Sequence record: OZ035791.1
Length of the DNA: 40,766 nucleotides
From: Kagunavirus LF7074P3
Strand: one strand, 5' to 3'
Shown: piece by piece, positions 1 through 40,766 of the stretch
Layout of the letters: each line of letters opens with the position of its first letter
Position numbering within the stretch: position 1 is the stretch's first letter
Position numbers and translations under genes: made by a program
Notes under the pieces: generated by a model
Database searches by the model: none
The model's input: only the letters and a program-made list of their open reading frames with translations
Told to the model about the DNA's origin: nothing

Positions 1-33
1 GTAACAACGAATATGGGCGAGGTAGAGGAATGA
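1..33 (+). CDS. terS: putative C-terminal 10 codons + stop of terS, if window end joins window start
   Basis: Frame from 40251 continues in phase through 1..30 and stops at TGA 31-33, overlapping terL ATG (30-32) as ATGA. Confidence 0.5.
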   Translation, partial: VTTNMGEVEE

Positions 34-1280
34 GTATTCAGCTATCCGCCCCTCAGGCACTGTTCCTGAATTGTGACAATAAATACAAGGCCTACGTCGG
101 TGGCTTCGGCAGCGGCAAGACGTTTGTCGGCTGTCTTGACCTGCTTACATTTATGCTCAAGCACCCCGGTACGCGCCTCGGATACTTCGGCCCGACATAT
201 CCGGCTATCCGTGACATCTTCTACCCGACATTTGAGGAAGCCGCTAACCTGCTCGGCCTCGATGTGCTGGTTAAATCTGGCGACAAAGAAGTCGTGGTTA
301 CTCGCGGTAAGACGGTGCTCGGTACAGTTATCTGCCGTTCTATGGATAACCCAGGCTCGATAGTCGGCTTCAAAATCGCTGCTGCGGTCGTGGATGAGCT
401 TGATGTATTGAGCCGTGAGAAAGCTGAGCTGGCGTGGAACAAAATAGTCGCCCGTATGCGTCTGGTTATCCCCGGCGTAACTAACCACATCTCTGTCACC
501 ACGACACCGGAAGGGTTCAAGTTCGTCTACGCCAAGTTCAAAGAGAACCCGACGCCGAGTTACTCGATGGTGCAGGCTTCTACACACGAGAACGCGCGAT
601 TCCTGCCGCCTGACTACATTAGCTCACTGACCGAGACTTACCCCGCGCAACTGATTAACGCGTACCTGAACGGTGAGTTCGTTAACCTGACATCCGGCAG
701 CGTGTATTATGCGTATGACCGTCGCAAGCACCGCAGCAAAGAGACAATTCAACCGGGCGATACACTGTACATCGGGCAGGACTTCAACGTTACGAAGAAC
801 GCCAGCGCCGTGTATGTGCAACGTAAAGACGGCTGGCACGCGGTGGCAGAACTGAAAGGTCTGTTTGATACGCCGGACACCGTGCGTGTAATTACTGAGA
901 AGTGGAAGTCGCAGGGCCACCGCATAGTCGTTTACCCGGACGCCAGCGGCAAGAACCGCAAGACCAACTCGGCGTCAATCTCAGATATTGCGTTACTCCA
1001 GCAGGCCGGTTTCGATGTTCGCGCTAAATCCGCCAACCCTCCGGTTAAAGACCGTGTTTTAGCCGTGAATACTGCACTGGAAAAAGGTAAGCTGTGGGTT
1101 AATGACCACTTATGCCCCGAGATAGCGAAGACGCTGGAGCAGCAGGCATACGATGATAACGGAGAGCCAGCTAAAGACGGCATCATTGACCATATGGCGG
1201 ATGCTCTCGGCTATCCTGTAGTTTACGAGATGCCGGTGGCTAAACCAGTAATCAACATCCCGGTGACTTTCGCACTTTAA
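30..1280 (+). CDS. terL: terminase large subunit
   Basis: 416-aa ORF with Walker-A-like GGFGSGKT near N-terminus; ATG at 30 overlaps (ATGA) the stop of the terS frame if window ends are joined; RBS GAGG upstream. Confidence 0.85.
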   Translation: MSIQLSAPQALFLNCDNKYKAYVGGFGSGKTFVGCLDLLTFMLKHPGTRLGYFGPTYPAIRDIFYPTFEEAANLLGLDVLVKSGDKEVVVTRGKTVLGTVICRSMDNPGSIVGFKIAAAVVDELDVLSREKAELAWNKIVARMRLVIPGVTNHISVTTTPEGFKFVYAKFKENPTPSYSMVQASTHENARFLPPDYISSLTETYPAQLINAYLNGEFVNLTSGSVYYAYDRRKHRSKETIQPGDTLYIGQDFNVTKNASAVYVQRKDGWHAVAELKGLFDTPDTVRVITEKWKSQGHRIVVYPDASGKNRKTNSASISDIALLQQAGFDVRAKSANPPVKDRVLAVNTALEKGKLWVNDHLCPEIAKTLEQQAYDDNGEPAKDGIIDHMADALGYPVVYEMPVAKPVINIPVTFAL

Positions 1281-1291
1281 GAGGACAACAA

Positions 1292-2785
1292 ATGGTTTCC
1301 GCAAACATTAACGCAGGGCAAGGGCAGAACGTTAAAACCCGCCACCGCCAGTACGAAGAGTATTTCCCTAAGTGGCAGAAGGTGCGACATGCGCTTTCTG
1401 GCGACCTGACATCGTATCTACGTGACGTCAGTAAGAACGAGCCGGACCCGGTTTACGGTCTCCAGCGTCAGGCTGAATACGAAGCGGGGGCAATTTGCTA
1501 CAACTTCACCAAGCGAACGCTTTCAGGCATGGTCGGCAGCGTAATGCGCAAAGACCCCGAGATGATTATTCCGTCTCAGATGGAATACCTGACCACTAAC
1601 TGTGACGGGTCGGGCGTTGGCCTGTGGCAGCACGCACAGGATACTCTGTATGAGATTGATGCTGTTGGTCGCGGTGGTTTGCTGGTTGACGCCCCCGCGG
1701 TAGAAGTAGCTACCATGGCAGAGCAAAACGAGGGTTTACTAAACCCAACAATCGCTTTCTACACCGCAGAGAATATCATCAACTGGCGTCTCCAGCGCGT
1801 CGGGTCTGTTAATCGTGTGGTTATGGTTGTATTGCGTGAGGAATACGAGTACACCGATGGCGCGAATGAGTTCCGCCCCAACTACGGCGAGCAATACCGA
1901 GTCCTTGATATTTTCGAAGGCCAGTATCGCCAGCGTCTGTACCGCTTTAACCAGAAAGGTGCACTGACGGAAGGTGGCTATATCGAAATATTCCCGAAAC
2001 TCGGTAATATTCCGGTCGGGGTGATTCCGTTCACGTTCATCGGCGCGGGAAATAACGACTCAACCCCTGACGATGCACCTTTGCTGCCGTTGGCTGAACT
2101 TAATATCGGGCACTACCGCAACAGCGCGGACAATGAGGAGTCCAGCTTCGTCGTAGGCCAGCCTACTCTGTTCATCGCCCCCGGTGAGAACATGAGCATG
2201 GGACAATGGAAAGAAGCCAACCCTCGCGGAGTGCGTATGGGGTCACGTTCTGGCCATAACATCGGTTACGGCGGCAATGCGTTTCTGGTCCAGGCCGGTG
2301 AGAACAACCTAGCCAAGCAGAACATGTTGGATAAAGAGAACCAGGCAATCCAGATTGGTGCACAGCTTATTACCCCGACGCAGCAAATCACCGCGGAATC
2401 GGCACGCCTGCAACGCGGCGCTGATACGTCCGTTATGGCAACAATCGCACGTAACGTAAGCATGGCGTATACCGATGCGTTGCGCTGGGTCGCGGGTATG
2501 CTTGGGCTTAGCGACAGCACTGAAATTGAGTTCAAACTGAACATGGAGTTCTTCCTGCAACCAATGACCGCTCAGGACCGCGCGCAGTGGATGGCGGATA
2601 TTAACGCGGGCCTGTTACCGGCTACCGCTTACTATGCTGCGTTGCGTAAGGCGGGGGTAACTGACTGGACAGACGAGGACATTAAGAACGCTATCGAGGA
2701 TGCGCCTCTGCCATTAGGTGCTGTTGCTCAGGTGGCTGGGGAGATTCCGCAGTCGGCGCAGCAAAAAGACCCCACCCAGCAGTAA
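1292..2785 (+). CDS. portal protein (positional call)
   Basis: 497-aa ORF 12 nt downstream of terL, size and position typical of portal; no motif verified. Confidence 0.7.
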   Translation: MVSANINAGQGQNVKTRHRQYEEYFPKWQKVRHALSGDLTSYLRDVSKNEPDPVYGLQRQAEYEAGAICYNFTKRTLSGMVGSVMRKDPEMIIPSQMEYLTTNCDGSGVGLWQHAQDTLYEIDAVGRGGLLVDAPAVEVATMAEQNEGLLNPTIAFYTAENIINWRLQRVGSVNRVVMVVLREEYEYTDGANEFRPNYGEQYRVLDIFEGQYRQRLYRFNQKGALTEGGYIEIFPKLGNIPVGVIPFTFIGAGNNDSTPDDAPLLPLAELNIGHYRNSADNEESSFVVGQPTLFIAPGENMSMGQWKEANPRGVRMGSRSGHNIGYGGNAFLVQAGENNLAKQNMLDKENQAIQIGAQLITPTQQITAESARLQRGADTSVMATIARNVSMAYTDALRWVAGMLGLSDSTEIEFKLNMEFFLQPMTAQDRAQWMADINAGLLPATAYYAALRKAGVTDWTDEDIKNAIEDAPLPLGAVAQVAGEIPQSAQQKDPTQQ

Positions 2786-2795
2786 GTTCACATAT

Positions 2796-2816
2796 AGCCC
2801 CGAAAGGGGCTTTCTT
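2796..2816 (+). terminator. rho-independent terminator
   Basis: AGCCCC-GAAA-GGGGCT hairpin followed by TTCTT, 11 nt after portal stop. Confidence 0.6.
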
Positions 2817-2821
2817 ATAGT

Positions 2822-3898
2822 ATGCTATTAACTTTAGCGCCACAGGGTTTATCTATGAGCTTACTTACATCACTAATCAGCCACCAGATATGGCTGCAAC
2901 GAACCGCATCCGGTGAGGTGAAAGACCTCGCGCCGTTCATTAAGGAGATGCGGGACGAAATCAAACGGCAGGTGCTGCTATTCGGCGACGGCGGTCGCAG
3001 CACTGCGCGACTGAATAAACTGTTACGTGACCTTGAAGAAGCACTGACAGGACTTACTGGTGACTGGCAAACAAAGCTGGCAGAAGACCTCAAGGAACTG
3101 GCGGTGTATGAAGCTGAGTGGAACGTAAAGACCCTGACCGCCAACGTAGATGCGGAATTTGTTACGCCCACCGCCGAACAGGTGTGGGCCGCTGCTGAGT
3201 TTCAGCCATTATCATTGAGTGGCAAGCCAGTTGATTTCACTAAACTGATGTCAGGTTGGGGTGAAACGGAAGTAGCACGTCTTGTAACCGGCGTTAAGAT
3301 GGGCTTTGTACAAGGTCAAACAACACGGCAGATTGTTAAGAATGTAGTAGGCGCCGGTGGGCTGGCTGACATCTCTGAGCGTAACGCCGCTACCGTCATC
3401 CGCACCGCGCTGTCTCACGTGTCCAACGAAGCCCGTAACGAGACGTACCGCCAGAACGACGACATCATCGAGAAGTACGAGTGGGTGTCAACGCTGGACA
3501 GCCGTACCAGTACGATTTGCAGAGCCAGAGACGGAATGACGTGGGAAATTGGTAAAGGGCCGATGCCCCCTGCCCATCCGAACTGCCGGTCGTGCACGGC
3601 TCCGGTAATCAGTTCCGAGTTCGACTTCCTCGATAAAGGCGCAAAACGCGCGGCTAAGGGCGCCGAAGGCGGTACTCAGGTAAGTGCGGACACCACCTAT
3701 TACGAGTTCCTGAAACAACAACCGGCATGGTTTCAGGACCAGGCGCTCGGCCCTGTTCGCGGTAAGATTTTCCGTAACAGCGGTATATCGCCGGAAGAGT
3801 TTCGCGTAATATCTGTAGATGGTTTCGGGAACCCGCTGACGCTTAAGCAGATGGCGGAACTCGATAAACGTGTTGCTGATTATCTGAAAGGGGAATAA
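2822..3898 (+). CDS. head morphogenesis / minor head protein (positional call)
   Basis: 358-aa ORF following portal; start codon uncertain (2822 or 2855); stop overlaps next ATG (TAATG). Confidence 0.55.
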   Translation: MLLTLAPQGLSMSLLTSLISHQIWLQRTASGEVKDLAPFIKEMRDEIKRQVLLFGDGGRSTARLNKLLRDLEEALTGLTGDWQTKLAEDLKELAVYEAEWNVKTLTANVDAEFVTPTAEQVWAAAEFQPLSLSGKPVDFTKLMSGWGETEVARLVTGVKMGFVQGQTTRQIVKNVVGAGGLADISERNAATVIRTALSHVSNEARNETYRQNDDIIEKYEWVSTLDSRTSTICRARDGMTWEIGKGPMPPAHPNCRSCTAPVISSEFDFLDKGAKRAAKGAEGGTQVSADTTYYEFLKQQPAWFQDQALGPVRGKIFRNSGISPEEFRVISVDGFGNPLTLKQMAELDKRVADYLKGE

Positions 3899-4359
3899 TG
3901 ATGGGCTTTTTCAAAGTAACTGACGTACCGTCTCGTCGCGTAGTCCAGTACGCCCGCGTGTCTGGCTCTGGCGAGAACGTGGTGTTTATTGAAGACGAAA
4001 GTGTACTCGGAACACCAGTGGACGATATGCCGTTTGCGGACAAGACCGGTATTGCGCTGCCAGCGGCAGGTATGCTTTATGAGATTCAGTACCTGGCGGA
4101 TGCTGGTGATGTGTATTTCTCCGTACAACCGCAGGACGCTGAACTGGCAGACGGCAGCGCAAATATCGCTGTCGAAGTTAAGGCGGGCAAAGCACCATAT
4201 GCGCTGACCTGGTACAAAGACGGGAAGGAAGTGGTAAACGCCCCGGAAGAGGCTCTGTCTCTGACGGTTAACGCAGTTGGTGAATACTTCGTTAAAGTCA
4301 CTGATGCCGATGGTATAGAGGCCGTAAGTAAAGCAGCGAAGGTTACTAAGCCAGAATAA
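3898..4359 (+). CDS. structural protein with Ig-like C-terminal domain (putative head decoration)
   Basis: 153-aa ORF; C-terminal beta-rich segment ...PYALTWYKDGKEVVN...EYFVKVTDADGIE resembles Ig-like fold; followed by strong terminator. Confidence 0.45.
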   Translation: MMGFFKVTDVPSRRVVQYARVSGSGENVVFIEDESVLGTPVDDMPFADKTGIALPAAGMLYEIQYLADAGDVYFSVQPQDAELADGSANIAVEVKAGKAPYALTWYKDGKEVVNAPEEALSLTVNAVGEYFVKVTDADGIEAVSKAAKVTKPE

Positions 4360-4363
4360 ACTG

Positions 4364-4385
4364 AAGCCCCGAAAGGGGCTTTTTA
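4364..4385 (+). terminator. rho-independent terminator
   Basis: AGCCCC-GAAA-GGGGCT hairpin + TTTTT immediately after 3898..4359. Confidence 0.8.
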
Positions 4386-4448
4386 GTGCCTGTGATTATT
4401 CCAGTTATTCCACTCAATTGTAAATGTTGGAATAAACTATTCGAATAG

Positions 4449-4477
4449 TTGACTTTTCACCAAAAATGTGCTAAGCT
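4449..4477 (+). promoter_or_regulatory. sigma70-like promoter (TTGACT-N17-TAAGCT with TGn extended -10)
   Basis: TTGACT 4449-4454, 17-nt spacer, TGcTAAGCT; abutted upstream by perfect palindrome CTATTCGAATAG (4437-4448). Confidence 0.5.
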
Positions 4478-4654
4478 CCACCTGAGCTTGTGAAGTATGA
4501 ACAAGCGACCGCGGCGCGGGCAGGTAACGGAGCGGGACGTAAGTCCTGAGTGTAGTTACGCTGACGCGTTCGGAAGGGCCATACTCTATTGCTTGTGTAA
4601 AAAGTAACTGGTTTACTGAGATTACGCCGTTTCTATGTTTAAATGATAAGGACT

Positions 4655-4681
4655 AGCGCCCCGCTTTAAGGCGGGGCTTTA
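4655..4681 (+). terminator. weak terminator / attenuator hairpin
   Basis: GCCCCGC-TTTAAG-GCGGGGC hairpin followed by only TTT; lies 20 nt before Rz start. Confidence 0.45.
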
Positions 4682-4701
4682 CTTATCGAGAAAGGGGAAA
4701 C

Positions 4702-5088
4702 ATGAATCTTAAAGCAACTGTCGTAGCGGGAGCATGTTTCATCATCCTGGCTTACGCACACGGCATCTACCAGTATCGCAGCGGCTGGAACGGAGGCCGG
4801 GCGAATCTCGTTTCGCAGCAACAGCAGAAAGCACAGGCTGAGTTAGCTAAGAAAACACAACGGCAGCGGCAGGATGAATCGAAGGCCGCCGCCGCTGATA
4901 ACGAAGGCAAGACGAAATCAGAGGTAATCACCCGTGAAGTCGTTAAGTACATTAAAACGCCTGGCCGCAGCGTGTGCACTTTTGACCCTGAGCGCGTGCA
5001 GCTCAAGTCCCGCGCCGTCGCAAACGCCAATTCCATCCCCGGATACGACGATGATGCAGCCGCCGTGCAAACTGGCACTGCCAAGTAA
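4702..5088 (+). CDS. Rz: Rz-like inner-membrane spanin (i-spanin)
   Basis: 128-aa ORF: N-terminal hydrophobic TMD (VVAGACFIILAYA), charged coiled-coil-like periplasmic domain; contains overlapping lipoprotein ORF in +1 frame; RBS AAAGGGG. Confidence 0.75.
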   Translation: MNLKATVVAGACFIILAYAHGIYQYRSGWNGGRANLVSQQQQKAQAELAKKTQRQRQDESKAAAADNEGKTKSEVITREVVKYIKTPGRSVCTFDPERVQLKSRAVANANSIPGYDDDAAAVQTGTAK

Positions 5089-5197
5089 CGACGCGGACGA
5101 GGATTTAGCTATTGACGTCCAGAACGCAGAATGTGTACGGCAACTGAGACTTAAAGTGTTCATGTTGCAGGATTACGTGAGGAATATTCTGGAATAG
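4934..5197 (+). CDS. Rz1: Rz1-like outer-membrane lipoprotein spanin (o-spanin)
   Basis: 87-aa ORF (GTG start) beginning inside Rz and extending past its stop; signal peptide with lipobox LSAC, Pro-rich mature region SPAPSQTPIPSP. Confidence 0.8.
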   Translation: MKSLSTLKRLAAACALLTLSACSSSPAPSQTPIPSPDTTMMQPPCKLALPSNDADEDLAIDVQNAECVRQLRLKVFMLQDYVRNILE

Positions 5198-5226
5198 TTG
5201 CCTTGTATGTTGGAATAATTTATTCT
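5198..5226 (+). promoter_or_regulatory. candidate promoter for scaffold/capsid genes (TTGCCT-N17-TATTCT)
   Basis: Hexamers with 17-nt spacer; overlaps 19-bp repeat ATGTTGGAATAAtttATTC (5207-5225). Confidence 0.3.
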
Positions 5227-5276
5227 TGACATGTAAATCCGGGTGGCCCGGATTCCAACGTCCAGGGGACATACTG

Positions 5277-5903
5277 ATGAGCGAAGAAGTGAAAGACGAA
5301 ACTATCGAACAACAAGAGACTAAGACCACGTTTACCAAAGAAGAAGTTGACGCGCTGGTATCCGGTCTTAAAGCTAACAACGAGAAACTCTTGTCTGAAA
5401 AGAAAGCTGCCGCCGCTGCCGCGAAAGAAGCCGCAGATGCGAAGCTGAAAGCCGAACAGGAACGCGCAAAACAGAACGGCGAACTTGAGGCATTCGAGAA
5501 AACGTTGCGCAGTCAGTATGAGCCAGTACTCGCCGAGAAAGACGGTAAGATTAGCAAAATGGCTGAGCGTATCCTCGGCGCAGAACGTAAATCAGTTATC
5601 AGCCAGTTGTCTGGCATGTTGATTGATGCGAGCGCAGCGGATATTATCGCTATGATGGTCAAGACCGAATTTGACGGCGATGACGTTGTGACCAAGTTCA
5701 CAGGTGCAGATGGTAATGTCATCACCACCGACGCAGAGCAATTTAAAAAGTATCTGCGTGAGCACAAAGCATTTTCGCATCTGATTAAAGCAGATGCAGC
5801 AACCGGCGGCGGGGCTTCCGGTAACAAAAATTCTACTGGCGGGGCCGGTGGTGCGGACGTAATCCAGCAAAAACTTAACGCCAAATACGGCAAACGAGGA
5901 TAA
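5277..5903 (+). CDS. head scaffolding protein (putative)
   Basis: ATG 5277 with RBS AGGGGA; Ala/Glu/Lys-rich coiled-coil-like 208-aa protein directly upstream of capsid gene. Confidence 0.6.
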   Translation: MSEEVKDETIEQQETKTTFTKEEVDALVSGLKANNEKLLSEKKAAAAAAKEAADAKLKAEQERAKQNGELEAFEKTLRSQYEPVLAEKDGKISKMAERILGAERKSVISQLSGMLIDASAADIIAMMVKTEFDGDDVVTKFTGADGNVITTDAEQFKKYLREHKAFSHLIKADAATGGGASGNKNSTGGAGGADVIQQKLNAKYGKRG

Positions 5904-5909
5904 CAGAAT

Positions 5910-6878
5910 ATGTCTCTGTCAGATATGAAGGTTTATAACGACGATATCGTCGGTACCACTATCGAACTGCTTGGCCAGAAAACTGACCAGTTTAACGCAG
6001 CCTCCGGTGGCGCAATTGTACTGTCTACCGCTTCATGGCGCGGTGACTTCTCCCGTGAGTCTTTCTTTAACCAGATTGCCTCCGCTAAACGCCGCGTTGA
6101 CCGTTACGCCGATATCGCGTCTCAGGCAGCTACCGCGCTGACTCAGGGCGAGCATGTAGGCGTTAAAGTCGCTGGCGGCTTCGGACCGGTACTGTTCGAG
6201 CCTGCGCAAATGACCTGGCTGAACGAAGACCCGGCGAGCGCGATTCGTGCTATCTCCGAAGGGTTCTCTGACGCACTGTTAGCTGACCAGCTTAACACCG
6301 CTGTTGGTGCCGCCGTTGCCGCGGTATCAGGTCAGACTGCACTGGTTAACGATGTATCCGCGACCGCTGGCTTGACCCTGAACGTGCTGAACAACAGCCA
6401 CGCTAAATTCGGCGACCAGTCTCAGTTGTTGGTCACTGACATCATGACCGGCGCGGCCTACCACACTCTGGTGGACAAAGCGCTGACCAACGCAAACCAG
6501 TTGTTCGTTGCTGGCAACGTTATGGTTGTCGATGTTCTCGGCAAGCGTTACGTAATCTCTGACATTCCTGCGCTGTACGAGGCCGGTACTCCGAACAAGA
6601 CTAAGGTCCTGTCCGTAGTTGCAAACGGCATCATCGTTGATAATGCTTCTGACATTATCAGCAACATTGACACCAGCAACGGTAACACCCGCATCCAGAC
6701 CACCTGGCAGGCGGACTACAGCTTCGGCCTGAAACTGAAAGGCTACAGCTGGGACGTTACCAACGGCGGTAAATCTCCGCTGGACGCAGAACTGTTCACC
6801 GCGACTAACTGGGACAAAGCTGTTGCCGAGAACAAGCACACCCTCGGTACTCTGGCAATCGCCGACGCAGACCTGTAA
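5910..6878 (+). CDS. major capsid protein (positional call)
   Basis: 322-aa ORF after scaffold, followed by strong terminator; typical late-operon position. Confidence 0.65.
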   Translation: MSLSDMKVYNDDIVGTTIELLGQKTDQFNAASGGAIVLSTASWRGDFSRESFFNQIASAKRRVDRYADIASQAATALTQGEHVGVKVAGGFGPVLFEPAQMTWLNEDPASAIRAISEGFSDALLADQLNTAVGAAVAAVSGQTALVNDVSATAGLTLNVLNNSHAKFGDQSQLLVTDIMTGAAYHTLVDKALTNANQLFVAGNVMVVDVLGKRYVISDIPALYEAGTPNKTKVLSVVANGIIVDNASDIISNIDTSNGNTRIQTTWQADYSFGLKLKGYSWDVTNGGKSPLDAELFTATNWDKAVAENKHTLGTLAIADADL

Positions 6879-6897
6879 CACGGTTAGTAGTAAAAAC

Positions 6898-6919
6898 AAA
6901 GGGGCTTCGGCCCCTTTTT
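6898..6919. terminator. rho-independent terminator
   Basis: GGGGC-TTCG-GCCCC hairpin flanked by A-run upstream and TTTTT downstream. Confidence 0.8.
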
Positions 6920-6935
6920 ACTAGGAGAAATTAAA

Positions 6936-7103
6936 GTGGAAATTAAATACGTACCAATGCCAATTACCATCGAGCAGAAGCGCGAGTATAACCGTCAGGG
7001 GTTCCGTGTGGTAGATGCTCGTTTCGCACCAGAAGGCACCGTGGTAGAATCGGCTAAAGAAGAGACACCACGCCGCCAGCGCCGGGCGAAATCAGAGGAA
7101 TAA
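6936..7103 (+). CDS. small hypothetical protein (55 aa)
   Basis: GTG start 8 nt after AGGAG; uninterrupted 55 codons; not in ORF track (below 60 aa). Confidence 0.4.
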   Translation: MEIKYVPMPITIEQKREYNRQGFRVVDARFAPEGTVVESAKEETPRRQRRAKSEE

Positions 7104-7106
7104 TTT

Positions 7107-7619
7107 ATGCCGCTAATCGTGGAAGATGGGTCGATAGTACCTGATGCCGACAGTTACATTAGTCTGACTGACGCCCGCGCGTTAGCGGCTAATTATGGTC
7201 TGGAGTTACCGGCAGACGATACTGCCGCAGAGGTGGCCTTACGTAACGGTGCTACTTATGTCGGGCTTGCAGAACCGCAGATGTGCGGTCGTCGGGTATC
7301 CGCTGAACAGTCTCTGGCGTATCCACGCACCGGTGTTACGTTGAATGGTTTCCCCGTAGCGAACAATGTCATTCCGAAGCAGGTGATTCTTGCGCAGGTA
7401 ATCGCCGCTGCTACATATGGCGCAGGTACTGAGGTGCGGGCTAACTCTGACGGACGTTCGGTACAGACCGAGCGCGTAGAGGGCGCAGTAACCGTCACCT
7501 ACTTCAATAACGGCAACAGTGGTTCTACAACCGCGATTACCGCCGCTGACGACGCCTTACGCCCGTTACTGTGTGGTGGTCTTAACAATGGCTTCTCGTT
7601 TAATGTGTACCGGGGTTAA
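7107..7619 (+). CDS. hypothetical structural protein (head-tail connector region)
   Basis: 170-aa ORF with RBS GAGGA; tightly packed in late operon. Confidence 0.5.
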   Translation: MPLIVEDGSIVPDADSYISLTDARALAANYGLELPADDTAAEVALRNGATYVGLAEPQMCGRRVSAEQSLAYPRTGVTLNGFPVANNVIPKQVILAQVIAAATYGAGTEVRANSDGRSVQTERVEGAVTVTYFNNGNSGSTTAITAADDALRPLLCGGLNNGFSFNVYRG

Positions 7620-7621
7620 AA

Positions 7622-8236
7622 ATGGCGAAGACTAAATCAGAGATGTTCACCCTTATCGGTGCGAACCTCCCCGATAACACCACCGGACTTATTACCCCGG
7701 CAGCATTGCGCGAGGTAATGACGCAGATGGCGGACTCGCCTATTTACGCCACTCCTGGTGTTAAAGAGGTTGAAGTTCTCCGCGCCGCGTCGACAGTAAC
7801 ACAAGCGCCTGCCGCAGTAGATACGGCATTGCAGGTATCGTTCGGCTCTGCCCAGGGAAGCGCATCTGACCCGGTAATGATTAATGCTGCGGGGCTGGTT
7901 ACGTTCAACACAGCGGGTAACTACGCCGTTCGCATCAAGTTACAGGCGGGCCGTACAGGGGCCAGCGGTACATCTATCCTGCTATCGCGCATCCTCGTCA
8001 ACGGTGCTCAGTACGGCTCACCCGCCGCCACGAAACTGGTAAGCGCCGACGTAACAATACCGATTGAGTCCCGCGTCGTTATTAACCCCACCGCAGGCCA
8101 GACGTTTGCCGTTCAGATTATGCGAGATAGCGCCGGAAGCAACTACGGCGGCGTGTACCCACAAGCCGCTACCGTAACCGCATGGGGCACAGCACCGTCC
8201 GCGCTACTGGTTATTTCGAGACTGGAGGCAGCGTAA
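7622..8236 (+). CDS. hypothetical structural protein
   Basis: 204-aa ORF, 3-nt gap from previous gene. Confidence 0.5.
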   Translation: MAKTKSEMFTLIGANLPDNTTGLITPAALREVMTQMADSPIYATPGVKEVEVLRAASTVTQAPAAVDTALQVSFGSAQGSASDPVMINAAGLVTFNTAGNYAVRIKLQAGRTGASGTSILLSRILVNGAQYGSPAATKLVSADVTIPIESRVVINPTAGQTFAVQIMRDSAGSNYGGVYPQAATVTAWGTAPSALLVISRLEAA

Positions 8237-8595
8237 TGAGCACCGCTTTCAGTAAACGTATGCAAGGCGTGGGTACGCGCCTGCTAACCAAATTCGGTAG
8301 CACGGTATCTCTGATTCGCGCTGGTTCAAAAGTATGGGATGAAGTTCTCGGTGAGTACGTCTGGTCTGCGGATGAAGTGTTGCCGTTGAAGGCCGTTCCG
8401 GTTCCGGTAAACGCGGGACTGGTAAACGGTACGACGATTCAGGCTGGCGACATGATTGTTAAAGCCGATTACAGCGTCGTTCCGAAGATGGAAGACAAGG
8501 TGCAATTCGGCGGCGAGCAATGGTCCATCGTAGCTATTGAGAAGAAGATGGTTAACGATGACGTCGTGGCGTACTTTATTCAGGTGAGAAAATGA
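8236..8595 (+). CDS. hypothetical head-tail joining protein
   Basis: ATG at 8236 overlaps previous stop (TAATG), RBS GGAGG; track ORF 8182 start judged N-terminally extended. Confidence 0.5.
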   Translation: MSTAFSKRMQGVGTRLLTKFGSTVSLIRAGSKVWDEVLGEYVWSADEVLPLKAVPVPVNAGLVNGTTIQAGDMIVKADYSVVPKMEDKVQFGGEQWSIVAIEKKMVNDDVVAYFIQVRK

Positions 8596-8987
8596 GTTTC
8601 GCGCTCGATGTCTCTAAGTTCGTGGAAAAGGCGAAGAAGAACCCTGAGAAGGTGATGCGTCAGGTGTCTATCAAGCTGTTTTCCGCTATTATAAAGGCGA
8701 GTCCGGTAGACACGGGCCGCTTTCGTATGAACTGGATGGCATCTGGCGGTACTCCTGCTTCCGGGATTACGGACGCTACGGATAAATCAGGAAACACAGC
8801 AACCGGAAACGCTACGAGTTTCGTGCTGAAAGCCGCTGACTGGCATGAGTTCACGCTGACAAATAATCTGCCGTATGCGCAACGGCTGGAGTATGGTTGG
8901 TCGCAACAGGCGCCAGCCGGGGTTGTCAGGACTAATGTGTCTCGCTTCCAGCAACTCATTAACGAAGAAGCCAACAAGGTGAAATGA
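8592..8987 (+). CDS. HK97 gp10-like tail-component protein (putative)
   Basis: 131-aa ORF with ...VDTGRFRMNW... segment reminiscent of HK97 gp10 family; ATGA overlap with upstream gene. Confidence 0.45.
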   Translation: MSFALDVSKFVEKAKKNPEKVMRQVSIKLFSAIIKASPVDTGRFRMNWMASGGTPASGITDATDKSGNTATGNATSFVLKAADWHEFTLTNNLPYAQRLEYGWSQQAPAGVVRTNVSRFQQLINEEANKVK

Positions 8988-9400
8988 TGGGCTACTTTGA
9001 GGACTTAACAAAAGCGTTCGATGTTCCGCTGGTAGCCTTCGGAACCACCAACGGCATCAAAGTCGCGCTTGAAAATATCGACGCGCCGACGTCAACAGAT
9101 ACCCCGTATCTGGCAAGTTACATGTTACTTGCGGACACCGAGCAGGCGGATTTGTTCTTCACGGAACAACGCGCGGGCGTCTATCAGGTTGACATTAACT
9201 ACGCATCGGTGAAAGGTAGCGCGCCAATCAATAAAATGGCAGACTTACTTAACACAGCGTTTAAAGCAGGTAAGTCATTTTCACGTAACGACATCTGCGC
9301 CGAGGTTCAATCGGTTAGCCTGGGGCCGCTGATTGTAGAAAACGGATGGGCCAAAAGACCATTGTCAATTAACTTTATTGCATTCACCAAGAGGCTGTGA
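8984..9400 (+). CDS. hypothetical tail completion/terminator protein
   Basis: 138-aa ORF, overlapping starts/stops with neighbours, immediately upstream of major tail gene. Confidence 0.45.
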   Translation: MMGYFEDLTKAFDVPLVAFGTTNGIKVALENIDAPTSTDTPYLASYMLLADTEQADLFFTEQRAGVYQVDINYASVKGSAPINKMADLLNTAFKAGKSFSRNDICAEVQSVSLGPLIVENGWAKRPLSINFIAFTKRL

Positions 9401-10569
9401 ATATGGCTACAACTCCTTTTAAGGGCGCGAATACCGCGCAATTCTATGTGGCGGAAACTACCCCGGGCGTAACACCAAGTAACCCGGTATGGTCACCATT
9501 GCGCAACACAGGTGGCGTTCCAGCGGTAACCCGCGATGCGCTGACTTCCAACGAACTCGACGGCAGCCGTGAAACTACATCCATTCGCACCGGTAACAAG
9601 CAGGTTAGCGGGGAGTATGCCATCGAACTTAGCTCACGTAGCCAGGATGACTTCCTTGCGGGGGCGATGACTTCTACGTGGCAAGCTGGGGTAGAGATTA
9701 CGGGCGCCGAAATTACGGTCGCCCCCGCGGGTAAAACATTCACCCGCGCTGCCGGTAGCTTCATTACTGACGGTGTAGAAGTTGGTGACCTGATCGCGTT
9801 CACCGACTTAACCGGCGACAACGCAAAACCGTTTATCGTGACCGCGGTTTCTGCTCTTGTAGTAACAGGCGCGGGCATTCAGCACACGCTGACAGCAGAG
9901 ACAGTAACCACTGACGCAAAAACTGGCGACAAACTGGAAACCGGTAACGCATGTAAGACGTTCTCCATCCTGACGTGGTTCAAAGGCCAGTGCGGCAACC
10001 CTGACGCATACATGCTGACCAAAGGCGTGGAAATCTCCGGTTTCACCATTGAACAGGCCGTAAACGCGATGGTGACAGGCAGCTTCCCGTTCATCGGTCT
10101 AAGTCAGGAAATTCTTACCACGCCGCCAGCAGGTTCCGACTTCTCTCAGGTCACATTCACCGATGAGCCGTTCTCTTCTGTGGATGTGTCTGTGTTCGAC
10201 GGTTCTACACCGTTGCGTTGCGACACACTTACCATCACCAACGACAACGGCGCTTCCGCACAGTTTGAACTAGGAAACAGTAGCGTTGCGTTCGTGGAAC
10301 GTGGTCGCGCGGCTAACACCTTCTCCATCTCCGGTAAGCTGTACGACATGGCGATGATTCAGAAGTTTATCAACGAGCAACAGGTGGAGATCAACTCTAT
10401 TCTGGCGGGGGTAAACGGGGCTATGTCTTTCAGCCTGAAACGTGCAGAACTCACGGCAGTTACGCCAGAGATTGGTGGACCTGAGTCGATCACTCAGTCT
10501 ATTGAAGGGCAGGCTACTGGCAACCAGTACCAGTCGTCTATTGTTATCCAGCGTATCACCTACGCATAA
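9397..10569 (+). CDS. major tail protein (positional call)
   Basis: 390-aa ORF, last gene before strong terminator. Confidence 0.6.
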   Translation: MNMATTPFKGANTAQFYVAETTPGVTPSNPVWSPLRNTGGVPAVTRDALTSNELDGSRETTSIRTGNKQVSGEYAIELSSRSQDDFLAGAMTSTWQAGVEITGAEITVAPAGKTFTRAAGSFITDGVEVGDLIAFTDLTGDNAKPFIVTAVSALVVTGAGIQHTLTAETVTTDAKTGDKLETGNACKTFSILTWFKGQCGNPDAYMLTKGVEISGFTIEQAVNAMVTGSFPFIGLSQEILTTPPAGSDFSQVTFTDEPFSSVDVSVFDGSTPLRCDTLTITNDNGASAQFELGNSSVAFVERGRAANTFSISGKLYDMAMIQKFINEQQVEINSILAGVNGAMSFSLKRAELTAVTPEIGGPESITQSIEGQATGNQYQSSIVIQRITYA

Positions 10570-10574
10570 AACTA

Positions 10575-10597
10575 AGGCCCCGAAAGGGGCCTTTTTC
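10575..10597. terminator. bidirectional rho-independent terminator
   Basis: AGGCCCC-GAAA-GGGGCCT hairpin + TTTTT; sits between convergent genes (9397..10569 + and 10598..11152 -). Confidence 0.8.
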
Positions 10598-11152
10598 TTA
10601 CAAACCTAATTTTAAAGCAATGTCTATAACGTTCGATTTAACGTCACCTGGTAGGATGTAGGTGTCGTAATCTTTTACACCGCTAACATCATACAGATAA
10701 CCGCGGCTGTCCCCCTCAAACGTATAGCCTTCTCGGTGCAGGCGAACGATTCTTACATCATGACCCGCGGCGACGATAGGGGCCACTTCGCTGGCGAACC
10801 CGCCGTCGGACACTACAAAAACTTCGTTGCCGTCGGGCAAGTTTTCAGCAAGATACTTACCGAAATAATCACTACCAAGTACCGGTTTAATGAATTGCTC
10901 AGATATAGCAATCATGAACTGACGCCGCGACAAGCCATTAAGGAAGCCTTCTGGCTTTTCTTTCCGCGCTCGGTCGTCGTAGCCGTCGAGAAACTCGTGG
11001 TAAGCACCCGGGCCTAACGCTGCCAGAGCAATATTGAACATTGGATTCTTGAAACTGGTAGTTCCCTTCGCAAAGCCCATCTCTACCAGCGCCATAGCAA
11101 GTGTGTCTTTCCCGCAACCCGCAGGGCCATTAAGAATAATTACCATAGCCAT
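10598..11152 (-). CDS. P-loop nucleotide kinase (dNMP-kinase-like)
   Basis: 184-aa ORF with Walker A GPAGCGKDT at N-terminus (SGKDT resembles T4 gp1-type dNMP kinases); start overlaps upstream stop (TAATG). Confidence 0.55.
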   Translation of the reverse strand: MAMVIILNGPAGCGKDTLAMALVEMGFAKGTTSFKNPMFNIALAALGPGAYHEFLDGYDDRARKEKPEGFLNGLSRRQFMIAISEQFIKPVLGSDYFGKYLAENLPDGNEVFVVSDGGFASEVAPIVAAGHDVRIVRLHREGYTFEGDSRGYLYDVSGVKDYDTYILPGDVKSNVIDIALKLGL

Positions 11153-11637
11153 TACTTATCACTCCCGTGCGATTTTAAGTGTGTAGAGTTCCCGTTACAG
11201 TCGTATTCAGTAACCGCGTGAGTGGTTATACCGAGGCCACGGAAATGCTTTATTACCGCTGGCGAGTCGTCGAATGCGCACAAGATTCTTTCCAGCCCGA
11301 TAGTACGTAGCACCTCTTCCTTAATTACGATGTCTTTTCTGTTGTCGTGTTTGCTGCGCATGATTAACTGATAAAATTCGACGCGGTGGCGCTGCAACCA
11401 CATTCTGGTTTCTTTTTCCGCGTCATCACTACGGCCTGTTAAGATAATAACGGCATAGCGACGATTAAGGGCGTTACACAGTTCGATGTTATCTTTAATG
11501 GGTGCATCGTCTTTGCACGCCATGTTAAATGGTTTCCACGCCCAGGTTTCGCCGTAGTTATCTTTCGGCAGCAGGTGTAAACGATGAGCACCATCTGCCA
11601 ATGTCCCGTCTAAATCGAAAATCACAATATCTTTCAT
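11152..11637 (-). CDS. HAD-family phosphatase, T4 Pnk 3'-phosphatase-like
   Basis: 161-aa ORF; N-terminal DLDGTL (DxDGT nucleophile motif), later TGRSDD, RKDIVIKEEV and AFDDSP segments paralleling T4 polynucleotide kinase phosphatase domain (recall-based). Confidence 0.65.
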   Translation of the reverse strand: MKDIVIFDLDGTLADGAHRLHLLPKDNYGETWAWKPFNMACKDDAPIKDNIELCNALNRRYAVIILTGRSDDAEKETRMWLQRHRVEFYQLIMRSKHDNRKDIVIKEEVLRTIGLERILCAFDDSPAVIKHFRGLGITTHAVTEYDCNGNSTHLKSHGSDK

Positions 11638-12770
11638 CCAAGCATCTCCGGTGAAATAGTTAAACGTGCGACCTCGCCATATTCGGCGCTATAAGTAATT
11701 ACGTTTGCACTGCGGCCCGACATCCACCCACCGCGGGAGGCATATGCATCTTTAGCCGCGAGAGTGCGGTGTTGCTCAACAATCATGTTACGGCTTTCTA
11801 CAATCTTTTGGTGGTGCAGGTGACCCACGTGGGCGTAGCTGTAAACACTCTCTCCGAACGCTTTGCGGAACTTGGCGATCATAACCGGTTCGATAGCGTC
11901 GAATCGTGCTTTATGCCCATGATGGAAGAACAGCGTCGTTTTGCCGTGTTGCACCATCTTGTAAACATCCGGCGACGTATCGACGAACACACGCGGCTCA
12001 TTGTCGTACAGCGTACTAAACATCTCAGCTAACCAAATCATTCCGCTTTCGTCGTGGTTACCTTGCACGATAAGCAAGCGAACATTTTTATGTTTAACGA
12101 GAGCCATATCAATGACACGGCGGACCATACGAATCATGTAGCGTACAAGTTTCTGATAGCGGGTGTCAGCGTCAAGAACATGGCCACTTGCGGGTGTAAC
12201 GGCATCCAGACTATCGAAGTGCGCGAAGTCACCTAGCAGGTTAATAACTCCTGTTCCCGCATCTGGCGCTTTCTGAAACGCTGCGTCGAACCATCGAGAG
12301 AACAGGTCTTCTGCGATTTTCATATCCCAGTCGTCGCCGCTCTCGTCGGCCCATGCCAGCATACCGAGATGAAAATCAGATACAGTGTAAAGATTGAGTA
12401 GCTTGTCGTCACGTTTGGTGCGCACGGCTTTAACCGGCGCAACGGGGGTAATCTCTGACTTCATGCCCTCAATTACGGCTTTCATAGCCTCTAACTGTTT
12501 CTCTTTATCCGGCTCGGAAATCACCCACGTCATCACCTCTTCGCCATTAGCCTTTACGCAAGCGGATATTCTTTTAGCAGAGAACCCTTCCGCTATGCGT
12601 TTGGATATTACTGGGTCGTTCCCGTGACCTATGCCCTTCTTGGCTAATCGTGCTTTACGGATACGAATTACGCGGTCTGAGATGCCGTATTTACGGGCGA
12701 TGTCTATATTCCTCATCCCGGCGCTCAATTCTTCCTGTAACTGTTCGTCGGTTATTTTCTTCTGGGCCAT
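11634..12770 (-). CDS. metallophosphoesterase with N-terminal HTH domain
   Basis: Calcineurin-like motifs SDFH, GDFAHFD, GNHDE, HHGH, GHLHH; N-terminal HTH-like ...IDIARKYGISDRVIRIRK...; ATG 12770 chosen (RBS GAGGAAG); track ORF extends to 12875. Confidence 0.65.
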   Translation of the reverse strand: MAQKKITDEQLQEELSAGMRNIDIARKYGISDRVIRIRKARLAKKGIGHGNDPVISKRIAEGFSAKRISACVKANGEEVMTWVISEPDKEKQLEAMKAVIEGMKSEITPVAPVKAVRTKRDDKLLNLYTVSDFHLGMLAWADESGDDWDMKIAEDLFSRWFDAAFQKAPDAGTGVINLLGDFAHFDSLDAVTPASGHVLDADTRYQKLVRYMIRMVRRVIDMALVKHKNVRLLIVQGNHDESGMIWLAEMFSTLYDNEPRVFVDTSPDVYKMVQHGKTTLFFHHGHKARFDAIEPVMIAKFRKAFGESVYSYAHVGHLHHQKIVESRNMIVEQHRTLAAKDAYASRGGWMSGRSANVITYSAEYGEVARLTISPEMLG

Positions 12771-12808
12771 GCTTACTTCCTCGTGTTTAGGATTTGTCCT
12801 ATAGTAGC

Positions 12809-13000
12809 CTACTTCTCTTTCACGTTCGAGTTGCAAGCCCAGATTAAAATAAAGACCCACGGCAGCAGAACCCAACCAAGAAACAGATTAGCCATGAATA
12901 TCGCTAACTTCGCTTTATGGTTACGGAAGTACGCAACCAGGAAAGGCGCGAAATAAGCGAGCAGTGCAAACAGAATTAAGGAAACTGGTAAACTGGACAT
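12809..13000 (-). CDS. small 2-TM membrane protein, superinfection-immunity (Imm) family-like
   Basis: 63 aa from ATG 13000 (RBS AAGGGG); ...AYFRNHKAKLAIFMANLFLGWVLLPWVFILIWA... resembles Imm_superinfect-type small membrane proteins (recall-based). Confidence 0.45.
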   Translation of the reverse strand: MSSLPVSLILFALLAYFAPFLVAYFRNHKAKLAIFMANLFLGWVLLPWVFILIWACNSNVKEK

Positions 13001-13030
13001 TTTAAACCCCTTCATTGTTGGTGTAAGTGA

Positions 13031-13059
13031 ATAGTACCCTATTATATTGGGGTGTGCAA
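13031..13059 (-). promoter_or_regulatory. sigma70-like promoter TTGCAC-N17-TACTAT driving the minus-strand island
   Basis: Minus-strand reading cTTGCACaccccaatATAATAGGGTACTATTCAC; 32/34 identical to promoter at 34757-34790. Confidence 0.6.
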
Positions 13060-13167
13060 GTAATGTGATAGAATAAGTTTGCGCCTAGTGTCGCACACGA
13101 AAAGCGGGTGGTTCCCGTCTGGCGCATTTATCGTTAACCTGTAACCTCTTAACCAAAGGATTAAAGA

Positions 13168-13584
13168 ATGAAACTTTCTGATTTTTATTTCGAAGAGAAA
13201 GCACTGGTAGGCAAGAAGATGCCCATTCTGCTGCCAAACGGCGAAGACTCCGGTGAATGGCTTAACGTTGTAAGTCCCGATGCGGATGTCGCCGTTAAAG
13301 CGGGGCGTGCTTTCATTATTGCGTACCGTCGCGGGTTGGCGCGTTTCGAAGAACTGGAAAAAGCCGCCAAAGAATCCGGCGACTATACTGAATATAACCT
13401 GGCTATTAACGAACTGGCGGAAGACCTCAACCGGCAACTCGCGGCAGAAGTCGTAAACGGCTGGAGCTTTGATGAGCCTTTCTCTAAAGAAGCATTTAAC
13501 AAATTGCTGGACCAGTTCAAGGCATTAGGCACACAGGTAGCAGCGTTCCATAACGCTGAGCGCAAAGCATTACAGGAAAAGTAG
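13168..13584 (+). CDS. tail assembly chaperone (G-like)
   Basis: 138-aa acidic ORF immediately upstream of tape measure gene; RBS AGGA; ends at slippery G GAA AAG TAG. Confidence 0.55.
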   Translation: MKLSDFYFEEKALVGKKMPILLPNGEDSGEWLNVVSPDADVAVKAGRAFIIAYRRGLARFEELEKAAKESGDYTEYNLAINELAEDLNRQLAAEVVNGWSFDEPFSKEAFNKLLDQFKALGTQVAAFHNAERKALQEK

Positions 13585-13949
13585 ACGCGCTGTACAGGTT
13601 CGCCACCTATGAGTTTGTGGATAAGCATAAAATCAGAGAGTTTGATTCTATAGCCGACGGACACGAACAGGCGCTTATCGCGATGGGTGTAATCGATAAG
13701 AAAAAACGTGCAGCGCGACGGGGTGGGCCAGAATGCCCGCCCCTTTTTATATCCACCTTCGAGACGTACTGCGACATTAAGTTTACGCGACACGTGCGCG
13801 AGGACGCTGTAGTATTGTTCGCAAGAGAATCCGTTACGTGGCAAGACCTGAAAGCCTATCTCGATGTTACGCAAAAACAGCTTAGCCTGTTCGAGATAGA
13901 CATTATCATGGGCTTAGAAGCAATCTTTGAAGGTAGAAATCATGGCTGA
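13560..13949 (+). CDS. tail assembly chaperone -1 frameshift extension (T-like)
   Basis: -1 frame is open from 13560 to 13949 overlapping the end of 13168..13584; slippery heptamer G GAA AAG at 13575-13581 resembles lambda G-T site G GGA AAG. Confidence 0.4.
   Translation, partial: AQSITGKVDALYRFATYEFVDKHKIREFDSIADGHEQALIAMGVIDKKKRAARRGGPECPPLFISTFETYCDIKFTRHVREDAVVLFARESVTWQDLKAYLDVTQKQLSLFEIDIIMGLEAIFEGRNHG
13575..13581 (+). other. candidate -1 programmed frameshift site
   Basis: G GAA AAG immediately before stop TAG of the chaperone ORF. Confidence 0.4.
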
Positions 13950-16215
13950 TACCGCTAGCTTGATCGTACGAGTATCATCGACCGGCGTCGATAAAACCAC
14001 ATCACAACTGAACGGGCTTACCAAAGCCGCGGGGGCCGCCGCCGCTGCCGTTGTCAGTCTGGAAACTGCCAAACAGGTGTTCAGTGCGCTGGTGGACTCC
14101 CAGCGCAACTTCGATAAGCTGAACTCCGGCCTCATCACAATGACCGGGAGCGCTGAGAACGCGGCTAAGGCTTTCAGCGTCCTGCAACAGTTCGCAAAAG
14201 AAACCCCATATGGTCTTAACCAGGCGGTGGAAGGCTTTACTAAGCTGGTGGCCCTCGGCCTGAACCCAAGCAAAGAGGCGTTAATCTCCTACGGCAACAC
14301 CGCGGCGGCTATGGGTAAAGACCTTAATCAGATGATTGAGGCGGTTGCCGACGCCAGTACCTTTGAGTTTGAGCGACTGAAAGAGTTCGGTATCAAGTCT
14401 TCCCAACAGGCAGATACCGTTTCGTTCACGTTCCGCGGCGTCACCACCACGGTTAAAAAGAACTCCGAAGAGATTCAGAAATACCTGCTAAACATCGGCA
14501 ACACCGATTTCGCCGGGGCGATGGAGACGCGCTCTAAGACGTTAGACGGTCAGTTGTCGAGCCTGGCGGACTCCTTTGATGGCCTTGTACTTGCGGTAGC
14601 GCAATCCGGTTTCGGCGACGCCGTAGGTGAGCAAGCCGCGAAGGCAGAAGACGCTATTTCGGCACTCACCGACGCCATTGCGTCTAATGAGATAGCCGCC
14701 ACGCTCCAGGATTGGGTGACACTGTTCAATGAATCATTCAAGTTTATTTCTGATGCCTTAAACGACCTGGCATACGATACCGAGGACAAATCCGCGGATA
14801 TGTCAGACTCGCTGGGTACTATACCGGATGCTATCCGTGAATGGTTGCCTGACATCCAGCAGACGTTTCACGAGGTTATTGCGTGGTTCCAGCGCATTGA
14901 CGATTACGCCGTAGCGTTAGGTCAGACCCTCGCAGACGTGTTTGATCCGAGCAAAACGGCAGCACTCACATTTAAAAACCTGACCGCAGAAGCTGACGCC
15001 GCATACGCCGCCAGCATAAAACGCGCCGAGGCCGAATCACAGGCCATCACCAACAGGTCTAAGCAGCGTAAGAAAGAAATTGAGGAACAGCGCAAGCAGT
15101 ACAACGAGCGTAAGAAGCAAGAAATAGACTTAGCCAGCCTTGTTAATAAAAAGGGCGGAACTGGTGGGGCAGGAAATGCCAACGACAAAGACGCGAAAGC
15201 CGCCGCTAAGAAAGCGGAGCAATTGCGCAAACAAGCCCAGGATTACCTCGACACTTTGGCCCGTCAGAACAACGACGAGTTAAAGGCTATCGACGCGCAG
15301 GAACAGCAGAAACTGGCTAAGGCAAAAGAGTTCTACAGCCAGGGCGCGTTGTCCCTGAAAGAATATGAACAAGCTAAAACAGCTATCGTCCTCGAAGCCG
15401 GGCAAAAACGACAAGATGAACTGGATAAACGCCAGAAAGAAGCCCAGGAAAAGCAACAGAAAGGTGACGACTTCATGGCTCAGATTATGGGTCAGAACGC
15501 TACTGAGCTTGAGCTTCTCGACATCCAGGAACAGCAGAAACTGGCGGTAGCGGATAAGTACCGCGAGCAGGGTTTTATTAGCGAGAAGCAGTATCAGGCC
15601 GCTCTTAACGCCATCAACGAGCAATACGCAACCAAACGTGCCGATGCAACGGCAACGGCCTTTGGTAACATGGCCTCAAACATCGGGTCTGCGTTGGGTG
15701 AGGCTTCTGGCGCGTACAAGGCATTCGCTATCGTACAGGCAACTATCGCCACGTACACCGCAGCTATTGAGGCGTACAAGTCAACGGCAGCTATCCCTGT
15801 AGTTGGCCCGTTCCTGGCCCCTGTAGCCGCTGCCGCTGCCGTTGGTGCAGGTATGGCGCAGGTTTCCGCTATCCGGTCCGCGCGTGAACAGGGCGGACAG
15901 TTATCCGCAGGGCAGGCTTCCACCATCGCAGAACGCGGTAAACCAGAAGTTATTATGCCGGCTGGCGCATCTCGTGTTCGCACAGCACAGCAGATGAAAG
16001 AAATTATGGGGCAAAACGGGTCTTCTTCCGGCCCGTCTAATGTTACTATCGTAAACAACACGAGTTCTCAAATCGGCAACGTATCCACTGAGCAAGATGA
16101 CGAAGGCCGTTTGCGAATCATCATCGAGGAGCAGGTGGCTGCCTCTTTGCAGAATAGCAACAGCAAGATTAGCAAGGCCCGCAAAGCCACAAGAAATGCG
16201 CCGGGGTTTAAATAA
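13942..16215 (+). CDS. tail tape measure protein
   Basis: Longest tail-region ORF; coiled-coil-rich, Ala/Gln/Lys-rich, internal 20-bp exact direct repeat; ATG 13942 preferred over TTG 13927. Confidence 0.8.
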   Translation: MADTASLIVRVSSTGVDKTTSQLNGLTKAAGAAAAAVVSLETAKQVFSALVDSQRNFDKLNSGLITMTGSAENAAKAFSVLQQFAKETPYGLNQAVEGFTKLVALGLNPSKEALISYGNTAAAMGKDLNQMIEAVADASTFEFERLKEFGIKSSQQADTVSFTFRGVTTTVKKNSEEIQKYLLNIGNTDFAGAMETRSKTLDGQLSSLADSFDGLVLAVAQSGFGDAVGEQAAKAEDAISALTDAIASNEIAATLQDWVTLFNESFKFISDALNDLAYDTEDKSADMSDSLGTIPDAIREWLPDIQQTFHEVIAWFQRIDDYAVALGQTLADVFDPSKTAALTFKNLTAEADAAYAASIKRAEAESQAITNRSKQRKKEIEEQRKQYNERKKQEIDLASLVNKKGGTGGAGNANDKDAKAAAKKAEQLRKQAQDYLDTLARQNNDELKAIDAQEQQKLAKAKEFYSQGALSLKEYEQAKTAIVLEAGQKRQDELDKRQKEAQEKQQKGDDFMAQIMGQNATELELLDIQEQQKLAVADKYREQGFISEKQYQAALNAINEQYATKRADATATAFGNMASNIGSALGEASGAYKAFAIVQATIATYTAAIEAYKSTAAIPVVGPFLAPVAAAAAVGAGMAQVSAIRSAREQGGQLSAGQASTIAERGKPEVIMPAGASRVRTAQQMKEIMGQNGSSSGPSNVTIVNNTSSQIGNVSTEQDDEGRLRIIIEEQVAASLQNSNSKISKARKATRNAPGFK

Positions 16216-17615
16216 TGAGCGACTTATATTTCCCACGTAGCCTTAAGCCAATTGTATCGAAAGGCTACTCAATGACCAGACGTAACAACGTCTGGAGTGT
16301 AGATTTAGCCGGTGGCGGGGTGCGTCAGGGCCGTGACACGTATTACGACGTGTTCCCTGTTAGCGTAACCCTGATTACATCCGCAATGGGGCGACAGGCG
16401 TTTCTGTCGTTCCTCGAAAAAGTAGACGGCGGTGCGTCAAGTTTCTGGATGGCGCACGACTTCGGCATGGGCATCGAAGATTATCAGGTAACCATTACGT
16501 CCACTATCGCCGAGTCCACCGAAGACGGGATTAACTGGACAATCACCTTCACGGCAACCGCCGAGAAATCGCCGTTCCAGGACCTTGAGAACCAGTGCCT
16601 GATTAACAATCTGCCAGATTTGTACGGCTGTTACGGGGATTGTCTGGGTAGTTTCCTGAAAATATACGCGAACTATGAGACGACGTTCCCTCGCATCTGG
16701 AGCGACGAAGGTCCTGCCGGATATCCGCCGATTAACATGCTGGCATCTACGCTTGATAGCCGCATTGTTTATGAGGGGCCGCAGGTTTATTACATCAACC
16801 ACAACGGTAATCTTGTGCAGTCCGTCGTCAATGAATGGCCTCTTACGTTTATTGACGGGGTTGCTGTCGGGCGTGTGCCGCCAGAGGTATCAGTAACTAA
16901 CAGATTCCTATATTCAAGCAATTTCTCTTCGTCAAACTGGAACAAAGGTTTGGTTGGGGTATCAGTATCTGAAACAGGTGTTTTAACAGCCGCGGGCACG
17001 TACGACGTAACTGCTACCGCCACAAGCGGTAACCACCTAATAAACCAGACTGTAGATGTTAGCGTCGGTGTTGGCGACAAGGTGACTTTTAGTTTCTTCG
17101 CAAAAGCAAACGGATACAATTTCATACGGATGTACGTGCGAGAACTTCCTACAGTATTAGGCTCGGCAGTTGTGGATTTGCGGGATGGTAGCATTTATTC
17201 CGGCCCAGGCGGTACAGATGTAACCGACGTAGGTGGAGGGTGGTTCCGAATATCGGAGACGGTCAACGCGACAGAAGATAAAACAATGAGCATACGGATG
17301 GACACATGGATATATTCAGACGGAGTTACCGGGTCATTTACGGGGGATGGCGTTTCAGGGATTAAATTATCCGCGGCTACTGTAGAGGTAAACCAAAATA
17401 CAACATCACCAATAATTACGGCGGCGTCTCCTGTAACACGCCCCGCGGCATCGGCAAAAGTAGTAATGAACGGCGCAACAAGCATCGGCATTACCTACTC
17501 CGACGGCTCTGTGGTAGACGTTCAGGCTGTTGACGGTTACGCCACCATCCCACAGGCGGATTCTGCGTGGGGTAGTAAATACATCACCCGTATTGATTTT
17601 AATGTGGACGGTTAA
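16215..17615 (+). CDS. minor/distal tail protein
   Basis: 466-aa ORF, ATGA-type overlap with tape measure stop. Confidence 0.55.
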   Translation: MSDLYFPRSLKPIVSKGYSMTRRNNVWSVDLAGGGVRQGRDTYYDVFPVSVTLITSAMGRQAFLSFLEKVDGGASSFWMAHDFGMGIEDYQVTITSTIAESTEDGINWTITFTATAEKSPFQDLENQCLINNLPDLYGCYGDCLGSFLKIYANYETTFPRIWSDEGPAGYPPINMLASTLDSRIVYEGPQVYYINHNGNLVQSVVNEWPLTFIDGVAVGRVPPEVSVTNRFLYSSNFSSSNWNKGLVGVSVSETGVLTAAGTYDVTATATSGNHLINQTVDVSVGVGDKVTFSFFAKANGYNFIRMYVRELPTVLGSAVVDLRDGSIYSGPGGTDVTDVGGGWFRISETVNATEDKTMSIRMDTWIYSDGVTGSFTGDGVSGIKLSAATVEVNQNTTSPIITAASPVTRPAASAKVVMNGATSIGITYSDGSVVDVQAVDGYATIPQADSAWGSKYITRIDFNVDG

Positions 17616-17618
17616 TTT

Positions 17619-18134
17619 ATGAGTCAGGAATCAGTAGAAGCTGCCTATCGCCGTAAGTTGGCATCAAATCCAGACGGCGAGATGGACTACGTAACGTTGC
17701 AAATCAGCCACCCGTTGCTGTCGAAGACGTACTATCTTGTGCGCGGGCTGCAGGAACTTACGGCGACACTGGAAACCGGCGAAACTATCACATTCGAACC
17801 CACCCCGATGGAAGCGTCGGGGGCTGCTAACAACAGTGATATGGACCAGACTACCACGTTTACTCTACCGGATATTCTCAATCAACTGGATGATGAGATG
17901 GATAAAATCCCGATGAGTAACACCGAGTTGCCGAAATTCGTCTTCCGCCGTTATGTCAGTACCGACCTGTCTTATCCGGCGGACGGCCCGGTCGTGTACG
18001 AGTTACAGGCTATCAACCAGGAGAAAGGCGAGTTCTCCGCAGATGTCGGTACACCTATGCTGAACCAACGGAGCACTGGTATACTGATGACACCTAAAGA
18101 GATACCGTTATTGCGCGGCCTGTTGACCACATGA
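17619..18134 (+). CDS. minor tail protein
   Basis: 171-aa ORF in tail tip gene series. Confidence 0.5.
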   Translation: MSQESVEAAYRRKLASNPDGEMDYVTLQISHPLLSKTYYLVRGLQELTATLETGETITFEPTPMEASGAANNSDMDQTTTFTLPDILNQLDDEMDKIPMSNTELPKFVFRRYVSTDLSYPADGPVVYELQAINQEKGEFSADVGTPMLNQRSTGILMTPKEIPLLRGLLTT

Positions 18135-18496
18135 ATATTAACGACTACACGGGAATACCTTACGACTTTCGCAAACGTAATTGCTGGCACCATGTGCGCA
18201 TTGTCCGCGCGGATGCCGGGTTAGAAACCCCGGCGTTCGACGTTACAAGCCCAACGGCAATTAACGACGCGTTTGACGAAGGCCACCGCAACACGAAGGG
18301 GCTTACGAAAATTGATAAGCCTGAAAACTTCTGTGCGGTGCTTATGGGGTATCGCCGTGGCGGTCGTATTGTGTGGCACGCGGGAGTTTACTTCGACGGG
18401 ATGGTTAGCCATTGCGAACTTGCTTCACGTCAGGTACGGCTGGACAGGCTGGCGGACCTCAGAGACACGTACACGGAGATTGAATTTTGGCGATAA
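18131..18496 (+). CDS. tail assembly protein (hypothetical)
   Basis: 121-aa ORF, ATGA overlap with upstream gene. Confidence 0.5.
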   Translation: MNINDYTGIPYDFRKRNCWHHVRIVRADAGLETPAFDVTSPTAINDAFDEGHRNTKGLTKIDKPENFCAVLMGYRRGGRIVWHAGVYFDGMVSHCELASRQVRLDRLADLRDTYTEIEFWR

Positions 18497-21042
18497 TTCT
18501 GCACTACACGCGAAACGCTGATGGCGCTTTCGGCCGTACAAAACACGTCGGGATGCCGATGGAGTTTGTCGTTAGTCGTATCCCTGACGGCGTGCCGGTG
18601 CGCGTCTACCTCGGTGAGATTGGCGATGATACAGACGTAACGGACGACTTCGACGCGCTTAAAGATGAAGACGCTGTGTACCACATTATTGAGGGTGCGG
18701 GTAGCGGGGCGCTCGGTGCGGTTAGTAAGGTGTTTGGTTTTATCCTTAAGCCAATCGCCAAGTTGTTTGGCCTGAACACGGCCGCCAACGCCAACTACAC
18801 GGCGACTAACAACCAGACAACATCACCAAATAACAGCCTCACAGACCGCTCAAACAAACCACGCCCTTACGAGCGCTCCTATGACATCTGCGGGACTGTG
18901 CAGACAATCCCTAATGACCTGATGCAGACGTATAAGGCGTTCAACTCCACTGGTGCTTTGCTGGAGTATTCGTACTATGACGCAGGGCGCGGACATCTGC
19001 ATATTGAGGCTGATGGCGTCACAGAGGGCGACACCATGATAAGCGACATCACAGGTTCATCTGTTGCCGTATATGCGCCGTATACGTCACCGAACAACAC
19101 CGCATCTCCGCAACTACAAATCGGCGACGTCATTGACCAGAAACTCTATGTGACATACTCCAACGACGACGTTGACGGTATTGTGCTGAAAGCGCCAAAC
19201 GACATCGGAGCTAACCCAAGCGCCGACGGCACAGCTAAACGTATTTCAAACACCGGCTACATCTATGACCCGTCAGGAGACTCTGCTTTTTCTGAGTTTC
19301 TTAGCGTCGGTGATGTGGCGGTGCTGAGCAACTTTGACGTTGCTGATGTCACTAACCTGAACGGCTCGTTTGAGGTTTTATACGTTGACGACTTCGAAGT
19401 AAGATTAGTCGTAAACGGTGCGTCTAACTGGGCCGCGTTGACCAGCGGACAGACGTACACGCTAACAGAGCGTTCAGATACGTTTATCGGCCCGAGCAAC
19501 ACATATGACGTATCTCTTACGGACTGGTATTACATGGTACGCGGAGAAGTTGACCGGGTACTTGCTAACGTTGCCGGGCAGAACGGCCTCTACAAATACG
19601 ACGGAGGCTATAACCGCACCAGTGTAACGGTGGAACTCCAGTACCAGATGATTGATTCTCAGCGTAACCCGTTGAGCGATATTTACACGGTACAGGCCAC
19701 AATTACAGGCAACAATACGGATTACGTCGGTACGTCTATCTACGGGCAATTGCCGACCGCGTCCCGTTTCCGCGCCCGTATGCGTCGTGTAACTAATTTC
19801 GATAAAGACTACGACGGTACGGTAAGCGACGAGATAACATTCATTAACCTGTATGGGCAGTCTCTGGACACCACTCCACACTACGGCAACAGAACTACCG
19901 TACATTGCGCCCGTAAACAGACGCCGCGTGCCGCCAGCATAGACAACCCGGAACTGCGCATGATTGCAACCGAGATGTGTTACAAATACCTCGGCAATGG
20001 GGTATTCGATACAGTAATGACACCGAACACGCAAGCCGTACAATCTCTAATTCGACTGGCGCGCGACCCCGCAGTAGGCAATCTGGAACTGACAACGGCA
20101 AACATGGACAAGTTACTTGCTGTGCAGGAAGAAATTGAGTCCTATTTCGGAAGTGAATTAGCAGGGCAATTCTGCTACACGTTCGACGACTATGACACAA
20201 CCATGCAGGACATCGTCCAGACCATAGCGGAAGCCGTTTTCTGTACTGCGTACCGTAAAGGTGCGGATATTATGCTGCGATTCGACCGTCCTGTCGCGGG
20301 GCCTGAAATGGTGTTCACCCACCGCAGCAAAACTACCGGTACCGAGAAATGGACCCGCACGTTCAACGATTCGACAACCTACGATAGCCTGTCGTTCTCA
20401 TACATCGACCCGGATACTAACGTACAGGAAACGATTTACATCCCGGAAGAACTGGGTGCAAATACGGAGGAATACGAATCAAAGGGCGTGCGTAACTACC
20501 AACAGGCATATTGGCTGGCGTGGCGTCGCTATCAGCGCAATGCGTTAAGTAAAGTTGTTGTAGAGTTCGAAGCTACGGAAGAAGGTGCGCTCGCTACGCC
20601 CGGTGGGGTAATCAGCGTAGTTAAAGGTTCACGTATCGCGCCACAGGACGGCTATGTTGTTGCCGTTAACGGGCTTACACTTACGCTATCCCAGCCTGTT
20701 ACGTTTACTCCTGGCGACGACCACTCCATCATTCTTAAGAAGCGCGATGGCTCAGTGCAGAGTATCTCTGTCATCAAAGGAAGACACGACCGCGAAGTGA
20801 TTATGCTCTCCGCGCCGGAGGAGGCAATCTACACGGGGAATAGCGCACTAAAAACTGAGTTTTCATTCGGCAACGAAGCAAGGCATAATGCCCAGAAGAT
20901 AGTTGTTTCTTCAATCGACCCTGGCGACGACCGCACGGTCAAGATTACTGGCTACAACTATGACGACGGATTCTATAAATACGACGGCGTCGCGCCATAC
21001 GGCAGCGGTTTCTCCGACGGATTCAGCAATGGTTTTAATTAA
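18487..21042 (+). CDS. tail tip / central fibre protein (gpJ-like, positional)
   Basis: 851-aa ORF; TTG start at 18487 with GGAG 8 nt upstream (alternative ATG 18553). Confidence 0.6.
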   Translation: MAIILHYTRNADGAFGRTKHVGMPMEFVVSRIPDGVPVRVYLGEIGDDTDVTDDFDALKDEDAVYHIIEGAGSGALGAVSKVFGFILKPIAKLFGLNTAANANYTATNNQTTSPNNSLTDRSNKPRPYERSYDICGTVQTIPNDLMQTYKAFNSTGALLEYSYYDAGRGHLHIEADGVTEGDTMISDITGSSVAVYAPYTSPNNTASPQLQIGDVIDQKLYVTYSNDDVDGIVLKAPNDIGANPSADGTAKRISNTGYIYDPSGDSAFSEFLSVGDVAVLSNFDVADVTNLNGSFEVLYVDDFEVRLVVNGASNWAALTSGQTYTLTERSDTFIGPSNTYDVSLTDWYYMVRGEVDRVLANVAGQNGLYKYDGGYNRTSVTVELQYQMIDSQRNPLSDIYTVQATITGNNTDYVGTSIYGQLPTASRFRARMRRVTNFDKDYDGTVSDEITFINLYGQSLDTTPHYGNRTTVHCARKQTPRAASIDNPELRMIATEMCYKYLGNGVFDTVMTPNTQAVQSLIRLARDPAVGNLELTTANMDKLLAVQEEIESYFGSELAGQFCYTFDDYDTTMQDIVQTIAEAVFCTAYRKGADIMLRFDRPVAGPEMVFTHRSKTTGTEKWTRTFNDSTTYDSLSFSYIDPDTNVQETIYIPEELGANTEEYESKGVRNYQQAYWLAWRRYQRNALSKVVVEFEATEEGALATPGGVISVVKGSRIAPQDGYVVAVNGLTLTLSQPVTFTPGDDHSIILKKRDGSVQSISVIKGRHDREVIMLSAPEEAIYTGNSALKTEFSFGNEARHNAQKIVVSSIDPGDDRTVKITGYNYDDGFYKYDGVAPYGSGFSDGFSNGFN

Positions 21043-21054
21043 AGAGGACTCTAT

Positions 21055-23082
21055 ATGTCAAGCGGATGCGGTGACGTTCTAAGCCTGGCGGATTTGCAAA
21101 CCGCCAAGAAGCACCAGATTTTCGAAGCCGAAGTTATCACCGGTAAATCCGGTGGTGTTGCTGGTGGCGCTGATATCGATTACGCGACAAATCAGGTTAC
21201 CGGGCAGACACAGAAGACGCTTCCGGCCGTGTTGCGCGATGCAGGTTTTTCTCCTGTATCGTGGGACTTTTCCACCGGCGGTACGTTAACAGTTAATGAC
21301 CGCGACAAAGTGGTGTATGACCCTGTAAGCAAGACGTGGTACTCGTATGCGGGTACGTTGCCGGTTGTTGTCCCCGCATCGTTTAACCCGGTTGGTAACT
21401 TTAACTGGAAGCCGCAGACCGACCCGAATTTACGCTCAGAGCTAGAATCTTCACAAGGCGCTTCGCTTATTGGGGTTTCCCCATCAGGAAATGTACAATC
21501 GGGGCTAGACTTCATAAACGATGGTCTGTATTACGTTACACCGGAGCAATACGGCGCTATTGGTGACGGGGTACTACATCCGTTATCCGAGTTTTTTGCC
21601 GATTTACCGTCGGCGCAAATCGTGTATCCGTTGGCTACTAGCCTCTCGCAGAGTATTGATTGGGCCGCAATGCAGAAGGCCGACACGGAAGCCCGTGCGT
21701 CTAAGCGGTCCGTACGGGTTCCCGCACAGAAGGTGTATTATTTTTCCTCTCTGGATACCCTGATGTTAGATATCAATAGTTGTTTTATCGGAGGACCGCA
21801 GAGCGACCACTTCAACGGCACCATGATTAAGAAGGATAAACCACCGGCATCCGACGCCACTAACATCGGCGACATCTGCATAGTCAAAGTCAAGAAAGCT
21901 TCTGATACAGCGTCTACTAACGGATTTGTTAATGGTGTAGTGTTCCAAGGATTTAGCTTAGAATGGGCTAACGTTGTATGGGAAACTCCTCTTCAGGGAG
22001 ACCTGTCCATCTGCTTACACATGAATGACGCTATTAAAGCTAAAGTGGATGTAAGCGTATGGGGTGGCGAATTCGGGGTTTACGGTTACGGATGCTGGGG
22101 GATGGTCGGCACTATCCGCGTGCTTAGTTGCCATAAAGGTATTTATATCGACCCGGTCGCAGCAACTCCTGAACATCCCACCTCAGTGGGTTCAACAGGT
22201 TCAACAACGTCCTTTGATTTACGCGTGGAGATTGGCGGAACGGTTTACCCTATCTATCTGGATAAATGTCAATATAGCCGCTTTCGCGGGTATATCGAGG
22301 TTCTAGAAGGGTCAATATGGGACCAGACAAACGAAACTCCAGTAGCGATTCAGTTAGGTAGTGAGTGTGTCGGTCTTAAGTTCGAGTTGGCACTGGAGTT
22401 CTGGAACGGCGTATATTTCTTATGTGACCTGAACAATAAAGACATCGTTATTGATTCTGAGTTCATCTACACATATACATATAACGACGCTTCCGGCCCT
22501 CGCACCGCGAGACATACCATTGCAAATAAATACGGACAAACGGCGGTAACCATCCCATCGGCTAGTCGCGCGATATTCGCGTTCAATAATGTCGGCAACG
22601 ATATTACTGTTAATGGGATGAATCTATCCGCCTCGGCGCAAAGTTTTAATAACCTGGAGGCGGTGGATAAATATCTATACGCCTCGTTATCAGGTAATCG
22701 TCTGTTCTTTAATGGAGGCAATGTCGCCCCCACCGGTTACCTAAAAGTTACCCGTGCAAACAAAAGGGTTATTGATTTCTTCCGAAACAACGGTCTTGCG
22801 GATGCGTTACGACCCGGAGTTGGTTGGTTTTACGTTGGCGGTGGTATGTATGAAATGTCTACATGGGAACAGTTGACGACCGACGGCACGGGGGCCGCGT
22901 GGTTAGACGCTCCGGCAGGTTTTAACTTACAAACTGTTAACGCTTTCCCTGTGGGTGTCGGTGGGCTGCCTCATGCAATGGGGATTACCGCCGTACCTAC
23001 CGGGACAACTCTACGTTTCATAATCGATAGTGGAGCTAACAGGAATATTGCGTATAAAATGACCGCAGAGCTTATTAACTAA
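21055..23082 (+). CDS. tail fibre / tailspike (receptor-binding) protein
   Basis: 675-aa ORF, last gene of tail module, RBS AAGAGGA, followed by bidirectional terminator. Confidence 0.6.
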   Translation: MSSGCGDVLSLADLQTAKKHQIFEAEVITGKSGGVAGGADIDYATNQVTGQTQKTLPAVLRDAGFSPVSWDFSTGGTLTVNDRDKVVYDPVSKTWYSYAGTLPVVVPASFNPVGNFNWKPQTDPNLRSELESSQGASLIGVSPSGNVQSGLDFINDGLYYVTPEQYGAIGDGVLHPLSEFFADLPSAQIVYPLATSLSQSIDWAAMQKADTEARASKRSVRVPAQKVYYFSSLDTLMLDINSCFIGGPQSDHFNGTMIKKDKPPASDATNIGDICIVKVKKASDTASTNGFVNGVVFQGFSLEWANVVWETPLQGDLSICLHMNDAIKAKVDVSVWGGEFGVYGYGCWGMVGTIRVLSCHKGIYIDPVAATPEHPTSVGSTGSTTSFDLRVEIGGTVYPIYLDKCQYSRFRGYIEVLEGSIWDQTNETPVAIQLGSECVGLKFELALEFWNGVYFLCDLNNKDIVIDSEFIYTYTYNDASGPRTARHTIANKYGQTAVTIPSASRAIFAFNNVGNDITVNGMNLSASAQSFNNLEAVDKYLYASLSGNRLFFNGGNVAPTGYLKVTRANKRVIDFFRNNGLADALRPGVGWFYVGGGMYEMSTWEQLTTDGTGAAWLDAPAGFNLQTVNAFPVGVGGLPHAMGITAVPTGTTLRFIIDSGANRNIAYKMTAELIN

Positions 23083-23085
23083 AAC

Positions 23086-23111
23086 AAAAGGCCCCTTACG
23101 GGGCCTTTCTT
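23086..23111. terminator. bidirectional rho-independent terminator
   Basis: AGGCCCC-TTAC-GGGGCCT hairpin with A-run upstream and T-rich run downstream, between convergent modules. Confidence 0.8.
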
Positions 23112-23189
23112 CACTTCTCTGTTAAACACTCTGCTAACAGCACCGTGTAACCAATCAAATCGATTAACGTGTCGGTCGGGTCGCTGCCG

Positions 23190-23381
23190 TTATCCTTGCT
23201 GCACTGAATGCTGGATACCCCTACAGTTTCGAGAATCTCTTTTGCTTTCATTAATATTCTCCAGTACAAACGACAGTTGCGCATTAGCGGCGTCTCTCTG
23301 TTGCCGTAGTCGTAGAACCTCCTCCTCAAGTTCCTTGATACGTTTTTGCAAAGCTGGAATCGGGGCTATGATGTTCATCAT
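23190..23381 (-). CDS. hypothetical protein (coiled-coil-like)
   Basis: 63-aa ORF with RBS GGAG and ATGA overlap with upstream gene; preferred over overlapping 23111..23329. Confidence 0.4.
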   Translation of the reverse strand: MMNIIAPIPALQKRIKELEEEVLRLRQQRDAANAQLSFVLENINESKRDSRNCRGIQHSVQQG

Positions 23382-23572
23382 TCGAACTCCACAAGGTCGT
23401 TGCCGTTAGCAGAGCCTATCTCAAAATAGCCCGTTTCATCATTGTAACCCGCGAAAAACACAGAGCCGTACTCACTAAAAACACGAAATCCGCCACCAGC
23501 AAACTCCGCTGTATATTCCTTACCTTCTTTGAACACTGACGACATTTCTGAGCTTACGCAAAACAATTTCAT
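23378..23572 (-). CDS. hypothetical protein
   Basis: 64-aa ORF, start/stop coupled to helicase gene. Confidence 0.4.
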   Translation of the reverse strand: MKLFCVSSEMSSVFKEGKEYTAEFAGGGFRVFSEYGSVFFAGYNDETGYFEIGSANGNDLVEFE

Positions 23573-24993
23573 TTCTTACCTCGTCTCTTCATGTAATTAA
23601 GCAACTCTTCCTGTACCGATTTCTTCTCGTCCGTACGCGCGGCAACAACCTCGTCCAGCGTGTCTTTAGCGACTATGTGATACAGGAACACAGGGCGCCC
23701 ATGCCCGGCCTGCTTCTGGCGCACTGGGCCTATACGCTCAACAACCTGCAAATAGTGTTCAAGGTTCCAGCCTTGCGAAATAAACGCCAGATGGTGTCCG
23801 CCGTCCTGTAAATTCAAACCATGCCCGGCTGACGCAGGATGTACACACAAAATCTCTATCTCGCCGCGGTTCCACGCGTCCATCTGCTTATTACCCTTAG
23901 CACCTTTGGCAAACGCCTGTGCCTGCGGGAATCGCTTAAGGATGCGCTCCAGTTCGTGCTTGAACTGATAGGCTACCAGTAATGGCGCACCCTGCAACTC
24001 CTCAACAATGGACTCAAGCGCATCCAGTTTCGTGTCGTGCACCTTCTCCCAGTCTTTCGTTGCTTCGCCATCAGGCCCCGACACATACACGGCACCAGAT
24101 GCAATTTGCAGGCACTTAGACGTCTTCGCCGCAGCGTTAGCCGCTTCAACTTCTCCGCTCTCCAGCTCCGCGAATAGCTTCTCCTCCATATCGAGGTACG
24201 CCTGCCGCGCTTTCTTCGGCAGGTCGATTTCAACCGGTACGATAACAGGCGCTTCACACCCAAACCACTCTGCGGCGTCAATCGTGAGACTAATGTCTTT
24301 CATCTTCTGGTGGATTTCATTATCCGCACCAGGACGCGCATGATACTCCCGCGCCATCGCCGACTTACCTTTTTGCACAGAGTTGAACCAGCGGTCGGTG
24401 AACGCAGTGTACGATGAACCGAGGCGCTCGCCAGCGTCGATAAACCAGTTCTGGCCCCACAGGTCTTTGAGGCCGTTAGGCGACGGTGTGCCCGTCAGAT
24501 TGATGAAACGCTTAACTTTACCGAACGCCACTTTGCTGAGCGCCTTTGCCCGCTTGCTACCACCAGAACGGCTACGGAATGACTTCAGTTTCGTACTCTC
24601 ATCCGCAACGATAACCGTAAAAGGCCAGTCGTCTTTGCCGTAGTAGTCAATCAGCCACTCGATAACTTCGTAGTTGGTACACACCACGTTAGCATCTGAC
24701 TCCAGCGCCGCGATGCGGCGCTTCTCTGAACCTGTTGCATCTACGACACTCAGACATGGGAAGTCCCAACGTGCCTGTTCTGCAGGCCACGTACCGGAAG
24801 CAACACGTAAAGGAGCCAGAATTAACACGCGGTCGTCATCATTAAGTTGGCCGTTGCGGAACAGTCGGTTGAGTACCCACAACGTTGCGGAACTTTTGCC
24901 CGCGCCCATCGAAGCCCAAATATTACAGCGAGGATGCCGCAGCATGAATGAAGTCATGAGCTTTTGGTACTCTCGACGGATAAATTTAGACAT
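23569..24993 (-). CDS. SNF2/DEAD-like superfamily-2 DNA helicase
   Basis: Motifs GAGKS (Walker A), ADEST (DExx), LTGTP; ATG at 24993 (RBS AAGGG) preferred over TTG 24999. Confidence 0.8.
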   Translation of the reverse strand: MSKFIRREYQKLMTSFMLRHPRCNIWASMGAGKSSATLWVLNRLFRNGQLNDDDRVLILAPLRVASGTWPAEQARWDFPCLSVVDATGSEKRRIAALESDANVVCTNYEVIEWLIDYYGKDDWPFTVIVADESTKLKSFRSRSGGSKRAKALSKVAFGKVKRFINLTGTPSPNGLKDLWGQNWFIDAGERLGSSYTAFTDRWFNSVQKGKSAMAREYHARPGADNEIHQKMKDISLTIDAAEWFGCEAPVIVPVEIDLPKKARQAYLDMEEKLFAELESGEVEAANAAAKTSKCLQIASGAVYVSGPDGEATKDWEKVHDTKLDALESIVEELQGAPLLVAYQFKHELERILKRFPQAQAFAKGAKGNKQMDAWNRGEIEILCVHPASAGHGLNLQDGGHHLAFISQGWNLEHYLQVVERIGPVRQKQAGHGRPVFLYHIVAKDTLDEVVAARTDEKKSVQEELLNYMKRRGKK

Positions 24994-24995
24994 AA

Positions 24996-25190
24996 TCAAC
25001 CCTTAATGTAGAGTACCAGCTCTTTACGCCCGAACGCCGTAACGTTACCCGTTACATCTTCGATAACCAGTTTACCGTTTGACTCGACGTACACCGTATC
25101 AACGGCAACAGGGTGGCGGGTCTTAACGTTGAAAATCATATCGCCAGGTACGATGTCACGTGCTGGTTTGCGGTCATATTCGTGTTTCAT
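24996..25190 (-). CDS. hypothetical protein
   Basis: 64-aa ORF with RBS AAGGA, directly downstream of promoter at 25224-25252. Confidence 0.45.
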   Translation of the reverse strand: MKHEYDRKPARDIVPGDMIFNVKTRHPVAVDTVYVESNGKLVIEDVTGNVTAFGRKELVLYIKG

Positions 25191-25220
25191 TTCTCAATTC
25201 CTTATATTGTTGGTGTGTGA

Positions 25221-25505
25221 TTAACTATAATAGCTCGCTATTAGGTCGTCAACCTGTTTAAACGAACCAACGACAAAAACATTCGCACCACGTTTACGCA
25301 TCCGCTCGTGCTCACGTAACTGGTGTGGGTCTGGCTTCGTGTTTTCGTCTTTCTTAACCTCGACGAACAAGACGATGCCGCCGGGTAGAATTACCAGCAG
25401 ATCGGGAGCGCCGGAGCGCCCCTCATAGGAAAGTTTACGAACGAGGCCGCCGATAGCCTCGAATCGCTCTTTTGCGTATTTCTGGATGCGCCCCTCTTTA
25501 GTCAT
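25221..25505 (-). CDS. VRR-NUC domain nuclease (PD-(D/E)XK)
   Basis: 94 aa; ...GAPDLLVILPGGIVLFVEVKK... matches PD..(D/E)xK core of VRR-NUC family. Confidence 0.65.
   Translation of the reverse strand: MTKEGRIQKYAKERFEAIGGLVRKLSYEGRSGAPDLLVILPGGIVLFVEVKKDENTKPDPHQLREHERMRKRGANVFVVGSFKQVDDLIASYYS
25224..25252 (-). promoter_or_regulatory. sigma70-like promoter TTGACG-N17-TATAGT (minus strand) with ATAG-N4-CTATTAG dyad in spacer
   Basis: Minus-strand gTTGACGacctaatagcgagctatTATAGTt; lies inside 3' end of VRR-NUC ORF. Confidence 0.6.
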
Positions 25506-25654
25506 GAGCGCAGAATCCAGGTAATGAAAGCCCCGCCTAGAACGGCGACACCGGCAAACTTAAAGAACAGGCCATAACAGAACATCGCGGCTATTCCTGC
25601 ACCGAGTAGCAGTGCGAGCATGGTTACTATCACCCGAAATACGAACATTGTCAT
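25502..25654 (-). CDS. small membrane protein (50 aa)
   Basis: MTMFVFRVIVTMLALLLGAGIAAMFCYGLFFKFAGVAVLGGAFITWILRS; stop overlaps VRR-NUC ATG (ATGA). Confidence 0.35.
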   Translation of the reverse strand: MTMFVFRVIVTMLALLLGAGIAAMFCYGLFFKFAGVAVLGGAFITWILRS

Positions 25655-25740
25655 AATACGCACCCCTCCCGTTTCGTATGCGCGATACCGCAGCGAGGGC
25701 AGATTCGACAGTCTTCTTCGTAGAACCAGTAAATTTTCAT
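25651..25740 (-). CDS. small Cys-rich protein (29 aa)
   Basis: MKIYWFYEEDCRICPRCGIAHTKREGCVL; ATGA overlaps on both sides. Confidence 0.3.
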   Translation of the reverse strand: MKIYWFYEEDCRICPRCGIAHTKREGCVL

Positions 25741-25868
25741 TCCAGCACCCACAGATAAATTGCGATGAATATACCCAATACGGCTACCATCATGCCGTAT
25801 CGCCCCTCATGACAGTAGACACCCGCGGCGAATCCCGCCAGTACCGCAATAATCAGTTTACTTAGCAT
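25737..25868 (-). CDS. small membrane protein (43 aa)
   Basis: MLSKLIIAVLAGFAAGVYCHEGRYGMMVAVLGIFIAIYLWVLE; ATG lies 10 nt inside the 3' end of the polymerase ORF in another frame. Confidence 0.3.
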   Translation of the reverse strand: MLSKLIIAVLAGFAAGVYCHEGRYGMMVAVLGIFIAIYLWVLE

Positions 25869-28107
25869 ATCGCTTCATCTCCGCACCTTCAGCTACAAGA
25901 GGGAACCCCTCCGCCCATTCCGGTAATTCGCACATCAATCGTTCCAGTTCTGCTACATTATATTCCGGTGAATCTGGTGTCTCGCAGATAATCTCATCGT
26001 GTACGTGAAGTACAATCGGGTAGCCGTTTGCTTCTACGTTCAGCAGGGCATTAGCCAGCAAATCGCGGCACAGCGCCTGAGTGCAGTTTTCCACCAGTTT
26101 GCCTGAGTACGTGTACTGGAATCCCCACTGACGAGTTAACTGGTTCTCCCCCTGATACTTGATGCGCACGTTAGTAGAAACTTTCCCGTCTTCGTCCGTC
26201 TCTTTCGATACGCTCAATCCGACGCCAGGGTAAGACATTACGCGGCCTGACGGCAACGTCATACGCAACCACCAACCAGCGACTTTGTTGCCGTTGTTGT
26301 CTGTCTCCACGTTACGCGAAAACTTAACGCCGCGCGGCCCCGCGGTGAACTCTTTACCGGGATTGCGGATAGCCGCCATAGCTGCGTCTTCAATATCTCG
26401 CCAGAAAGCTACTGTTTCAGGATGAGACTCGCGCCACATACGCTTGATAGCGTCGCAGGTACGCCACACTTTCTTGTCCAGAATATATGATGGTCGGTCA
26501 TCTTTTTCACCGGGACGTGGTGGTCTCTTGGCTTCCTGAATACGCGCCCACTCATAACCCCGCGCGGTAGCGGCCCATATATGGCCTGGGAAAGTACCGT
26601 CCATTGTTTTAGCCATATCAAAAAGGTTTAAGCCGAGGTTTTTAGCAAACTGAACGAAAGCACCGACACCACCTGCATAGCCGAGGCCCAATTCACATGC
26701 TTTACCAATCTGGCGCAGGTCACTACGGCTTTCGAGAATGTAATCAGGGTCCATGCCAAACATCTTACCTGCAGTTACGCAGTAAATATCCAATCCCGCA
26801 CGGAAGGTATCTAGCGCGGTTTCTTCTCCTGCCAGCCATGCCAACCCGCGTCCTTCGACGTTAGAGTAATCGGCGACTACAAACTTATGTCCGGCTTCCG
26901 GTATGATGCAACTACGCACCGTCGACGCCGTTAGCTTGGCTACATCAAAACGGCGATGCGCACGACCTTTAAACAACAGGTCGATTCCGTAGGACAATGG
27001 GTGTGTTACTCTCCACCAGTCCTTCTCTGACATCCAGTCATAACGTACTTTCTTCTTTTTATTCTTCGGGTCGTCGTGATAGTACCCGCGCGCCAGGTTC
27101 TGCGGCTGGAAGCCTTTACCCGCAAACCGTAATGTACGCTTTGCCCCACCGTACTGGATGCAACCGCGGCGTCGGTCGTCCGACGAGCGACCTAACAGCA
27201 GCGGGTTATATTTCGTTGACGCGGTAGACGCGGCCCCGAGTCGCATCTCGATAATCGCGCTGGCGTCGTCCGGTAAATCGTCGTCAGCAAGCAGGTCGTT
27301 AAGCGTTGACTTCTGTGCGTTGTGAATACGGTGCGCCGGTGCGAGTTCACGCAGAATCGGAAGGAAGTCCTTTCCGGTAAGCGAGCCGCCGTATTTACGT
27401 TGGGCTTCTTCCTGTAACTGTGCTTTGTGCTTCTCCACGGCTTCAATCGCGGCTTCCGCCAGTGCCACGTCAACCTTAAACCCGCGGTCATTTATTAACT
27501 GATCCAGTTCCAGTACCCGGTCCTCGAATTCAGAGTTACCCCAACGCGGCAGCTTATAGAAGACTTCACGCATCGCAGTGATGTCGCTCACAGCGTACTT
27601 GATGAACAGAGCCCACTCGTCAGGGTGAGTTTCTGCGGTGTAGCGGCGGATTTTGTAGTTCTTTGGCGTCGGTTTAGAGAAACGCTTAATCAGCGCCTTG
27701 CCGCGTTTATCTTTCGCGTTGTCCGCGGATACACCCAGCACTTCGCACAACGCATCAAGTGAACCAGGCAGCGCGTGACGAAACGCCCAAATCATCGTAT
27801 CAATGGTGTTGCTTACCGGAATATCAAAGCCCCAGCAGTGTTTCATGATGAGCCTGTCGAACATTGAGCCGTTATGCCACACCATCTTGATGCGACTGTT
27901 TGGCTTCACCAGACGGCGTAACGCGCGGTGCAAATCCCCCGGCATGTCGCTGCCGTCTGTGCAATCCCATACCCGCACAGGCTCGTCGTCAAAAGCATAT
28001 GTACAAATAAGGACTTCGGTAGTTGGATGCTCAGCGTAAGCGTAGGAACCAACTTTCTTCAAATCGGCTTCGGAGAATGTTTCAAAGTCTAAGAACAGGT
28101 AACTCAT
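25858..28107 (-). CDS. family A DNA polymerase with 3'-5' exonuclease domain
   Basis: 749 aa; exo motif DFETFS near N-terminus; pol motifs DYSNVEGR (motif A), RQIGKACELGLGYAGG (motif B), HVHDEI (motif C). Confidence 0.9.
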   Translation of the reverse strand: MSYLFLDFETFSEADLKKVGSYAYAEHPTTEVLICTYAFDDEPVRVWDCTDGSDMPGDLHRALRRLVKPNSRIKMVWHNGSMFDRLIMKHCWGFDIPVSNTIDTMIWAFRHALPGSLDALCEVLGVSADNAKDKRGKALIKRFSKPTPKNYKIRRYTAETHPDEWALFIKYAVSDITAMREVFYKLPRWGNSEFEDRVLELDQLINDRGFKVDVALAEAAIEAVEKHKAQLQEEAQRKYGGSLTGKDFLPILRELAPAHRIHNAQKSTLNDLLADDDLPDDASAIIEMRLGAASTASTKYNPLLLGRSSDDRRRGCIQYGGAKRTLRFAGKGFQPQNLARGYYHDDPKNKKKKVRYDWMSEKDWWRVTHPLSYGIDLLFKGRAHRRFDVAKLTASTVRSCIIPEAGHKFVVADYSNVEGRGLAWLAGEETALDTFRAGLDIYCVTAGKMFGMDPDYILESRSDLRQIGKACELGLGYAGGVGAFVQFAKNLGLNLFDMAKTMDGTFPGHIWAATARGYEWARIQEAKRPPRPGEKDDRPSYILDKKVWRTCDAIKRMWRESHPETVAFWRDIEDAAMAAIRNPGKEFTAGPRGVKFSRNVETDNNGNKVAGWWLRMTLPSGRVMSYPGVGLSVSKETDEDGKVSTNVRIKYQGENQLTRQWGFQYTYSGKLVENCTQALCRDLLANALLNVEANGYPIVLHVHDEIICETPDSPEYNVAELERLMCELPEWAEGFPLVAEGAEMKRYAK

Positions 28108-28123
28108 TATTTTCGACCCTTAG

Positions 28124-28147
28124 TAAAAAGGCCCAATGAAGGGCCTT
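28124..28147 (-). terminator. partial terminator/attenuator between SSB-like gene and polymerase
   Basis: Minus-strand AGGCCC-TTCATT-GGGCCT hairpin followed by TTTTA. Confidence 0.4.
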
Positions 28148-28166
28148 AGTTAAATTGATTCAGATA

Positions 28167-28793
28167 TTATCGGCGACGACGTTCGCGGCGCGGTGCTTCA
28201 TCCTCTTCATCGTCTTCAAGGTCATCGACGCTTGCGGCTACTTTAGAACCGCCAAACGCTTTACCTTCACCAACGTATTTAATAGCCAGCAGGTTAACGC
28301 CGAGGACTTTGTATTTCTGGCTGAACCAGATTTCAACGCTTACGTTAGCGACGCAGCCGCTGTAAACCTGTTCACCTTCAATCTGTTCGCCGTCTACGTT
28401 GAAGTCCTGCTCTACCTGAGTCTCACCTTTTTTAGAGGTTACAATCAGCGGCTGCTTCTGTGCCTTCGCTTTGAAGTAGAAGCCTTCTGGGAAGTCTTCA
28501 AACGGGTTATCACGCTCAGCAATGTCTTTAATCGCGCATTTATCCATGTGCTTACCTTCGCCGTAGTTGGACTTCATCCATTTCTCGGCAGCAGCTGCGC
28601 CTAACGCTTCTTCAACTACAGCGTAAACAGTGTCGTAGAGTGCATCGATTTGAGCGTGGTCAGGCGGCAGGATGATAGTCGCGCTATACTGGCCTTTAGT
28701 GATGGAGCCATCATCGTTTTCACGGTCTTTTTCGCGTTCGAATACGTTAACCCATGCAGTGTTTACTTTACGCAGATTCAGTTTAATTCCCAT
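28167..28793 (-). CDS. ssDNA-binding protein-like (DUF2815-like)
   Basis: 208 aa with acidic C-terminal tail DDLEDDEEDEAP followed by RRERRRR; adjacent to Cas4-like nuclease as in known DUF2800/DUF2815 phage pairs (recall-based). Confidence 0.55.
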   Translation of the reverse strand: MGIKLNLRKVNTAWVNVFEREKDRENDDGSITKGQYSATIILPPDHAQIDALYDTVYAVVEEALGAAAAEKWMKSNYGEGKHMDKCAIKDIAERDNPFEDFPEGFYFKAKAQKQPLIVTSKKGETQVEQDFNVDGEQIEGEQVYSGCVANVSVEIWFSQKYKVLGVNLLAIKYVGEGKAFGGSKVAASVDDLEDDEEDEAPRRERRRR

Positions 28794-28847
28794 CTTAATT
28801 TCTCGCTTTTCAGTTTACTCCTGGAAGCTGCCAGGCCAGTGATTAGA

Positions 28848-28876
28848 ACTATAATAGCTAACTATTCAGGTGTCAA
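28848..28876 (-). promoter_or_regulatory. sigma70-like promoter TTGACA-N17-TATAGT (minus strand) with ATAG-N4-CTATTCA dyad
   Basis: Minus-strand gTTGACAcctgaatagttagctatTATAGT; 55 nt upstream of SSB-like gene start. Confidence 0.7.
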
Positions 28877-28880
28877 CAAT

Positions 28881-30122
28881 TTATTCTAAATCTTCTTCAC
28901 TAACCCGATTCCACTCAGGACGTTTGTCGTTTGCCGTTGCGACACATGGCGCTCCTGGCTTACGGGTAATGAAGTCTTTCAGTTCATCTTCCGGTATGAC
29001 TTTAACAGCTTCGGTTGGCGTCATGAGCACTTCTTTAGTCAGCTTGTCGCCGTAGAGTTCTGTTACTTTCTCCGCGTCTTTCCACGCACGGTTGCCCATC
29101 TTACCTTCAACCAGCTTGTACCCAGGAACTTTCTTACCGGAATGCAATGCGGCGGTCATCGCTTTCTCAACCTTGTCGATGTGCTGGCGTAACAGCGGCA
29201 ACTTCTCATACTCAACTACGAGTTGCTCCGTCGTCAGTTCCAGCGCAAAGTCGTCTTCCAGTTCTTCCGCCAGTACAGAATTAACCGTCTTTGTACGTGC
29301 GGCACACTGTTCAGAGAACCGGCACCACTGGCAACCATCGACCGACGGTTTAAAGTCCGACGCTTTCAGGTTCTTCTTTCCACGGAAATAAGCATCAAGC
29401 GCTAACAGTGCCCGTTTCTGTGCGAACTTAGCGAACAGTTCCAGACCTTCGACCGAGATGTCCCACTCTGACGCACCCCCTGCGTACGGCTGGAAGATGA
29501 CCAGGCGCACTACTGTGATGTTATAACGTCTCTTGAGTCGGCGATAAACACCGAGAGCGTAAAGCATAAGCTGCTTGTTTTCTTTCGCTTCGACACGATG
29601 CCGTCCTGTTTTAAGGTCGCCGATAATTAGCATGTGCTCATCGGTGTTAGCCAGTTCCTGAATGGCAACAAGGTCAGCGGTTCCGAACGTCTCAACGCCT
29701 TCATATCCCGGATGCAGCACCTCAGTAAGATTGACGCGCATTTCCAGCTTGGCATAAGTCGCTACGTCTATAATCGCTTTGCAGTAGTCGGTGTACTTGC
29801 GCACCTGCTCAATCATGTCCGCCGTGATTAGTACAGCGCCTTTCATCTGACTAATTAGCGCCTTAATCTGGCCTTTACCCTCGTCCAGCACGTAAGCGCC
29901 GACTTCACGCTCTAGCGGCAGTGCATTGCCGCGGATATAGGCGTTGAGATGTACCTCAGCTATGGTGTGCATAGCCGTGCCTAATACCGCGGCTTTACCG
30001 GACGTGTTGGGGATATCTTTCTCACAGGCCAGTGATGCGGCGCAGCTTAGCCACTTTTTAGCCCCGGACGGCGATAGTAAAGCGTGTACGTCGTTATTGC
30101 CACCGCGTTCTTTTAGTTTCAT
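28881..30122 (-). CDS. PD-(D/E)XK nuclease, Cas4/RecB-like (DUF2800-like)
   Basis: Motifs GTADLV ... IIGDLKTG ... QLMLYA and C-terminal Cys cluster CQWCRFSEQC; ATG 30122 with RBS GGGAG preferred (track start 30143). Confidence 0.7.
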   Translation of the reverse strand: MKLKERGGNNDVHALLSPSGAKKWLSCAASLACEKDIPNTSGKAAVLGTAMHTIAEVHLNAYIRGNALPLEREVGAYVLDEGKGQIKALISQMKGAVLITADMIEQVRKYTDYCKAIIDVATYAKLEMRVNLTEVLHPGYEGVETFGTADLVAIQELANTDEHMLIIGDLKTGRHRVEAKENKQLMLYALGVYRRLKRRYNITVVRLVIFQPYAGGASEWDISVEGLELFAKFAQKRALLALDAYFRGKKNLKASDFKPSVDGCQWCRFSEQCAARTKTVNSVLAEELEDDFALELTTEQLVVEYEKLPLLRQHIDKVEKAMTAALHSGKKVPGYKLVEGKMGNRAWKDAEKVTELYGDKLTKEVLMTPTEAVKVIPEDELKDFITRKPGAPCVATANDKRPEWNRVSEEDLE

Positions 30123-30277
30123 GCTCTTAAACTCCCACCCCATTTAACTTTACGCGTTTTGCGTTTATATGCGCACGTGTCGCCGCTACGGTTGAATATA
30201 ATCAGCCAAGTCGAGTTGCTTACTCGAAAAGGCTGGTGGCGTTTAATAAAGAGAAGTCGCGCTTTACGGTTCGTCAT
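30119..30277 (-). CDS. small basic protein (52 aa)
   Basis: ATG with AGGAG 8 nt upstream; stop overlaps nuclease ATG (ATGA); not in ORF track. Confidence 0.35.
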   Translation of the reverse strand: MTNRKARLLFIKRHQPFRVSNSTWLIIFNRSGDTCAYKRKTRKVKWGGSLRA

Positions 30278-30317
30278 TCTGTAAACTCCTAAATCCACGC
30301 GAAATCAGAATACATAA

Positions 30318-30596
30318 TTACAAACATGCTCTGTTCTCCCACTGGTCAATTAAATGTCTGGTCTGGTGCTGGCAATGCATGGCCCATCCATACATCGACT
30401 CGAAGACATAAAAGTCAGGCTTGGCAAAAGTCGTGCGCTTAATCTGCGACACATGACGGCCTATATCTTTAGCCCGCGGTACTTTGCCTAAGTACGCCAT
30501 CTCTTCCATCTGGTGTGCACCGGACGGCGCACGCAATAACCATAGCGCCTCTGTGTTATCCCGCCGGTCAACGGCGCGGTATAGTTGGTAAATCAT
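30318..30596 (-). CDS. hypothetical protein
   Basis: 92-aa ORF in leftward operon. Confidence 0.45.
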   Translation of the reverse strand: MIYQLYRAVDRRDNTEALWLLRAPSGAHQMEEMAYLGKVPRAKDIGRHVSQIKRTTFAKPDFYVFESMYGWAMHCQHQTRHLIDQWENRACL

Positions 30597-30639
30597 AATC
30601 CCGACCCTCAGTTAAAGCGGCCCGAAGGCCGCGAGATAA

Positions 30640-31107
30640 TTATTCTTCTTCGAAATACTTGTTCTTGATTGCCGTCAGGCGTTCCAGGTATTCAGCAAGG
30701 TCTTCGTCTTTAATCGCGGCAATCTTCATCTTCTTACCGGTGAACTCTTCCAGCAGTTCATCGGAATCATCGCACGCGGCGTCGCTCGGACCTTCGTTAA
30801 TTGCATCGTCGATAGCCTGAATCTGGTCACGCAGAGACTGGTAATCTACTTCTTCCTTCTCTTCCGGTTCTGGCGTCGGTTCCTCTACTTTAGATTTACG
30901 CGGCTTGCGTTTCGGCTTCTCTTCTTCTGCTGGTTTAGTGTCAACGATGTCTTCACCTTCAACCGGGATTTCTTTTGTTGCTTCTTTTGCAACATCAGGC
31001 TCGGTTGTTGCGGTTTCAGCAACGACAACTTGTTTCGCGCTGTTCGCAGCAATCAGTTCATGGGCTACTACGAAACGTTCCAGTAATTTTAAGAATTGGT
31101 CTAACAT
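30640..31107 (-). CDS. highly acidic hypothetical protein
   Basis: 155 aa, long Glu/Asp-rich stretches with one KRKPRKSK patch; first gene downstream of leftward promoter 31139-31168; RBS GAGGAG. Confidence 0.5.
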   Translation of the reverse strand: MLDQFLKLLERFVVAHELIAANSAKQVVVAETATTEPDVAKEATKEIPVEGEDIVDTKPAEEEKPKRKPRKSKVEEPTPEPEEKEEVDYQSLRDQIQAIDDAINEGPSDAACDDSDELLEEFTGKKMKIAAIKDEDLAEYLERLTAIKNKYFEEE

Positions 31108-31138
31108 TTGTTTCTCTCCTCTCGTTTGGTATGGGTTA

Positions 31139-31168
31139 ACTATAATAGCGAACTATTCATGATGTCAA
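31139..31168 (-). promoter_or_regulatory. sigma70-like promoter TTGACA-N18-TATAGT (minus strand) with ATAG-N4-CTATTCA dyad
   Basis: Minus-strand aTTGACAtcatgaatagttcgctattATAGT. Confidence 0.65.
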
Positions 31169-31173
31169 TGGGC

Positions 31174-31204
31174 TTTTCTAAAATAATTAATATGGTACTA
31201 TTCA
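31174..31204 (+). promoter_or_regulatory. candidate rightward promoter/operator for cro-like gene
   Basis: ATAT-ggta-CTATTCA dyad (31190-31204) with TACTAT -10-like hexamer; -35 poorly defined. Confidence 0.3.
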
Positions 31205-31232
31205 CATATCAACTGACTAAGGAGTAATTGAC

Positions 31233-31448
31233 ATGCAACCATCTGAACTAGGCATCCGTGTAGAGCAACGCCGTAAAGAACTCGGTATCTCCCAGCGCCA
31301 TCTGGCTGTCCTGGCCGGTGTTTCCCAAGGCGCGATTAACCAGCTGGCACTTGGAGTAACTCAGGACGTCCGCCCGGCGACGCTGTTTAAACTGGCGGAA
31401 GTGCTGGAAGTAGACGCCAAGTGGCTGGCGTTCGGTGAAGGGGCTTAA
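31233..31448 (+). CDS. Cro/CI-type (XRE-family) HTH DNA-binding protein
   Basis: 71 aa; ...ELGISQRHLAVLAGVSQGAINQL... HTH; RBS AGGAG; transcribed opposite to surrounding leftward genes. Confidence 0.75.
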   Translation: MQPSELGIRVEQRRKELGISQRHLAVLAGVSQGAINQLALGVTQDVRPATLFKLAEVLEVDAKWLAFGEGA

Positions 31449-31463
31449 CGCCCCTTTCTTTTT
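31439..31463 (+). terminator. rho-independent terminator (rightward only)
   Basis: AGGGGC-TTAAC-GCCCCT hairpin + TTTCTTTTT overlapping cro-like stop. Confidence 0.7.
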
Positions 31464-31465
31464 AC

Positions 31466-33673
31466 CTATTCCAAATCCTCTTCTGTCACCACCAGCATTT
31501 CATTCGGTTCGTATATTGTCTTCGGTCTTAGTCTATCCCCTATTCTTTCAGGTATACGATACGTTCTCGGTACTACTTCGCCATTAGCATCACAGCCTAG
31601 CATTAGTTCACCATCTTTCAGCATTTTATCAAGATGGGTGTTAGTCACAGAAAAGTCACCGGAACGGGCCACTATCTGCTGCTGAGTAAAACCGCGACCT
31701 GTGTCATCTGACTGTTGCAGGTCTTCCAGTGCCGAAAGTATCGACTCCTTCCTTACTTCATCCCTGCCGCGTTTAACTTCTTCCTTTACTTTTTGTTTAC
31801 CTTCGTTAGTTAACCCTTCTTCCCGCTCTTTCTCCTCGTCAGTTTTGAACGGCTCGAAGCCCCACGGCATCAGAACAAGCGCCTTGTGTGGTTCCGGCAG
31901 GTCGAGGTTTACGATTGTGCCGTATTCCTCTGTGCTGCCCAAGAACTCAACAGCACGGTACTCTTTCGGCGGTGGTGCTTCACGGAACTGTACAGACTCA
32001 AGTACCATGCCAACCGTTTTCTGTTGAGGCCCGTGCTTAAATTTCGAGTGGTATACGTTTATCTGACGGTCGGTTGCACGTTCTATTGTCAGTTCCACAT
32101 CGACACCCGCATACAGCGCCCCGCTGCCACGGGCTTTCTTTCCGCCCTTCGGTGTATGGTGGACGACGCCCACCGCGGCTTTAGTTGCGTCACGTACTTC
32201 TTTAAGGATGGCGATAACTTTACCCATGCCGATTGCCGTTGATGAACTGTTCTCGTCGAACTTATCAATCGTCATGGCCAGTGTCTGGTTAAGGGTGTCG
32301 AACGCAACCATCCCAATTGGCTCGTCACCCGCAGTTTCTCGCATTAGCTTAATCAGGCTTTTCAGTTTGCCAACTTCGCCCATATCGATGACATGTACAT
32401 AATCTTTACCTTCCTCGCCGTATTTAGCCGCGAGTGCATCAATACGGGTGCGTGTGGCAGCACCGCCCTCACCGTCAATATAGAAATGGTGGCAACGCTG
32501 TGTATCAGCGCCTGCAAACCGGTACCCGGCGGCGCTCAGGTACATCATACCCAGCGTATAGAATGATTTATATGTGCCGGATTCCCCGACGATGTCCCAG
32601 ATGCAATCCGACGGCATGTACCCTTCAACGACGAAATCAGCCTTTACCGGTTCAGGTAACTCGTCATCGTCTTCAAGGTCTTCCAGTGTACAAGTTACAG
32701 GCTCCTCGTTCTCTGTGCGGTGCAGTTCTTCAATCTCTTCATCCGGTAAATCAGGCAGAGCCGCACGAATGCTGTTAATACTGATAGGTTGCTTGTCTAC
32801 GTTAAGCTCGTCCGGAAGGCCGCACATACGCAGGGCCAAATGTTGTCGGCGGTTAAGCTCAGTGCAAGCACCGTTGTTTGTGTGCTGGCACACGAAGCGC
32901 ACTTCTTTACCGTCGAGCATGATGCTGGTGGAGCCTTTGCCGGTGTGCAGGTGTTCGTTAGGGCAAGGCACTTCGTACCCGCGACCGGAAGATAAAGCGT
33001 CAAGGCCAAGCTCCGCTTCGCAGAAATGCGCTATATCCGCGTTAAGCCCATGCTCATCGGCAGCAAGGGTCTTAGCTTCACGCTTACGCAACCCCATTTC
33101 TTCGGCTTTCTTGATGTACCGCTCGGCACGGATAACACGCCCTTCTGTAACCGTTATCTTCGACTCTTTATGCGGCAGGTAGATAAGGCGGTTGCCATCT
33201 TCTGTGCAGTGGTCGCGCAATGCTTCGTCTATTTCTAACTCAGCACAAATAGCACGTTGCACCATCCACGCGTCGTTAGAGTTAAACGGCGTGCGGGCCG
33301 GTACAAGAACGCGGAAAGCGTAGTCACCGTTTTTACACGCGTGCTGGTGCGACGCCGTTGTGTGCAGAATATTGAAGAACGGCGCGTTCTTGAATTTGCG
33401 GGTGAGGTCGCGGTACTGGGTACGGTTTAGATGGTCGAAATCGAACTTAACCACACTGTCTTCCAGAATCGCGTTCTTACGGCGACCGCCAACCGGCGCA
33501 ATAGCTTTCTGCTTAATCTTGGCCGCGTCGTACTCTTCCTTAGTCCATGACGGGTCTACGGACAGACGCTTCGATGTATCGCAGACATACTCTACAAACT
33601 GCTCCAGTGGCATTTCACGGGCTACCGGGTTTTTATCGAAAGTGTTACGCAGCGTTGCAAAAACAATATTCAT
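31466..33673 (-). CDS. DNA primase / RecA-like ATPase (primase-helicase-like) replication protein
   Basis: 735 aa; central Cys/His zinc-binding-like segment (CPNEHLHTGK...C), Walker A-like GESGTYKS and Walker B-like VAFDTL. Confidence 0.7.
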   Translation of the reverse strand: MNIVFATLRNTFDKNPVAREMPLEQFVEYVCDTSKRLSVDPSWTKEEYDAAKIKQKAIAPVGGRRKNAILEDSVVKFDFDHLNRTQYRDLTRKFKNAPFFNILHTTASHQHACKNGDYAFRVLVPARTPFNSNDAWMVQRAICAELEIDEALRDHCTEDGNRLIYLPHKESKITVTEGRVIRAERYIKKAEEMGLRKREAKTLAADEHGLNADIAHFCEAELGLDALSSGRGYEVPCPNEHLHTGKGSTSIMLDGKEVRFVCQHTNNGACTELNRRQHLALRMCGLPDELNVDKQPISINSIRAALPDLPDEEIEELHRTENEEPVTCTLEDLEDDDELPEPVKADFVVEGYMPSDCIWDIVGESGTYKSFYTLGMMYLSAAGYRFAGADTQRCHHFYIDGEGGAATRTRIDALAAKYGEEGKDYVHVIDMGEVGKLKSLIKLMRETAGDEPIGMVAFDTLNQTLAMTIDKFDENSSSTAIGMGKVIAILKEVRDATKAAVGVVHHTPKGGKKARGSGALYAGVDVELTIERATDRQINVYHSKFKHGPQQKTVGMVLESVQFREAPPPKEYRAVEFLGSTEEYGTIVNLDLPEPHKALVLMPWGFEPFKTDEEKEREEGLTNEGKQKVKEEVKRGRDEVRKESILSALEDLQQSDDTGRGFTQQQIVARSGDFSVTNTHLDKMLKDGELMLGCDANGEVVPRTYRIPERIGDRLRPKTIYEPNEMLVVTEEDLE

Positions 33674-33798
33674 TTCTTTTTCTCCGCGCGTTCTAAGGCT
33701 TCCTGCATACGACGCATTGCGCGGTTCATCTTTACCGGTGCGAAGAAATCAGCGCCGTGTTTCTGGCGGCGCAACTGTGGAACTATTAACTTCGTCAT
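33670..33798 (-). CDS. small basic protein (42 aa)
   Basis: RBS AAGGA; stop overlaps primase ATG (ATGA). Confidence 0.3.
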   Translation of the reverse strand: MTKLIVPQLRRQKHGADFFAPVKMNRAMRRMQEALERAEKKK

Positions 33799-33838
33799 TG
33801 TATAATCCTTGTGCTTACTTTGATGATTTGTGCTTCGG

Positions 33839-33869
33839 CCCCGACGTTCTAGCGTTGGGGTTTCTTTTT
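33839..33869 (+). terminator. plus-strand hairpin + T-tract inside leftward operon
   Basis: CCCCGACG-TTCTAG-CGTTGGGG (one G-U) followed by TTTCTTTTT; hairpin weaker on minus strand. Confidence 0.4.
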
Positions 33870-34158
33870 ACCGTTTAGCCAACTCTTCCAGCAAATTTTT
33901 ATACTCTTCAAAATATTCCTCGACCAAATCATCGCCGAAATAGAAGTCGATATACTCGAGATTATCTCTTACGTTAAGCGACGCAGACATGGTGCTTAGT
34001 TGGCGTAAGCTAATTAGCTTCATTTCTGTTTCTACACAGAAAGGCCGGTAGGTATCGAGGTGGCAAGAGATGTTGAAGCATAAAGCGAACTCTCCCGCCA
34101 CGGAGTGAACCATATACACTTCGTTTTCTGCTTTATTGTGGAAAATTACACCTTTCAT
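33868..34158 (-). CDS. hypothetical protein
   Basis: 96-aa ORF, ATGA overlap with upstream HTH gene. Confidence 0.45.
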   Translation of the reverse strand: MKGVIFHNKAENEVYMVHSVAGEFALCFNISCHLDTYRPFCVETEMKLISLRQLSTMSASLNVRDNLEYIDFYFGDDLVEEYFEEYKNLLEELAKR

Positions 34159-34337
34159 TTCACATTCTCCTTAATCCATTCTTCAACTTTATTACGGTCA
34201 AATGTACCTGGTAAACGGCGACCCATAACCTTAATACAACAATCAGGGAATTTACCACTGCGCAACCAGTTATTAATTGTCTGACGTGTTACCCCAATAC
34301 GCTCGGCTACTTCATTCTGGGTCATGTAATGTTGCAT
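34155..34337 (-). CDS. small HTH DNA-binding protein (AlpA/excisionase-like fold)
   Basis: 60 aa from ATG 34337 (RBS AGGAG); ...MTQNEVAERIGVTRQTINNWL...; track ORF to 34451 judged an extension across promoter DNA. Confidence 0.55.
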   Translation of the reverse strand: MQHYMTQNEVAERIGVTRQTINNWLRSGKFPDCCIKVMGRRLPGTFDRNKVEEWIKENVK

Positions 34338-34368
34338 TTTTATATCTCCTGTTTGTTTGGTGAAGCTG

Positions 34369-34397
34369 AGTATAGGATAGCGGGAATGTAAAAGCAA
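34369..34397 (-). promoter_or_regulatory. leftward early promoter TTGCTT-N17-TATACT
   Basis: Minus-strand hexamers with 17-nt spacer, about 25 nt upstream of ATG 34337. Confidence 0.5.
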
Positions 34398-34434
34398 CCA
34401 ATCCCTGCAATATTTAATCTTTACAAAAAAGTTA

Positions 34435-34464
34435 TTGAAAGTTCTTGACACATGTTTGTATAAT
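34435..34464 (+). promoter_or_regulatory. rightward promoter TTGAAA-N18-TATAAT
   Basis: Consensus -10 TATAAT at 34459-34464; divergent from leftward promoter; no ORF for about 350 nt downstream. Confidence 0.5.
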
Positions 34465-34491
34465 GGTTTTGGGACTTGTATATATTACGGA

Positions 34492-34523
34492 GTTGACGAA
34501 CCCTCCCTGAGGGATTCGTCAAC
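34492..34523. repeat. 32-bp near-perfect palindrome GTTGACGAAcCCTCcctGAGGGaTTCGTCAAC
   Basis: 14-bp arms with one bulge; read directly. Confidence 0.8.
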
Positions 34524-34663
34524 CCCTCCCAGACAGCTGAGATGCTTGTTTTAGGGTTTAAGGATAAGTGTATCTAAATCTCATTTAAAGAAGTAACCCA
34601 CTGAAATATCTACTGTTTCTTAATGTGCCGTAGATTCGCAACCGTAAAAATGTAACGATTATT

Positions 34664-34691
34664 GGGCAGGCTTAAGGCCTGCCCTTTAGTT
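34664..34691 (+). terminator. rho-independent terminator
   Basis: GGGCAGGC-TTAAG-GCCTGCCC hairpin followed by TTTAGTT. Confidence 0.6.
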
Positions 34692-34756
34692 ACCAAGTAA
34701 TAAGAATAAAGGCACAACCTTCCCCGAAGAATCGCAACGGCAGCGTAACTATTCTC

Positions 34757-34785
34757 TTGCACACCCCAACATAATAGGATACTAT
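34757..34785 (+). promoter_or_regulatory. sigma70-like promoter TTGCAC-N17-TACTAT with ATAG-N4-CTATTCA dyad
   Basis: cTTGCACaccccaacATAATAGGATACTATTCAC; near-identical copy on minus strand at 13027-13060. Confidence 0.65.
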
Positions 34786-34819
34786 TCACTTATCGGAACG
34801 AGACAGAGGAGTTGGGGTT

Positions 34820-35005
34820 ATGTTTAAGAAGGGTCAGTTGGTGAGAACCAGACACCATGGCAAAGGTGTAATTAAGCACGTTTCGCAGAGAGTTGCAGAT
34901 AGGTATCTTCTTACCAATCCGTATTGGGATTTTGATATGTATTTCCAGGGACGCGAAATAGTAGAGCTCATCGGCAACAATTTTAAATTCAAAGGGGCGA
35001 AGTGA
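34820..35005 (+). CDS. hypothetical small protein
   Basis: 61-aa ORF, RBS GAGGAG. Confidence 0.5.
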   Translation: MFKKGQLVRTRHHGKGVIKHVSQRVADRYLLTNPYWDFDMYFQGREIVELIGNNFKFKGAK

Positions 35006-35190
35006 TGGAAGAATTAATTTACGACGTATACGTCGACGGGGTCATAACAGAGACGACAAGTAATAAAGATTACGCAATAAAGCGGTATGTGTATTATGCC
35101 GCAGTGGTAGGAAGGATGGTAGAAGTGCGGGAGCAAACGGCATCGAATCATGATGCTCGTGCCGACGACTCTGAGGGAGGTTGCCGTTAA
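35005..35190 (+). CDS. hypothetical small protein
   Basis: ATG 35005 overlapping previous stop; RBS AGGGG. Confidence 0.45.
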   Translation: MEELIYDVYVDGVITETTSNKDYAIKRYVYYAAVVGRMVEVREQTASNHDARADDSEGGCR

Positions 35191-35345
35191 TGCGAATCCG
35201 TATAACTGACCGCAGGCTTATAGATTTCGGTATCTCGGTAGGTGATGTTTTTCTGGCGTTCAGCAGCAACCATTATGGTTTTATGATTGAGTACAAAGGG
35301 TCGTTATTGTTCGTGTATCGGGATGAATGTGAGGTTCTGGTATGA
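35190..35345 (+). CDS. hypothetical small protein (51 aa)
   Basis: TAATG overlap, RBS GAGGGAGG; not in ORF track. Confidence 0.4.
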   Translation: MRIRITDRRLIDFGISVGDVFLAFSSNHYGFMIEYKGSLLFVYRDECEVLV

Positions 35346-35485
35346 GAGAAGCATTTGAACGGTGGGCTGTGGTCGAGGGTCTGCCGGTTAACAAGGGTTC
35401 AAAGAAAGAGTACCTGAACGTTAAGACCCGTCTCGCGTGGCGGGCGTTGAAAGCTGGTGTGTTGTCTGTTGCGAATCCGAGGTGA
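35342..35485 (+). CDS. hypothetical small protein (47 aa)
   Basis: ATGA overlap with upstream ORF; not in ORF track. Confidence 0.35.
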   Translation: MREAFERWAVVEGLPVNKGSKKEYLNVKTRLAWRALKAGVLSVANPR

Positions 35486-35488
35486 GAT

Positions 35489-35689
35489 ATGAGCGAGTGG
35501 ATTAAGTGTAGTGAGATGCTGCCAGGTAATGGGTATACGGATAAAGAGTTCCTGGTGTATGAAACGTTAAATAACGCAGTTCAGCACGATTATTACATAG
35601 TTCCTGATGACGGGAGAAAGCCTTTCTGGAATCACTACGATAAGTACGTGACGCACTGGATGCCGTTACCCGAGCCGCCAGAAGTGTGA
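35489..35689 (+). CDS. hypothetical protein (DUF551-like C-terminus)
   Basis: 66 aa ending ...VTHWMPLPEPPEV, reminiscent of DUF551 phage proteins (recall-based). Confidence 0.45.
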   Translation: MSEWIKCSEMLPGNGYTDKEFLVYETLNNAVQHDYYIVPDDGRKPFWNHYDKYVTHWMPLPEPPEV

Positions 35690-35822
35690 TGTTCAATAGT
35701 TTGGGATCTTACTGAGTGACTTACGCTGCTACACAGCAGCGTACAACTTTAACTTAGTGTCGTCAAAGGCGACACTTTCATCAAACGCAACAATCGAAGC
35801 GACTATTGCAGGAGATGCAACA

Positions 35823-35996
35823 ATGATTACTAAAGAACAGGCTGAACGACTAATCACGTTAATCGACACGATGATTGACGTAAAAACCGATTTAGCAACG
35901 GCAACAGAGGAATCCGCTACCTGGTCGCTTGAAGAAAGAGAAGCAGAAGCGGAAAGGGAGTTACTGGCGTTCATCGACTCTATAACACACCAATAA
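35823..35996 (+). CDS. hypothetical small protein
   Basis: ATG 35823 with GGAG 8 nt upstream; in frame with track ORF 35757..35996. Confidence 0.4.
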   Translation: MITKEQAERLITLIDTMIDVKTDLATATEESATWSLEEREAEAERELLAFIDSITHQ

Positions 35997-36003
35997 AATT
36001 TAC

Positions 36004-36032
36004 TTGCACACTAAGATAGAATAGGCTACTAT
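36004..36032 (+). promoter_or_regulatory. sigma70-like promoter TTGCAC-N17-TACTAT with ATAG-N4-CTATTCA dyad
   Basis: aCTTGCACactaagatagAATAGGCTACTATTCA, 32 nt upstream of gene at 36064. Confidence 0.6.
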
Positions 36033-36063
36033 TCATTTACACAAACGAGAGGGGAGACAGAAT

Positions 36064-36612
36064 ATGAAAGATTATAGCGAAGTAACTTTAGGTGAGTTGC
36101 AGGACGAGTACGAAGATATGCTCTACCCGTTCATCTGCGACGGGGACTACAACGGCGTCTATAACGGGGTGAGCGAAGACCTGGCGCATGAGGTGCAGAT
36201 TAAGGAGTTGCGGGAAGACAACATTAAGAAATCTGAGCACATATCGCACCTAACAGGGCAAGTTAAGGAGTTGCGTCTGGCATTGGCCAAGGCTACTGGT
36301 GACGTGGAGGCATACAAACTTATCCGCAAAGGTGCGTACGGTTCGGAGCAATCTGGTTGCCGAAAAGAAGATACGCAGGAATGTGACCACAATTGGATTA
36401 TCGCTCCAGGATTGTTTATTGCCGAAGGCCACAAGGACAACGTGCCCGGTAGCCTGTTTTGCTGCGAATGCGGCAAGCGTGAGTGGGACGGACTTGAGTA
36501 TGGGCCAACAGCCTGTACACGGGAGTGCAAACACAGTTTCTATTATGTAATAACAGATGGCTCCGCGCCGTTCGGTACGAAAGTATGTAAAACGTGCGGG
36601 GAATACTTCTGA
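36064..36612 (+). CDS. Cys-rich (zinc-ribbon-like) hypothetical protein
   Basis: 182 aa; N-terminal coiled-coil-like region, C-terminal CxxC...CxxC clusters. Confidence 0.5.
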   Translation: MKDYSEVTLGELQDEYEDMLYPFICDGDYNGVYNGVSEDLAHEVQIKELREDNIKKSEHISHLTGQVKELRLALAKATGDVEAYKLIRKGAYGSEQSGCRKEDTQECDHNWIIAPGLFIAEGHKDNVPGSLFCCECGKREWDGLEYGPTACTRECKHSFYYVITDGSAPFGTKVCKTCGEYF

Positions 36613-36815
36613 TGACCAGCATCTTATTTATCTGGGTGCTGTCCACGGGTCAGATGCATCTGGCGGCATCAGAAACGTTTTACTCGATGGAGGCGTGCCA
36701 GTCAGCGGCACGCGCCGCAGAGAACGCGCACTTCCTGTTTCAGGGTGACAAGCCTAACGATTCAGAGGTACGCGCTATCTGCTCACCTAAACGTATTGGT
36801 AAACAGGAGAAATAA
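36612..36815 (+). CDS. small secreted/membrane-anchored protein
   Basis: 67 aa from ATG 36612 (overlaps upstream stop); N-terminal hydrophobic signal-like segment MTSILFIWVLSTGQMHLAAS. Confidence 0.45.
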   Translation: MTSILFIWVLSTGQMHLAASETFYSMEACQSAARAAENAHFLFQGDKPNDSEVRAICSPKRIGKQEK

Positions 36816-36816
36816 C

Positions 36817-37020
36817 ATGGTACAGAGATATTTATTACAAGGCGGTTTAATTGGGCCGCACGACGCAGGTGATTGGGTTGGCTATGAAGATTACGCAAAA
36901 CTTGAGGCCGCCGTTATCGCCTTACTTATGGATATAAATCGACGCTACCCTGGAGAAGGGTTTAAGTGCCCGTTAATACTTAAACTCGCGGAGATTGTGG
37001 AACATGAGCCTGGCAACTGA
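36817..37020 (+). CDS. hypothetical small protein
   Basis: ATG 36817 with AGGAG upstream; 67 aa. Confidence 0.45.
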   Translation: MVQRYLLQGGLIGPHDAGDWVGYEDYAKLEAAVIALLMDINRRYPGEGFKCPLILKLAEIVEHEPGN

Positions 37021-37297
37021 CATCCTTAAACGCAGCGGCCTTGCGCCGCTGTCGCCGAGAGCGAATACACGAATACACAAGCGCCGCCGTAATGCACTGT
37101 ACCCCGAGATTCAGGCCAGGCGCAAAGCGGTCCGCGCCTGTGGATTCCAGAACGGGAAGGCCGTGAATCTCGGTGAGTTTAAAACGCAGGAACGTGCAGC
37201 TATCGCTAATCGGCTATTTAATTACTGGAAATCGCTGGGGTACGTGGATATTCCGACGAAACCACAGAGACGACAATACATCTGGCGGCATAAATAA
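37004..37297 (+). CDS. AP2-like DNA-binding domain protein (putative)
   Basis: ...GFQNGKAVNLGEFKTQERAAIANRLF... resembles AP2/ERF-type three-strand + helix DNA-binding domains found in phage proteins (recall-based). Confidence 0.4.
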   Translation: MSLATDILKRSGLAPLSPRANTRIHKRRRNALYPEIQARRKAVRACGFQNGKAVNLGEFKTQERAAIANRLFNYWKSLGYVDIPTKPQRRQYIWRHK

Positions 37298-37327
37298 ACC
37301 GTTATTAAGATAATTCCTACCCGTGGT

Positions 37328-37368
37328 ATCCTCCAGTTACTGCATACTTAATACGCACCTGGAGGATT
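37328..37368 (+). promoter_or_regulatory. hairpin sequestering the holin RBS
   Basis: ATCCTCCAG (37328-37336) pairs with CTGGAGGAT (37360-37368), 23-nt loop; 3' arm contains GGAGGA Shine-Dalgarno 6 nt before TTG start at 37373. Confidence 0.5.
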
Positions 37369-37372
37369 CATC

Positions 37373-37681
37373 TTGGATAAATTTACTGAAACAGTGACAG
37401 GCTGGCTTCTCGCCGCCGCGCTCGCCGGAGGGGTCATCGGACTACGACAACATAAGTCCGTTATTTCTGGCCCTATCGACGGATTCTGCTTTATTGCTAC
37501 TGGTTTCGCCTGCGCTGTATTTGGCGCACCTCTCGCGGCTCAATGGTTCGGTATCACGGGCGACCGTGAAATCGCTGGCCTTGGCTTCATCATCGCTATT
37601 CTCTGGATGCCTATCTATTCCCGTCTCTCCAGTATCGTCGCTGGAGAATACATCGCACGTCGAGGAGGCACAGATGAATGA
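37373..37681 (+). CDS. holin (3-TMD, class I-like)
   Basis: 102 aa with three hydrophobic segments and charged C-terminus; TTG start; directly upstream of lysozyme gene. Confidence 0.6.
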   Translation: MDKFTETVTGWLLAAALAGGVIGLRQHKSVISGPIDGFCFIATGFACAVFGAPLAAQWFGITGDREIAGLGFIIAILWMPIYSRLSSIVAGEYIARRGGTDE

Positions 37682-37946
37682 GTTATTCTGGTTCGGCGGT
37701 ATGCTGGCAATCGGCGGCACATCGCTGTTTAATGTATACCATCCGAGCGTGGATGACGGGCTATTTGGTCGGGTGCTCTATATCCTGACTGCTATCGTCT
37801 GCGCTGCCGGATGTATCCACCTGTTACAGGGCAGCATGTCGCCGACGCTGCCTGAGACATTAATCACATTAGTTGCGCTGCGTCAGATTCGTCAGGCGTG
37901 GCTGTCATACGGAGGACATAAGCGTGTCTCGAAACATTTCAGATAA
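37674..37946 (+). CDS. second holin-like 2-TMD membrane protein (holin/antiholin candidate)
   Basis: 90 aa from ATG 37674 with strong RBS AGGAGG; two hydrophobic segments; overlaps both neighbours. Confidence 0.5.
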   Translation: MNELFWFGGMLAIGGTSLFNVYHPSVDDGLFGRVLYILTAIVCAAGCIHLLQGSMSPTLPETLITLVALRQIRQAWLSYGGHKRVSKHFR

Positions 37947-38412
37947 TGGATTGCATTTTACCGCCGCGTTTGAGGGGTTCCGCGGAACTGCGTATCGTGC
38001 TACGCCATCGGAAAAATACTTAACTACAGGCTACGGTCATTACGGGCCGGACGTGGCCCCAGGCAAGACCATCACGCCAGGGCAAGGCCTCCTGTTACTG
38101 AACCGTGATATGGCTAAGGCCGTAGCTGCGGTTGACGCAGCGGCGCACCATTCGCTAACACAGGCGCAGTTTGATGCAGTGTGCGACCTGGTCTATAACG
38201 CGGGGGCCGGCGTTATTTCGGCTACTACCGGTACAGGTAAGGCACTGCGCTCCGGTGATATCGCGACGTTACGGGCTAAACTGGCGCTGTTCATCAACCA
38301 GAACGGCAAACCGTTACTGGGCCTTCGCCGCCGTACCGCCGGTCGCCTGGCGCTGTTTGACGGTAAACCGTGGCAAGAGGCGGAGGCTATCGGGCGCGCG
38401 GTGAAAGGTTGA
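37924..38412 (+). CDS. endolysin (phage lysozyme, GH24-like)
   Basis: ...AFEGFRGTAYRATPSEKYLTTGYGHYG... lysozyme-like catalytic region; GTG 37924 with AGGAGGA upstream. Confidence 0.7.
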   Translation: MSRNISDNGLHFTAAFEGFRGTAYRATPSEKYLTTGYGHYGPDVAPGKTITPGQGLLLLNRDMAKAVAAVDAAAHHSLTQAQFDAVCDLVYNAGAGVISATTGTGKALRSGDIATLRAKLALFINQNGKPLLGLRRRTAGRLALFDGKPWQEAEAIGRAVKG

Positions 38413-38476
38413 CACCCAAGACTAATCCGATGATACTTAAATCACCTCCTGTTCCATCCCTCTGCTCTCCAGTTTT

Positions 38477-38509
38477 ATCCCGGCCCTGACCCAGCCGGGA
38501 TTTTTTTTA
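38477..38509 (+). terminator. strong rho-independent terminator
   Basis: TCCCGGC-loop-GCCGGGA hairpin followed by T8. Confidence 0.85.
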
Positions 38510-38530
38510 TCTATTTTCTGCAATGACTAG

Positions 38531-38559
38531 TTGACTATTATCCTAGACCCTACTATATT
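38531..38559 (+). promoter_or_regulatory. sigma70-like promoter TTGACT-N17-TATATT
   Basis: Hexamers with 17-nt spacer, 34 nt upstream of ATG 38593. Confidence 0.55.
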
Positions 38560-38592
38560 TACTTCATCGACAACGAGAACGGAGTAGAGAAG

Positions 38593-38742
38593 ATGAAAAT
38601 CACAGATACCGAAGCATTCGAAGACGCGCAACTGATGGCGCGCATTGCCGTTAGTCACCGGGGTGGGAGCATTCCCGCGGACTCGTTCTGGTTCGCTGCG
38701 ATGCAGACACTGAAAGCAGCTTATGCAGGAGAGAAGAAATGA
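38593..38742 (+). CDS. hypothetical small protein (49 aa)
   Basis: RBS GGAG; first of nine translationally coupled small ORFs. Confidence 0.4.
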   Translation: MKITDTEAFEDAQLMARIAVSHRGGSIPADSFWFAAMQTLKAAYAGEKK

Positions 38743-38933
38743 AAAATATAGTCCCAGAAGTCGGTAAAGGTTGCTTCGTTGTTTCTTATTTCGATGGGGA
38801 CGAGTACGTTGATTGCGGCCAGTTTCATCAATCTGGTGATGCTGGTGCTTACGCCGCGAAGTTAGTAGGTACTACGCCACTGGAAGACATTCGTATTGTA
38901 TTCAATATGGAACTTGCAGGAGATAAGAAATGA
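38739..38933 (+). CDS. hypothetical small protein
   Basis: 64-aa ORF, ATGA overlap. Confidence 0.45.
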   Translation: MKNIVPEVGKGCFVVSYFDGDEYVDCGQFHQSGDAGAYAAKLVGTTPLEDIRIVFNMELAGDKK

Positions 38934-39088
38934 GCGAACACGGTGAAGTAAGCCAACCATTACGAGTAGGCCGTAAAGTCAGTCACACCCCGTTCCCGAC
39001 ACGCGAGGAACTGATGAAACGTAATAGTTTCCCGGGGCCGGACAAGAACAAGTATCTCAATCGCATGTGGGGAGAGCGTAAAGAATGA
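38930..39088 (+). CDS. hypothetical small protein (52 aa)
   Basis: ATGA overlap with neighbours. Confidence 0.35.
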   Translation: MSEHGEVSQPLRVGRKVSHTPFPTREELMKRNSFPGPDKNKYLNRMWGERKE

Positions 39089-39258
39089 CTAACAACGAAT
39101 ACGAGAAACTTAGCGTCGAATCTGCGACCGGTGAATCAGAAATAGCATGGATTGACGCCCACATTGAGCACTACTTACGGCAAGTAGACGCCCTTATGGA
39201 ACGCCGCCGCGAGCTGATTAACCGCTTCAACCTGAACAAAGGTGACACCAATGCCTAA
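39085..39258 (+). CDS. hypothetical small protein (57 aa)
   Basis: ATGA overlap with upstream ORF. Confidence 0.35.
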   Translation: MTNNEYEKLSVESATGESEIAWIDAHIEHYLRQVDALMERRRELINRFNLNKGDTNA

Positions 39259-39454
39259 AATCACAATCGCATCACTCGAGCGCCGTATTCTGGTGCTTGA
39301 GTCAGAGAAACAGACGTTAGGCGGACAACTGTCAATTAACGGTGAGTTTCAGCTGGAGGCGTTTAAGTTGTTGCTCGGGAAATTGAAGGAAGAAGAGCAG
39401 AAGCTACTACTCTCCCCTGAGTTCGATTACGGTGTTGATGATGAAAGCGCCTGA
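39251..39454 (+). CDS. hypothetical small protein (coiled-coil-like)
   Basis: ATG 39251 overlapping upstream stop. Confidence 0.4.
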   Translation: MPKITIASLERRILVLESEKQTLGGQLSINGEFQLEAFKLLLGKLKEEEQKLLLSPEFDYGVDDESA

Positions 39455-39623
39455 ACCCGTAGTTATCGATGGCGTCCTGTGGAAACCATACTCGGTTAAC
39501 CACATCGACGCCGACGGGAAGAAGTTCAGCTTCTACATTTTTGCAATTAGCCGTGAGCACGCCGCTTGTGTGGTTGATGATATACGAGAAACAGCGTGGC
39601 TTGGTGATGAGATAGTGGGGTGA
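39438..39623 (+). CDS. hypothetical small protein
   Basis: ATG 39438 in frame with track ORF 39432..39623. Confidence 0.4.
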   Translation: MMKAPEPVVIDGVLWKPYSVNHIDADGKKFSFYIFAISREHAACVVDDIRETAWLGDEIVG

Positions 39624-39627
39624 GAGT

Positions 39628-39798
39628 ATGTTCAGTGACATCAACGCAGCAATCGAAGAAGCAATCTGGCGCAGATACAACGGCGAGCAACAACGGCACT
39701 TCTGCCTGGTGCAACGTGGAAACATGATTGCCGTAGTGCAGGACCGCGATAACAAATATCCGAATGCGATGTGGACAACGAGGAATTTTGTAGGATGA
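39628..39798 (+). CDS. hypothetical small protein (56 aa)
   Basis: Uninterrupted frame, coupled to next ORF by ATGA. Confidence 0.35.
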   Translation: MFSDINAAIEEAIWRRYNGEQQRHFCLVQRGNMIAVVQDRDNKYPNAMWTTRNFVG

Positions 39799-40031
39799 TT
39801 ACCAGCATTCCGAACCTGATTAAAGAATACGGCACGATGGCGGAGACATGCCGACAAACCGGCATCAACGAAATGACGATTGCCAAGTACCGCAACGACG
39901 TGAACTGCGAGCGCCACGTAATTTATAACAACCGTCTTATGACGCACGTTAAGACAAGCCCGGTGTTATTCACGCGCCGTGGTATCACTAAAACTGAGCA
40001 ACGTATTGCTAAAGAGGAGAGCGGAGAATGA
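39795..40031 (+). CDS. hypothetical protein with HTH-like segment
   Basis: 78 aa from ATG 39795; ...TCRQTGINEMTIAKYRN... Confidence 0.4.
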   Translation: MITSIPNLIKEYGTMAETCRQTGINEMTIAKYRNDVNCERHVIYNNRLMTHVKTSPVLFTRRGITKTEQRIAKEESGE

Positions 40032-40129
40032 GACTGCTAACCATTCCGAATGCCTGGGCTATTGCCGTAGCTAACGACCATTACGGCGGCGGTGGTAAAA
40101 GAGCACCACGACATGGCCTATACAACTGA
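40028..40129 (+). CDS. hypothetical small protein (33 aa)
   Basis: ATGA overlap with upstream ORF; followed by terminator. Confidence 0.25.
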   Translation: MRLLTIPNAWAIAVANDHYGGGGKRAPRHGLYN

Positions 40130-40133
40130 TACA

Positions 40134-40156
40134 AGCCCTCTACGGAGGGCTTTTCT
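40134..40156 (+). terminator. rho-independent terminator
   Basis: AGCCCTC-TACG-GAGGGCT hairpin + TTTT. Confidence 0.75.
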
Positions 40157-40185
40157 GTACATCCTGCCTAATCCCCTTATATAAT
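40156..40185 (+). promoter_or_regulatory. candidate late promoter (weak -35 TGTACA, consensus -10 TATAAT)
   Basis: TATAAT at 40180-40185; upstream of terS. Confidence 0.35.
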
Positions 40186-40191
40186 CCCTTT

Positions 40192-40235
40192 AGACGCGTA
40201 GGGCGCGTCTGATGCGCTCTGATGGTCAGACGCAT
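40192..40235. repeat. clustered inverted and direct repeats (AGACGCG/CGCGTCT; TCTGATG x2; AGACGC x2)
   Basis: AGACGCGtagggCGCGTCTGATGCGCTCTGATGGTCAGACGCAT, flanked by 9-bp inverted repeat AATCCCCTT (40170-40178) / AAGGGGATT (40240-40248). Confidence 0.8.
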
Positions 40236-40250
40236 ACGCAAGGGGATTCT

Positions 40251-40766
40251 ATGAAGCTGAAACTCAAGCAGCCATCGCCAGAGGTGGTGCAAGCTGCACA
40301 TGAAGAAGCTGTTAGCGCAAACCGTCGACGTAAACGACCGCGCGGTAAACAGAGCCTTTATCAATCGTCCCGTAATTCCGCCGCGTTGTGGGACCCGGAC
40401 TATTGCGACGAATTGATTCGTTTCTTCGACCGCACGTCATGGGAGTCTATGCCGACCGGTGCACACGGAGACTACAAAGCTGTCATTGCGGACAAGCCAC
40501 CGTCACTGGCCCGCTTTGCATTGCACATCGGCGTCACTATCCCGATTATTAAGTTGTGGCTGCGTGAGATTCCAGCTTTTGCAGAAGCATATGAAACAGC
40601 ACAGGCGCTGGAAGAGGCATACTTCACTGAGACGGGGGCCGCGGGTATCTCCGCTACGTTTGCTGCCGCGAAGCTGGGCCTCGGTAAAGAGAAACCAGTT
40701 GAATCTACAGAAGAAACAGCACCGACTGAGATTATTTTCAGTGTTGCAGAGCCTGTAGGTAAAATC
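40251..40766 (+). CDS. terS: terminase small subunit (putative), 3'-truncated by window end
   Basis: ATG 40251 with RBS AAGGGGA; frame open for 172 codons to the last base; basic N-terminus RRRKRPRGK; position immediately before terL if ends are joined. Confidence 0.6.
   Translation, partial: MKLKLKQPSPEVVQAAHEEAVSANRRRKRPRGKQSLYQSSRNSAALWDPDYCDELIRFFDRTSWESMPTGAHGDYKAVIADKPPSLARFALHIGVTIPIIKLWLREIPAFAEAYETAQALEEAYFTETGAAGISATFAAAKLGLGKEKPVESTEETAPTEIIFSVAEPVGKI

What the first reader, a model, noticed from the sequence alone, without database searches (positions are those of the whole stretch)
13560..13949. Candidate -1 programmed frameshift in the tail assembly chaperone at G GAA AAG
The chaperone ORF ends ...CAG GAA AAG TAG, while the -1 frame is open from 13560 to 13949 and overlaps the tape-measure start. 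The heptamer G GAA AAG (13575-13581) resembles the lambda G/GT slippery site G GGA AAG, and its position upstream of the tape-measure gene matches the conserved chaperone frameshift of tailed phages. The P-site re-pairing GAA to GGA is non-canonical.
Basis: partly seen in the sequence, partly recalled or inferred. Interest (0 to 1): 0.5.

Follow-up and report, generated by a model that had tools for sequence, protein, structure and literature searches.

The report
Tail chaperone frameshift with long-range RNA helix
This is the expected and already annotated -1 ribosomal frameshift that makes the long form of a phage tail assembly chaperone; comparison with relatives adds a conserved long-range RNA helix starting just after the slip site, which I did not find described and which probably helps the ribosome slip.

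Summary
The window is a K1G-like Kagunavirus. The frameshift itself is therefore already annotated, but I found no experimental test of it.

Comparison of 90 related loci (14 clades, G proteins down to about 45% identical) plus a Shewanella phage at 27% identity gives three results.
- The invariant core is NNA_AAG followed at once by a TAA or TAG stop. The full heptamer is not conserved.
- The reading frame of the conserved protein sequence switches exactly at this site, and T has no conserved start codon.
- The first T codons are constrained at synonymous sites because they form the 5' arm of a 10-13 bp long-range RNA helix.

The 5' arm always starts 3-5 nt after the heptamer. The 3' arm lies about 73, 124 or 197 nt downstream in different clades, with compensatory changes. 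In the window the arms are 13586-13595 and 13708-13717.

I read the helix as the missing 3' stimulator. That step is inferred, not shown.

The parts
13168..13584 (+). Gene G: tail assembly chaperone, 138 aa, frame 0, ending GAA AAG TAG
   Evidence: ORF list and translation. Pfam Phage_TAC_4 at 26.5 bits against a cutoff of 21.1. PHROG 15027 positions 1-138, E = 8e-71. Annotated as tail assembly chaperone in K1G RefSeq and fKuEco01.
13575..13581 (+). Slip site G_GAA_AAG, a near-cognate heptamer. Its invariant core is A_AAG at 13578-13581.
   Evidence: Sequence. In 90 related loci the last sense codon is always AAG preceded by A, whereas AAG is only 34% of the other Lys codons in G. The codon before AAG varies (GAA, GGA, GCA, GTA, AAA). 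Before GAA, the previous codon is CAG, CTG, TTG, TCG, GCG or ATG, and so always ends in G.
13582..13584 (+). TAG stop of G, directly 3' of the slip site. It forms most of the spacer between the slip site and the helix.
   Evidence: The stop (TAG 66, TAA 24, TGA 0) directly follows AAG in 90 of 90 loci and in Shewanella phage 3/49. The base after the stop is A (53) or C (10) in the 63 distinct G proteins.
13581..13949 (+). T segment: -1 frame from GTA (13581-13583) to TGA (13947-13949), 122 codons. It is expressed only as the C-terminal part of the 260-aa GT fusion (13168-13581 joined to 13581-13949).
   Evidence: Translation. Pfam Phage_TAC_18, E = 1e-18. Protein conservation starts at the first codon, V-x-A-L. 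No conserved start codon. The joined CDS is deposited as ADA82267.1, YP_009168804.1 and QNO11738.1.
13586..13595 (+). 5' arm (CGCGCTGTAC) of a long-range RNA helix. It starts 4 nt after the heptamer.
   Evidence: Pairs with 13708-13717 over 10 bp including one G.U. Duplex energy is -20.0 kcal/mol, reached by 0 of 300 arm shuffles. The helix is present in the MFE and centroid folds of 13582-13760 (z = -3.7). Synonymous sites are frozen: the Ala codon is GCG in 70 of 70 against 34% elsewhere, and the Leu codon is YTG in 70 of 70. RNAalifold predicts the helix unprompted on the class A alignment.
13708..13717 (+). 3' arm (GTGCAGCGCG) of the long-range helix
   Evidence: Compensatory changes in the class A alignment: pair 16/139 is C-G in 8 sequences and U-A in 8; pairs 19/136, 21/134 and 22/133 also change on both sides. 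86% of cells are paired against 21-53% when the partner is slid by 1-3 columns.
13720..13752 (+). GC-rich hairpin (13720-13728 with 13735-13743) followed by TTTTTATAT. It resembles an intrinsic terminator, lies inside the T coding region and starts 2 nt after the 3' arm. Its role is uncertain.
   Evidence: Terminator scan. The hairpin plus T run is kept in many clades, with outer stem pairs changed on both sides. It is absent in the Jersey, SETP13/fPoEco01 and SP-031/phiEap-2 clades.
13942..16215 (+). Tape measure protein gene. Its ATG overlaps the GT stop (ATGGCTGA).
   Evidence: ORF list. Annotated in K1G and fKuEco01.

Best explanation

Most ribosomes read G to its TAG and release the 138-aa chaperone. 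A minority slip back one base on GAA_AAG, the last two sense codons. The single E. coli tRNA-Lys moves from AAG to AAA. tRNA-Glu can re-pair from GAA to GGA with one central G.U. The next codon read is GTA, and translation continues through the -1 frame to give the 260-aa GT protein (…ALQEK-VDALY…).

By analogy with lambda gpG/gpGT, the G part would bind the tape measure protein and the T part would recruit the major tail protein. The slip frequency would set the G:GT ratio.

Three cis features are conserved with the slip site:
- A_AAG.
- A stop codon directly after it.
- A 10-13 bp long-range RNA helix whose 5' arm starts 3-5 nt after the heptamer.

I infer that the helix is the 3' stimulator. 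It would sit at the entrance of the mRNA channel while GAA_AAG occupies the P and A sites. It can persist because the T region is translated only by the few ribosomes that have shifted.

Shown: the ORF layout, homology, conservation, the codon-phase switch and the covariation of the helix. Inferred: that slippage occurs, how efficient it is, and that the helix and the stop codon stimulate it. Sub-estimates: frameshift real, about 0.9; helix is a real RNA structure, about 0.85; helix stimulates the frameshift, about 0.55.
For: Identity and prior annotation
- The 901 bases around the site are 100% identical to phage K1G and others.
- A joined CDS is annotated in GU196277, NC_027993 and MT711525.
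- The exact fusion sequence is in the protein collection. Six alternative junctions are not.

Homology
- G matches Phage_TAC_4 and T matches Phage_TAC_18. Both halves map onto one fused PHROG profile.

Position of the shift
- The -1 frame overlap shrinks to 7 nt in two loci.
- A_AAG plus an adjacent stop is invariant in 90 loci from 14 clades and in a Shewanella phage with a G protein 27% identical.
- AAG makes up only 34% of Lys codons elsewhere in G.

T is read as a fusion
- Third-position variability moves from frame 0 to frame -1 at the site.
- The -1 frame has no stop in 64 of 64 sequences, whereas frame 0 has a stop in 47 and frame +1 in 62.
- T is conserved from its first codon.

Helix
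- The first T codons are frozen at synonymous sites.
- Each clade has a strong downstream complement, at -15 to -22 kcal/mol.
- RNAalifold finds the helix unprompted in both class-specific alignments, with 4 compensated pairs in each.
- 86-87% of cells are paired, against 16-53% when the partner is slid.
- The Shewanella phage has an unrelated 10-bp helix at the same 5' position.
- G.U pairs indicate plus-strand RNA.
- The window region folds with z = -3.7.

Established knowledge
- A_AAG is the best -1 tetramer in E. coli (PMC4066793).
- NNA_AAG sites are used by IS1222 and B. subtilis cdd (PMC5009743).
- Mismatched -1 pairings are tolerated at an energetic cost (PMC6787027).
Against: - I found no experimental evidence for GT in any member of this phage group.
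- G_GAA_AAG is not a canonical X_XXY_YYZ site. In E. coli reporter constructs, tetramer sites without a stimulator were barely above background (0.147% against 0.112%).
- The authors of one related genome state that there is no canonical slippery sequence (PMC6776780).
- Loops of about 60-180 nt are unusual for a bacterial stimulator. The helix could serve another purpose.
- On its own, the window helix is only moderately unusual: 0.6% of random 14-nt arms in the window, and 1.3% of GC-matched arms, find as good a partner.
- Helix strength shows no obvious inverse relation to the quality of the heptamer.
Confidence: 0.85

Rival explanations
1. The frameshift is real, but the long-range helix does not stimulate it. 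The helix would serve another need of a 360-nt stretch of mRNA that few ribosomes translate. Candidates are blocking Rho loading (polarity), protecting the RNA from nucleases, or working with the adjacent terminator-like hairpin to set transcription into the tape-measure gene. Slippage would then depend only on A_AAG, the near-cognate P-site codon and the adjacent stop.
For: - Lambda G/GT frameshifts without a known stimulator (my own knowledge, not retrieved here).
- The terminator-like hairpin at 13720-13752 lies 2 nt from the 3' arm and is itself conserved with covariation.
- The PaMx74 record annotates a terminator between its T ORF and tape-measure gene.
- Loops of 60-180 nt are atypical for bacterial stimulators.
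- Helix energy does not track heptamer quality.
Against: - The 5' arm stays 3-5 nt after the heptamer in every clade, while the 3' arm has moved between about +73, +124 and +197. This is expected if the distance to the slip site matters. It is not expected for a general anti-Rho or stability element.
- Tetramer and hexamer sites need a stimulator to exceed background in E. coli reporters.
Confidence: 0.3
2. The product is the same but the slip step differs. tRNA-Lys alone slips from AAG to AAA in the P site while the A site holds the slowly decoded stop codon (a 'shifty stop'). This replaces tandem P/A-site slippage of tRNA-Glu and tRNA-Lys during translocation.
For: - The stop is directly adjacent in 90 of 90 loci and in Shewanella phage 3/49.
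- The base after the stop is always A or C. From my own knowledge these are the weaker termination contexts in E. coli.
- Clades with C_GCA_AAG or A_GCA_AAG have no possible P-site re-pairing in the tandem model.
- In the SEA-PHAGES training set the slip site lies on average 26 nt from the stop (PMC10885494), so zero distance is not the general rule.
Against: - Before GAA, GGA and GTA the preceding base is always G, and before AAA it is A, across six different preceding codons. This implies selection for re-pairing of the upstream tRNA.
- With AAG in the P site, the ribosome would already have unwound the first base pairs of the helix.
- The review states that a slow A site matters more for +1 than for -1 shifts (PMC5009743).
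Confidence: 0.3
3. T is made on its own by internal initiation (for example at GTG 13617) or by re-initiation after termination at the G stop. No fusion protein exists. Many public records annotate it this way.
For: - Separate CDS features for T appear in Bas74, DUEC01, Jersey, SETP13, SP-031 and phiEap-2.
- The Shashou paper says there is no canonical slippery sequence.
Against: - The annotated starts differ in every record: 6, 33, 90 and 168 nt after the G stop.
- The window's GTG is ATA, GTC, GTT or GTA in relatives.
- Protein conservation and frame -1 codon periodicity begin at the junction, upstream of any start codon.
- The fused PHROG and Pfam matches also argue against a separate protein.
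Confidence: 0.04
4. The two-ORF layout is an artefact or comes from another process: a sequencing error, a pseudogene split by an indel, or transcriptional slippage on the A run.
For: None specific. A run of A bases is present.
Against: - The same layout occurs in 90 independent loci and hundreds of phage genomes.
- The run is only A4, and A3 in several clades. From my own knowledge this is far too short for RNA polymerase slippage.
Confidence: 0.01

Closest known systems
Phage lambda gpG/gpGT (G_GGA_AAG) and the conserved tail-chaperone frameshift of tailed phages (Xu, Hendrix and Duda 2004; Levin et al. 1993; summarised in PMC5009743)
   Same: - Two overlapping ORFs lie just upstream of the tape-measure gene, and the second is in the -1 frame with no start of its own.
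- The slip ends on A_AAG.
- The products are a short chaperone and a longer fusion.
- One close relative, RP180, carries the lambda heptamer itself.
   Different: - The heptamer is near-cognate (G_GAA_AAG) and varies among relatives.
- The stop codon follows at once. From my own knowledge, lambda G continues for several codons past its slip site.
- A conserved long-range helix follows the site, whereas lambda has no known stimulator.
- The protein families differ (Phage_TAC_4 and Phage_TAC_18).
- The major tail gene is separated from G by a 2.4-kb module on the other strand.
NNA_AAG hexanucleotide / A_AAG tetranucleotide -1 sites: IS1222 G_CGA_AAG and B. subtilis cdd A_CGA_AAG (PMC5009743; PMC4066793)
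   Same: - tRNA-Lys re-pairs from AAG to AAA.
- The codon before AAG is variable and need not re-pair.
- A_AAG is the most shift-prone tetramer in E. coli.
   Different: - Here the context is a phage tail gene.
- The site sits on the last two sense codons.
- It is followed by a long-range helix rather than a local structure.
E. coli dnaX (A_AAA_AAG, upstream SD-like element, stem-loop 6 nt downstream)
   Same: - The A-site slip is the same.
- A 3' helix begins about 5-6 nt after the heptamer.
- Two clades here, and Shewanella phage 3/49, use A_AAA_AAG itself.
   Different: - No conserved SD-like element: one is present in only 5 of 63 sequences.
- The helix closes a loop of 60-180 nt rather than a compact hairpin.
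Phage T7 gene 10A/10B frameshift, which needs a CCCC element in the transcription terminator more than 200 nt downstream (cited as unexplained in PMC5009743)
   Same: - A phage structural-gene -1 frameshift with a distant 3' element.
- A terminator-type hairpin rich in C lies near the distal element.
   Different: - The slip site is different (G_GUU_UUC, from my own knowledge).
- In T7 the pairing partner is not defined. Here both arms are defined by covariation.
Long-distance stimulators of plant RNA viruses (barley yellow dwarf virus and relatives; PMC5009743)
   Same: Base pairing to a distant segment is part of the 3' stimulator.
   Different: - In those viruses a local stem-loop next to the site pairs through a bulge with a loop 4 kb away.
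- Here the segment next to the site is itself one strand of a simple helix, and the distances are 60-180 nt within one ORF.
Burkholderia phage KL1 gp18/gp19 (GGGAAAC immediately upstream of the TGA stop; PMC3483164)
   Same: A predicted tail-chaperone -1 site directly abutting the stop codon of the short form.
   Different: - KL1 has a canonical heptamer.
- I did not check it for a long-range helix.

Membership tests
Tail assembly chaperone pair G/GT expressed by -1 frameshift (lambda type) | Two overlapping ORFs directly upstream of the tape-measure gene, the second in the -1 frame | tested here: met
   G is 13168-13584. The -1 frame is open from 13560 to 13949. The tape-measure ATG is at 13942. 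The same layout occurs in 90 of 90 related loci.
Tail assembly chaperone pair G/GT expressed by -1 frameshift (lambda type) | The downstream ORF has no start of its own and is read as an extension of the upstream ORF | tested here: met
   No conserved start codon. Codon-phase variability switches at the slip site, including the first 12 codons. The -1 frame has no stop in 64 of 64 sequences. T is conserved from its first codon.
Tail assembly chaperone pair G/GT expressed by -1 frameshift (lambda type) | A shift-prone sequence within the overlap | tested here: met
   A_AAG is invariant. The overlap is only 7 nt in L048 and L050, which pins the site.
Tail assembly chaperone pair G/GT expressed by -1 frameshift (lambda type) | Sequence membership in tail assembly chaperone protein families | tested here: met
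   Phage_TAC_4 at 26.5 bits (cutoff 21.1). Phage_TAC_18 at 67.7 bits (cutoff 27). PHROG 15027 covers both halves.
Tail assembly chaperone pair G/GT expressed by -1 frameshift (lambda type) | Both proteins are made, with the fusion at a low fixed ratio, and both are needed for tail assembly | not testable with these tools
   I found no proteomic or genetic data for this phage group.
Canonical X_XXY_YYZ tandem-slippage heptamer | The first three bases are identical, so the P-site tRNA re-pairs fully | tested here: not met
   The window has G_GAA, so re-pairing to GGA needs a central G.U. Relatives have C_GCA and A_GCA, where no re-pairing is possible. Only RP180 (G_GGA_AAG) and the L072/L074 clade (A_AAA_AAG) are canonical.
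Canonical X_XXY_YYZ tandem-slippage heptamer | Bases 4-6 are identical, so the A-site tRNA re-pairs | tested here: met
   A_AAG is at 13578-13581 and is invariant.
NNA_AAG hexanucleotide / A_AAG tetranucleotide -1 sites | In-frame NNA AAG, with the AAG-to-AAA shift available in a host that has a single tRNA-Lys(UUU) | tested here: met
   GAA AAG is in frame. The window has no phage tRNA genes. The hosts are E. coli and relatives. That E. coli has a single tRNA-Lys comes from PMC5009743.
NNA_AAG hexanucleotide / A_AAG tetranucleotide -1 sites | A stimulatory element raises the shift above background | tested here: inconclusive
   No local hairpin and no conserved SD-like element. A conserved long-range helix starts 3-5 nt after the site. 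Whether it stimulates was not tested.
'Shifty stop' sites (stop codon in the A site promotes P-site slippage) | A stop codon directly 3' of the shift codon | tested here: met
   TAG or TAA directly follows AAG in 90 of 90 loci and in Shewanella phage 3/49.
'Shifty stop' sites (stop codon in the A site promotes P-site slippage) | Efficiency depends on the rate of termination or on release factor level | not testable with these tools
   This needs reporter assays with altered stop codons, altered stop context or altered RF1 level.
Rfam frameshift or other RNA families | A match to a curated covariance model | tested here: not met
   No match up to E = 1 in 13450-13950 on either strand.

The most novel reading that the evidence does not exclude
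Guernseyvirinae-type siphophages and more distant relatives would use a frameshift cassette not described for phage tail genes. It combines a minimal NNA_AAG slip site on the last two sense codons, the G stop codon as the spacer, and a 10-13 bp long-range RNA helix. The helix 5' arm is fixed next to the site, while its 3' arm has moved during evolution between three places in the T coding sequence (about +73, +124 and +197). Amino-acid pairs in the T protein have co-varied to keep the pairing (ALYE..FIQR, ALLK..FQQR, ALHK..FMQR).

The helix would set the G:GT ratio. It can exist because almost no ribosomes translate T. The adjacent terminator-like hairpin might additionally tie transcription of the tape-measure gene to the rare frameshifted ribosomes.
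Probability: 0.5. Interest if true: 0.6.

Novelty: new variant of a known kind. Interest (0 to 1): 0.4.

Why it matters
The frameshift itself adds nothing new. It is the conserved tail-chaperone frameshift of tailed phages, and the fusion protein for this exact sequence is already in GenBank. Two points have value.

**Annotation.** Public records of this large phage group (525 records in the phage collection encode a relative of G) are inconsistent. Some join the two ORFs. Many call T a separate gene with an arbitrary start. One paper denies a slippery sequence. The comparative evidence here settles the site and gives a simple rule: NNA_AAG followed by TAR, then GTA.

**Mechanism.** A_AAG sites need a stimulator in E. 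coli, and none was known for tail-chaperone frameshifts of this kind. A covarying long-range helix anchored at the right spacing is a concrete candidate that a handful of reporter constructs can test. It is also a clear case of an RNA structure constraining the evolution of the protein it encodes. It may also bear on the unexplained long-range effect reported for the T7 gene 10 frameshift.

Tried and rejected
- **Local 3' hairpin or pseudoknot.** Folding 13575-13680 gave z = -0.17. RNAalifold on 116 nt from 21 loci gave no pairs. Both regions stopped short of the 3' arm.
- **RNAalifold on all clades together.** On 195 nt it found only a 3-bp stem, because the clades use two different 3' partners and the alignment has a 3-nt indel. 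The helices appeared once the classes were aligned separately.
- **Upstream SD-like stimulator.** Present in only 5 of 63 distinct sequences. The AGGA inside CAGGAAAAG is not conserved, since other clades have TCGGAAAAG and similar.
- **Other junction positions.** Six alternative fusion sequences are absent from the protein collection. No other re-pairing site exists in 13560-13581.
- **Independent start for T.** Rejected; see the rival explanations.
- **Transcriptional slippage.** The A run is too short.
- **Rfam.** No match.
- **Literature.** Searches for experimental proof in Kagunavirus, Jerseyvirus or Guernseyvirinae, and for long-range stimulators of tail-chaperone frameshifts, found nothing relevant. 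Licznar et al. 2003, on NNA_AAG motifs, could not be retrieved, so its content is cited only through the review.
- **More distant relatives.** A scan for a similar helix in Serratia phage Tlacuache, Pseudomonas phage PaMx74 and Vibrio phage 1.117.O had a frame bug in the heptamer search and is not used.
- **Helix strength against heptamer quality.** No clear trend in helix energy.
Full report
**Observation**

- The chaperone ORF runs from 13168 to 13584 (138 aa) and ends CAG GAA AAG TAG.
- In the -1 frame a TGA lies at 13557-13559. The frame is then open from 13560 to the TGA at 13947-13949.
- The heptamer G GAA AAG is at 13575-13581.
- The tape-measure ORF (13927-16215 in the mechanical list) has its ATG at 13942, overlapping the end of the -1 ORF as ATGGCTGA.
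- A slip on the last two sense codons gives a 260-aa protein.

**What the locus is, and what is already public**

- The 901 bases around the site are 100% identical to Escherichia phage K1G, vB_EcoS_fKuEco01, fTaEco01, fTaEco03 and Kagunavirus LF7074P1. They are 95-99% identical to many other Kagunavirus genomes (Guernseyvirinae).
- In the original 2010 K1G record (GU196277) and its RefSeq copy, and in fKuEco01, the long form is already annotated as a CDS joined from two pieces: ORF22B, 'tail assembly chaperone'.
- I built the seven fusion proteins that a -1 shift anywhere in the 22-nt overlap could give. Only …ALQEKVDALY… is in the protein collection, as ADA82267.1, YP_009168804.1, QNO11738.1 and QNO11960.1.
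- The upstream part matches Pfam Phage_TAC_4 and the downstream part matches Phage_TAC_18 (E = 1e-18). The two halves map to positions 1-138 and 139-259 of one fused PHROG profile.
- Annotation is not uniform. Bas74, DUEC01, Jersey, SETP13, FSL SP-031 and phiEap-2 list the T part as a separate gene, with starts 6, 33, 90 or 168 nt after the G stop.
- The genome announcement of the related phage Shashou says there is 'no canonical slippery sequence' (PMC6776780).
- I found no experimental test of the frameshift in this phage group.

**Comparative evidence for the site**

A tblastn search found relatives of G in 525 phage records, mostly Salmonella Jerseyvirus and Escherichia Kagunavirus. I collected 90 loci from annotated phages and IMG/VR contigs. 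They carry 63 distinct G proteins in 14 clusters at 75% identity, down to about 45% identity with the window.

- In all 90 loci the last sense codon of G is AAG, the base before it is A, and a stop follows at once (TAG 66, TAA 24).
- AAG makes up only 34% of the other Lys codons in these genes.
- The codon before AAG varies. The heptamers and their counts are:

| Heptamer | Loci |
|---|---|
| G_GAA_AAG | 68 |
| C_GCA_AAG | 9 |
| G_GTA_AAG | 5 |
| A_GCA_AAG | 4 |
| A_AAA_AAG | 2 |
| G_GCA_AAG | 1 |
| G_GGA_AAG (RP180, 97% identical to the window here) | 1 |

- Before GAA the preceding codon is CAG, CTG, TTG, TCG, GCG or ATG. That is five different amino acids, always ending in G. This argues that re-pairing of the upstream tRNA to G-G-A is selected where it is possible.
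- The length of the -1 frame overlap varies from 7 to 205 nt. In L048 and L050 it is exactly the heptamer, so the shift cannot happen anywhere else.
- Shewanella phage 3/49, whose G is only 27% identical, has GCA AAA AAG TAG followed by V-D-A-L-L-K-Y. It is also annotated as a joined CDS.

**Evidence that T is read as an extension of G**

- Upstream of the site the most variable positions are frame-0 third positions (mean entropy 1.51 against 1.07 and 0.91).
- Downstream they are frame -1 third positions (1.34 against 0.68 and 0.69).
- The same holds for the first 12 codons after the junction (1.19 against 0.69 and 0.63). These lie before the window's first possible start codon, GTG 13617. That codon is ATA, GTC, GTT or GTA in relatives.
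- The -1 frame has no stop in 64 of 64 distinct sequences. Frame 0 has one in 47 and frame +1 in 62.
- The T protein is conserved over its whole length, beginning V-x-A-L.

**Search for stimulators**

The first checks found nothing.
- A local fold of 13575-13680 was unremarkable (z = -0.17).
- RNAalifold on the first 116 nt of 21 loci gave no pairs.
- SD-like motifs upstream occur in only 5 of 63 sequences.

One oddity remained. The third T codon (Ala) is GCG in 70 of 70 sequences, although GCG is 34% of Ala codons elsewhere in these genes. The fourth (Leu) is CTG or TTG in 70 of 70. Looking for a partner of this frozen string showed that every clade has a perfect or near-perfect 10-13 bp complement further down the T ORF. 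There are two classes.

*Class A* comprises the K1G clade including the window, the fPoEco01/SETP13 clade, and L027, L031, L054 and L091.
- The partner lies about 124 nt after the heptamer.
- In the window, 13586-13595 (CGCGCUGUAC) pairs with 13708-13717 (GUGCAGCGCG). The duplex energy is -20.0 kcal/mol, reached by 0 of 300 arm shuffles.
- Only 0.6% of random 14-nt arms in the window do as well, and 1.3% of GC-matched arms.
- The helix appears in both the MFE and centroid folds of 13582-13760 (-61.5 kcal/mol, z = -3.7).
- The SETP13-type clade has GCGUUG(CU or UUUC) paired with (AG or GAAA)CAACGC, which are compensatory changes.
- On the 16-sequence class A alignment, RNAalifold predicts the helix unprompted. 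Pair 16/139 is C-G in 8 and U-A in 8, and three more pairs change on both sides.
- 86% of cells pair, against 21-53% with the partner slid by 1-3 columns. The covariation score is 0.311 against 0.173 in shuffles, reached by 0 of 500.

*Class B* comprises K1H, Jersey, FSL SP-031, phiEap-2 and eight further clades.
- The partner lies about 197 nt after the heptamer: AGCGCUGUAUGAA with UUCAUACAGCGC.
- Variants are GCGCUGUUGAAA/UUUCAACAGCGC (L038) and GCGCUGCAUAAA/UUUAUGCAGCG (L072).
- The encoded amino acids therefore co-vary: ALYE..FIQR, ALLK..FQQR, ALHK..FMQR.
- RNAalifold again finds this 11-bp helix, and it is the only consensus structure in 232 columns.
- 87% of cells pair, against 16-48% when slid. 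Four pairs are compensated.

Further points on the helix.
- The L047 clade has both partners.
- Shewanella phage 3/49 has an unrelated helix, AUGCCCUGCU with AGCAGGGCAU. Its 5' arm starts right after the stop and its 3' arm lies 73 nt after the heptamer (-19.1 kcal/mol, reached by 0 of 300 shuffles).
- G.U pairs occur in both classes, so the structure belongs to the plus-strand RNA.
- Rfam has no matching family.
- The shuffle counts are not probabilities, because the sequences are related. The slid-partner controls, the three independent partner positions and the completely different Shewanella helix do not have that weakness.

**Mechanism**

*Shown:* the layout, the invariant A_AAG-stop, the frame switch and the helix.

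*From established knowledge:*
- E. coli has a single tRNA-Lys (mnm5s2UUU) that pairs less well with AAG than with AAA. A_AAG is the most shift-prone tetramer in E. coli.
- In E. coli reporter constructs, tetramers without a stimulator were barely above background (0.147% against 0.112%). A_AAG reached 5.6% with a pseudoknot (PMC4066793).
- NNA_AAG sites are used by IS1222 and occur in B. subtilis cdd. Their efficiency depends on the tRNA that reads the first codon (PMC5009743).
- Mismatched pairings in the -1 frame cost free energy, which is partly repaid by the favourable change from G.S to A.S at the wobble position (S = mnm5s2U) (PMC6787027).

*Inferred:*
[quoted passage not shown] That is at the entrance of the mRNA channel, where known stimulators act.
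- Resistance to unwinding during translocation would favour a one-base backward slip of tRNA-Lys, and of tRNA-Glu where G_GA allows it.
- Because 0-frame ribosomes leave at the TAG, the T region is almost free of ribosomes. A helix spanning 110-180 nt can therefore form and re-form.
- The phage carries no tRNA genes, so host tRNAs are used.
- Whether the adjacent stop also contributes, through P-site slippage while the A site waits for a release factor, cannot be decided from sequence. Its absolute conservation and the A or C that always follows it are suggestive.
- By analogy with lambda, the slip frequency would fix the G:GT ratio needed for tail assembly (PMC5009743).

**Rival readings**

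- Independent translation of T is very unlikely, for the reasons given above.
- Transcriptional slippage and artefact are excluded by the short A run and by the recurrence of the layout.
- The serious open question is the role of the helix. It could instead protect an untranslated stretch from Rho or nucleases, or act together with the terminator-like hairpin that follows it.
- Against that, the 5' arm is held at a fixed distance from the slip site while the 3' arm has moved twice.

**Comparison with known systems**

- By function and family this is a lambda-type G/GT tail chaperone frameshift.
- By slip site it belongs with the NNA_AAG / A_AAG class, not with canonical X_XXY_YYZ heptamers. 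The XXX criterion is tested here and not met in the window and most relatives.
- A heptamer abutting the stop has been predicted for Burkholderia phage KL1 (PMC3483164).
- In the SEA-PHAGES training set the slip site lies on average 26 nt from the stop (PMC10885494).
- Long-distance stimulators are known in plant RNA viruses. An unexplained effect of a terminator more than 200 nt downstream is reported for T7 gene 10 (PMC5009743).
- I found no description of a long-range helix for a tail chaperone frameshift in the searchable library.

**Verdict**

- New here are the definition of the conserved core (A_AAG plus stop) and the covarying long-range helix at stimulator spacing. These make the locus a variant of a known kind, not a new kind.
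- Interest is moderate. It rests almost entirely on the helix, whose function remains to be tested.

Noticed in passing
window 13720-13752 (+): A terminator-like element lies inside the T coding region: GGGGTGGGC-CAGAAT-GCCCGCCCC (9 pairs, 8 G-C) followed by TTTTTATAT. It starts 2 nt after the 3' arm of the long-range helix and about 200 nt before the tape-measure ATG. Many divergent clades keep a GC stem plus a T run here, with outer pairs changed on both sides (ACGGGGC/GCCCCGT, AAAGGGGC/GCCCCTTT, GAGGGGC/GCCCCTC). 65% of cells pair against 54% in shuffles, reached by 0 of 500. It is absent in the Jersey, SETP13/fPoEco01 and SP-031/phiEap-2 clades. It could be a partial terminator that lowers tape-measure transcription relative to G.
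   Followed up: partly
window 10598-13015 (-), between the major tail gene (9397-10569, +) and G (13168, +): The usual order of major tail protein, chaperone and tape measure is interrupted by a module on the opposite strand. K1G annotates it as ATP-binding protein, polynucleotide kinase, DNA repair exonuclease/metallophosphoesterase and superinfection immunity protein. G is therefore the first gene of its transcription unit. The divergent intergenic region 13016-13167 has a good minus-strand promoter-like site (13069 to 13041, 10 of 12 matches), but no plus-strand site passed the scan.
   Followed up: no
L003 (Bas74), L005 (DUEC01), L007 (Jersey), L009 (FSL SP-031), L010 (phiEap-2), L011 (SETP13): Public records of close and distant relatives annotate the T part as a free-standing gene, with starts that differ from record to record. 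The same A_AAG-stop site and helix are present in all of them. These look like annotation errors that could be fixed by rule.
   Followed up: partly
L019 (IMG/VR copy of Raoultella phage RP180), heptamer at 1608-1614: A natural single-base variant (GAA to GGA, Glu to Gly in the second-last residue of G) turns the site into the canonical lambda heptamer G_GGA_AAG, in a phage 97% identical to the window in this region.
   Followed up: no
L092 (Shewanella phage 3/49) 1335-1430: A Baltic sea-ice phage with a G protein only 27% identical has the same design: A_AAA_AAG, a TAG, then a 10-bp helix (AUGCCCUGCU with AGCAGGGCAU). The helix has a different sequence and a partner only about 73 nt away.
   Followed up: partly
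L047-L053 clade, about 129 and about 198 nt after the heptamer: This clade (heptamer C_GCA_AAG, with no P-site re-pairing possible) carries both alternative 3' partners for the same 5' arm. It may be an evolutionary intermediate or a switch between two folds.
   Followed up: no
window 1-40766: ARAGORN finds no tRNA or tmRNA genes anywhere in the window. The string AAAGTAR occurs at four other plus-strand positions (3913, 4601, 16419, 17457). I did not check their reading frames.
   Followed up: no

Follow-up and report, generated by a model that had tools for sequence, protein, structure and literature searches.

Regulatory genes and promoters in the window

The window, by which we mean the whole stretch of 40,766 nucleotides that was analysed (OZ035791.1), comes from a Kagunavirus (Guernseyvirinae), a virulent E. 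coli siphovirus, and the group to which this phage belongs is strictly lytic according to the literature. Neither CI nor an integrase is annotated in the phages Jersey or Bas71; the partner and the integration function of a lambdoid CI/Cro bistable switch are thus missing there. An Rfam scan of the whole window gave no match. The features considered here are given in map order, each promoter with the genes that it is predicted to drive; "operator" denotes a copy of the dyad AATAG-N4-CTATT, which we propose to be a protein-binding site.

13030..13059, minus strand: predicted island promoter P-I, TTGCAC-N17-TACTAT (13059-13031), operator 13030-13043; Imm-like, Metallophos-like and HAD/PNKP phosphatase genes of an island within the structural module
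25224..25252, minus strand: predicted promoter P-L1, TTGACG-N17-TATAGT, operator 25229-25242; 64-aa ORF and SNF2 helicase
28848..28876, minus strand: predicted promoter P-L2, TTGACA-N17-TATAGT, operator 28853-28866 (-25 to -12); ssDNA-binding protein (Pfam Enc34_ssDNA-bd) and DNA polymerase
31139..31168, minus strand: predicted promoter P-L3, TTGACA-N18-TATAGT (11/12 consensus match), perfect operator 31144-31157 in the spacer; 155-aa acidic protein and PD-(D/E)XK exonuclease
31189..31202, plus strand: operator O-X, AATATGGTACTATT, one mismatch, over the extended -10 promoter of the XRE gene
31233..31448, plus strand: XRE/HTH_3 protein, 71 aa, 434-Cro-like (Pfam HTH_3, 2e-11), the proposed dyad-binding repressor
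31437..31457, plus strand: hairpin terminator, ending the one-gene XRE transcription unit
34158..34337, minus strand: AlpA/excisionase-like HTH_17 protein, 60 aa (Pfam HTH_17, 4.9e-8)
about 34362-34390, minus strand: predicted promoter of the HTH_17 operon, TTGCTT-N17-TATACT, dyad absent
34757..34786, plus strand: predicted promoter P-R1, TTGCAC-N17-TACTAT (34757-34785), operator 34773-34786 on the -10 (-19 to -6); small early genes from 34820
36004..36033, plus strand: predicted promoter P-R2, TTGCAC-N17-TACTAT (36004-36032), operator 36020-36033; genes from 36064 on to holin and endolysin (lysozyme Pfam match)
38526..38559, plus strand: candidate eighth, weak site, ACTAGTTGACTATT, one mismatch, across the -35 of TTGACT-N17-TATATT

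The XRE product is a small single-domain protein of the 434 Cro type. Its best PDB sequence match was phage 434 Cro (phmmer, E = 5.5e-7, residues 6-68), its AF2 model has five helices (pLDDT 79), and Foldseek aligned this model with 434 Cro and repressor (TM 0.74-0.81), P22 c2 and SinR. The protein was found in 502 phage records. The 5' side of its gene is flanked by two copies of the dyad, one of which lies on the XRE promoter.

The repeated element is a symmetric palindrome

A sequence-only reading of this DNA had described an asymmetric element, ATAG-N4-CTATTCA, at seven sites. The exact string occurs at five of them (13028 on the minus strand, 28854, 31145, 34774 and 36021), against 0.01 expected. 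The remaining two deviate: the site at 25230 (ATAGCTCGCTATTAG) has two mismatches, both in the TCA tail, and the one at 31190 (ATATGGTACTATTCA) has one. The true unit is the symmetric core AATAG-N4-CTATT rather than the asymmetric string, and six perfect copies are present, at 13030, 25229, 28853, 31144, 34773 and 36020. Dinucleotide shuffles, the type of control that the same reading had called for, gave an expectation of 0.00 perfect copies, and a background restricted to AT-rich DNA (12.2 kb in all, from windows of 60% AT or more) gave 0.019. The AT-rich composition of promoters, which had been named as a possible trivial cause, therefore does not explain the frequency of the motif. When up to one mismatch was allowed, 11 copies were observed against 0.65 expected, and an unbiased enumeration ranked AATAG-N4-CTATT as the top dyad of the whole window. 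The seventh copy is O-X, which has one mismatch and lies in the promoter that serves the gene for the 71-aa HTH protein.

The motif is no new sighting, since it already stands in a published Kagunavirus genome paper. There, the PHIRE consensus tgAATAGTa-ccTATTat-T of seven "phage promoters" of fBC-Eco01 was credited to a phage RNA polymerase (PMC9825357); it is the same element, with seven copies per genome.

Placement in promoters and conservation of the half-sites

All seven copies lie within predicted sigma-70-type promoters, and the promoter contexts given by the sequence-only reading were borne out. In three near-consensus leftward replication promoters, which are the best three sigma-70 matches between 22 and 40.8 kb, the dyad spans the spacer (-25 to -12). 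The TTGACA-N17-TATAGT sequence ascribed to this class is exact at 28876..28848, the other two being variants with an N18 spacer (31168..31139) or a TTGACG box (25252..25224). P-L1 sits inside the 3' end of the VRR-NUC gene. In the four weaker promoters, the dyad overlies the -10 (-19 to -6). The operators thus overlap core promoter elements, as is expected of a 434-Cro-type repressor acting by polymerase occlusion. The XRE gene's own promoter had been overlooked as a separate type: it is an extended -10 promoter (TGGTACTAT, 31193-31201) and has no TTGCAC.

With respect to the direction of transcription, the element with its asymmetric flanks, TG-AATAG...CTATT-AT, points one way in the leftward class and the opposite way in the rightward class, and its register is shifted by 6 bp. 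This arrangement fits a symmetric DNA-binding dimer and not a directional promoter element. A bidirectional promoter was also considered as the source of the symmetry, and was rejected because a -10-like hexamer is found on one strand only at every site. Across Kagunavirus (25-33 distinct sequences per site), conservation is 99.6% in the half-sites, 88% in the central N4 and 92-94% in the flanks, which is the pattern of a palindromic operator, about 14-18 bp long, whose half-sites are conserved while its centre varies. Moreover, each promoter class has one half-site at a place where sigma-70 makes no base-specific demand.

These data bear on the view that no trans-acting factor is involved, the dyad being either just the conserved core shared by promoters that arose by duplication or, as PHIRE would have it, the promoter of a phage RNA polymerase. 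The fBC-Eco01 annotation, with its seven such sites, speaks for it, as does the position of one half-site in each class, on or directly beside the -10 hexamer. However, the annotations of Jersey and Bas71 contain no RNA polymerase gene, the large ORFs of the window do not include one either, and neither orientation nor register is fixed, as would be expected of phage-polymerase promoters. In addition, the spacer half-site, on which sigma-70 imposes no sequence requirement, is conserved at the 99.6% level while the centre varies. We consider this view highly improbable, and the phage-polymerase reading of the motif in fBC-Eco01 is a misreading. Unlike what that account implies, these phages encode no RNA polymerase, and the palindromic, orientation-independent nature of the element is not discussed there.

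Distribution of the dyad and of its candidate binders

The dyad is also present at orthologous promoters of Jerseyvirus and of the Serratia phage Tsm2. At the XRE promoter, the copy has one mismatch in Kagunavirus, where the O-X sequence is identical in most loci, so that an operator overlies the -10 of the regulator's own promoter in this genus; the copy is degenerate in Jersey, and the Tsm2 XRE promoter region contains no dyad. Cornellvirus (VSiP, ZS, L054-57) has no dyad at up to one mismatch. Its homologous promoters retain relics with two mismatches, indicating that the dyad has eroded, and de novo dyad enumeration gave no replacement operator; TAAGA-N4-TCTTA and CATCG-N4-CGATG (L051), which were considered for this role, were rejected as both lie within coding sequence. 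Because the element occurs in both orientations and two registers, has its half-sites as the most conserved part and is kept across genera, there is good support for the idea that a single operator family links the replication, early and island promoters.

Two HTH proteins of the window were weighed as binders. The HTH_17 protein, which the sequence-only reading had also named in its proposed checks, could be an immediate-early regulator, being encoded by the first gene of a dyad-free helicase-primase operon. It belongs to the DNA-binding HTH proteins, its conservation between the genera richest in perfect dyads, Kagunavirus and Jerseyvirus, is 78-100%, and by gene order it corresponds to an HTH gene called "early" in K1B4 RNA-seq, a weak data set with coarse temporal classes. 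Its gene is missing from the dyad-free Cornellvirus, and we first favoured this protein on account of VSiP, which has neither gene nor dyad. Two observations led us to reject it. In Tsm2, orthologous promoters carry perfect dyads although the whole genome lacks an HTH_17 homologue (tblastn and HMM), and within Kagunavirus the HTH_17 helix varies (VTRQTINNW, VTRRTLNNW, VSPMTLNRW) while the dyad and its flank are unchanged. A 14-bp palindrome would also be atypical, since winged helices of the Xis/AlpA type usually bind as monomers to direct repeats. An operator of the HTH_17 protein is, according to these results, very unlikely. The AlpA antiterminator of P. aeruginosa, whose element lies between -35 and -10, is no useful analogy either: that protein is much larger, forms a ring at the RNA exit channel and recognises a 6-bp asymmetric site, and the two systems are therefore not comparable.

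XRE, by contrast with the HTH_17 protein, accompanies the dyad in Kagunavirus, Jerseyvirus, Tsm2 and the L051 group; it is the sole HTH gene common to all dyad-bearing lineages, and phyletic profiling of the window genes revealed no other gene with a dyad-matching pattern. Its helix 3 (GVSQGAINQLALG) is invariant in proteins of as low as 77% overall identity. At no fewer than five independent site types, the free half-site is flanked by G in Kagunavirus (TGAATAG) and by T in Jerseyvirus (xTAATAG), a change that follows the type of XRE protein rather than that of the AlpA helix, although it is confounded with genus phylogeny. From these sequence comparisons, we think it somewhat more probable than the contrary that AATAG-N4-CTATT is the binding site of the phage's own 434-Cro-like XRE repressor (31233-31448). 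The Cro-like protein, which had been called the obvious candidate, is thus the best available hypothesis, but "obvious" goes too far. Cornellvirus retains an XRE orthologue at 41-43% identity without an intact dyad, and the recognition helix (SQGAINQ in Kagunavirus, SQSLITH in Jerseyvirus, TQSAISH in Cornellvirus) differs in Jerseyvirus from Kagunavirus at four positions, coming nearer to Cornellvirus, while the 5-bp core is the same.

These two points would be accommodated if the dyad were bound by a transcription factor that the hosts Escherichia, Salmonella and Serratia share, or by an unrecognised phage protein, as phages of these three host genera have the same core despite the differing XRE helix. 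We regard such a binder as unlikely. Only XRE fits the distribution among the window genes, and we know of no enterobacterial regulator whose consensus matches AATAG-N4-CTATT. A host factor is further at odds with Cornellvirus, which lacks the sites although it infects Salmonella as Jerseyvirus does. Finally, a phage-encoded partner that co-evolves with the sites is favoured by the flank base, which differs between the genera at many of them. As for an XRE protein with the same helix outside these phages, all hits in a search of 5.8 billion proteins lay on contigs of about 40-45 kb belonging to this phage group, and gave no independent context.

A proposed circuit and its relation to known systems

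We propose that the host sigma-70 RNA polymerase would fire the promoters upon infection, the three leftward ones being near-consensus and the four TACTAT ones weaker. The weak extended -10 promoter of the XRE gene would supply its protein, which would build up. A dimer would then occupy the 14-bp site with one recognition helix per AATAG half-site, the half-site centres being 9 bp apart. Given the position of the sites, between -35 and -10 (-25 to -12) or atop the -10 (-19 to -6), the bound dimer should exclude polymerase, so that replication, early, lysis-proximal and island transcription would all be lowered together. O-X is the proposed autoregulatory site of the XRE gene, and its imperfect sequence may place it late in the order of site occupancy that we infer, giving a delayed negative autoregulation. 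If all major promoters are repressed, those upstream of the lysis genes included, the circuit is not adequately described as a simple early-to-late switch.

The closest parallel is phage 434. The operators bound by its Cro are 14 bp long, conserved at the outer bases and variable in the centre. The XRE protein resembles 434 Cro (PDB 3CRO, 2CRO, 1ZUG) in family, size (71 aa), five-helix HTH_3 fold and sequence (38-41% identity), and the Gln that starts the recognition helix is invariant. The palindrome, too, has the length, the conserved outer bases and the non-conserved centre of 434 Cro operators, and overlaps sigma-70 promoters. Unlike in 434, the half-site is AATAG instead of ACAA, and binding is a prediction here; this virulent phage lacks a CI partner, a tripartite OR/OL and lysogeny, and in place of two operator clusters at least seven dispersed operators lie on most non-structural transcription units. 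The proposed role is that of lambda and P22 Cro, a small early repressor lowering early and replication transcription as well as its own synthesis. However, the fold differs from lambda Cro, and only the Cro-like half of the bistable CI/Cro switch is present here. Restriction-modification C proteins (C.AhdI, C.BclI) are likewise small XRE proteins of similar predicted structure, which bind paired palindromes (C-boxes) in their own promoter to give a concentration-dependent autoregulation. They act at one promoter region beside the R-M genes and both activate and repress, whereas here the R-M context is absent and the placement suits repression only.

The proposed control circuit is of an ordinary kind, which earlier genome papers obscured by naming the dyad a phage-polymerase promoter; being a standard Cro-type circuit in concept, it holds little biological surprise. 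Its interest is practical. Phages of both Kagunavirus and Jerseyvirus serve widely as chassis for therapy and engineering (for example CM001 and the BASEL phages Bas70-76). If the "phage promoters" are host sigma-70 promoters under the control of one small repressor, existing genome annotations would be corrected, and the replication, early, lysis-proximal and accessory island genes would be predicted to form co-regulated sets. The pair might also provide a compact orthogonal repressor-operator system for synthetic circuits, and hints for timing payload expression in engineered phages. A wider proposal, which we hold to be distinctly unlikely, is that throughout Guernseyvirinae one stand-alone Cro-like repressor acts through at least seven dispersed operators on nearly all non-structural transcription, with the flank base defining "immunity groups" in which the repressor from a resident infection would also silence a superinfecting relative. 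Were this so, TGAATAG in Kagunavirus versus TTAATAG in Jerseyvirus would set an operator-based cross-exclusion among virulent phages.

The candidate eighth site (38526..38559) is kept in both Kagunavirus and Jerseyvirus.

Genome organization

The window covers essentially the whole genome of a virulent siphovirus that infects E. coli and belongs to the subfamily Guernseyvirinae. Over the 12 kb surrounding the dyad finding, its identity is 97.7% to Kagunavirus LF7074P1 and about 91% to the BASEL phages Bas70-76. In the layout taken from the annotated relatives Bas71 and Salmonella phage Jersey, the structural genes as well as small early and lysis genes run rightward, and a replication block runs leftward (SNF2 helicase, DNA polymerase, Gp2.5/Enc34-like ssDNA-binding protein, PD-(D/E)XK exonuclease and helicase-primase). 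Neither of these two relatives has an annotated integrase, CI repressor or RNA polymerase. An accessory island, driven from a dyad promoter, lies on the opposite strand within the structural module; in Jersey, genes for an anti-repressor and an exonuclease occupy the equivalent position.

10598-13015, minus strand: island genes, encoding a superinfection-immunity-like protein (PF14373), a 413-aa Metallophos-like protein, a HAD/PNKP-type phosphatase and a 184-aa unknown protein

A recurrent palindrome

The sequence-only reading had described a recurrent element, ATAG-N4-CTATTCA. The recurrence is real, the exact pattern being observed 5 times in the window for 0.01 expected; two of the sites listed then, at 25230 and 31190, belong to it but depart from the exact pattern by 2 and 1 bases, respectively. 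Seen in context, the shared unit is the symmetric 14-mer AATAG-N4-CTATT (6 perfect copies in the window versus 0.00 expected), which came out as the top dyad of the window when all 5+5 palindromes with spacers of 0-12 bp were enumerated blindly. AT-rich promoter composition fails to explain this frequency: against the 12.2 kb of the window at 60% AT or more, the 6 perfect copies compare with 0.019 expected, and 11 copies with at most one mismatch compare with 0.65. The recurrent dyad is thus confirmed.

That the element recurs has been seen in published annotations. The genome paper of Kagunavirus fBC-Eco01 reported seven PHIRE hits with the consensus tgAATAGTa-ccTATTat-T and labelled sites such as TGAATAGTACCCTATTATAT and TGAATAGTACCATATTAATT 'phage RNAP promoters' (PMC9825357); the Golestan paper also gives seven PHIRE promoters, and the Jersey record annotates sigma-70-like promoters at the same places. 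Two findings contradict the phage-RNAP reading: no RNAP gene was seen among the large ORFs of the window or in the annotated relatives Jersey and Bas71, and the element is turned around between the promoter classes. In the searchable literature we found neither the palindromic, orientation-independent operator character of the dyad nor its link to the XRE protein, the 71-aa 434-Cro-like product of 31233-31448.

Predicted promoters carrying the dyad

25252..25224, minus strand: leftward promoter TTGACG-N17-TATAGT, dyad in spacer
28876..28848, minus strand: leftward promoter TTGACA-N17-TATAGT, dyad in spacer
31168..31139, minus strand: leftward promoter TTGACA-N18-TATAGT, dyad in spacer
34757-34785, plus strand: promoter TTGCAC-N17-TACTAT, dyad over -10
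36004-36032, plus strand: promoter TTGCAC-N17-TACTAT, dyad over -10
13059-13031, minus strand: island promoter TTGCAC-N17-TACTAT, dyad over -10
31189-31202, plus strand: seventh dyad site AATATGGTACTATT, over the promoter of the XRE gene

The three leftward promoters are the top sigma-70 matches across 22-40.8 kb, and in all of them the dyad fills the spacer from -25 to -12, as had been claimed for the replication promoters. The overlap with the -10 of the TTGCAC-N17-TACTAT promoters was likewise found at all three, the dyad of this rightward/island class lying at -19 to -6 and taking in most of the -10. The Kagunavirus dyad is slightly asymmetric (TG-AATAG...CTATT-AT), and the direction of this asymmetry relative to transcription is reversed between the two classes. 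The promoter of the XRE gene itself, P-xre, has no -35 and relies on an extended -10, TGGTACTAT, whose TG arises from the one mismatch of the dyad there. No dyad is present in the promoter of the helicase-primase operon (TTGCTT-N17-TATACT, about 34362-34390, minus strand), the first gene of which encodes the AlpA-like HTH_17 protein.

A one-mismatch dyad, ACTAGTTGACTATT, lies at 38526-38539 across the -35 of a plus-strand promoter, TTGACT-N17-TATATT, which extends to 38559. This variant and its promoter are kept in Kagunavirus and Jerseyvirus, and small genes leading into terminase come next. This site may be a weak eighth operator, on a promoter leading to the terminase and structural genes; were it functional, the XRE protein would act as a general governor and not as an early-to-late switch.

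Conservation of the dyad

Flanking homology located the six best sites in 35 further Kagunavirus loci and yielded 25-33 distinct sequences for each site. Identity to the window reached 99.6% of cells in the 10 half-site positions, versus 88% in the 4 central positions and 92-94% in the flanks, which include coding sequence. Since one half-site per promoter class falls in spacer DNA, outside base-specific sigma-70 contact, promoter function alone is insufficient to account for this pattern. Taken together, the conserved half-sites, the free centre, the independence of orientation and the two registers form the signature expected of a symmetric dimeric DNA-binding protein.

Jersey has the same core at the orthologous promoters 29243, 32930 and 39910 and at the island site 16957, with a variant at 35812 (7 dyads at no more than one mismatch versus 1.19 expected). 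Scanning IMG/VR with an alignment of the XRE protein gave 64 loci. Perfect dyads number 2-6 per locus of 5-20 kb in Kagunavirus and 2-4 in Jerseyvirus; Serratia phage Tsm2 has 2 perfect and 2 one-mismatch copies, and the lineage L051-53 has 0-1 perfect and 2-4 one-mismatch copies. Cornellvirus (VSiP, ZS, L054-57) has no dyads at up to one mismatch, and its homologous promoters retain two-mismatch relics such as AATACTAAACTAAT. Next to the unconstrained half-site, Kagunavirus has G (TGAATAG) where Jerseyvirus has T (xTAATAG), a difference seen at no fewer than five independent site types.

The candidate binding protein

The window encodes two HTH proteins. The AlpA/excisionase-like HTH_17 protein (60 aa, 34158-34337, minus strand) is at first an attractive binder, its gene being missing, like the dyad, from Cornellvirus. 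However, neither tblastn nor a family HMM found an HTH_17 homologue in the complete Tsm2 genome, which does have dyads, and the recognition helix of the AlpA-like protein takes at least three forms in Kagunavirus (VTRQTINNW, VTRRTLNNW, VSPMTLNRW) while the dyad is unchanged. The flanking G is kept in Kagunavirus loci with a Jersey-like AlpA helix, so the flank tracks the XRE type (or the genus) rather than AlpA.

The XRE protein matches Pfam HTH_3 (2e-11), and its nearest solved relative is phage 434 Cro, likewise of 71 aa (E 5.5e-7). The AF2 model of the protein, with five helices and a pLDDT of 79, has matches to 434 Cro/repressor, P22 c2, SinR and C-proteins. The 14-bp operators of 434 Cro (ACAA-N6-TTGT) are conserved in their outer bases and are not contacted at the centre, a geometry that the window dyad shares. 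The XRE gene stands alone in its transcription unit, between a dyad-bearing promoter and a terminator of its own, and diverges from the leftward promoter P-L3 (31168..31139), so that its 5' side has two dyads spaced 45 bp apart. The protein occurs in all dyad-bearing lineages, its helix 3, GVSQGAINQLALG, does not vary in homologues whose overall identity is as low as 77%, and no other gene had a distribution matching the dyad when all window ORFs were profiled against complete Jersey, Tsm2 and VSiP.

The Cro-like protein favoured by the sequence-only reading is thus the best-supported candidate, and on this comparative evidence we consider it somewhat more likely than not to be the dyad binder. 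Three caveats apply. Cornellvirus has an XRE protein and lacks intact dyads; helix 3 differs at four positions between Jersey (SQSLITH, nearer Cornellvirus TQSAISH) and Kagunavirus (SQGAINQ), despite their common 5-bp core; and no dyad is found at the XRE promoter of Tsm2. For these reasons we put the assignment forward as a hypothesis only.

From the sequence facts we infer XRE binding, repression and an order of occupancy. On entry, host RNA polymerase would fire all promoters, and the XRE protein would build up from the weak extended -10 promoter P-xre. Its dimers would then occupy the perfect operators, occluding polymerase at the promoters of the replication, early/lysis-proximal and island genes, and the imperfect P-xre site would confer late negative autoregulation. 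Such a circuit would resemble the Cro half of the lambdoid switch working alone, in a virulent phage. Judged from sequence, the system would be of a well-known kind, in which a Cro/434-type repressor has its operators within sigma-70 promoters; this would not surprise a specialist, and is of use for annotation and phage engineering.

Other observations

In Bas71 (L001, PQ850615), an intact XRE ORF at 9310-9522, 94% identical, is missing from the GenBank annotation, which has a 96-nt minus-strand ORF instead. One 84-aa XRE variant (P0001) has an N-terminal segment tandemly duplicated over 13 residues (QPSELGIRVEQRR-QPSELGIRVEKRR). The AlpA-like gene has at least four allelic types in Kagunavirus (67-100% identity; loci L005, L015, L030, L009, L022), the differences extending to the recognition helix; in Cornellvirus and Tsm2 it is absent, and the helicase-primase gene is inverted and located after the XRE gene.

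At 4436-4680 (plus strand), a perfect 16-bp palindrome with everted dyad half-sites, AACTATTCGAATAGTT, absent from Jersey, Tsm2 and VSiP, adjoins a promoter, TTGACT-N17-TAAGCT, followed by about 200 ORF-free nt, a terminator (4658-4677) and, just after, a gene at 4702. A one-mismatch dyad at 2816-2829, TATAGTATGCTATT, directly follows the terminator 2796-2811 and overlaps the ATG (2822) of a head-morphogenesis gene; it may be due to chance. Finally, at 34435-34690 (plus strand), a near-consensus promoter (TTGAAA-N18-TATAAT, 11/12) precedes about 220 nt that have no ORF and no Rfam match, contain a long hairpin and end in a strong terminator (34664-34684). Roughly the first 170 nt occur only in the window, Bas71 and L007 and are therefore a variable insert; the element is a possible small RNA.

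Follow-up and report, generated by a model that had tools for sequence, protein, structure and literature searches.

Three overlapping minigenes between the DNA polymerase and VRR-NUC genes of a Kagunavirus: conserved coding sequences with candidate membrane and metal-binding products

Introduction

What is encoded in the short interval between the DNA polymerase and VRR-NUC genes of a Kagunavirus, and what might the products do? In the window, that is, the whole 40,766-nt stretch of DNA that was analysed, a first-pass annotation had read this interval as three linked minigenes, two of them encoding predicted membrane peptides and one a peptide with a CxxCxxC motif. The BASEL paper describes Kagunavirus members as glycan-dependent siphoviruses of 41-44 kb and names CM001 among those that are attractive models for synthetic biology (PMC11990801). 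Here we consider whether the minigenes, called A, B and C in the order in which they follow the polymerase gene, are genuine coding sequences, how they are distributed among related phages, and which functions their sequences and genomic setting favour.

Results

The gene for DNA polymerase I (family A, 749 aa; 25858..28107, minus strand), identified from the ORF list and from the 'DNA polymerase I' annotation in relatives, is followed on the same strand by the three minigenes and then by the gene for a 94-aa VRR-NUC nuclease (25221..25505, minus strand). The latter was assigned through phrog_93 and phrog_5702 and through the annotation of relatives, in which its homologues are labelled endonuclease, VRR-NUC or Holliday junction resolvase. 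Minigene A (25737..25868, minus strand) begins with ATG and specifies a hydrophobic peptide of 43 aa, MLSKLIIAVLAGFAAGVYCHEGRYGMMVAVLGIFIAIYLWVLE; minigene B (25651..25740, minus strand), also with an ATG start, specifies a soluble, Cys/His-rich peptide of 29 aa, MKIYWFYEEDCRICPRCGIAHTKREGCVL; and minigene C (25502..25654, minus strand), again from an ATG, specifies a very hydrophobic peptide of 50 aa. Each assignment draws on a PHROG family and on conservation, and those of A and C also on hydropathy. Together the minigenes tile the 367-nt polymerase-to-VRR-NUC stretch, with ATGA start/stop overlaps at the A/B, B/C and C/VRR-NUC junctions. The first-pass annotation was correct in its coordinates, its sizes of 43, 29 and 50 codons and its successive ATGA overlaps; its placement of the A start 10 nt inside the polymerase gene needs adjustment, as the measured overlap is 11 nt (25858-25868), consisting of 8 sense nt and the TAA stop, with A in the +1 frame.

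A megablast search with a 1.2-kb query around the region matched 396 GenBank phage records. Escherichia phage UTI-CM001 ranked first (93.2%), ahead of K1H, K1G and further Kagunavirus, with Salmonella Jerseyvirus behind them at ~77-85%. By these matches, the source is a Kagunavirus (Guernseyvirinae), an E. coli phage. In the collinear phage Bas70, the minus-strand replication block runs from primase-helicase through exonuclease, SSB, polymerase, the three minigenes and VRR-NUC (and a methyltransferase) to a helicase. The Bas70 map places the minigenes at 27118-27484, the holins and endolysin at 40179-41218 and the spanins at 5487-5982, and shows that ATGA overlaps are common throughout the genome.

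The minigenes had been presented as if unrecognised. In fact, all three are already known, both as annotated hypothetical proteins and as existing PHROG families: CPT_Snoke_039-041 of phage Snoke and Bas70_0039-0041 are A-C, with the same position, order and overlaps between VRR-NUC and polymerase. A matches phrog_10404 (E=1e-30, 1-43 of 43), B matches phrog_38225 (E=1.9e-23, 3-32 of 36) and C matches phrog_14925 (E=1.5e-32, 1-50 of 50), all of them families of unknown function. The PHROG, Snoke and Bas70 members are variants 74-98% identical to the present copies, with no substantive difference. Annotation is uneven across records: B is unannotated in UTI-CM001 and in many Jerseyvirus records, the K1G and K1ind records are without annotation of A and/or C, and older records likewise leave out A and C.

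Searches of Pfam, NCBIfam, PADLOC and the PDB returned nothing significant for A, B or C. The best profile match across Pfam, NCBIfam and PADLOC was EMC6 for A, at E=0.008 and under its cut-off, and the best Pfam match of B had E=0.26, likewise under the cut-off. Weak PDB matches to B (E 0.95-7.7) were limited to a six-residue knuckle motif, CPRCG. In a large protein collection, A and C matched solely near-identical proteins, of 43 and 50 aa, from contigs of phage size (~41-45 kb). HMMER, run exhaustively with B against 1.84 billion representatives, yielded two true clusters together with repeat-derived junk. No homologue of A, B or C outside the Guernseyvirinae subfamily was found, and a literature search turned up no data on the function or expression of the three.

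The coding status of the minigenes was assessed in a sample of relatives made up of 79 IMG/VR loci, fetched via the VRR-NUC protein, and three GenBank loci, in which the peptides were located by tblastn. A was present in 47 loci, with 43 codons in every one, and C in 26, with 50 codons in every one; B was present in 54, either with 29 codons or as a 32-36-codon variant. Start codons and the ATGA (rarely GTGA) junctions are kept across these loci. Pooled pairwise Nei-Gojobori dN/dS values, with codon-bootstrap 95% intervals, were 0.21 (0.12-0.35) for A, 0.09 (0.04-0.18) for B and 0.19 (0.12-0.32) for C, next to 0.10 (0.06-0.14) for the last 99 codons of the polymerase and 0.13 (0.08-0.19) for VRR-NUC; the loci share ancestry, and these values are not independent samples. 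The remaining two sense frames gave 0.76-2.5. Despite the shared ancestry of the loci, the pattern of purifying selection in the annotated frames is unambiguous, and from this comparison A, B and C are almost certainly real protein-coding genes. A lack of frame conservation in relatives had been named beforehand as a result that would refute the minigenes; in the loci counted above the frames proved to be conserved. The description of A, B and C as genuine linked minigenes is thereby borne out, with frames, lengths, starts and stops kept and no upper bound on dN/dS above 0.35.

The alternative, that the spacer is non-coding and its open frames arose by chance, or that the real gene is an ORF of 81 codons on the other strand (25620..25865, plus strand), draws some strength from the sequence of the window. 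The plus-strand ORF is present, and tiling of this kind is only moderately rare: ATG-ORFs of at least 29 codons gave at least 95% coverage in 21 of 5000 dinucleotide shuffles. Taken from the sequence by itself, the tiling is moderately unusual and suggestive, not decisive; it is the comparative evidence, and not the tiling, that takes the case beyond chance. An antisense frame that shares wobble positions with a coding frame also shows low dN/dS, as expected geometrically, but the antisense ORF covers both A and B and, because these lie in different frames, it cannot have wobble positions common to both. Moreover, the plus-strand frame, with 95 open codons here, is shortened to 52-66 codons in many relatives, whereas the sense frames keep length, start and stop at the low dN/dS values given above, and every neighbouring gene lies on the minus strand. 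On these comparative data, the chance or antisense reading can be regarded as already refuted.

Two variants of the gene models were considered and set aside. The ORF caller gives GTG-extended starts for B (33 aa) and C (53 aa); the ATG starts were preferred, since a TGA directly before the B ATG in relatives such as locus L039 identifies the ATG starts as the conserved ones, and the PHROG profile for C begins at its ATG. A programmed frameshift joining the polymerase to A was dropped because the bases before the A ATG vary (CGA/CGC/CGT TAT) and no slippery motif is present.

Signals for translation are unevenly placed along the locus. A GGAG resembling a Shine-Dalgarno (SD) sequence lies within the polymerase 3' end, 10 nt 5' of the A ATG (25879..25882, minus strand), and GGAG, AGGAG or GAGG occurs at the A-start spacing in 45 of the 47 relatives. 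A GGAGG SD (25665..25669, minus strand) sits inside the conserved ...REGC codons of B, 10 nt 5' of the C ATG, and in relatives it serves whichever gene comes next after B, so that in phages without C the VRR-NUC gene stands directly behind it. Spacings of 10 nt exceed the optimum. No canonical SD was found before B in the census of relatives, or before VRR-NUC where it stands behind C, the upstream sequence being TTCTGCGCTCATGA. Promoter-like sites occur at chance level (4 found, 3.1 expected), terminator-like sites in the region do not exceed chance, and no RNA element in the region matched Rfam. With this arrangement, A, B and C would be read from a polycistronic message common with the polymerase: translation of A would begin from the GGAG within the polymerase 3' end, that of B would probably depend on termination-reinitiation at the ATGA, that of C would use the GGAGG in the last codons of B, and VRR-NUC would be re-initiated at the ATGA of C.

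A tblastn search against 50,697 phage records located B in 444, A in 223 and C in 120 GenBank records, nearly all of them Salmonella or Escherichia Guernseyvirinae, and in the sequences covered the three genes are restricted to this subfamily. Four architectures were seen among the sampled loci: A-B-C in 24, A-B in 23, B-C in two and B alone in five. One architecture can occur with several alleles of the polymerase C-terminus, and one allele with several architectures, indicating mosaic exchange. In some relatives A is absent, frameshifted or without a start codon, and natural knock-outs include L036, where A starts with ACG, and P0069, where its call is frameshifted. By this comparison A and C are accessory cassettes, each present or absent among close relatives. 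B occurs in all 54 Jerseyvirus/Kagunavirus-type loci examined and, judged by this distribution, is a core, lineage-specific gene of the subfamily.

The junction itself turns over. In five A-B-C loci a soluble protein of 64-67 aa (phrog_25645) separates B from C, and elsewhere it replaces C; the place of C is also taken by unrelated single-TM peptides of 23-25 aa or by an HNH endonuclease; in PHROG, these alternative cassettes had no match or fell in a family of unknown function. These replacements mark the junction of polymerase and VRR-NUC as a hot spot for insertion. Compared with the A-B type, loci with B alone lack exactly 129 nt of A, and in L039 an 8-bp direct repeat, TGATTATC, flanks this segment; in the B-alone type, B is read from the ATG and first six codons of A (MLSKLIIYYF...). 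If the change went in this direction, the absence of A would fit a deletion that was tolerated since B stayed translated. B is kept in every Jerseyvirus/Kagunavirus-type locus of the sample, even where A is so precisely absent. The nearest outgroups, with VRR-NUC proteins 55-69% identical, have none of the three genes. In L054 and L058/59 the polymerase abuts VRR-NUC directly, and the junction of other outgroups holds a gene for a methyltransferase or for an HExxH protein of 129-133 aa. Four more distant loci with the same polymerase/VRR-NUC synteny (L070, L073, L074 and L077) carry small TM or Cys-rich-plus-TM ORFs at the junction.

The claim that two of the products are predicted membrane peptides was sound as to the strong hydrophobicity of A and C. 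A has a GRAVY of 1.50, with two hydrophobic stretches (~residues 5-19 and 26-42) flanking a near-invariant polar loop, YCHEG(Q/R)YG, and a best 17-19-residue Hessa-scale sum of -3.0 (residues 26-42). C has a GRAVY of 1.75, R7, K32 and R49 as its only charged residues, and a best sum over the same segment length of -2.2 (residues 8-26). Location of A and C in the membrane is, from these properties, probable. AlphaFold2, given a 90-sequence alignment, modelled C as one continuous helix from residue 2 to 49 (pLDDT 88); the peptide could span the membrane once or turn back at K32 as a hairpin. Each peptide has one charged residue in its C-terminus (...YLWVLE in A, ...TWILRS in C), without a charged tail of the holin type. 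The lipobox pattern [LVI][ASTVI][GAS]C fits neither, the sole Cys being preceded by GVY in A and by AMF in C. The two are not detectably paralogous, with an hhalign probability of 0.4%.

The constant part of B, across 54 relatives, is ICPRCG...H...C. Of the candidate metal ligands C11, C14, C17, H21 and C27, all five are present in 45 of the 54 and four in the remaining nine. The motif claim made for B held in part: the peptide is indeed Cys-rich, but CxxCxxC is not a conserved unit, its first Cys being replaced by R or F in six of the 54 relatives. The ligand pattern fits a small zinc site with one spare ligand. AlphaFold2, run on B from the single sequence, reached a pLDDT of 62, and because this model is of low confidence it is the motif that carries the proposal of zinc binding. 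Whether B is a small zinc-knuckle-like peptide that binds zinc is, on this pattern, an evenly balanced question. Zinc-ribbon and zinc-knuckle minidomains such as those of S27ae, Nop10 and RpoM have the same CPxCG-type knuckle (CPRCG in B), although zinc ribbons have two CxxC pairs where B has one CxxC knuckle and single C/H residues.

Discussion

We put the probability of the explanation as a whole, which joins genuine minigenes to the function proposed for them, at roughly 60%. In this explanation, A and C would be produced alongside the replication proteins early in infection and enter the host inner membrane as microproteins, where they would most likely target a host membrane component or the incoming DNA of a second phage, while being dispensable for replication itself; B would be a small metal-binding peptide with some partner. 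An accessory function of A and C fits their patchy, swappable distribution and their replacement by other tiny TM peptides. Superinfection exclusion or host interference is the function that we favour for them, albeit tentatively and at well below even odds. For the host-interference role suggested in the first-pass annotation, the searches of Pfam, NCBIfam, PADLOC, the PDB and the PHROG annotations yielded no functional link, so that its interpretation is borne out in part.

Membrane tethering and counter-defence are the main rivals of this reading. As counter-defence factors, A and C would oppose membrane-associated immunity or prophage-encoded exclusion; their behaviour as patchy cassettes, replaced by unrelated tiny TM peptides, fits genes of an arms race, and Kagunavirus isolates vary in sensitivity to some host factors (PMC11990801). 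No match to a known system component was obtained with PADLOC, however, and known anti-defence proteins are mostly soluble, so that we consider this role rather unlikely. A similarly low standing is given to a composite scheme, in which B would be a subfamily-wide zinc microprotein working with the polymerase or VRR-NUC, and the flanking hot spot would swap membrane peptides for exclusion or counter-defence. Tethering of the replication/recombination machinery to the membrane by A and C, with B as a soluble adaptor, accords with the position of the genes between polymerase and VRR-NUC, with their translational linkage to both, and with the small TM or Cys-rich-plus-TM ORFs at the same junction in the four distant loci noted above. 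The linkage is weak evidence, since ATGA coupling is normal genome-wide, and A and C offer almost no soluble portion with which to bind DNA or protein, are dispensable in close relatives, and have nothing in their place at the junction of the nearest outgroups. Tethering is therefore, in our view, improbable, somewhat more so than counter-defence.

Small, very hydrophobic, helical peptides might also be expected in lysis, and A and/or C could be imagined as a holin or antiholin, or as a pinholin-like or depolarising peptide that times it. Yet phages of this genome type have a separate lysis cassette (two holins and an endolysin, with spanins, on the Bas70 map), A and C end without the charged, hydrophilic tail usual at the C-terminus of holins, they lie in the replication operon rather than adjoining the endolysin, and many fully viable relatives are without them; a lysis role is unlikely. 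The remaining proposal, that the ORFs are mere translational relays carrying ribosomes from the polymerase to an SD-less VRR-NUC gene, would account for the starts of B and VRR-NUC at ATGA overlaps without an SD and for the finding of no internal promoter above chance. Purifying selection on the amino acids, comparable to that on the flanking enzymes, speaks against it, and no relay is needed, because VRR-NUC stands directly behind the GGAGG of B when C is missing and the polymerase and VRR-NUC genes are in direct contact in L054, L058 and L059. The relay reading and, even more clearly, chance ORFs are effectively excluded.

The favoured reading of A and C as exclusion or interference factors can be set beside several known classes of small membrane protein. 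Imm of phage T4 is an inner-membrane exclusion protein made early by a lytic phage, and gp15 of HK97 is likewise an exclusion protein. Like these, A and C are small, hydrophobic, non-structural accessory phage proteins, although they are about half the size, and no similarity to this class was found in PHROG, Pfam or the PDB. The Cor and Llp lipoprotein exclusion factors differ in having a lipobox. MgrB, AcrZ and MgtS, bacterial small membrane regulators of 30-50 aa, resemble A and C in size, hydrophobicity and plausible binding to a larger membrane protein, but A and C are phage-encoded and lineage-restricted and gave no NCBIfam or Pfam match to this class at E up to 10. Holins and the type I toxin peptides Hok, TisB and Ldr are short hydrophobic helical peptides, as are A and C; unlike holins, A and C are neither beside the endolysin nor equipped with a charged tail, and unlike type I toxins they have no stand-alone locus, promoter of their own or antisense RNA, and would be co-translated with replication genes. 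The phi29 proteins p1 and p16.7 organise membrane-associated replication; p16.7 combines a TM anchor with a soluble DNA-binding/dimerisation domain, whereas A and C are hydrophobic almost throughout and have no soluble domain.

The observation is correct, but genes of this kind are ordinary for phage genomes. If A and C do act in exclusion or counter-defence, they would be additions to the few phage membrane peptides of at most 50 aa with known roles. B, which is strongly constrained (dN/dS ~0.09), occurs in hundreds of records and is often unannotated, is worth fixing in those records. Close relatives tolerate up to ~1.1 kb of inserted DNA at the polymerase/VRR-NUC junction, which, since A and C are also naturally dispensable, should offer a safe payload site, with A and C as candidate genes to delete.

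Variation at the polymerase/VRR-NUC junction

Minigene B, which encodes the 29-aa Cys/His-rich peptide (window 25651-25740, minus strand), is under strong constraint (dN/dS about 0.09) and was found in 444 GenBank phage records. In many of these records, including that of the closest relative, UTI-CM001, the corresponding gene feature is missing, and many Jerseyvirus records have no annotated feature of any kind at this site.

The flanking minigenes, A and C, which encode hydrophobic accessory peptides, were compared among IMG/VR loci fetched via the VRR-NUC protein (L-numbers; coordinates are positions within each locus). An exact 129-nt gap separates A-less phages from A-bearing ones (L039 2294-2511 versus L040 2898-3008; also L045, L046, L048, L016 and L037). 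The 129-nt segment is bordered on both sides in L039 by the 8-bp direct repeat TGATTATC, and the gap joins the start and first six codons of A onto B (MLSKLIIYYF...). The absence of A looks like a repeat-mediated deletion in which translation of B would have been kept.

Behind B, the position of C is taken in L014 and L064 (both 2915-3001) and L025 (2921-3001) by unrelated single-TM peptides of 23-25 aa, such as MTMLTTIMIIVAVFLGVAVLSKVTD, for which a PHROG lookup returned no match; their presence there suggests that C was swapped non-homologously for a different tiny membrane peptide. A Cys-containing soluble protein of 64-67 aa, beginning MSNKPFSKKLAALVDMPEWEF and belonging to phrog_25645, a family of unknown function, is an alternative cassette that either sits between B and C or substitutes for C (L009, L013, L027, L028 and L034, about 2652-2855; L017, L049 and L050, 2801-3004).

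Mobile elements have a hot spot at the end of the polymerase gene: in some relatives the junction holds an HNH-type homing endonuclease ORF of 168-235 aa (L008 1941-2648; L026 2265-2780; L036 and L039 2499-3005; L061 1851-2366). The polymerase is annotated as intein-containing in some Jerseyvirus records.

More distant phages share the polymerase/VRR-NUC synteny and carry different small ORFs at the junction (L074 2503-2763; L077 2796-3005; L070 2290-2529; L073 686-1023), with 0 matches to PHROG families; some encode a Cys-rich motif, CNxNCNQGRxCP, at the N terminus together with a TM helix at the C terminus, and others encode small TM proteins. Some outgroup phages without A, B or C have a 129-133 aa protein directly upstream of VRR-NUC (L055 2609-3004; L057 2619-3008; L061 2610-3011); its HExxH-like motif reads AAHECYHAM in both L055 and L061, and HEAVHCAW in L057.

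The region beyond VRR-NUC

Between a 64-aa ORF (window 24996-25190) and the SNF2-type helicase gene (window 23569-24999; both minus strand), the window contains no DNA methyltransferase gene, as in Snoke, whereas in UTI-CM001 and Bas70 that site is occupied by a gene of ~0.8 kb for a cytosine methylase. Three further small ORFs of 72, 63 and 64 aa lie between the tailspike and helicase genes (window 23111-23572, minus strand), an interval that in Bas70 has a single annotated gene of 45 aa; one of the three contains coiled-coil-like sequence.

Follow-up and report, generated by a model that had tools for sequence, protein, structure and literature searches.

[quoted passage not shown] Both ORFs lie where a preliminary description of this DNA had placed them, and they belong to a module of helicase-primase, nuclease, SSB, PolA, VRR-NUC, and SNF2 genes. 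The arrangement of the pair is conserved across phages: the nuclease-SSB-PolA order is found in >15 phage lineages, including Dhillonvirus, Chivirus, Staphylococcus, Streptococcus, and Clostridium phages, as well as Paenibacillus, Elizabethkingia, Ruegeria, and other phages. A duf2800-gp2.5-polA module of phages and prophages, with the same two Pfam families in the same order beside a family-A polymerase, has already been described (PMC8093625). The preliminary description had recognized a DUF2800/DUF2815 pair next to such a polymerase, and this shared order, together with the profile matches below, bears it out. The window phage is 97% identical to Kagunavirus LF7074P1, and the annotations of relatives read "exonuclease" for the nuclease and "Gp2.5-like ssDNA binding and annealing protein" for the SSB. 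The gene pair is an ordinary, already-annotated module of a Kagunavirus-type E. coli siphophage, of a textbook type, and hundreds of phages of this genus have been sequenced; there is nothing new in the pair itself. What is mildly new is a conserved Arg-rich add-on to the SSB tail and an acidic, putative docking peptide common to three proteins. Overall, this is a known module with a modest, uncharacterized tail variant.

Table 1. Features of the nuclease-SSB region (positions are those of the window)
Feature	Position	Strand	Remarks
Family-A DNA polymerase	25858-28107	minus	749 aa; Pfam PF00476, PHROG 17; directly downstream of SSB gene
Terminator-like hairpin	28125-28147	minus	AAGGCCC-TTCATT-GGGCCTT, into T tract; 20 nt past SSB stop; direct reading
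SSB gene, DUF2815/Enc34 type, T7 gp2.5-like	28167-28793	minus	208 aa
SSB Pro-hinged Arg-rich block	28170-28196	minus	A200-P-R-R-E-R-R-R-R208
SSB acidic tail part	28197-28232	minus	S188-V-D-D-L-E193 docking-type motif, then acidic run D194-E199
SSB OB-fold core, gp2.5/Enc34 type	28251-28793	minus	residues 1-181; PF10991 and AF2 model
Sigma-70-like promoter	28848-28876	minus	TTGACA-17-TATAGT, 11/12; between nuclease stop and SSB start; consensus match only
DUF2800 nuclease gene	28881-30122	minus	413 aa; PD-(D/E)XK domain (RecB/AdnA/AddB-like), then conserved C-terminal domain
Nuclease C-terminal tip	28884-28901	minus	S-E-E-D-L-E-COOH; putative docking peptide
Nuclease Cys cluster	29304-29333	minus	CQWCRFSEQC, C264-x2-C267-x5-C273; residues 264-273
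Nuclease catalytic motifs	29559-29684	minus	G147-T-A-D150, G168-D-L-K-T-G173, N182-x-Q184-xxx-Y188
Nuclease C27	30042-30044	minus	fourth Cys of "iron-staple" pattern
Helicase-primase gene	31466-33673	minus	
Helicase-primase C-terminal tip	31469-31486	minus	T-E-E-D-L-E-COOH
Helicase-primase linker motif	32660-32686	minus	LEDLEDDDE; internal, residues 330-338

An in-frame ATG upstream at 30143 would give a nuclease of 420 aa. The ATG at 30122 is the better start because all homologues are 413-414 aa and because this ATG shares bases with the stop codon of a small ORF upstream (ATGA). Within the module, the promoter occurs in three near-identical copies (25223-25253, 28847-28877, and 31138-31168). 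The region has as many promoter and terminator hits as expected from shuffled sequence, so the promoter call relies on the three near-identical repeats and not on scan statistics. The hairpin after the SSB gene does not appear in the output of the terminator scan. Over the whole window, an Rfam scan gave nothing at gathering score and a tRNA scan gave no match. A plus-strand ORF (28155-28604, 149 aa) overlaps the SSB gene and is taken as a shadow ORF, antisense to a strongly supported gene.

The HMM searches that the preliminary description had proposed for DUF2800 and DUF2815 matched both families far beyond chance. The first protein spans the entire DUF2800 profile (PF10926, E = 6e-67; 227 bits, gathering cut-off 21; positions 1-368 of 368) and also matches PDDEXK_1 (PF12705, E = 9e-10) and the "exonuclease" family PHROG 69 (8e-121). 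It has the elements of a RecB-like PD-(D/E)XK nuclease, i.e., a catalytic D (D150), a (D/E)-x-K motif (D169-x-K171, within D-L-K at residues 169-171), a QxxxY motif (Q184xxxY188), and a restriction-endonuclease-like core, and neither of two alignments, with 9 and 26 diverse DUF2800 proteins, shows any variation in the catalytic-motif residues (Table 1). The Cys cluster and DxK motif singled out in the preliminary description are present at residues 264-273 and 169-171. With C27, the residues C264, C267, and C273 form the "iron-staple" arrangement of four Cys known from nucleases of the AddB/AdnA/Cas4 type. C27 does not vary, and at least 90% of sequences keep the three C-terminal Cys, which are lost only in Streptococcus phage P9. 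Binding of a putative iron-sulfur cluster is assumed from relatives, as is the polarity of the exonuclease. The AF2 model of the nuclease is of moderate quality (mean pLDDT 65, with the N-terminus and Cys region <50) because the alignment was shallow, homologue searches having yielded almost only Guernseyvirinae sequences. The nearest solved folds to the model are the resection nuclease domains of AdnA, Dna2, and AddA/AddAB, with Cas4 proteins scoring lower. At the sequence level, phmmer found no match among PDB sequences, and the DUF2800 profile reached AdnA at an insignificant E of 0.8-1.5 with the GC..C.....C motif in register. Taken together, profile, motif, and fold evidence show the first protein to be a DUF2800 nuclease with a RecB/AdnA/AddB-type PD-(D/E)XK active site. 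Unlike the AdnA/AddB/RecB domains, Dna2, and Cas4, it is a stand-alone 413-aa protein without a helicase motor, and it adds an acidic tip and a conserved C-terminal domain of 120 aa (G334, K336, R345, and D399-x-R401, in DKRP at residues 399-402). Around 1,500 phage records carry a DUF2800 nuclease.

The same three lines of evidence show the second protein to be an OB-fold SSB of the gp2.5/Enc34 type whose C-terminal tail is predicted to be disordered. It matches Enc34_ssDNA-bd (PF10991, formerly DUF2815) at E = 9e-16 (58.4 bits, gathering cut-off 26; profile positions 3-173 of 176) and the "Gp2.5-like ssDNA binding and annealing protein" family PHROG 112 at 1e-42. The AF2 model has a mean pLDDT of 89, each 10-residue block of residues 1-180 averaging at least 87. 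Foldseek places it with the Enc34 SSB (5ODJ, 1e-9), the DUF2815 structure 4KLK (1.5e-9), 4JG2 (8e-8), and T7 gp2.5 (1JE5, 4e-6), all at probability 1.00, as expected of the modified OB fold. The closest solved relative, Enc34 ORF6 (PDB 5ODJ/5ODK/5ODL), likewise has a disordered C-terminal tail that starts with an acidic-hydrophobic motif; it binds ssDNA, and its acidic tail tunes discrimination between ssDNA and dsDNA (PMC5686142). A DUF2815 protein showed weak oligonucleotide recombineering, the lowest among all proteins tested (PMC5743808). A preference for ssDNA and an annealing activity have been demonstrated for relatives only and are putative for the window SSB.

It is in the tail that the window SSB departs from its family. 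Its C-terminus reads ...SVDDLEDDEEDEAPRRERRRR, with an acidic block (residues 190-199) followed by a basic end, DDLEDDEEDE-AP-RRERRRR; the preliminary description had read both the acidic and the basic run from the sequence. The tail is predicted to be disordered (pLDDT ~56-60). In Enc34 and most family members, the tail is purely acidic with a hydrophobic end (Enc34 ...WDEDEV); this canonical ending occurs in 117 of 138 family representatives (~85%) and is lacking in the window SSB. At least four K/R among the last eight residues occur in just 9 of the 138 representatives (DUF2815 family, 50%-identity set). The tail had been called unusual, which is correct against the DUF2815 family but not within its own clade, where the basic block is the rule: in a core-only tree, all members of the window's Guernseyvirinae/Dhillonvirus clade carry basic blocks, and the whole clade retains "(D/E)DL + acidic run." The Arg-rich block is kept in homologues at 62% identity and down to 35-50%. 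Over the 27 tail codons (residues 182-208), comparison with SHAK7858 gives nine synonymous changes and one nonsynonymous change, and on this count the tail is under purifying selection. Tails of the clade hold from 1 to ~7 acid/basic units, in strict alternation of D/E and R/K runs, and the number differs between close relatives (three in SECphi4, four in Maverick). A basic block has also been acquired independently in at least four to five other DUF2815 lineages. The folded core differs as well: it is roughly neutral or basic in Enc34 and most family members (+2.5 in canonical members), in contrast to a net charge of -7 in the window SSB. Presence of a basic tail correlates with a core ~6-9 charges more acidic, independent lineages included (core charge: clade, -6.3; independent basic-tail lineages, -3.7; canonical members, +2.5; Mann-Whitney p = 2e-11 and 2e-5). 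A literature search on basic C-terminal tails in phage SSBs returned nothing relevant, but it covered few subscription papers and is therefore weak evidence of novelty.

The acidic part of the tail has counterparts elsewhere in the module. The nuclease ends in SEEDLE and the helicase-primase in TEEDLE, both matching SVDDLE in the SSB tail, and a six-frame translation of the whole window holds just two matches to [DE][DE]DLE, which are these two tips. The helicase-primase also has an internal linker motif, LEDLEDDDE, also conserved in SHAK7858 and Jerseyvirus Ent3; at the DNA level it shares 22 of 24 positions with 28203-28226 in the SSB tail. Across phages, the nuclease tip covaries with the SSB tail in 14 lineages, plus two further metagenomic contigs. 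Tips and tails from the same phage score 328, compared to 234 ± 17.5 when permuted across phages (0 of 20,000 permutations as high), a test that controls only partially for generic acidity because several of the lineages are related. We considered generic acidic composition as the source of the likeness; it is countered by this permutation and by non-acidic tip/tail pairs that also match (e.g., FNIGL/FDIGL, DDLLG/DDLLG, and ASKDEL/ASKDEL), while part of the motif similarity is generic because acidic tails are compositionally similar. For a SynExo-type exonuclease-annealase pairing, these covarying motifs are the only hint that the two products interact.

There is a precedent in T7, where the acidic tails of gp4 and gp2.5 compete for basic patches on gp5/trx (bioRxiv 10.64898/2026.05.20.726333). 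The window module resembles T7 gp2.5/gp4/gp5 in the gp2.5-type fold of its SSB, which is classed as an annealing protein, in its family-A polymerase, and in the similar acidic C-terminal peptides of SSB and helicase-primase. It differs in that the nuclease is a third carrier of the peptide. In place of an acidic run with a terminal Phe, the motif here is ...DLE, and the SSB carries it internally, ahead of a basic block.

We think it probable that the nuclease and SSB serve recombination and end processing as one arm of a T7-like replication module, with a shared docking peptide and a basic block that acts as a modulator. From what is known of the families, the nuclease would resect double-strand ends and expose single strands, and the SSB would coat these strands, could anneal them, and would pass them to the adjacent family-A polymerase. 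Resection and coating or annealing together would support recombination-dependent replication and repair; a role of the pair in recombination-dependent replication is plausible, and we infer it from these activities. Covariation suggests that nuclease, SSB, and helicase-primase each display an acidic peptide, (S/T)-x-(D/E)(D/E)-D-L-E, which sits at the extreme C-terminus of the nuclease and helicase-primase and at the start of the tail in the SSB. Since three proteins carry the same short peptide, they are probably rivals for a single basic docking site. By analogy with the T7 gp4/gp2.5 tails on gp5/thioredoxin, this site would most likely be on the polymerase, making PolA the candidate hub for acidic peptides, or else it could be the DNA groove of the SSB itself. 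From the coevolving terminal peptide, a shared docking site can be predicted, and directly tested, in a replisome found widely among sequenced phages.

The OB groove is the basis of a rival reading, in which the acidic tips bind the SSB rather than the polymerase and the nuclease and helicase-primase are recruited to SSB-coated DNA as a SynExo-type complex. In Enc34 ORF6 crystals, the tail of one molecule inserts in a β-sheet groove of its neighbor (PMC5686142), the T7 gp2.5 tail and ssDNA compete for one binding surface (Marintcheva et al. 2008, as cited in PMC5686142), and the motif copied by the nuclease tip is the one closest to the SSB core within the tail. However, the net acidic core of the clade should weaken binding of an acidic peptide in the groove, and the helicase-primase tail of T7 docks on the polymerase (bioRxiv 10.64898/2026.05.20.726333). 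We consider this arrangement possible, if rather unlikely. A broader proposal is that a lineage-specific peptide code ties helicase-primase, nuclease, and SSB to one hub, with an SSB tail of variable copy number (1 to ~7) that gates docking and drives assembly on ssDNA, either cooperative or condensate-like; the Guernseyvirinae/Dhillonvirus SSB would then have moved an electrostatic switch from the OB core into a polyampholyte acidic/Arg-rich tail. This is speculative, and we think it unlikely as a whole.

The role of the basic block is the most speculative part of the docking-and-modulator reading that we favor. In clade SSBs, the acidic-hydrophobic tip would have been replaced by at least one unit of the form "acidic run - x-Pro - Arg/Lys run," a replacement that would go with the net-acidic OB core, and the block would most likely be an electrostatic modulator. 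It could mask the neighboring acidic docking motif until DNA is bound, or it could add a backbone contact or SSB-SSB cooperativity, like the LAST motif of T4 gp32. In T4 gp32, the basic N-terminal LAST motif serves cooperativity, and an acidic C-terminal domain is both partner-binding and autoinhibitory. The window SSB would thus share with gp32 a short basic peptide and an acidic segment in one SSB, a functional resemblance only, as the fold families are unrelated and the two segments lie at opposite ends of gp32 but next to each other in the window SSB tail.

Two other readings of the tail have to be weighed against modulation of docking. In the first, the tail would chiefly serve self-association: as a polyampholyte with blocks of charge, it would drive replication foci or condensates of SSB and ssDNA. 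The strict alternation of acidic and basic runs, in up to ~7 copies, fits this reading, and charge blockiness favors phase separation in other systems (PMC9106583, PMC11938373). However, the window SSB has a single unit with a net charge of -3, which offers little multivalency, the literature searched holds no condensate data for gp2.5-type SSBs, and the proposal overlaps the cooperativity option given above; we find it distinctly improbable as the main function. The second, very doubtful reading would make the Arg-rich end a functionless, neutral low-complexity extension or a by-product of nucleotide signals at the 3' end of the gene. Disorder of the tail, a unit number that varies among close relatives like slippage-prone repeats, and a terminator-like hairpin just downstream are all compatible with it. 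Against it stand the excess of synonymous changes relative to SHAK7858, the retention of the block to 35-50% identity and in each clade member, its independent gains, and its tracking of core charge, which extends to the independent lineages.

The preliminary description had also called the nuclease Cas4-like and suggested an influence on host CRISPR adaptation. The Cas4 HMM search it proposed found no Cas4 profile match, whether in Pfam (Cas_Cas4, PF01930, E ≤ 10), NCBIfam (including TIGR00372, E ≤ 1), or PADLOC, where the single hit was a weak one (E = 0.002) to an Argonaute-associated Cas4-like nuclease; on these searches, membership of the Cas4 family is rejected. "Cas4-like" holds solely for the class of fold and Fe-S motif and fails for the family, AdnA, Dna2, and AddA being the closer folds. 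No cas genes are present in the window (cas1 and cas2 are absent from the ORF list), no CRISPR array was noticed there, and the neighbors of the nuclease gene are those of the replication module (helicase-primase, SSB, PolA, VRR-NUC, and SNF2 helicase), which leaves a role in CRISPR adaptation without support. That the nuclease is a functional Cas4 analogue, chiefly biasing or subverting host CRISPR-Cas spacer acquisition, is hardly credible: no Cas4 profile and no Rfam family matches, AdnA and Dna2 resection domains outscore Cas4 structurally, in every case the gene accompanies SSB and PolA genes rather than cas genes, and the 120-aa C-terminal domain and acidic tip have no Cas4 counterpart.

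Both protein families are sensed by retron defense systems. The SECphi4 SSB, the trigger of Retron-Eco8, is a homologue of the window SSB (37% identity) from the same clade and with the same acid/basic tail architecture. Bas14_0045 (B14T), a DUF2800 nuclease from a Dhillonvirus, is the trigger of retron type IX; its D/K pair, equivalent to that of the window nuclease, is required for triggering, and truncation is tolerated (bioRxiv 10.64898/2026.07.14.737667). The nuclease can be dispensed with in the laboratory, as truncation escapers of this Bas14 homologue are viable. DUF2800 nucleases of Dhillonvirus, the genus of B14T, are ~45% identical to the window nuclease, and Dhillonvirus SSBs have three to four acid/basic units compared to one in the window SSB. 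Since clade SSBs and nucleases trigger Retron-Eco8 and retron IX, variation in tails and tips could be shaped by immune evasion. Because retrons sense both families, information on the constrained parts is of use in phage-host studies and in the selection or engineering of therapeutic Kagunavirus and Jerseyvirus phages. In the published SECphi4 and B14T work, the C-terminal residues that make up the tails are called just "flexible" or "disordered." An entire clade of gp2.5-type SSBs, including the experimentally used SECphi4 SSB, departs from the acidic-tail rule of prokaryotic and phage SSBs; its basic blocks are conserved, arose by convergence, and correlate with the charge of the core.

The genes for the nuclease (a DUF2800 PD-(D/E)XK protein) and the SSB (a DUF2815/Enc34-type, gp2.5-like protein) are adjacent on the minus strand, where the preliminary description placed them. 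Identity over the surrounding 10-kb replication region is 96.9% with Kagunavirus LF7074P1, ∼90% with many genomes of E. coli Kagunavirus, and 80-90% with hundreds of genomes of Salmonella Jerseyvirus. Annotated relatives name the nuclease "exonuclease" or "DUF2800 domain-containing protein" and the SSB "ssDNA binding and annealing protein, Gp2.5-like" or "DUF2815 family protein." A tblastn search with the nuclease matched 1,533 phage records, and we fetched loci from Dhillonvirus, Chivirus and other Casjensviridae, from Staphylococcus, Streptococcus, Clostridium, Phocaeicola, Paenibacillus, Elizabethkingia, Ruegeria, and Coprococcus phages, and from one uncultured phage (EBPR siphovirus 2). 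Most annotated loci among these have the nuclease gene, then the SSB, then a family-A polymerase; this order and the profile matches below agree with the proposed DUF2800/DUF2815 pairing beside family-A polymerases. The nuclease-SSB-polymerase module has been described (PMC8093625), and the gene pair is known and already annotated. Overall, the phage has a modest variant within a well-known module.

Features of the replication region and of compared loci (window positions unless a locus is named)
Feature	Position	Strand	Remark
Helicase-primase	31466-33673	-	
Helicase-primase linker motif LEDLEDDDE	32660-32686	-	DNA 22/24 identical to SSB-tail DNA, 28203-28226
Helicase-primase C-terminal TEEDLE (protein ends ...VVTEEDLE)	31469-31486	-	
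Hairpin	31437-31457		separates HTH_3 regulator from helicase-primase gene end
HTH_3 (XRE-type) regulator, 71 aa	31233-31448	+	between helicase-primase gene and orf155
Small ORF, 155 aa (orf155)	30640-31107	-	PHROG 3127, function unassigned
Small ORF	30318-30596	-	
Small ORF, 52 aa	30119-30277	-	
Nuclease, 413 aa	28881-30122	-	
Nuclease C-terminal SEEDLE (protein ends ...RVSEEDLE)	28884-28901	-	
Sigma-70-like promoter, TTGACA-17-TATAGT (11/12)	28848-28876	-	between nuclease stop and SSB start, consensus match
SSB, 208 aa	28167-28793	-	
SSB OB core	28251-28793	-	net charge -7
SSB tail start ...ASVDDLEDD (SVDDLE)	28215-28232	-	
GC-rich terminator-like hairpin AAGGCCC-TTCATT-GGGCCTT + T tract	28125-28147	-	between SSB stop and polymerase start
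Family-A polymerase, 749 aa	25858-28107	-	
VRR-NUC resolvase-like protein	25221-25505	-	
SNF2 helicase	23569-24999	-	
Three near-identical sigma-70-like promoter repeats (TTGACA-N17-TATAGT), conserved spacer	25223-25253, 28847-28877, 31138-31168	-	upstream of SNF2-helicase block, SSB gene, and orf155, respectively
Nucleases with post-Cys insertion	L011 3501-4925, L010 3654-4937, L002 3986-5416		compared with window 28881-30122
SECphi4 SSB	L022 2495-3220		Escherichia phage

An in-frame ATG at 30143 would make the nuclease seven residues longer. However, all homologues are 413-414 aa long, and the ATG at 30122 shares an ATGA overlap with the stop codon of the 52-aa upstream ORF, so the start chosen in the preliminary description, 30122, is the better one. 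The overlap also suggests translational coupling of the two genes; the 52-aa ORF has an AGGAG site of its own. The nuclease matches Pfam DUF2800 (E 6e-67), the family first suspected, and PDDEXK_1 (E 9e-10), and it contains both reported motifs, CQWCRFSEQC (residues 264-273) and DxK (G-D-L-K-T-G, residues 168-173). Invariant in alignments of both 9 and 26 diverse members are H13, S19, W24, C27, G48-T49, H52, E56, Y110, E127, G147, D150, D169-L-K171, G173, N182, Q184, Y188, and Q211, plus G334, K336, R345, D399, and R401 toward the C-terminus. C264, C267, and C273 are kept in at least 90% of sequences, with Streptococcus phage P9 the only loss. Together, these residues give the active site of the RecB family and, for the cysteines, the one-plus-three arrangement seen in iron-staple nucleases. 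Mean pLDDT is 65 in the AF2 model, for which the alignment was shallow; the catalytic core is predicted well, the N-terminus and Cys region poorly. In the Jerseyvirus, SenTO17, and Dhillonvirus nucleases, 30-60 aa are inserted beyond the Cys cluster; the window nuclease lacks this insertion.

Is this a Cas4-like protein? Against solved folds, the nuclease scores were 10.6 / 9.6 for AdnA, 9.4 for Dna2, 9.2 for an Argonaute-associated Cas4-family protein, 8.2 for MGME1, 8.1 for both AddA and Cas4-Cas1, 7.6 for Type I-C Cas4, 7.5 for RecE, 7.3 for AddB, 7.1 for SSO0001 Cas4, 6.7 for RecB, and 5.8 for Lambda exonuclease. Among PDB sequences, the DUF2800 profile found AdnA only, non-significantly, with the DLKTGK...QL..Y and GC..C.....C motifs in register. 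The suggested Cas4 profile search returned no Cas4 match in Pfam (E<=10), NCBIfam (E<=1), or PADLOC. Thus, "Cas4-like" holds as a fold and motif class, but the protein belongs to DUF2800, and its closest relatives of solved structure are resection nuclease domains. Nothing connects the nuclease to CRISPR, and the proposed influence on CRISPR adaptation is unsupported. For Bas14_0045, the Dhillonvirus homologue, a 2026 preprint came to the same view of the structure; it also showed that this protein triggers retron type IX, that triggering depends on the D/K catalytic residues, and that escapers with a truncated protein are viable (bioRxiv 10.64898/2026.07.14.737667).

The SSB matches Enc34_ssDNA-bd (formerly DUF2815; E 9e-16), again as anticipated, and PHROG 112, "Gp2.5-like ssDNA binding and annealing protein" (1e-42). 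Its AF2 model (80-sequence alignment) has a mean pLDDT of 89; blocks of residues 1-180 average at least 87, and the tail ∼56-60. Foldseek matched it to Enc34 SSB 5ODJ (1e-9), T7 gp2.5 1JE5 (4e-6), and the structural-genomics DUF2815 proteins 4KLK and 4JG2, each with probability 1.00. Enc34 ORF6 has been shown to bind ssDNA, its acidic tail tuning ssDNA versus dsDNA discrimination (PMC5686142), and a DUF2815 prophage protein has weak oligonucleotide recombineering activity (PMC5743808).

The window SSB ends in ...SVDDLEDDEEDEAPRRERRRR. A search with this SSB covered 1.84 billion 50%-identity representatives, and we inspected the tails of its matches. In 117 of 138 full-length representatives the tail is canonical, being acidic with a hydrophobic residue among the final three (e.g., ...DDDIPF, ...DDLI, ...DDLLG; Enc34 ends in ...WDEDEV), and in 14/138 the last 45 residues include a basic block. 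The basic end is unusual, as first claimed, in that only 9/138 show four or more K/R among the final eight residues, but tails with basic blocks are universal in the window's clade. In a neighbour-joining tree of the OB core alone, this clade is monophyletic and comprises Kagunavirus, Jerseyvirus, other Guernseyvirinae, Dhillonvirus, and metagenomic relatives. In every member the tail consists of "(D/E)DL - acidic run - x-Pro - R/K run" units: one in Kagunavirus and Jerseyvirus, two and then the end YEDDEE in SenTO17-like Guernseyvirinae, three in SECphi4, and four in Maverick. Similar blocks occur outside the clade in at least 4 or 5 separate places in the core-only tree, the largest (∼7 units) in P0191, a metagenomic protein of one of these lineages. 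The basic block is maintained by protein-level constraint: across the 27 tail codons, the window and phage SHAK7858 are separated by nine synonymous substitutions and a single non-synonymous one, and a homologue at 62% overall identity still has the tail DDLEDDEEDSAPRRRRRG.

An acidic OB core accompanies basic-block tails. Mean net core charge is -6.3 for the window's clade, -3.7 for independent basic-tail lineages, and +2.5 for 122 canonical acidic-tailed members (Mann-Whitney p against the canonical members 2e-11 and 2e-5, respectively, in tests that ignore phylogeny, with the independent lineages as partial replicates).

The nuclease, helicase-primase, and SSB share a lineage-specific acidic peptide, placed at the C-terminus of the first two and where the tail begins in the SSB. 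In a six-frame translation of all 40.8 kb, [DE][DE]DLE matches only the nuclease and helicase-primase C-termini. The linker motif is kept as LEDLEEEDE in SHAK7858 and DEEDLADEE in Jerseyvirus Ent3. We read the peptide in the window and in loci L002, L003, L009-L011, L013-L016, and L018-L024 from other phages and contigs; it differs between lineages yet shifts jointly within each phage.

Versions of the peptide in other phages
Phage	Helicase-primase/primase/helicase	Nuclease	SSB
Maverick	...ATDDDLKD	...ATDEDLSNE	...SDEDLDNDD
SenTO17	...VEDDLEN	...TDDDLAN	...TDSDLDD
ST-101	...GEWEDEV	...WDDEDDDEV	...DWEDEV
XAP3	...EEDDEV	...DDDEV	...YDDDEV
Ruegeria V7	...IEDLLG	...VDDLLG	...DDDLLG
Elizabethkingia TCUEAP1		...EFNIGLDV	...GFDIGL
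Metagenomic contig L024 (helicase gene outside contig)		...ASKDELSCDE	...ASKDELGDD

Scored as the best 6-residue match between nuclease tip and SSB tail in 14 lineages, same-phage pairs total 328, versus 234 +/- 17.5 in shuffled pairings, with 0/20,000 permutations as high. The precedent is T7, in which the acidic tails of gp4 and gp2.5 compete for basic patches on gp5/trx (bioRxiv 10.64898/2026.05.20.726333); in the phages studied here, the nuclease bears the peptide too.

The analysis establishes the families, folds, and motifs of the two proteins, their synteny, the conservation of the tail, and the joint variation of the shared motif. Most likely, the nuclease and SSB handle end processing and annealing within a T7-like replisome. 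By analogy with relatives, the nuclease would resect DNA ends, and the SSB would coat and anneal ssDNA that the polymerase then extends. Co-variation and the T7 analogy suggest that the three acidic peptides take turns at one basic site, most likely on the polymerase, with the SSB groove as the alternative. In T4 gp32, the basic LAST motif serves backbone contact and cooperativity; speculatively, the SSB basic block is alike and could add either. It may also hide the neighbouring docking motif until DNA is bound, which, again speculatively, would make up for an acidic core no longer able to keep the tail within the DNA groove. Multi-unit tails could possibly form condensates (PMC9106583, PMC11938373), although this is unlikely to matter with a single unit.

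In the literature searched, whose coverage is incomplete, we met no account of the clade with basic-block tails, the core-charge link, or the tip shared by three proteins; this absence argues only weakly for novelty. Homologues of both proteins are already in experimental use as retron triggers, and tails were set aside as flexible in those studies. One member of the window SSB's clade is the SECphi4 SSB (37% identity), for which experiments have demonstrated triggering of Retron-Eco8; the three-unit tail of the SECphi4 protein reads ...DEDEAPRKSKKSKRRDDDDEDDKPRKSKKSKRRDDDEDDDEDEKPRKRRRR.

The promoter ahead of the SSB and the hairpin after it, both consensus-level, would fit separate, high-level SSB expression; the terminator scan did not list the 28125-28147 hairpin. 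The orf155 product has a mixed-charge segment, EEEKPKRKPRKSKVEEPTPEPEEKEE, resembling the acid-Pro-basic unit of SSB tails. The Jerseyvirus Ent3 polymerase contains an intein, which the window polymerase lacks. The GenBank taxonomy line of SHAK7858 (OR594183.1, Escherichia phage vB_EcoM_SHAK7858) reads Autographiviridae / Kayfunavirus, but its matched replication region is ∼90% identical to the Kagunavirus-type window, so the record is probably mislabelled.

Follow-up and report, generated by a model that had tools for sequence, protein, structure and literature searches.

What does a relative of 434 Cro do in the Kagunavirus group, whose members are obligately, or strictly, lytic siphoviruses (PMC9825357)? 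The question is raised by a rightward gene for a 71-aa protein, which stands alone among the leftward replication genes of the E. coli phage Kagunavirus LF7074P3 (OZ035791.1); the window analysed in the present study is the whole stretch of 40,766 nucleotides of this phage. Databases already contain both the gene and the motif repeated at its start, with labels that are vague or wrong. Annotation pipelines call the gene "transcriptional repressor", "DicA" or "CI"-like, which makes it mistakable for a lysogeny marker, and the motif has wrongly been taken for a promoter used by a phage RNA polymerase, an enzyme not found in these phages. The reading that connects gene and motif is new, and it is a useful clarification and not a surprise. 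Phages of Jerseyvirus and Kagunavirus are isolated widely with therapy and biocontrol in mind, and a role as small chassis in phage engineering has been proposed for them (BASEL preprint). Herein, we propose that the Cro-like protein probably restrains early and middle transcription across the whole genome instead of acting as a local lysis/lysogeny switch.

The Cro-like gene and its control region

The initial annotation described the 71-aa protein as a Cro-like HTH protein of the XRE type, and several results agree with this description. First, the protein matched HTH_3 (PF01381) in Pfam with an E value of 2e-11, and also HTH_19 and HTH_31. Second, the top sequence match in the PDB (phmmer) was 434 Cro, 71 aa against 71 aa (E 5.5e-7), and 434 repressor was matched at E 1.3e-5; the identity to 434 Cro is about 42% in the alignment, and that to Cro proteins on 434-type lambdoid contigs (IMG/VR scan), which have a different helix, is 48%. 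Third, the AF2 model is a single domain of five helices (5-17, 21-28, 32-39, 48-57 and 62-66; pLDDT 79), and its best Foldseek matches were the N-terminal DNA-binding domain of 434 repressor, SinR, HipB, 434 Cro and the controller proteins of restriction-modification (R-M) systems (ranks 6-8), with TM scores of 0.73-0.81 for 1pra, 2cro and 3cro. By sequence and fold, the protein belongs to the 434 Cro/XRE family.

When 19 distinct Kagunavirus alleles were compared with the window gene, pN/pS was 0.02-0.13 and pS reached 0.30; because pN/pS is low despite the high pS, the gene is real and constrained. The recognition helix GVSQGAINQLALG is unchanged in alleles with just 77-80% overall identity, and a search of 5.8 billion proteins for homologues with the same helix returned Guernseyvirinae contigs of phage size only and none beyond this subfamily. 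These results bear on the idea that the gene plays no part in the phage's own transcription and is an inert relic of the immunity region of a temperate ancestor, an antitoxin-like HTH or an anti-defence HTH. Such an origin would suit the homology to 434 Cro, the resemblance of the fold to R-M controllers and to the antitoxins HipB and HigA, and the occurrence of the gene in a lytic phage group with neither CI nor integrase. However, purifying selection is strong, with the recognition helix strictly kept down to 77% overall identity, the position of the gene and its control region are conserved in three genera, and neither a toxin nor an R-M gene lies beside the Cro-like gene, whose neighbours are the primase-helicase gene and the gene for an acidic 155-aa protein. 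We therefore regard a relic or an antitoxin as highly improbable.

In the 1.2 kb around the gene, the window shares 92-96% identity with many Kagunavirus (Guernseyvirinae) phages of Escherichia, among them LF7074P1, fBC-Eco01 and Bas71-76, and 80-90% identity with hundreds of Salmonella Jerseyvirus genomes. The layout is identical in Bas72, a fully annotated Kagunavirus, in which the leftward replication block likewise holds a single rightward gene, labelled "transcriptional regulator". This agrees with the earlier claim of only one rightward gene between 23 and 34 kb. The + strand ORF at 25620-25865, considered as a second such gene, is less conserved than the small - strand ORFs that it overlaps and was rejected as a shadow; thus, the HTH gene is the sole rightward gene of this region. 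To survey gene content, 68 candidate ORFs on the presumed coding strand were compared with three annotated relatives, and the unmatched ORFs were scanned against Pfam. Those without a counterpart encode a different major capsid protein, a polynucleotide kinase/phosphatase pair and small unknown proteins. No integrase and no CI-like gene was found in the Bas72 annotation or, with Pfam, among the window-specific ORFs, none of which is a repressor; an integrase is likewise reported to be absent from fBC-Eco01 and 590B (genome literature), and lysogeny genes were not found in the Bas72 annotation. The initial statement that the genome has neither a CI-like partner nor an integrase stands for these two, but a possible partner regulator is encoded at the HTH_17 gene discussed below. 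An Rfam scan of 30500-35200 gave 0 matches.

The control region contains a 17-nt repeat, TAATAGCGAACTATTCA at 31143-31159 and TAATATGGTACTATTCA at 31188-31204, which is spaced 45 nt from start to start and has a 14-bp dyad as its core (Table 1). The same pair of dyad-bearing repeats had been noted before with a shift of 2 nt. The back-to-back promoters expected at this place were also recovered: the leftward TTGACA promoter is near-consensus, and the rightward one is probable, having an extended -10 whose TG is kept in relatives with g, a or c as the following base. Two dyads lie beside the HTH gene because two promoters lie there, and the pair is no special signature of autoregulation. Across 21 Kagunavirus sequences, this 114-nt region diverges from the window by 2.6-6%, compared with 9-30% at the synonymous sites of the adjoining gene, and variation within O1 and O2 is confined to the central bases, the arms being invariant. 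Several relatives carry a different gene on the left side of the control region, which itself is unchanged. In Bas72 the 155-aa gene is the divergent neighbour of the HTH gene, and in Jerseyvirus SETP7 and Cornellvirus PhiSTP1 one gene separates it from the HTH gene, which lies on the other strand. An 8-bp inverted repeat, ATGTCAAT/ATTGACAT (31162-31169 and 31227-31234), is probably due to chance, and its right arm is variable in relatives.

Table 1. Positions of the genes, promoters, dyads and other signals considered in the window
Feature	Position	Strand	Basis
Cro-like (XRE/HTH_3) gene, 71 aa, ATG start	31233..31448	+	ORF, Pfam, PDB match, AF2/Foldseek and pN/pS
Shine-Dalgarno AAGGAG, 8 nt 5' of the ATG	31219..31224	+	read from the sequence; invariant in 21 Kagunavirus sequences
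Probable promoter of the HTH gene, extended -10 TGgTACTAT, no good -35	31193..31201	+	read by eye; no hit in the consensus scan
Dyad O2, AATAT-GGTA-CTATT, one arm mismatch; lies across the -10 of the HTH gene's promoter	31189..31202		repeat and dyad searches
Dyad O1, AATAG-CGAA-CTATT, perfect; inside the spacer of the leftward promoter	31144..31157		repeat and dyad searches
Leftward promoter TTGACA-18-TATAGT; drives 30640-31107 and downstream genes	31139..31168	-	consensus scan, 11 of 12 positions
Intrinsic terminator of the HTH gene, GAAGGGGCTTAACGCCCCTTT then CTTTTT	31437..31465	+	detected on the + strand only
Gene for a 155-aa acidic protein, no Pfam match; first gene of the leftward unit overlapped by O1	30640..31107	-	ORF list
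Primase-helicase (AAA_25) gene, convergent with the HTH gene	31466..33673	-	ORF list and Pfam
HTH_17/excisionase-like protein gene, 60 aa, rival candidate for the dyad	34155..34337	-	Pfam; no dyad within about 400 nt upstream
Best candidate promoter of the HTH_17/primase unit, TTGCTT-17-TATACT, dyad-free	34397..34369	-	read by eye
Dyad on TTGCAC-17-TACTAT; superinfection-immunity and nuclease cluster	13030..13043	-	dyad search
Dyad in the spacer of TTGACG-17-TATAGT (25252..25224); helicase unit	25229..25242	-	dyad and promoter scans
Dyad in the spacer of TTGACA-17-TATAGT (28876..28848); unit of ssDNA-binding protein and DNA polymerase	28853..28866	-	dyad and promoter scans
Dyad over the -10 of TTGCAC-17-TACTAT; small early genes	34773..34786	+	dyad search
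Dyad over the -10 of TTGCAC-17-TACTAT	36020..36033	+	dyad search

The terminator of the HTH gene is directional, as had been proposed: the U tract lies on the + strand, and on the - strand the hairpin of 31437-31465 precedes UUCACCGAACGCC, which has no U tract. At 31466, the end of the primase-helicase gene abuts the T tract of this terminator, and the terminator scan showed no leftward terminator between the two genes; therefore, leftward transcripts should cross the HTH gene in antisense and continue into the next unit. The gene had been placed inside one leftward operon, but it lies between two leftward units, and the unit beyond it has its own strong promoter. The same convergent arrangement of the HTH and primase genes is present in Jerseyvirus. 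In Cornellvirus, the HTH gene, its terminator and the primase gene follow one another on the same strand; since the convergent layout is missing there, antisense read-through is not a conserved core of the mechanism. Interference by read-through may nevertheless tune timing in Kagunavirus and Jerseyvirus. In the RNA-seq analysis of K1B4, a close relative, a "specific DNA binding" gene beside an AAA-domain gene was a middle gene (PMC12645636). Mapped by gene order only, this is probably the Cro-like gene, with the primase as its AAA neighbour.

The dyad at promoters across the genome

AATAG-N4-CTATT is the commonest palindrome with 5-nt arms in the window, where six perfect copies (13030, 25229, 28853, 31144, 34773 and 36020) and one imperfect copy (31189) were observed. 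With up to three mismatches, the 17-mer occurs 7 times compared with 0.09 expected, and a degenerate 14-mer gave 18 strand-matches compared with 0.88 expected. All copies overlap sigma-70-type promoter hexamers, 20-70 nt upstream of a start codon and on the appropriate strand. The dyad takes two registers against the -35 and -10, with its centre at about -12 or about -18, and occurs on both strands. In the spacer register are the leftward promoters at 25252, 28876 and 31168, which have the form TTGAC[A/G]-17/18-TATAGT and agree with the consensus at 10-11 of 12 positions. In the -10 register, the right arm is itself the -10 of TTGCAC-17-TACTAT (leftward at 13030, rightward at 34773 and 36020), a form with just 7 of the 12 sigma-70 consensus positions that the consensus scan misses; the HTH gene's own probable promoter belongs to this register and lacks a usable -35. 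At 4444 and 38526, half-sites, or pseudo-dyads, lie over the -35 of late promoters. A rightward reading of TATAAT within the leftward promoters was rejected, as there is no -35 at 31144 and only the 28828 site scores, probably incidentally. The locus had been viewed as a compact, self-contained switch; with the dyad on at least seven promoters genome-wide, it is instead one node of a regulon.

Similar patterns were observed in relatives. Bas72 has seven perfect dyads at syntenic places, and the pattern recurs in LM02P1, with eight perfect dyads, and in the uncultured relative L082. Five perfect copies of TAATAG-N4-CTATTA occur in Jerseyvirus SETP7, with two imperfect ones by its HTH gene. In Cornellvirus, a variant motif, AATACT-N3-CTAAT, which is not a clean palindrome, is present at seven intergenic places that include the homologous promoters.

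The motif is identical to the PHIRE "phage promoter" tgAATAGTa-ccTATTat-T, which was reported in seven copies in fBC-Eco01 (PMC9825357) and also in another Kagunavirus genome paper (PMC7203180), and these papers attribute it to a phage-encoded RNA polymerase. If the motif were a positive promoter element, read by RNA polymerase with a phage specificity factor, the Cro-like protein would be that factor, acting as an activator, or would be unrelated to the motif. The location of every copy at a promoter and the published name speak for such an element, and TTGCAC-17-TACTAT, being so far from consensus, might need help. However, neither the Bas72 annotation nor the window-specific ORFs yielded a phage RNA polymerase or sigma factor, the motif is palindromic and is placed in two different ways with respect to the -35 and -10, and three of the promoters that bear it are near-consensus (10-11 of 12) and require no activator. 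Moreover, a protein bound with its centre near -12 or -18 would obstruct polymerase. A promoter element is thus unlikely. Because the dyad is palindromic, occurs in two registers and on both strands, and has invariant arms around a variable centre, it behaves, as judged from its sequence pattern, as a separate protein-binding site and not as a polymerase recognition element.

Candidate proteins for the dyad

We infer that the Cro-like protein binds the dyad, a link to which we assign about an even chance and for which the following observations speak. First, the HTH gene's own promoter is among the dyad sites. Second, the Cro-like HTH is the only clear HTH regulator common to Kagunavirus, Jerseyvirus and Cornellvirus, and all three genera have a repeated motif at homologous promoters; in Cornellvirus PhiSTP1, an XRE-type HTH was detected in 1 of 42 non-structural proteins and HTH_17 in 0 of 42. 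Third, in LM02P1 the Cro-like protein is 98.6% identical and the dyads are kept, with the recognition helix of HTH_17 changed. Fourth, the operators of phage 434 are 14 bp long (434 Cro on OR1, PDB 3CRO), with conserved outer bases and a free centre. The geometry of the dyad (14 bp, with the outer 5 bp conserved and the centre free) resembles that of these operators and would favour a Cro-like binder, although the sequences are different (ACAA-N6-TTGT in 434 versus AATAG-N4-CTATT here).

Three observations count against this link. Between Kagunavirus and Jerseyvirus, the Cro-like protein is only 52% identical and the recognition helices differ (SQGAINQ versus SQSLITH), yet the dyad is identical. 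The Jerseyvirus helix SQSLITH resembles TQSAISH of Cornellvirus, though the Cornellvirus motif differs. In addition, the non-palindromic Cornellvirus motif fits a symmetric dimer poorly.

The dyads may instead be operators for another phage protein, most likely the 60-aa HTH_17 protein. HTH_17 would then be made early from a dyad-free promoter, the Cro-like gene would be one of the regulated members, and the target of the Cro-like protein would be elsewhere, for example in host genes, or limited to local autoregulation. The distribution of HTH_17 is in keeping with this: it is confined to Kagunavirus and Jerseyvirus and coincides exactly with the set that has AATAG-N4-CTATT (442 phage records), and no HTH_17 was detected in Cornellvirus, which has a different motif. 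Its Kagunavirus and Jerseyvirus versions are 80% identical, with a nearly unchanged recognition helix; the recognition helix of the Cro-like protein differs between these two genera, although the dyad does not. Also, an HTH-domain gene, K1B4_008, is among the four early genes in the K1B4 RNA-seq analysis (PMC12645636), and by gene order it is probably HTH_17. In LM02P1, however, HTH_17 is just 67% identical and its helix is VSPMTLNRW in place of VTRQTINNW, yet eight perfect dyads are present; Cornellvirus, without HTH_17, still has a repeated motif at homologous promoters; and the HTH_17 gene's own promoter has no dyad. The usual targets of small excisionase-type winged helices are direct repeats or single sites and not 14-bp palindromes. 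The co-variation of helix and dyad is therefore ambiguous, since the comparison of Kagunavirus with Jerseyvirus speaks against the Cro-like protein and LM02P1 speaks against HTH_17. We rate HTH_17 as clearly the less likely binder. The literature on transcription in Jerseyvirus and Kagunavirus that could be searched contained no functional study of the gene or the motif and no paper linking the motif to the HTH protein.

Proposed regulation and known systems

The best explanation as a whole, which we believe about as much as we doubt it, is that a repressor of the 434 Cro type would use the 14-bp dyads as operators and turn down the promoters on which they lie. We infer dyad binding, repression and timing as follows. 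The HTH gene would be transcribed rightward from its weak extended -10 promoter and stop at its own terminator. The putative operator O1 lies in the spacer of the near-consensus promoter driving the unit of the 155-aa protein and an exonuclease, and the putative operator O2, with one arm mismatch, covers the -10 of the HTH gene's probable promoter. Upon entry of phage DNA, all dyad promoters would fire; as the Cro-like protein accumulates, a Cro-type dimer would then turn down the promoter of its own gene, that of the divergent replication genes and a further five (13030, 25229, 28853, 34773 and 36020). The dyad-free promoter of the HTH_17/primase unit near 34.4 kb would escape, and antisense read-through from this unit may delay accumulation of the Cro-like protein in Kagunavirus and Jerseyvirus.

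The closest comparison is with 434 Cro, or lambda and P22 Cro, at OR and OL. The homologous proteins are both 71-aa, single-domain XRE HTH proteins, the candidate 14-bp dyads overlap promoters in a divergent control region, and the predicted effect, a lowering of early promoters, including that of the gene itself, during lytic growth, would be like that of lambdoid Cro. However, there are several differences. No CI, PRM or integrase was found here and the phage is obligately lytic, the divergent gene encodes the 155-aa acidic protein and not a CI-type repressor, and in place of the tripartite operator between PRM and PR there are two sites 45 nt apart, one per promoter. Moreover, the putative operators are spread over at least seven promoters, and the gene forms a monocistronic unit that ends at its own terminator and is convergent with the primase unit. 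The locus, without CI, tripartite operator or integrase, is not a lambdoid immunity switch.

Other phage repressors offer partial parallels. As with P1 C1, the stoperators of mycobacteriophage L5 gp71 and the phiC31 c repressor, one short site is repeated at many promoters or units. Those repressors maintain lysogeny, whereas no lysogeny functions were found here; the L5 sites are asymmetric and lie within transcription units, in contrast to the palindrome on a promoter at each site in the window. The phi29 protein p4 is a small DNA-binding protein that uses inverted repeats at close divergent promoters to repress early promoters in a strictly lytic phage, and it provides a functional analogy for a small phage repressor that may act in the lytic cycle. 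However, p4 has an unrelated fold, also activates a late promoter and works with p6, and no activation site is evident here. The R-M controller proteins C.AhdI and C.BclI share the XRE fold and a stronger and a weaker dyad upstream of their own gene, and by analogy such a pair could yield delayed, self-limiting expression; unlike in those systems, no R-M genes are controlled here and the sites are genome-wide. The likeness to HipB and HigA is in fold only, with no adjacent toxin gene. The PHIRE "phage promoter" is the same sequence element, read here as a putative operator superimposed on host-type promoters in phages where no phage RNA polymerase was found. By analogy, the most plausible mode of action of the locus is that of Cro late in lytic growth or of phi29 p4, with operators dispersed as in the P1 C1 regulon.

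If the Cro-like protein controls the dyad, the temporal programme of the whole subfamily could become readable from sequence, operator and repressor together would make a simple off-switch for phage genes, and a host expressing the protein should resist both genera that share the dyad. A further, improbable possibility, which we rate a little below the HTH_17 reading, is that a single Cro-type protein with graded operators on nearly all host-type promoters forms a timing circuit built from a repressor only, subfamily-wide and delayed by convergent read-through. The gradation would run from perfect operators on the replication and early promoters, through the imperfect one on its own promoter, to the half-sites at the late promoters at 4444 and 38526. 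If this were so, Cro-like protein expressed beforehand would confer an immunity-like resistance across genera.

Surroundings of the Cro-like gene

The gene divergent from the HTH gene, which encodes the 71-aa Cro-like protein, specifies a very acidic 155-aa protein with a centre rich in Lys, Glu and Pro, for which no Pfam match was obtained and which some records label "13.88 kDa late protein". This gene adjoins the HTH gene in Kagunavirus and lies one gene from it in Jerseyvirus SETP7 and Cornellvirus PhiSTP1, where the identities of the protein are 74-83% and 42%, respectively. A rightward terminator is also located within the leftward unit encoding primase and HTH_17 (a second small DNA-binding protein), and is placed to halt antisense transcripts that pass the HTH gene's own terminator.

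The sequence AACGAGA was observed directly 5' of a purine-rich Shine-Dalgarno sequence in the leaders of four promoter-proximal genes (4/9 of its copies in the window). It is also found in Jerseyvirus leaders, and is absent from the leader of the HTH gene itself.

Features of the window and of PhiSTP1
Feature	Position	Strand	Detail
Rightward terminator	33837-33862	+	11-bp stem, then TCTTTTT
AACGAGA leaders	34797, 36044, 38572	+	
AACGAGA leader	31126	-	
155-aa protein gene	30640-31107	-	
Pseudo-dyad	4444-4457	+	AATAG-TTGA-CTTTT
Pseudo-dyad	38526-38539	+	ACTAG-TTGA-CTATT
Cornellvirus motif	PhiSTP1 (L009) 14245, 10615, 17935, 14308, 6938, 30295, 31656		T-AATACT-N3-CTAAT-A
Long hairpin	~34491-34523	+	RNA fold within 34435-34695
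Terminator-like hairpin	34664-34684	+	same fold; weak U tract
Major capsid gene	5910-6878	+	Gp13-like type; PF20036, 8e-105

Possible variant operators and a dyad-free promoter

Pseudo-dyads resembling the candidate operator AATAG-N4-CTATT were observed at two rightward promoters, TTGACT-17-TAAGCT (4444) and TTGACT-17-TATATT (38526), that precede the blocks of late, lysis and structural genes, and in both cases the centre and right arm form the -35 TTGACT. These pseudo-dyads may represent low-affinity sites for the regulator proposed to recognize the dyads. SETP7 carries a pseudo-dyad of the same kind at position 41001. Compared with the Kagunavirus and Jerseyvirus dyad, the Cornellvirus motif is changed at one base per half, and can be read as a TAATA direct repeat, 11 nt apart, instead of a palindrome.

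Within 34435-34695, another rightward promoter, TTGAAA-18-TATAAT, matches 11/12 consensus positions and carries no dyad, and no convincing ORF was observed in the approximately 200 nt 3' of it. The predicted RNA of this region folds strongly (-70 kcal/mol, z -4.6), and nothing in Rfam matches it. A small RNA or an early leader, located 5' of the 34773 promoter, could be encoded here.

Capsid gene and window-specific gene pair

Using tblastn, no match to the major capsid gene was obtained in Bas72 (Kagunavirus), SETP7 or PhiSTP1, and this result suggests that the gene was replaced by mosaic exchange in an otherwise Kagunavirus backbone. Two leftward genes (10598-11637), located downstream in the unit of the dyad-bearing 13030 promoter, have no counterpart in the same three genomes. 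One encodes a P-loop kinase-like protein (weak AAA_18 match) and the other a protein with a polynucleotide kinase-phosphatase HAD domain (PF25109, 3.6e-19); the two resemble a pair that repairs RNA or DNA ends.

Follow-up and report, generated by a model that had tools for sequence, protein, structure and literature searches.

The primary origin of phage T7 consists of the phi1.1A/B promoters followed by an AT-rich region, and in phage lambda, the PR'-6S RNA-tR' segment forms a late control unit governed by Q antitermination. The put RNAs of HK022 are cis-acting antitermination stem-loops that lie just after the early promoters, measure about 70 nt, and comprise two defined stem-loops. In the Lactococcus Ceduovirus phages c2, bIL67, and 923, replication originates where two gene blocks diverge, in non-coding DNA that has neither ORF nor RBS and is bordered by promoters PE1 and PE2, which point the same way; the non-coding PE1-T transcript made from this DNA is needed for initiation (PMC7150918). 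Several sequence types unrelated to one another exist among these origins, conservation within each exceeding 90%, and chimeric c2 origins were reported to be non-functional (PMC7150918).

Here, we compare with these systems a locus of the E. coli phage Kagunavirus LF7074P3 (Guernseyvirinae; OZ035791.1), whose 40.8-kb sequence (40,766 nt) was analyzed in full and is hereafter called the window. In this locus, about 220 gene-free bases are framed by a strong host-type promoter, a very stable hairpin, and a hairpin resembling a terminator, and they probably encode a functional non-coding RNA because hundreds of related phages keep this layout with swapped modules. As in c2, the unit lies at the junction of divergent gene blocks, harbors two co-directional promoters (P_R and a second rightward promoter) with no ORF between them, is predicted to yield a structured non-coding transcript, and occurs as unrelated sequence types that are each conserved within type. 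The likeness to T7 lies in the family A DNA polymerase, gp2.5-like SSB, and helicase-primase encoded beside the unit, and in a promoter-driven transcript (here predicted) that is followed by an AT-rich tract (34685-34712). We tentatively favor, at somewhat less than an even chance, a family-wide non-coding transcription unit whose ~220-nt RNA would serve as an origin-associated (priming or activating) transcript. The Kagunavirus unit nevertheless shares no sequence similarity with that of c2, a phage of a Gram-positive host whose origins replicate plasmids without phage proteins. Two further differences speak against an origin role: the c2 unit heads the early arm whereas the Kagunavirus unit heads the lysis/structural arm, and natural 5'/3' chimeras are common in Guernseyvirinae units whereas chimeric c2 origins are reported not to function. 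As for T7, it has its own RNA polymerase whereas the phages considered here encode none, so that the host sigma-70 enzyme would have to serve, and the Kagunavirus AT-rich tract is short (~28 nt).

Kagunavirus and Jerseyvirus are among the most often isolated phages of E. coli and Salmonella and are used in therapy, in biocontrol, and as synthetic chassis. Gene callers often misannotate the unit as two hypothetical proteins, and it otherwise carries automated promoter and terminator calls only. Such predictions are likewise all that the literature searched holds for the region; we found in it no described sRNA or origin in Guernseyvirinae, and the RNA-seq published on the near-identical phage K1B4 gives gene-level counts only (PMC12645636). 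In the corresponding record, OQ696342, the unit is found on the minus strand, with its 5' part at 19,367-19,502. Within the part of the genome examined, no other non-coding gap is as large as the unit (483 nt in the window and roughly 600-1000 unannotated nt in Jersey-type records), which sits where two gene arms diverge. To its left, P_L heads an operon made of an HTH gene, a 96-aa gene, and the helicase-primase gene, whose start lies ~760 bp from the unit, and the DNA polymerase A, gp2.5-like SSB, and exonuclease genes follow beyond. To its right, the first gene starts at 34820, and small ORFs lead to holins, endolysin, terminase, and head and tail genes, with ~2.5 kb of small ORFs and further promoters separating the unit from the lysis genes. 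The initial annotation had placed the unit between a leftward promoter and rightward early genes; this placement was confirmed and is kept in every Guernseyvirinae relative inspected, but the rightward genes are not simply early, since their arm leads into lysis, terminase, and structural genes.

P_L and P_R stand back to back, with their -35 boxes 37 bp apart (table 1). The architecture of P_L, TTG(C/A)TT-N17-TATACT, recurs in the unrelated B-type and Golestan versions of the locus, and a phiSITE promoter is annotated at the equivalent position in PVP-SE2. P_R, which is present just as the initial annotation had described it, is the sole plus-strand site of the window that matches at least 11 of the 12 sigma-70 consensus positions (three such sites on both strands together vs. 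0.37 expected from 200 shuffles). Both its hexamers are invariant across all A-type relatives, a predicted host promoter is annotated at its position in the fBC-Eco01 record, and transcription is predicted to start from it at ~34471. The motif of the second rightward promoter occurs six times in the window against 0.02 expected, and its architecture is repeated at 36007-36035. On quick inspection, some Jersey-type phages displayed only a diverged copy of this second promoter, in which the -35 box is not clear.

Table 1. Features of the non-coding unit and its surroundings in the window (ends of the predicted transcript are inferred).
Feature	Position	Strand	Description
P_L, leftward promoter	34369..34397	-	TTGCTT (34397-34392), N17, TATACT (34374-34369); read from sequence
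P_R, rightward promoter	34435..34464	+	TTGAAA (34435-34440), N18, TATAAT (34459-34464); 11/12 sigma-70 match
5' module A, transcribed part	34465..34600	+	Subset of E. coli Kagunaviruses only
Predicted non-coding transcript	34471..34691	+	~221 nt; no ORF, strong fold
Hairpin SL1	34492..34523	+	14 bp, one bulged A (34514), 3-nt loop; extendable to 34489-34526
3' module X	34601..34719	+	Nearly invariant block centered on the terminator-like hairpin; at least 334 phage records
Terminator-like hairpin	34664-34684	+	GGGCAGGC-TTAA-GGCCTGCCC; -17.1 kcal/mol, stem 8-9 bp
Right-hand anchor, common to all module types	34729..34788	+	GAATCGCAACGGCAGCGTAAC (34729-34749) and second promoter; found after X, Y, and Z modules
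Second rightward promoter	34757-34785	+	TTGCAC-N17-TACTAT; carries quasi-palindrome ATAATAGGATACTATTCA (34771-34788)

Coding potential was rejected for both strands of the unit, given the lack of a family match, the indels, and the lack of a usable RBS. Indeed, no plus-strand ORF of at least 20 aa starts between the predicted transcription start and the ATG at 34820, and the only ATG ORF in the unit (34542-34577, 11 aa) is without a usable RBS and undergoes non-synonymous changes in relatives. Some public records list two ORFs on the minus strand here (34421-34522 and 34610-34789); neither has a PHROG family match, and the longer one is broken by indels in relatives. The absence of any RBS-bearing ORF between promoter and hairpin, as first noted for this sequence, was thus confirmed and extends to all relatives inspected, in which the unit is ORF-less. 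The RNA itself, taken as 225 nt, is predicted to fold at -70.1 kcal/mol (z = -4.64), an energy matched by none of 200 shuffles. Its first element, the hairpin SL1 (GTTGACGAA/CCCTC - CCT - GAGGG/(A)/TTCGTCAAC), begins ~21 nt past the predicted start and, at -23.8 kcal/mol on the plus strand, surpasses in stability every other 40-nt local fold on the two strands of the window (z-score = -4.8). The motif CCCTCCC appears twice there, in the 5' arm (34501-34507) and in the 3' flank (34524-34530). The 14-bp stem and the place that had been assigned to this hairpin both hold, but the accompanying description of a 32-bp palindrome must be qualified, the bulged A34514 making it an imperfect 32-nt palindrome.

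An inverted repeat that adjoins a divergent HTH gene may evoke a double-stranded DNA operator bound by the adjacent 60-aa HTH_17 protein, just as the minus-strand ORFs of public records may evoke a small protein encoded by the stretch; we consider this pair of explanations highly improbable. The operator was rejected because the palindrome does not covary with the HTH protein: phages with different B-type SL1 variants have one identical HTH sequence, which also accompanies the unrelated 5' modules A and C. Moreover, relatives keep the ability to form a hairpin rather than its sequence, which is unlike the behavior of an operator, and the candidate ORFs are those lacking a family match and broken by indels. 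Among the A-type relatives examined, the loop base alone varies in SL1 (T/C). In B-type relatives, a hairpin of other sequence and same topology occupies the place of SL1, and five variants of the SL1 apex, differing in sequence, adopt one fold topology. Within the basal SL1 helix, a G-C pair becomes A-U in 7 sequences and another pair varies between A-U, G-U, and G-C. Double-sided changes amount to 18 cells, a count that none of 500 shuffles reached and that dropped to 0-9 cells in a control in which the 3' partner of each pair was shifted by 1-3 columns, with the proviso that the signal rests on 4 pairs and possibly stems from few events.

All relatives examined display a consensus-like promoter, 220-290 nt of ORF-less and strongly folding sequence, a GC hairpin, and a second promoter, and this in the same gap, which has the leftward HTH/replication operon on one side and the rightward arm on the other. 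Beneath this constant layout, the unit is a mosaic of four unrelated 5' types (A, B, C, and D) and three 3' types (X, Y, and Z), in which natural chimeras are common (A/X, B/X, C/Y, and C/Z), and all module types fold better than shuffles (z from -2.35 to -6.0). Of the genomes in a collection of 50,697 phage records, 387 match some portion of the whole gap; module A was detected in 20 records, with an identity of at least 94.9% in all of them, and module X in at least 334 (266 from Salmonella and ~63 from E. coli phages). In other relatives, module A is replaced by unrelated sequence of similar length, with counterparts of P_R at the same relative place (TTGACA-N17-TAAGGT or TAAGTT; TTGACT-N17-TAAGCT; TTGACA-N16-TAAAAT). 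Between Kagunavirus and Jerseyvirus, identity reaches 90-93% in X, against 27-64% in the 5' half of the unit and 76-79% in the HTH gene. Because the layout is kept while the sequence is mosaic, because the stems vary in a compensatory manner, and because the palindrome does not track the HTH protein, the existence of a conserved non-coding unit selected for RNA structure appears well supported by these comparisons of sequences. We further infer that the selected product would be the RNA, and neither a protein nor a protein-binding palindrome.

The same mosaicism could alternatively mean that the RNA has no function of its own, the promoter and the hairpin being incidental or insulating signals within a recombination-prone spacer between operons, whose apparent conservation would reflect a recent horizontal spread of modules. 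Modules have clearly been swapped in this region, which is a hot spot of recombination, the high identity of X between E. coli and Salmonella phages could result from recent transfer, and the covariation is modest. What makes this account improbable is that the four 5' modules, though unrelated, all have a near-consensus promoter in the same relative position and an unusually stable stem-loop after it, that the SL1 fold outlives complete replacement of its sequence, and that compact phage genomes nonetheless maintain a gap of this size. Module swapping also lends itself to another scenario, to which we attach a low and only slightly greater probability, namely that the swappable 5'/3' modules and the variable SL1 apex are specificity determinants under diversifying selection in a fast-evolving early ncRNA locus, either to evade or decoy host RNA-sensing or RNA-guided defence or through origin competition or incompatibility between co-infecting relatives. 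If true, virulent enterobacterial siphoviruses would possess a class of phage RNA that has yet to be described in them.

At its 3' end, the predicted RNA reaches a GC-rich stem-loop (arms GGGCAGGC/GCCTGCCC, tail TTTAGTT; whole feature 34664..34691 on the plus strand), which ranks 5th in the window for local stability, may be enclosed by an outer helix between GTAAC (34652-34656) and GTTAC (34689-34693), and coincides with a predicted terminator in the fBC-Eco01 record. Among the relatives compared, this stem-loop was maintained through evolution, with a compensatory C-G to T-A (U-A) change in Jersey-type phages, an A-U to G-U change in L023/L044, and a loop flip in L010/L057/L058. The terminator proposed here by the initial annotation stands as a GC-rich and conserved stem-loop; its U-tract is imperfect in all three 3' module types (UUUAGUU in the window, i.e., 3 U, AG, and UU, or 5 U in 8; 3 U in 8 in the tail of the Y and Z hairpins), so that the hairpin may be leaky or may not be a terminator at all. 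Furthermore, module X, whose core ATATCT..CTG.T..TGCCGTAG is also recognizable in Y and Z, stays conserved for ~35 nt past the hairpin, into the AT-rich tract, hence the unit may not end at the hairpin.

A cis-acting leader would make sense of several of these traits: transcripts from P_R would pause or terminate at the hairpin, and read-through, whether basal, brought about by a protein (as lambda Q does at PR'-6S RNA-tR'), or brought about by the RNA itself (as in HK022 put), would feed the small ORFs and the lysis and structural genes, the structured RNA itself being the control element. The strong hairpins and imperfect U-tracts of X, Y, and Z suggest partial termination, conservation extends beyond the hairpin, and the diverged second promoter of some Jersey-type phages also fits. 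The unit heads the whole rightward arm, and lambda PR'-6S-tR' occupies a comparable position at the head of its arm; the two share a strong constitutive sigma-70 promoter and a ~200-nt non-coding transcript (predicted in Kagunavirus) running to a terminator or, in Kagunavirus, a terminator-like hairpin, ahead of lysis and morphogenesis genes. With put, the unit has in common a structured RNA directly after a strong promoter, a terminator-like hairpin farther on, and the conservation of structure over sequence. A leader nonetheless seems rather unlikely to us, for the downstream genes are served by the promoter class repeated 6 times in the genome, and neither the HTH protein nor the small protein beside it varies in step with the 5' module. 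In addition, no Q-like protein or antiterminator family was found in the flanking proteins, in the rightward ORFs scanned, or in the annotation of the curated relative Bas71. Unlike in lambda, no Q-like gene thus lies upstream or in the parts scanned, the small ORFs and promoters of the rightward arm intervene before the lysis genes, and the 3' domain is conserved far beyond what a mere terminator needs; as for put, neither its sequence nor its fold resembles that of the Kagunavirus unit.

The two roles that had been suggested for the unit from the outset, a regulatory RNA and an origin-associated transcript, remain the leading ones. According to the former, an early ~220-nt RNA released at the hairpin would target RNAs or proteins of the host or the phage in trans, either through base-pairing or by serving as a decoy; the variable 5' module would provide specificity and the conserved 3' module a scaffold. 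The unit does resemble Hfq-type sRNAs (DicF of prophages, IsrK, and lambda OOP) in its size, its own promoter, its terminator-like 3' hairpin, and its variable 5' and conserved 3' parts, which is the usual anatomy of enterobacterial sRNA families. It also looks self-contained from strong promoter to hairpin, the downstream genes having a separate promoter of their own, and its stems are structurally preserved. A C/U-rich stretch resembling an anti-Shine-Dalgarno sequence (CUUUCCUUCCUU and CCCUCCUUC) is present in units of the B and K1G types, where it is predicted to be 76-82% unpaired. However, such a seed holds for the B and D types and fails for the window's A type, whose C-rich stretches are mostly paired (predicted unpaired probability of 0.29-0.38), and for the C type, whose RNA is without any such stretch, so that a seed common to all types was rejected. 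The complementarity of the RNA to the rest of the phage genome extends over 11 nt at most, which shuffles equal or better, and the RNA is antisense to no gene; antisense or long-range pairing with phage mRNAs therefore yielded nothing above chance. The long U tail bound by Hfq is absent as well (UUUAGUU). A search of Rfam, which the initial annotation had put forward as a check, matched no family for any module type: at permissive thresholds against Rfam 15, the best hit of the window's unit was Hrs12 (22.6 bits vs. a gathering score of 70, over the terminator only), and nothing matched four other module combinations (B, C, D, Y, and Z versions). A trans-acting sRNA would moreover leave the conservation of 35 nt past the hairpin unexplained, and we hold it to be possible but unlikely.

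The origin-associated transcript, our preferred reading, would operate as follows. The host RNA polymerase would initiate at P_R and produce a highly structured ~220-nt RNA composed of the 5' SL1, a middle domain, and the conserved 3' domain, with the GC-rich hairpin as the end point of at least part of the transcripts. Replication by the T7-like replisome that the phage encodes directly left of the unit would then be activated or primed, either by transcription from P_R or by the 3' end that the RNA has at the hairpin and AT-rich block. The conservation of X into the AT-rich tract fits a DNA-level site better than the 3' end of an sRNA. The cumulative GC skew reaches its global minimum at 34-35 kb, where GC content is also lowest (0.41), yet this minimum is confounded as a sign of an origin because the coding strand switches at this very place. 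In the region, no family of iterons or short repeats emerged and none was enriched above chance; the unit holds no G-rich stretch that would promote an R-loop, the RNA being C-rich after SL1; and the module types do not track the type of the helicase-primase N-terminal domain.

If the RNA were an origin transcript, the unit would define where and how these phages begin replication, with the host RNA polymerase; if it were a trans-acting RNA, the unit would be an abundant immediate-early effector. Either way, it would be unsuitable as a "neutral" insertion site and ought not to be disrupted in engineered phages, and its mosaic structure offers a natural swap experiment.

Several other candidates were considered and set aside. 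A host-derived sequence or prophage relic was rejected, as the unit shows no similarity to any of 5,426 complete E. coli genomes. A GTAAC/GTTAC iteron was enriched by eye only, its density being 3.2 per kb across the window and another locus being equally dense; TGTTCACC, which we take to be the iteron of the P4 alpha protein, appears once in the B module and is absent from this region of the window, and AAGAATAAAGGCAC has a single occurrence in the window. A cognate protein partner was likewise discarded, since modules track neither the small protein after the HTH gene nor the helicase-primase N-terminal domain. The K1G hairpin has a CCCCGC/GCGGGG stem in common with the E. coli type I-E CRISPR repeat, but mimicry of a CRISPR repeat was rejected in view of the lack of a CRISPR-DR match and of any resemblance in the window's hairpin. 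Finally, a genome end or pac site had been prompted by several records and one metagenome contig that start inside the unit, and was rejected as well: PhageTerm found no termini in fBC-Eco01, and the celemicas record is simply circularly permuted, its cut falling within the unit, and has no terminal repeat. Such record starts reflect arbitrary cutting, or assemblies that broke where variable sequence meets conserved sequence.

The unit (about 34471-34691, + strand) was initially annotated as a non-coding promoter-to-terminator stretch in the early control region, and all the elements described there are found in the window. P_R, its rightward promoter, scores 11/12; three sites in total do so across both strands of the 40.8-kb window (0.37 expected), and P_R is the only one of them on the + strand. 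SL1, the 5' stem-loop, has the predicted 14-bp stem (9 bp and 5 bp separated by a single bulged A), is capped by a 3-nt loop, and ranks first for stability among 40-nt local folds of the window, while the terminator-like hairpin (GGGCAGGC/GCCTGCCC, -17.1 kcal/mol) ranks fifth for local stability and is followed by UUUAGUU, an imperfect U-tract. The claimed lack of ORFs with an RBS was also borne out, with zero + strand ORFs beginning after the predicted start, and the predicted RNA of 225 nt folds with z = -4.64. Several public records carry a pair of minus-strand "hypothetical proteins" across the unit, such as Bas71_0054/0055 and CDS0073/0072 of vB_Eco_ORH_001 (automated annotation). These ORFs overlap the promoter and the hairpin, they matched no PHROG family, and the longer one is disrupted in relatives by deletions of 10 nt and larger. 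They are very likely false gene calls.

Coordinates of the features in and around the unit
Feature	Window position	Remarks
Helicase-primase N-terminal domain	32648-33673 (-)	aa 1-342
TATAAT, GC hairpin and TCTTTTT	33802-33870 (+)	TATAAT 33802-33807; hairpin 33837-33862, -17.0 kcal/mol
Rest of leftward operon		96-aa protein, AAA_25 helicase-primase; left of gap
HTH_17 protein, 60 aa	34155-34337	leftward operon, left of gap
Leftward promoter	34397..34369 (-)	TTGCTT-N17-TATACT; back to back with P_R
P_R	34435-34464	TTGAAA-N18-TATAAT
SL1	34492-34523
Terminator-like hairpin	34664-34684	34691 with tail
First rightward gene	34820	ATG; right of gap
Minus-strand ORFs	34421-34522 (-), 34610-34789 (-)
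ATAATAGGATACTATTCA sites	13028-13045 (-), 28851-28868, 31142-31159, 31187-31204, 34771-34788, 36018-36035
Promoters containing ATAATAGGATACTATTCA	34757-34785, 36007-36035	TTGCAC-N17-TACTAT
Promoters with ATAATAGGATACTATTCA, opposite strand	28876..28848, 31168..31139	TTGACA-N17/18-TATAGT

The unit is located within a 483-nt intergenic gap, in a region that is 98.9% identical to Kagunavirus LF7074P1 and is matched by hundreds of genomes of E. coli Kagunavirus and Salmonella Jerseyvirus. Both genera belong to the Guernseyvirinae, a subfamily of virulent siphoviruses of 41-45 kb. The comparison set comprised 60 loci, drawn from metagenomes, GenBank phages, and IMG/VR, and the layout of the gap was the same in all relatives inspected. 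A leftward promoter and a near-consensus rightward one precede 220-290 nt devoid of ORFs; these are followed by a GC-rich hairpin, the common anchor GAATC(A/G)CAACGGCA(A/G)CGTAAC, a second rightward promoter (TTGCAC-N17-TACTAT), and the first gene. The stretch between the two rightward promoters is a sequence mosaic. Its 5' half is of type A in the window and 19 other records, all from E. coli phages (at least 94.9% identity); of type B in most Kagunaviruses and Jersey-type Salmonella phages (promoter TTGACA-N17-TAAGGT or TAAGTT); of type C in Golestan and NRG857CP3 (TTGACT-N17-TAAGCT); and of type D in K1G (TTGACA-N16-TAAAAT). Its 3' half is of the window's type X in 334 records, Y in K1G and NRG857CP3, and Z in Golestan. 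Because the combinations A/X, B/X, C/Y, C/Z, and D/Y are all observed, the halves must recombine freely, at about position 34601 of the window. A short core, ATATCT..CTG.T..TGCCGTAG, is detectable in every 3' module, and all versions beat shuffled sequence in folding (z of -3.73, -2.35, -6.0, and -3.1). In the Z-type unit of Golestan, a (TCAC)n microsatellite of ~6-7 repeats (L047:1290-1316) lies just 5' of a GGTGCC-TTCG-GGCACC hairpin.

In alignment A1, comprising 22 distinct B/X units, RNAalifold recovered the terminator together with a long stem-loop domain on the 5' side. In the basal helix of SL1, one G-C pair becomes A-U in seven sequences and another pair occurs as A-U, G-U, and G-C, while a terminator C-G pair becomes U-A in the Jersey lineage. 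Overall, 18 cells changed on both sides, a count equalled in 0/500 shuffles and to be compared with 0-9 when the 3' partner of each pair was shifted by 1-3 columns; pairing reached 99% in the real structure vs 29-47% in these controls. This covariation is real but few independent events lie behind it, making it moderate evidence for selection on structure. In B-type Kagunaviruses, the SL1 apex is moreover swapped like a cassette (mean identity 68%, minimum 40%) between flanks of at least 93% identity, and the five apex variants as well as the A-type SL1 of the window all form a stable stem-loop at the same place. We consider the consistent presence across the family, the modular mosaicism, and this cassette-like apex to be notable; that these are functionless signals lying in a recombination hot spot seems improbable to us. 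SL1 was rejected as an operator for the HTH protein since the latter stays unchanged from one SL1 variant to the next and is also the protein found with modules A and C, which are unrelated; overall, an operator or a small protein is a highly improbable explanation of the unit.

The variable 5' and conserved 3' anatomy would suit a trans-acting early sRNA, for which an anti-SD-like stretch, unpaired in the B and D types, also speaks; however, type C lacks this stretch and the window's own type A has it paired, and we regard such an sRNA as rather unlikely. Pairing of the unit RNA with other phage transcripts was not found beyond chance. Furthermore, the U-tracts are imperfect in all three 3' module types and the hairpin lies at the centre of block X, not at its end, which limits a simple reading as an sRNA ending at its terminator. 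Indeed, between E. coli and Salmonella phages the AT-rich ~35 nt 3' of the hairpin (TTTAGTTACCAAGTAATAAGAATAAAGGCACAAC) vary as little as the 60 nt on its 5' side: identity there is 90-95%, compared with 27-64% in the 5' half and 76-79% in the HTH gene.

From an architectural perspective, the nearest published counterpart that we found is in lactococcal Ceduovirus phages, whose origin is a non-coding stretch that separates two divergent gene blocks and has a promoter on either side (PE1 and PE2, co-directional). It is devoid of ORF or RBS, exists as three mutually unrelated sequence types each >90% conserved, and yields a non-coding transcript, PE1-T, that is implicated in transcription-mediated initiation (PMC7150918). 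The Guernseyvirinae unit agrees with this account on every descriptive point. The adjoining replisome is T7-like: in Bas71, a curated close relative, the leftward arm encodes a replication module of the T7 kind (helicase-primase, exonuclease, gp2.5-like SSB, DNA polymerase A, and a second helicase). The primary origin of T7 consists of a promoter pair followed by an AT-rich tract. Both the global minimum of cumulative GC skew and the window's lowest GC content also fall at the unit, a position confounded by the coding-strand switch. On the basis of the Ceduovirus match, the T7-like replisome, and these minima, we tentatively favor a real early non-coding transcript that would prime or activate replication in an origin-associated role, though with somewhat less than even confidence. 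Elements of this kind are already known, regardless of which role is the right one. In the literature searched, these positions have automated promoter and terminator calls only, those of the fBC-Eco01 record and paper, and no description of an RNA or origin in Guernseyvirinae was found.

Alternatively, the unit could be a terminated leader that controls entry into the rightward lysis/structural arm, like lambda PR'-6S-tR' or HK022 put. In Bas71 this arm runs through ~14 small ORFs, two holins, an endolysin, more small ORFs, terminase, and structural genes, and the window's own ORFs are consistent with both arms. However, an antiterminator was not found in the Bas71 annotation or among the flanking proteins and rightward ORFs of the window that were scanned, and the genes downstream are served by a repeated promoter class of their own, which makes such a leader unlikely. 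This class carries the quasi-palindromic motif ATAATAGGATACTATTCA, present six times in the window vs 0.02 expected; its reverse complement has been reported for fBC-Eco01 as a "phage RNA polymerase promoter" consensus. Despite that consensus, Bas71 has no annotated phage RNA polymerase gene, in agreement with the window's ORFs, and the motif probably marks a phage-regulated class of host-polymerase promoters.

Several other readings were set aside. The Rfam search suggested by the initial annotation as a check matched the unit to no family; a host-derived origin was rejected, and no iterons are present in the unit. The 5' hairpin of the K1G unit (L046:1267-1286; GCCCCGC-CATAAA-GCGGGGC) shares its six inner base pairs with the stem of the E. 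coli type I-E CRISPR repeat; the CRISPR-DR models of Rfam gave no match to the K1G unit, and the window's own hairpin does not resemble that stem. Five assemblies (NC_073202.1 [celemicas], dunkel, sidste, templet, and IMG/VR contig L024) start within the unit, at equivalents of 34597-34645. A genome end was rejected there, as these records are plain permutations: celemicas lacks a terminal repeat and is simply permuted circularly, the cut falling between ...GATTCGCAACCG and TAAAAATGTAACG..., and PhageTerm detected no termini in fBC-Eco01. Such starts are arbitrary linearisations or assembly breaks at the mosaic junction, not physical ends. Links of the unit to the small protein encoded downstream of the HTH gene and to the N-terminal domain type of the helicase-primase were likewise rejected. 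The latter protein is a domain chimera across the family (window, L007, L015, L021, L059, L060, and L061): identity among all of them is 72-98% in its C-terminal AAA_25 half (aa 343-735), while the N-terminal domain of ~340 aa comes in barely related types. The window's type recurs in Golestan (99-100% identity). K1G, NRG857CP3, and B-type Kagunaviruses have another, of which Jerseyviruses carry a 57%-identical variant, and the two types share only 21-32% identity over 60-180 aa.

Further candidate elements were noted nearby. The one at 33802-33870, antisense within the leftward operon between a 42-aa ORF and the 96-aa gene, is probably the "first unit" of the initial annotation, and the fBC-Eco01 record has a terminator on both strands at the equivalent position. 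In two B-type Kagunavirus contigs (L010 and L013), an extra ~140-nt insert between the HTH gene and the leftward promoter carries a small ORF on the minus strand (MVTLTEEQLKELLIEAWFNGHDESRYCPNKYGTATAFAREVIKEIKDD), which in the leftward transcript precedes the HTH gene. Finally, Jersey-type Salmonella phages (L051-L056) have ~600-1000 unannotated nt to the right of their HTH gene (locus coordinates ~320 to 900-1320), which contain the B/X unit, a second conserved hairpin GCACTTGCC-TTAC-GGCAAGCGC, and a second copy of AGAATAAA(AA)GGCAC that in some of these phages abuts the -35 of a TTGCGT-N17-TACTAT promoter; this may represent a second non-coding unit.
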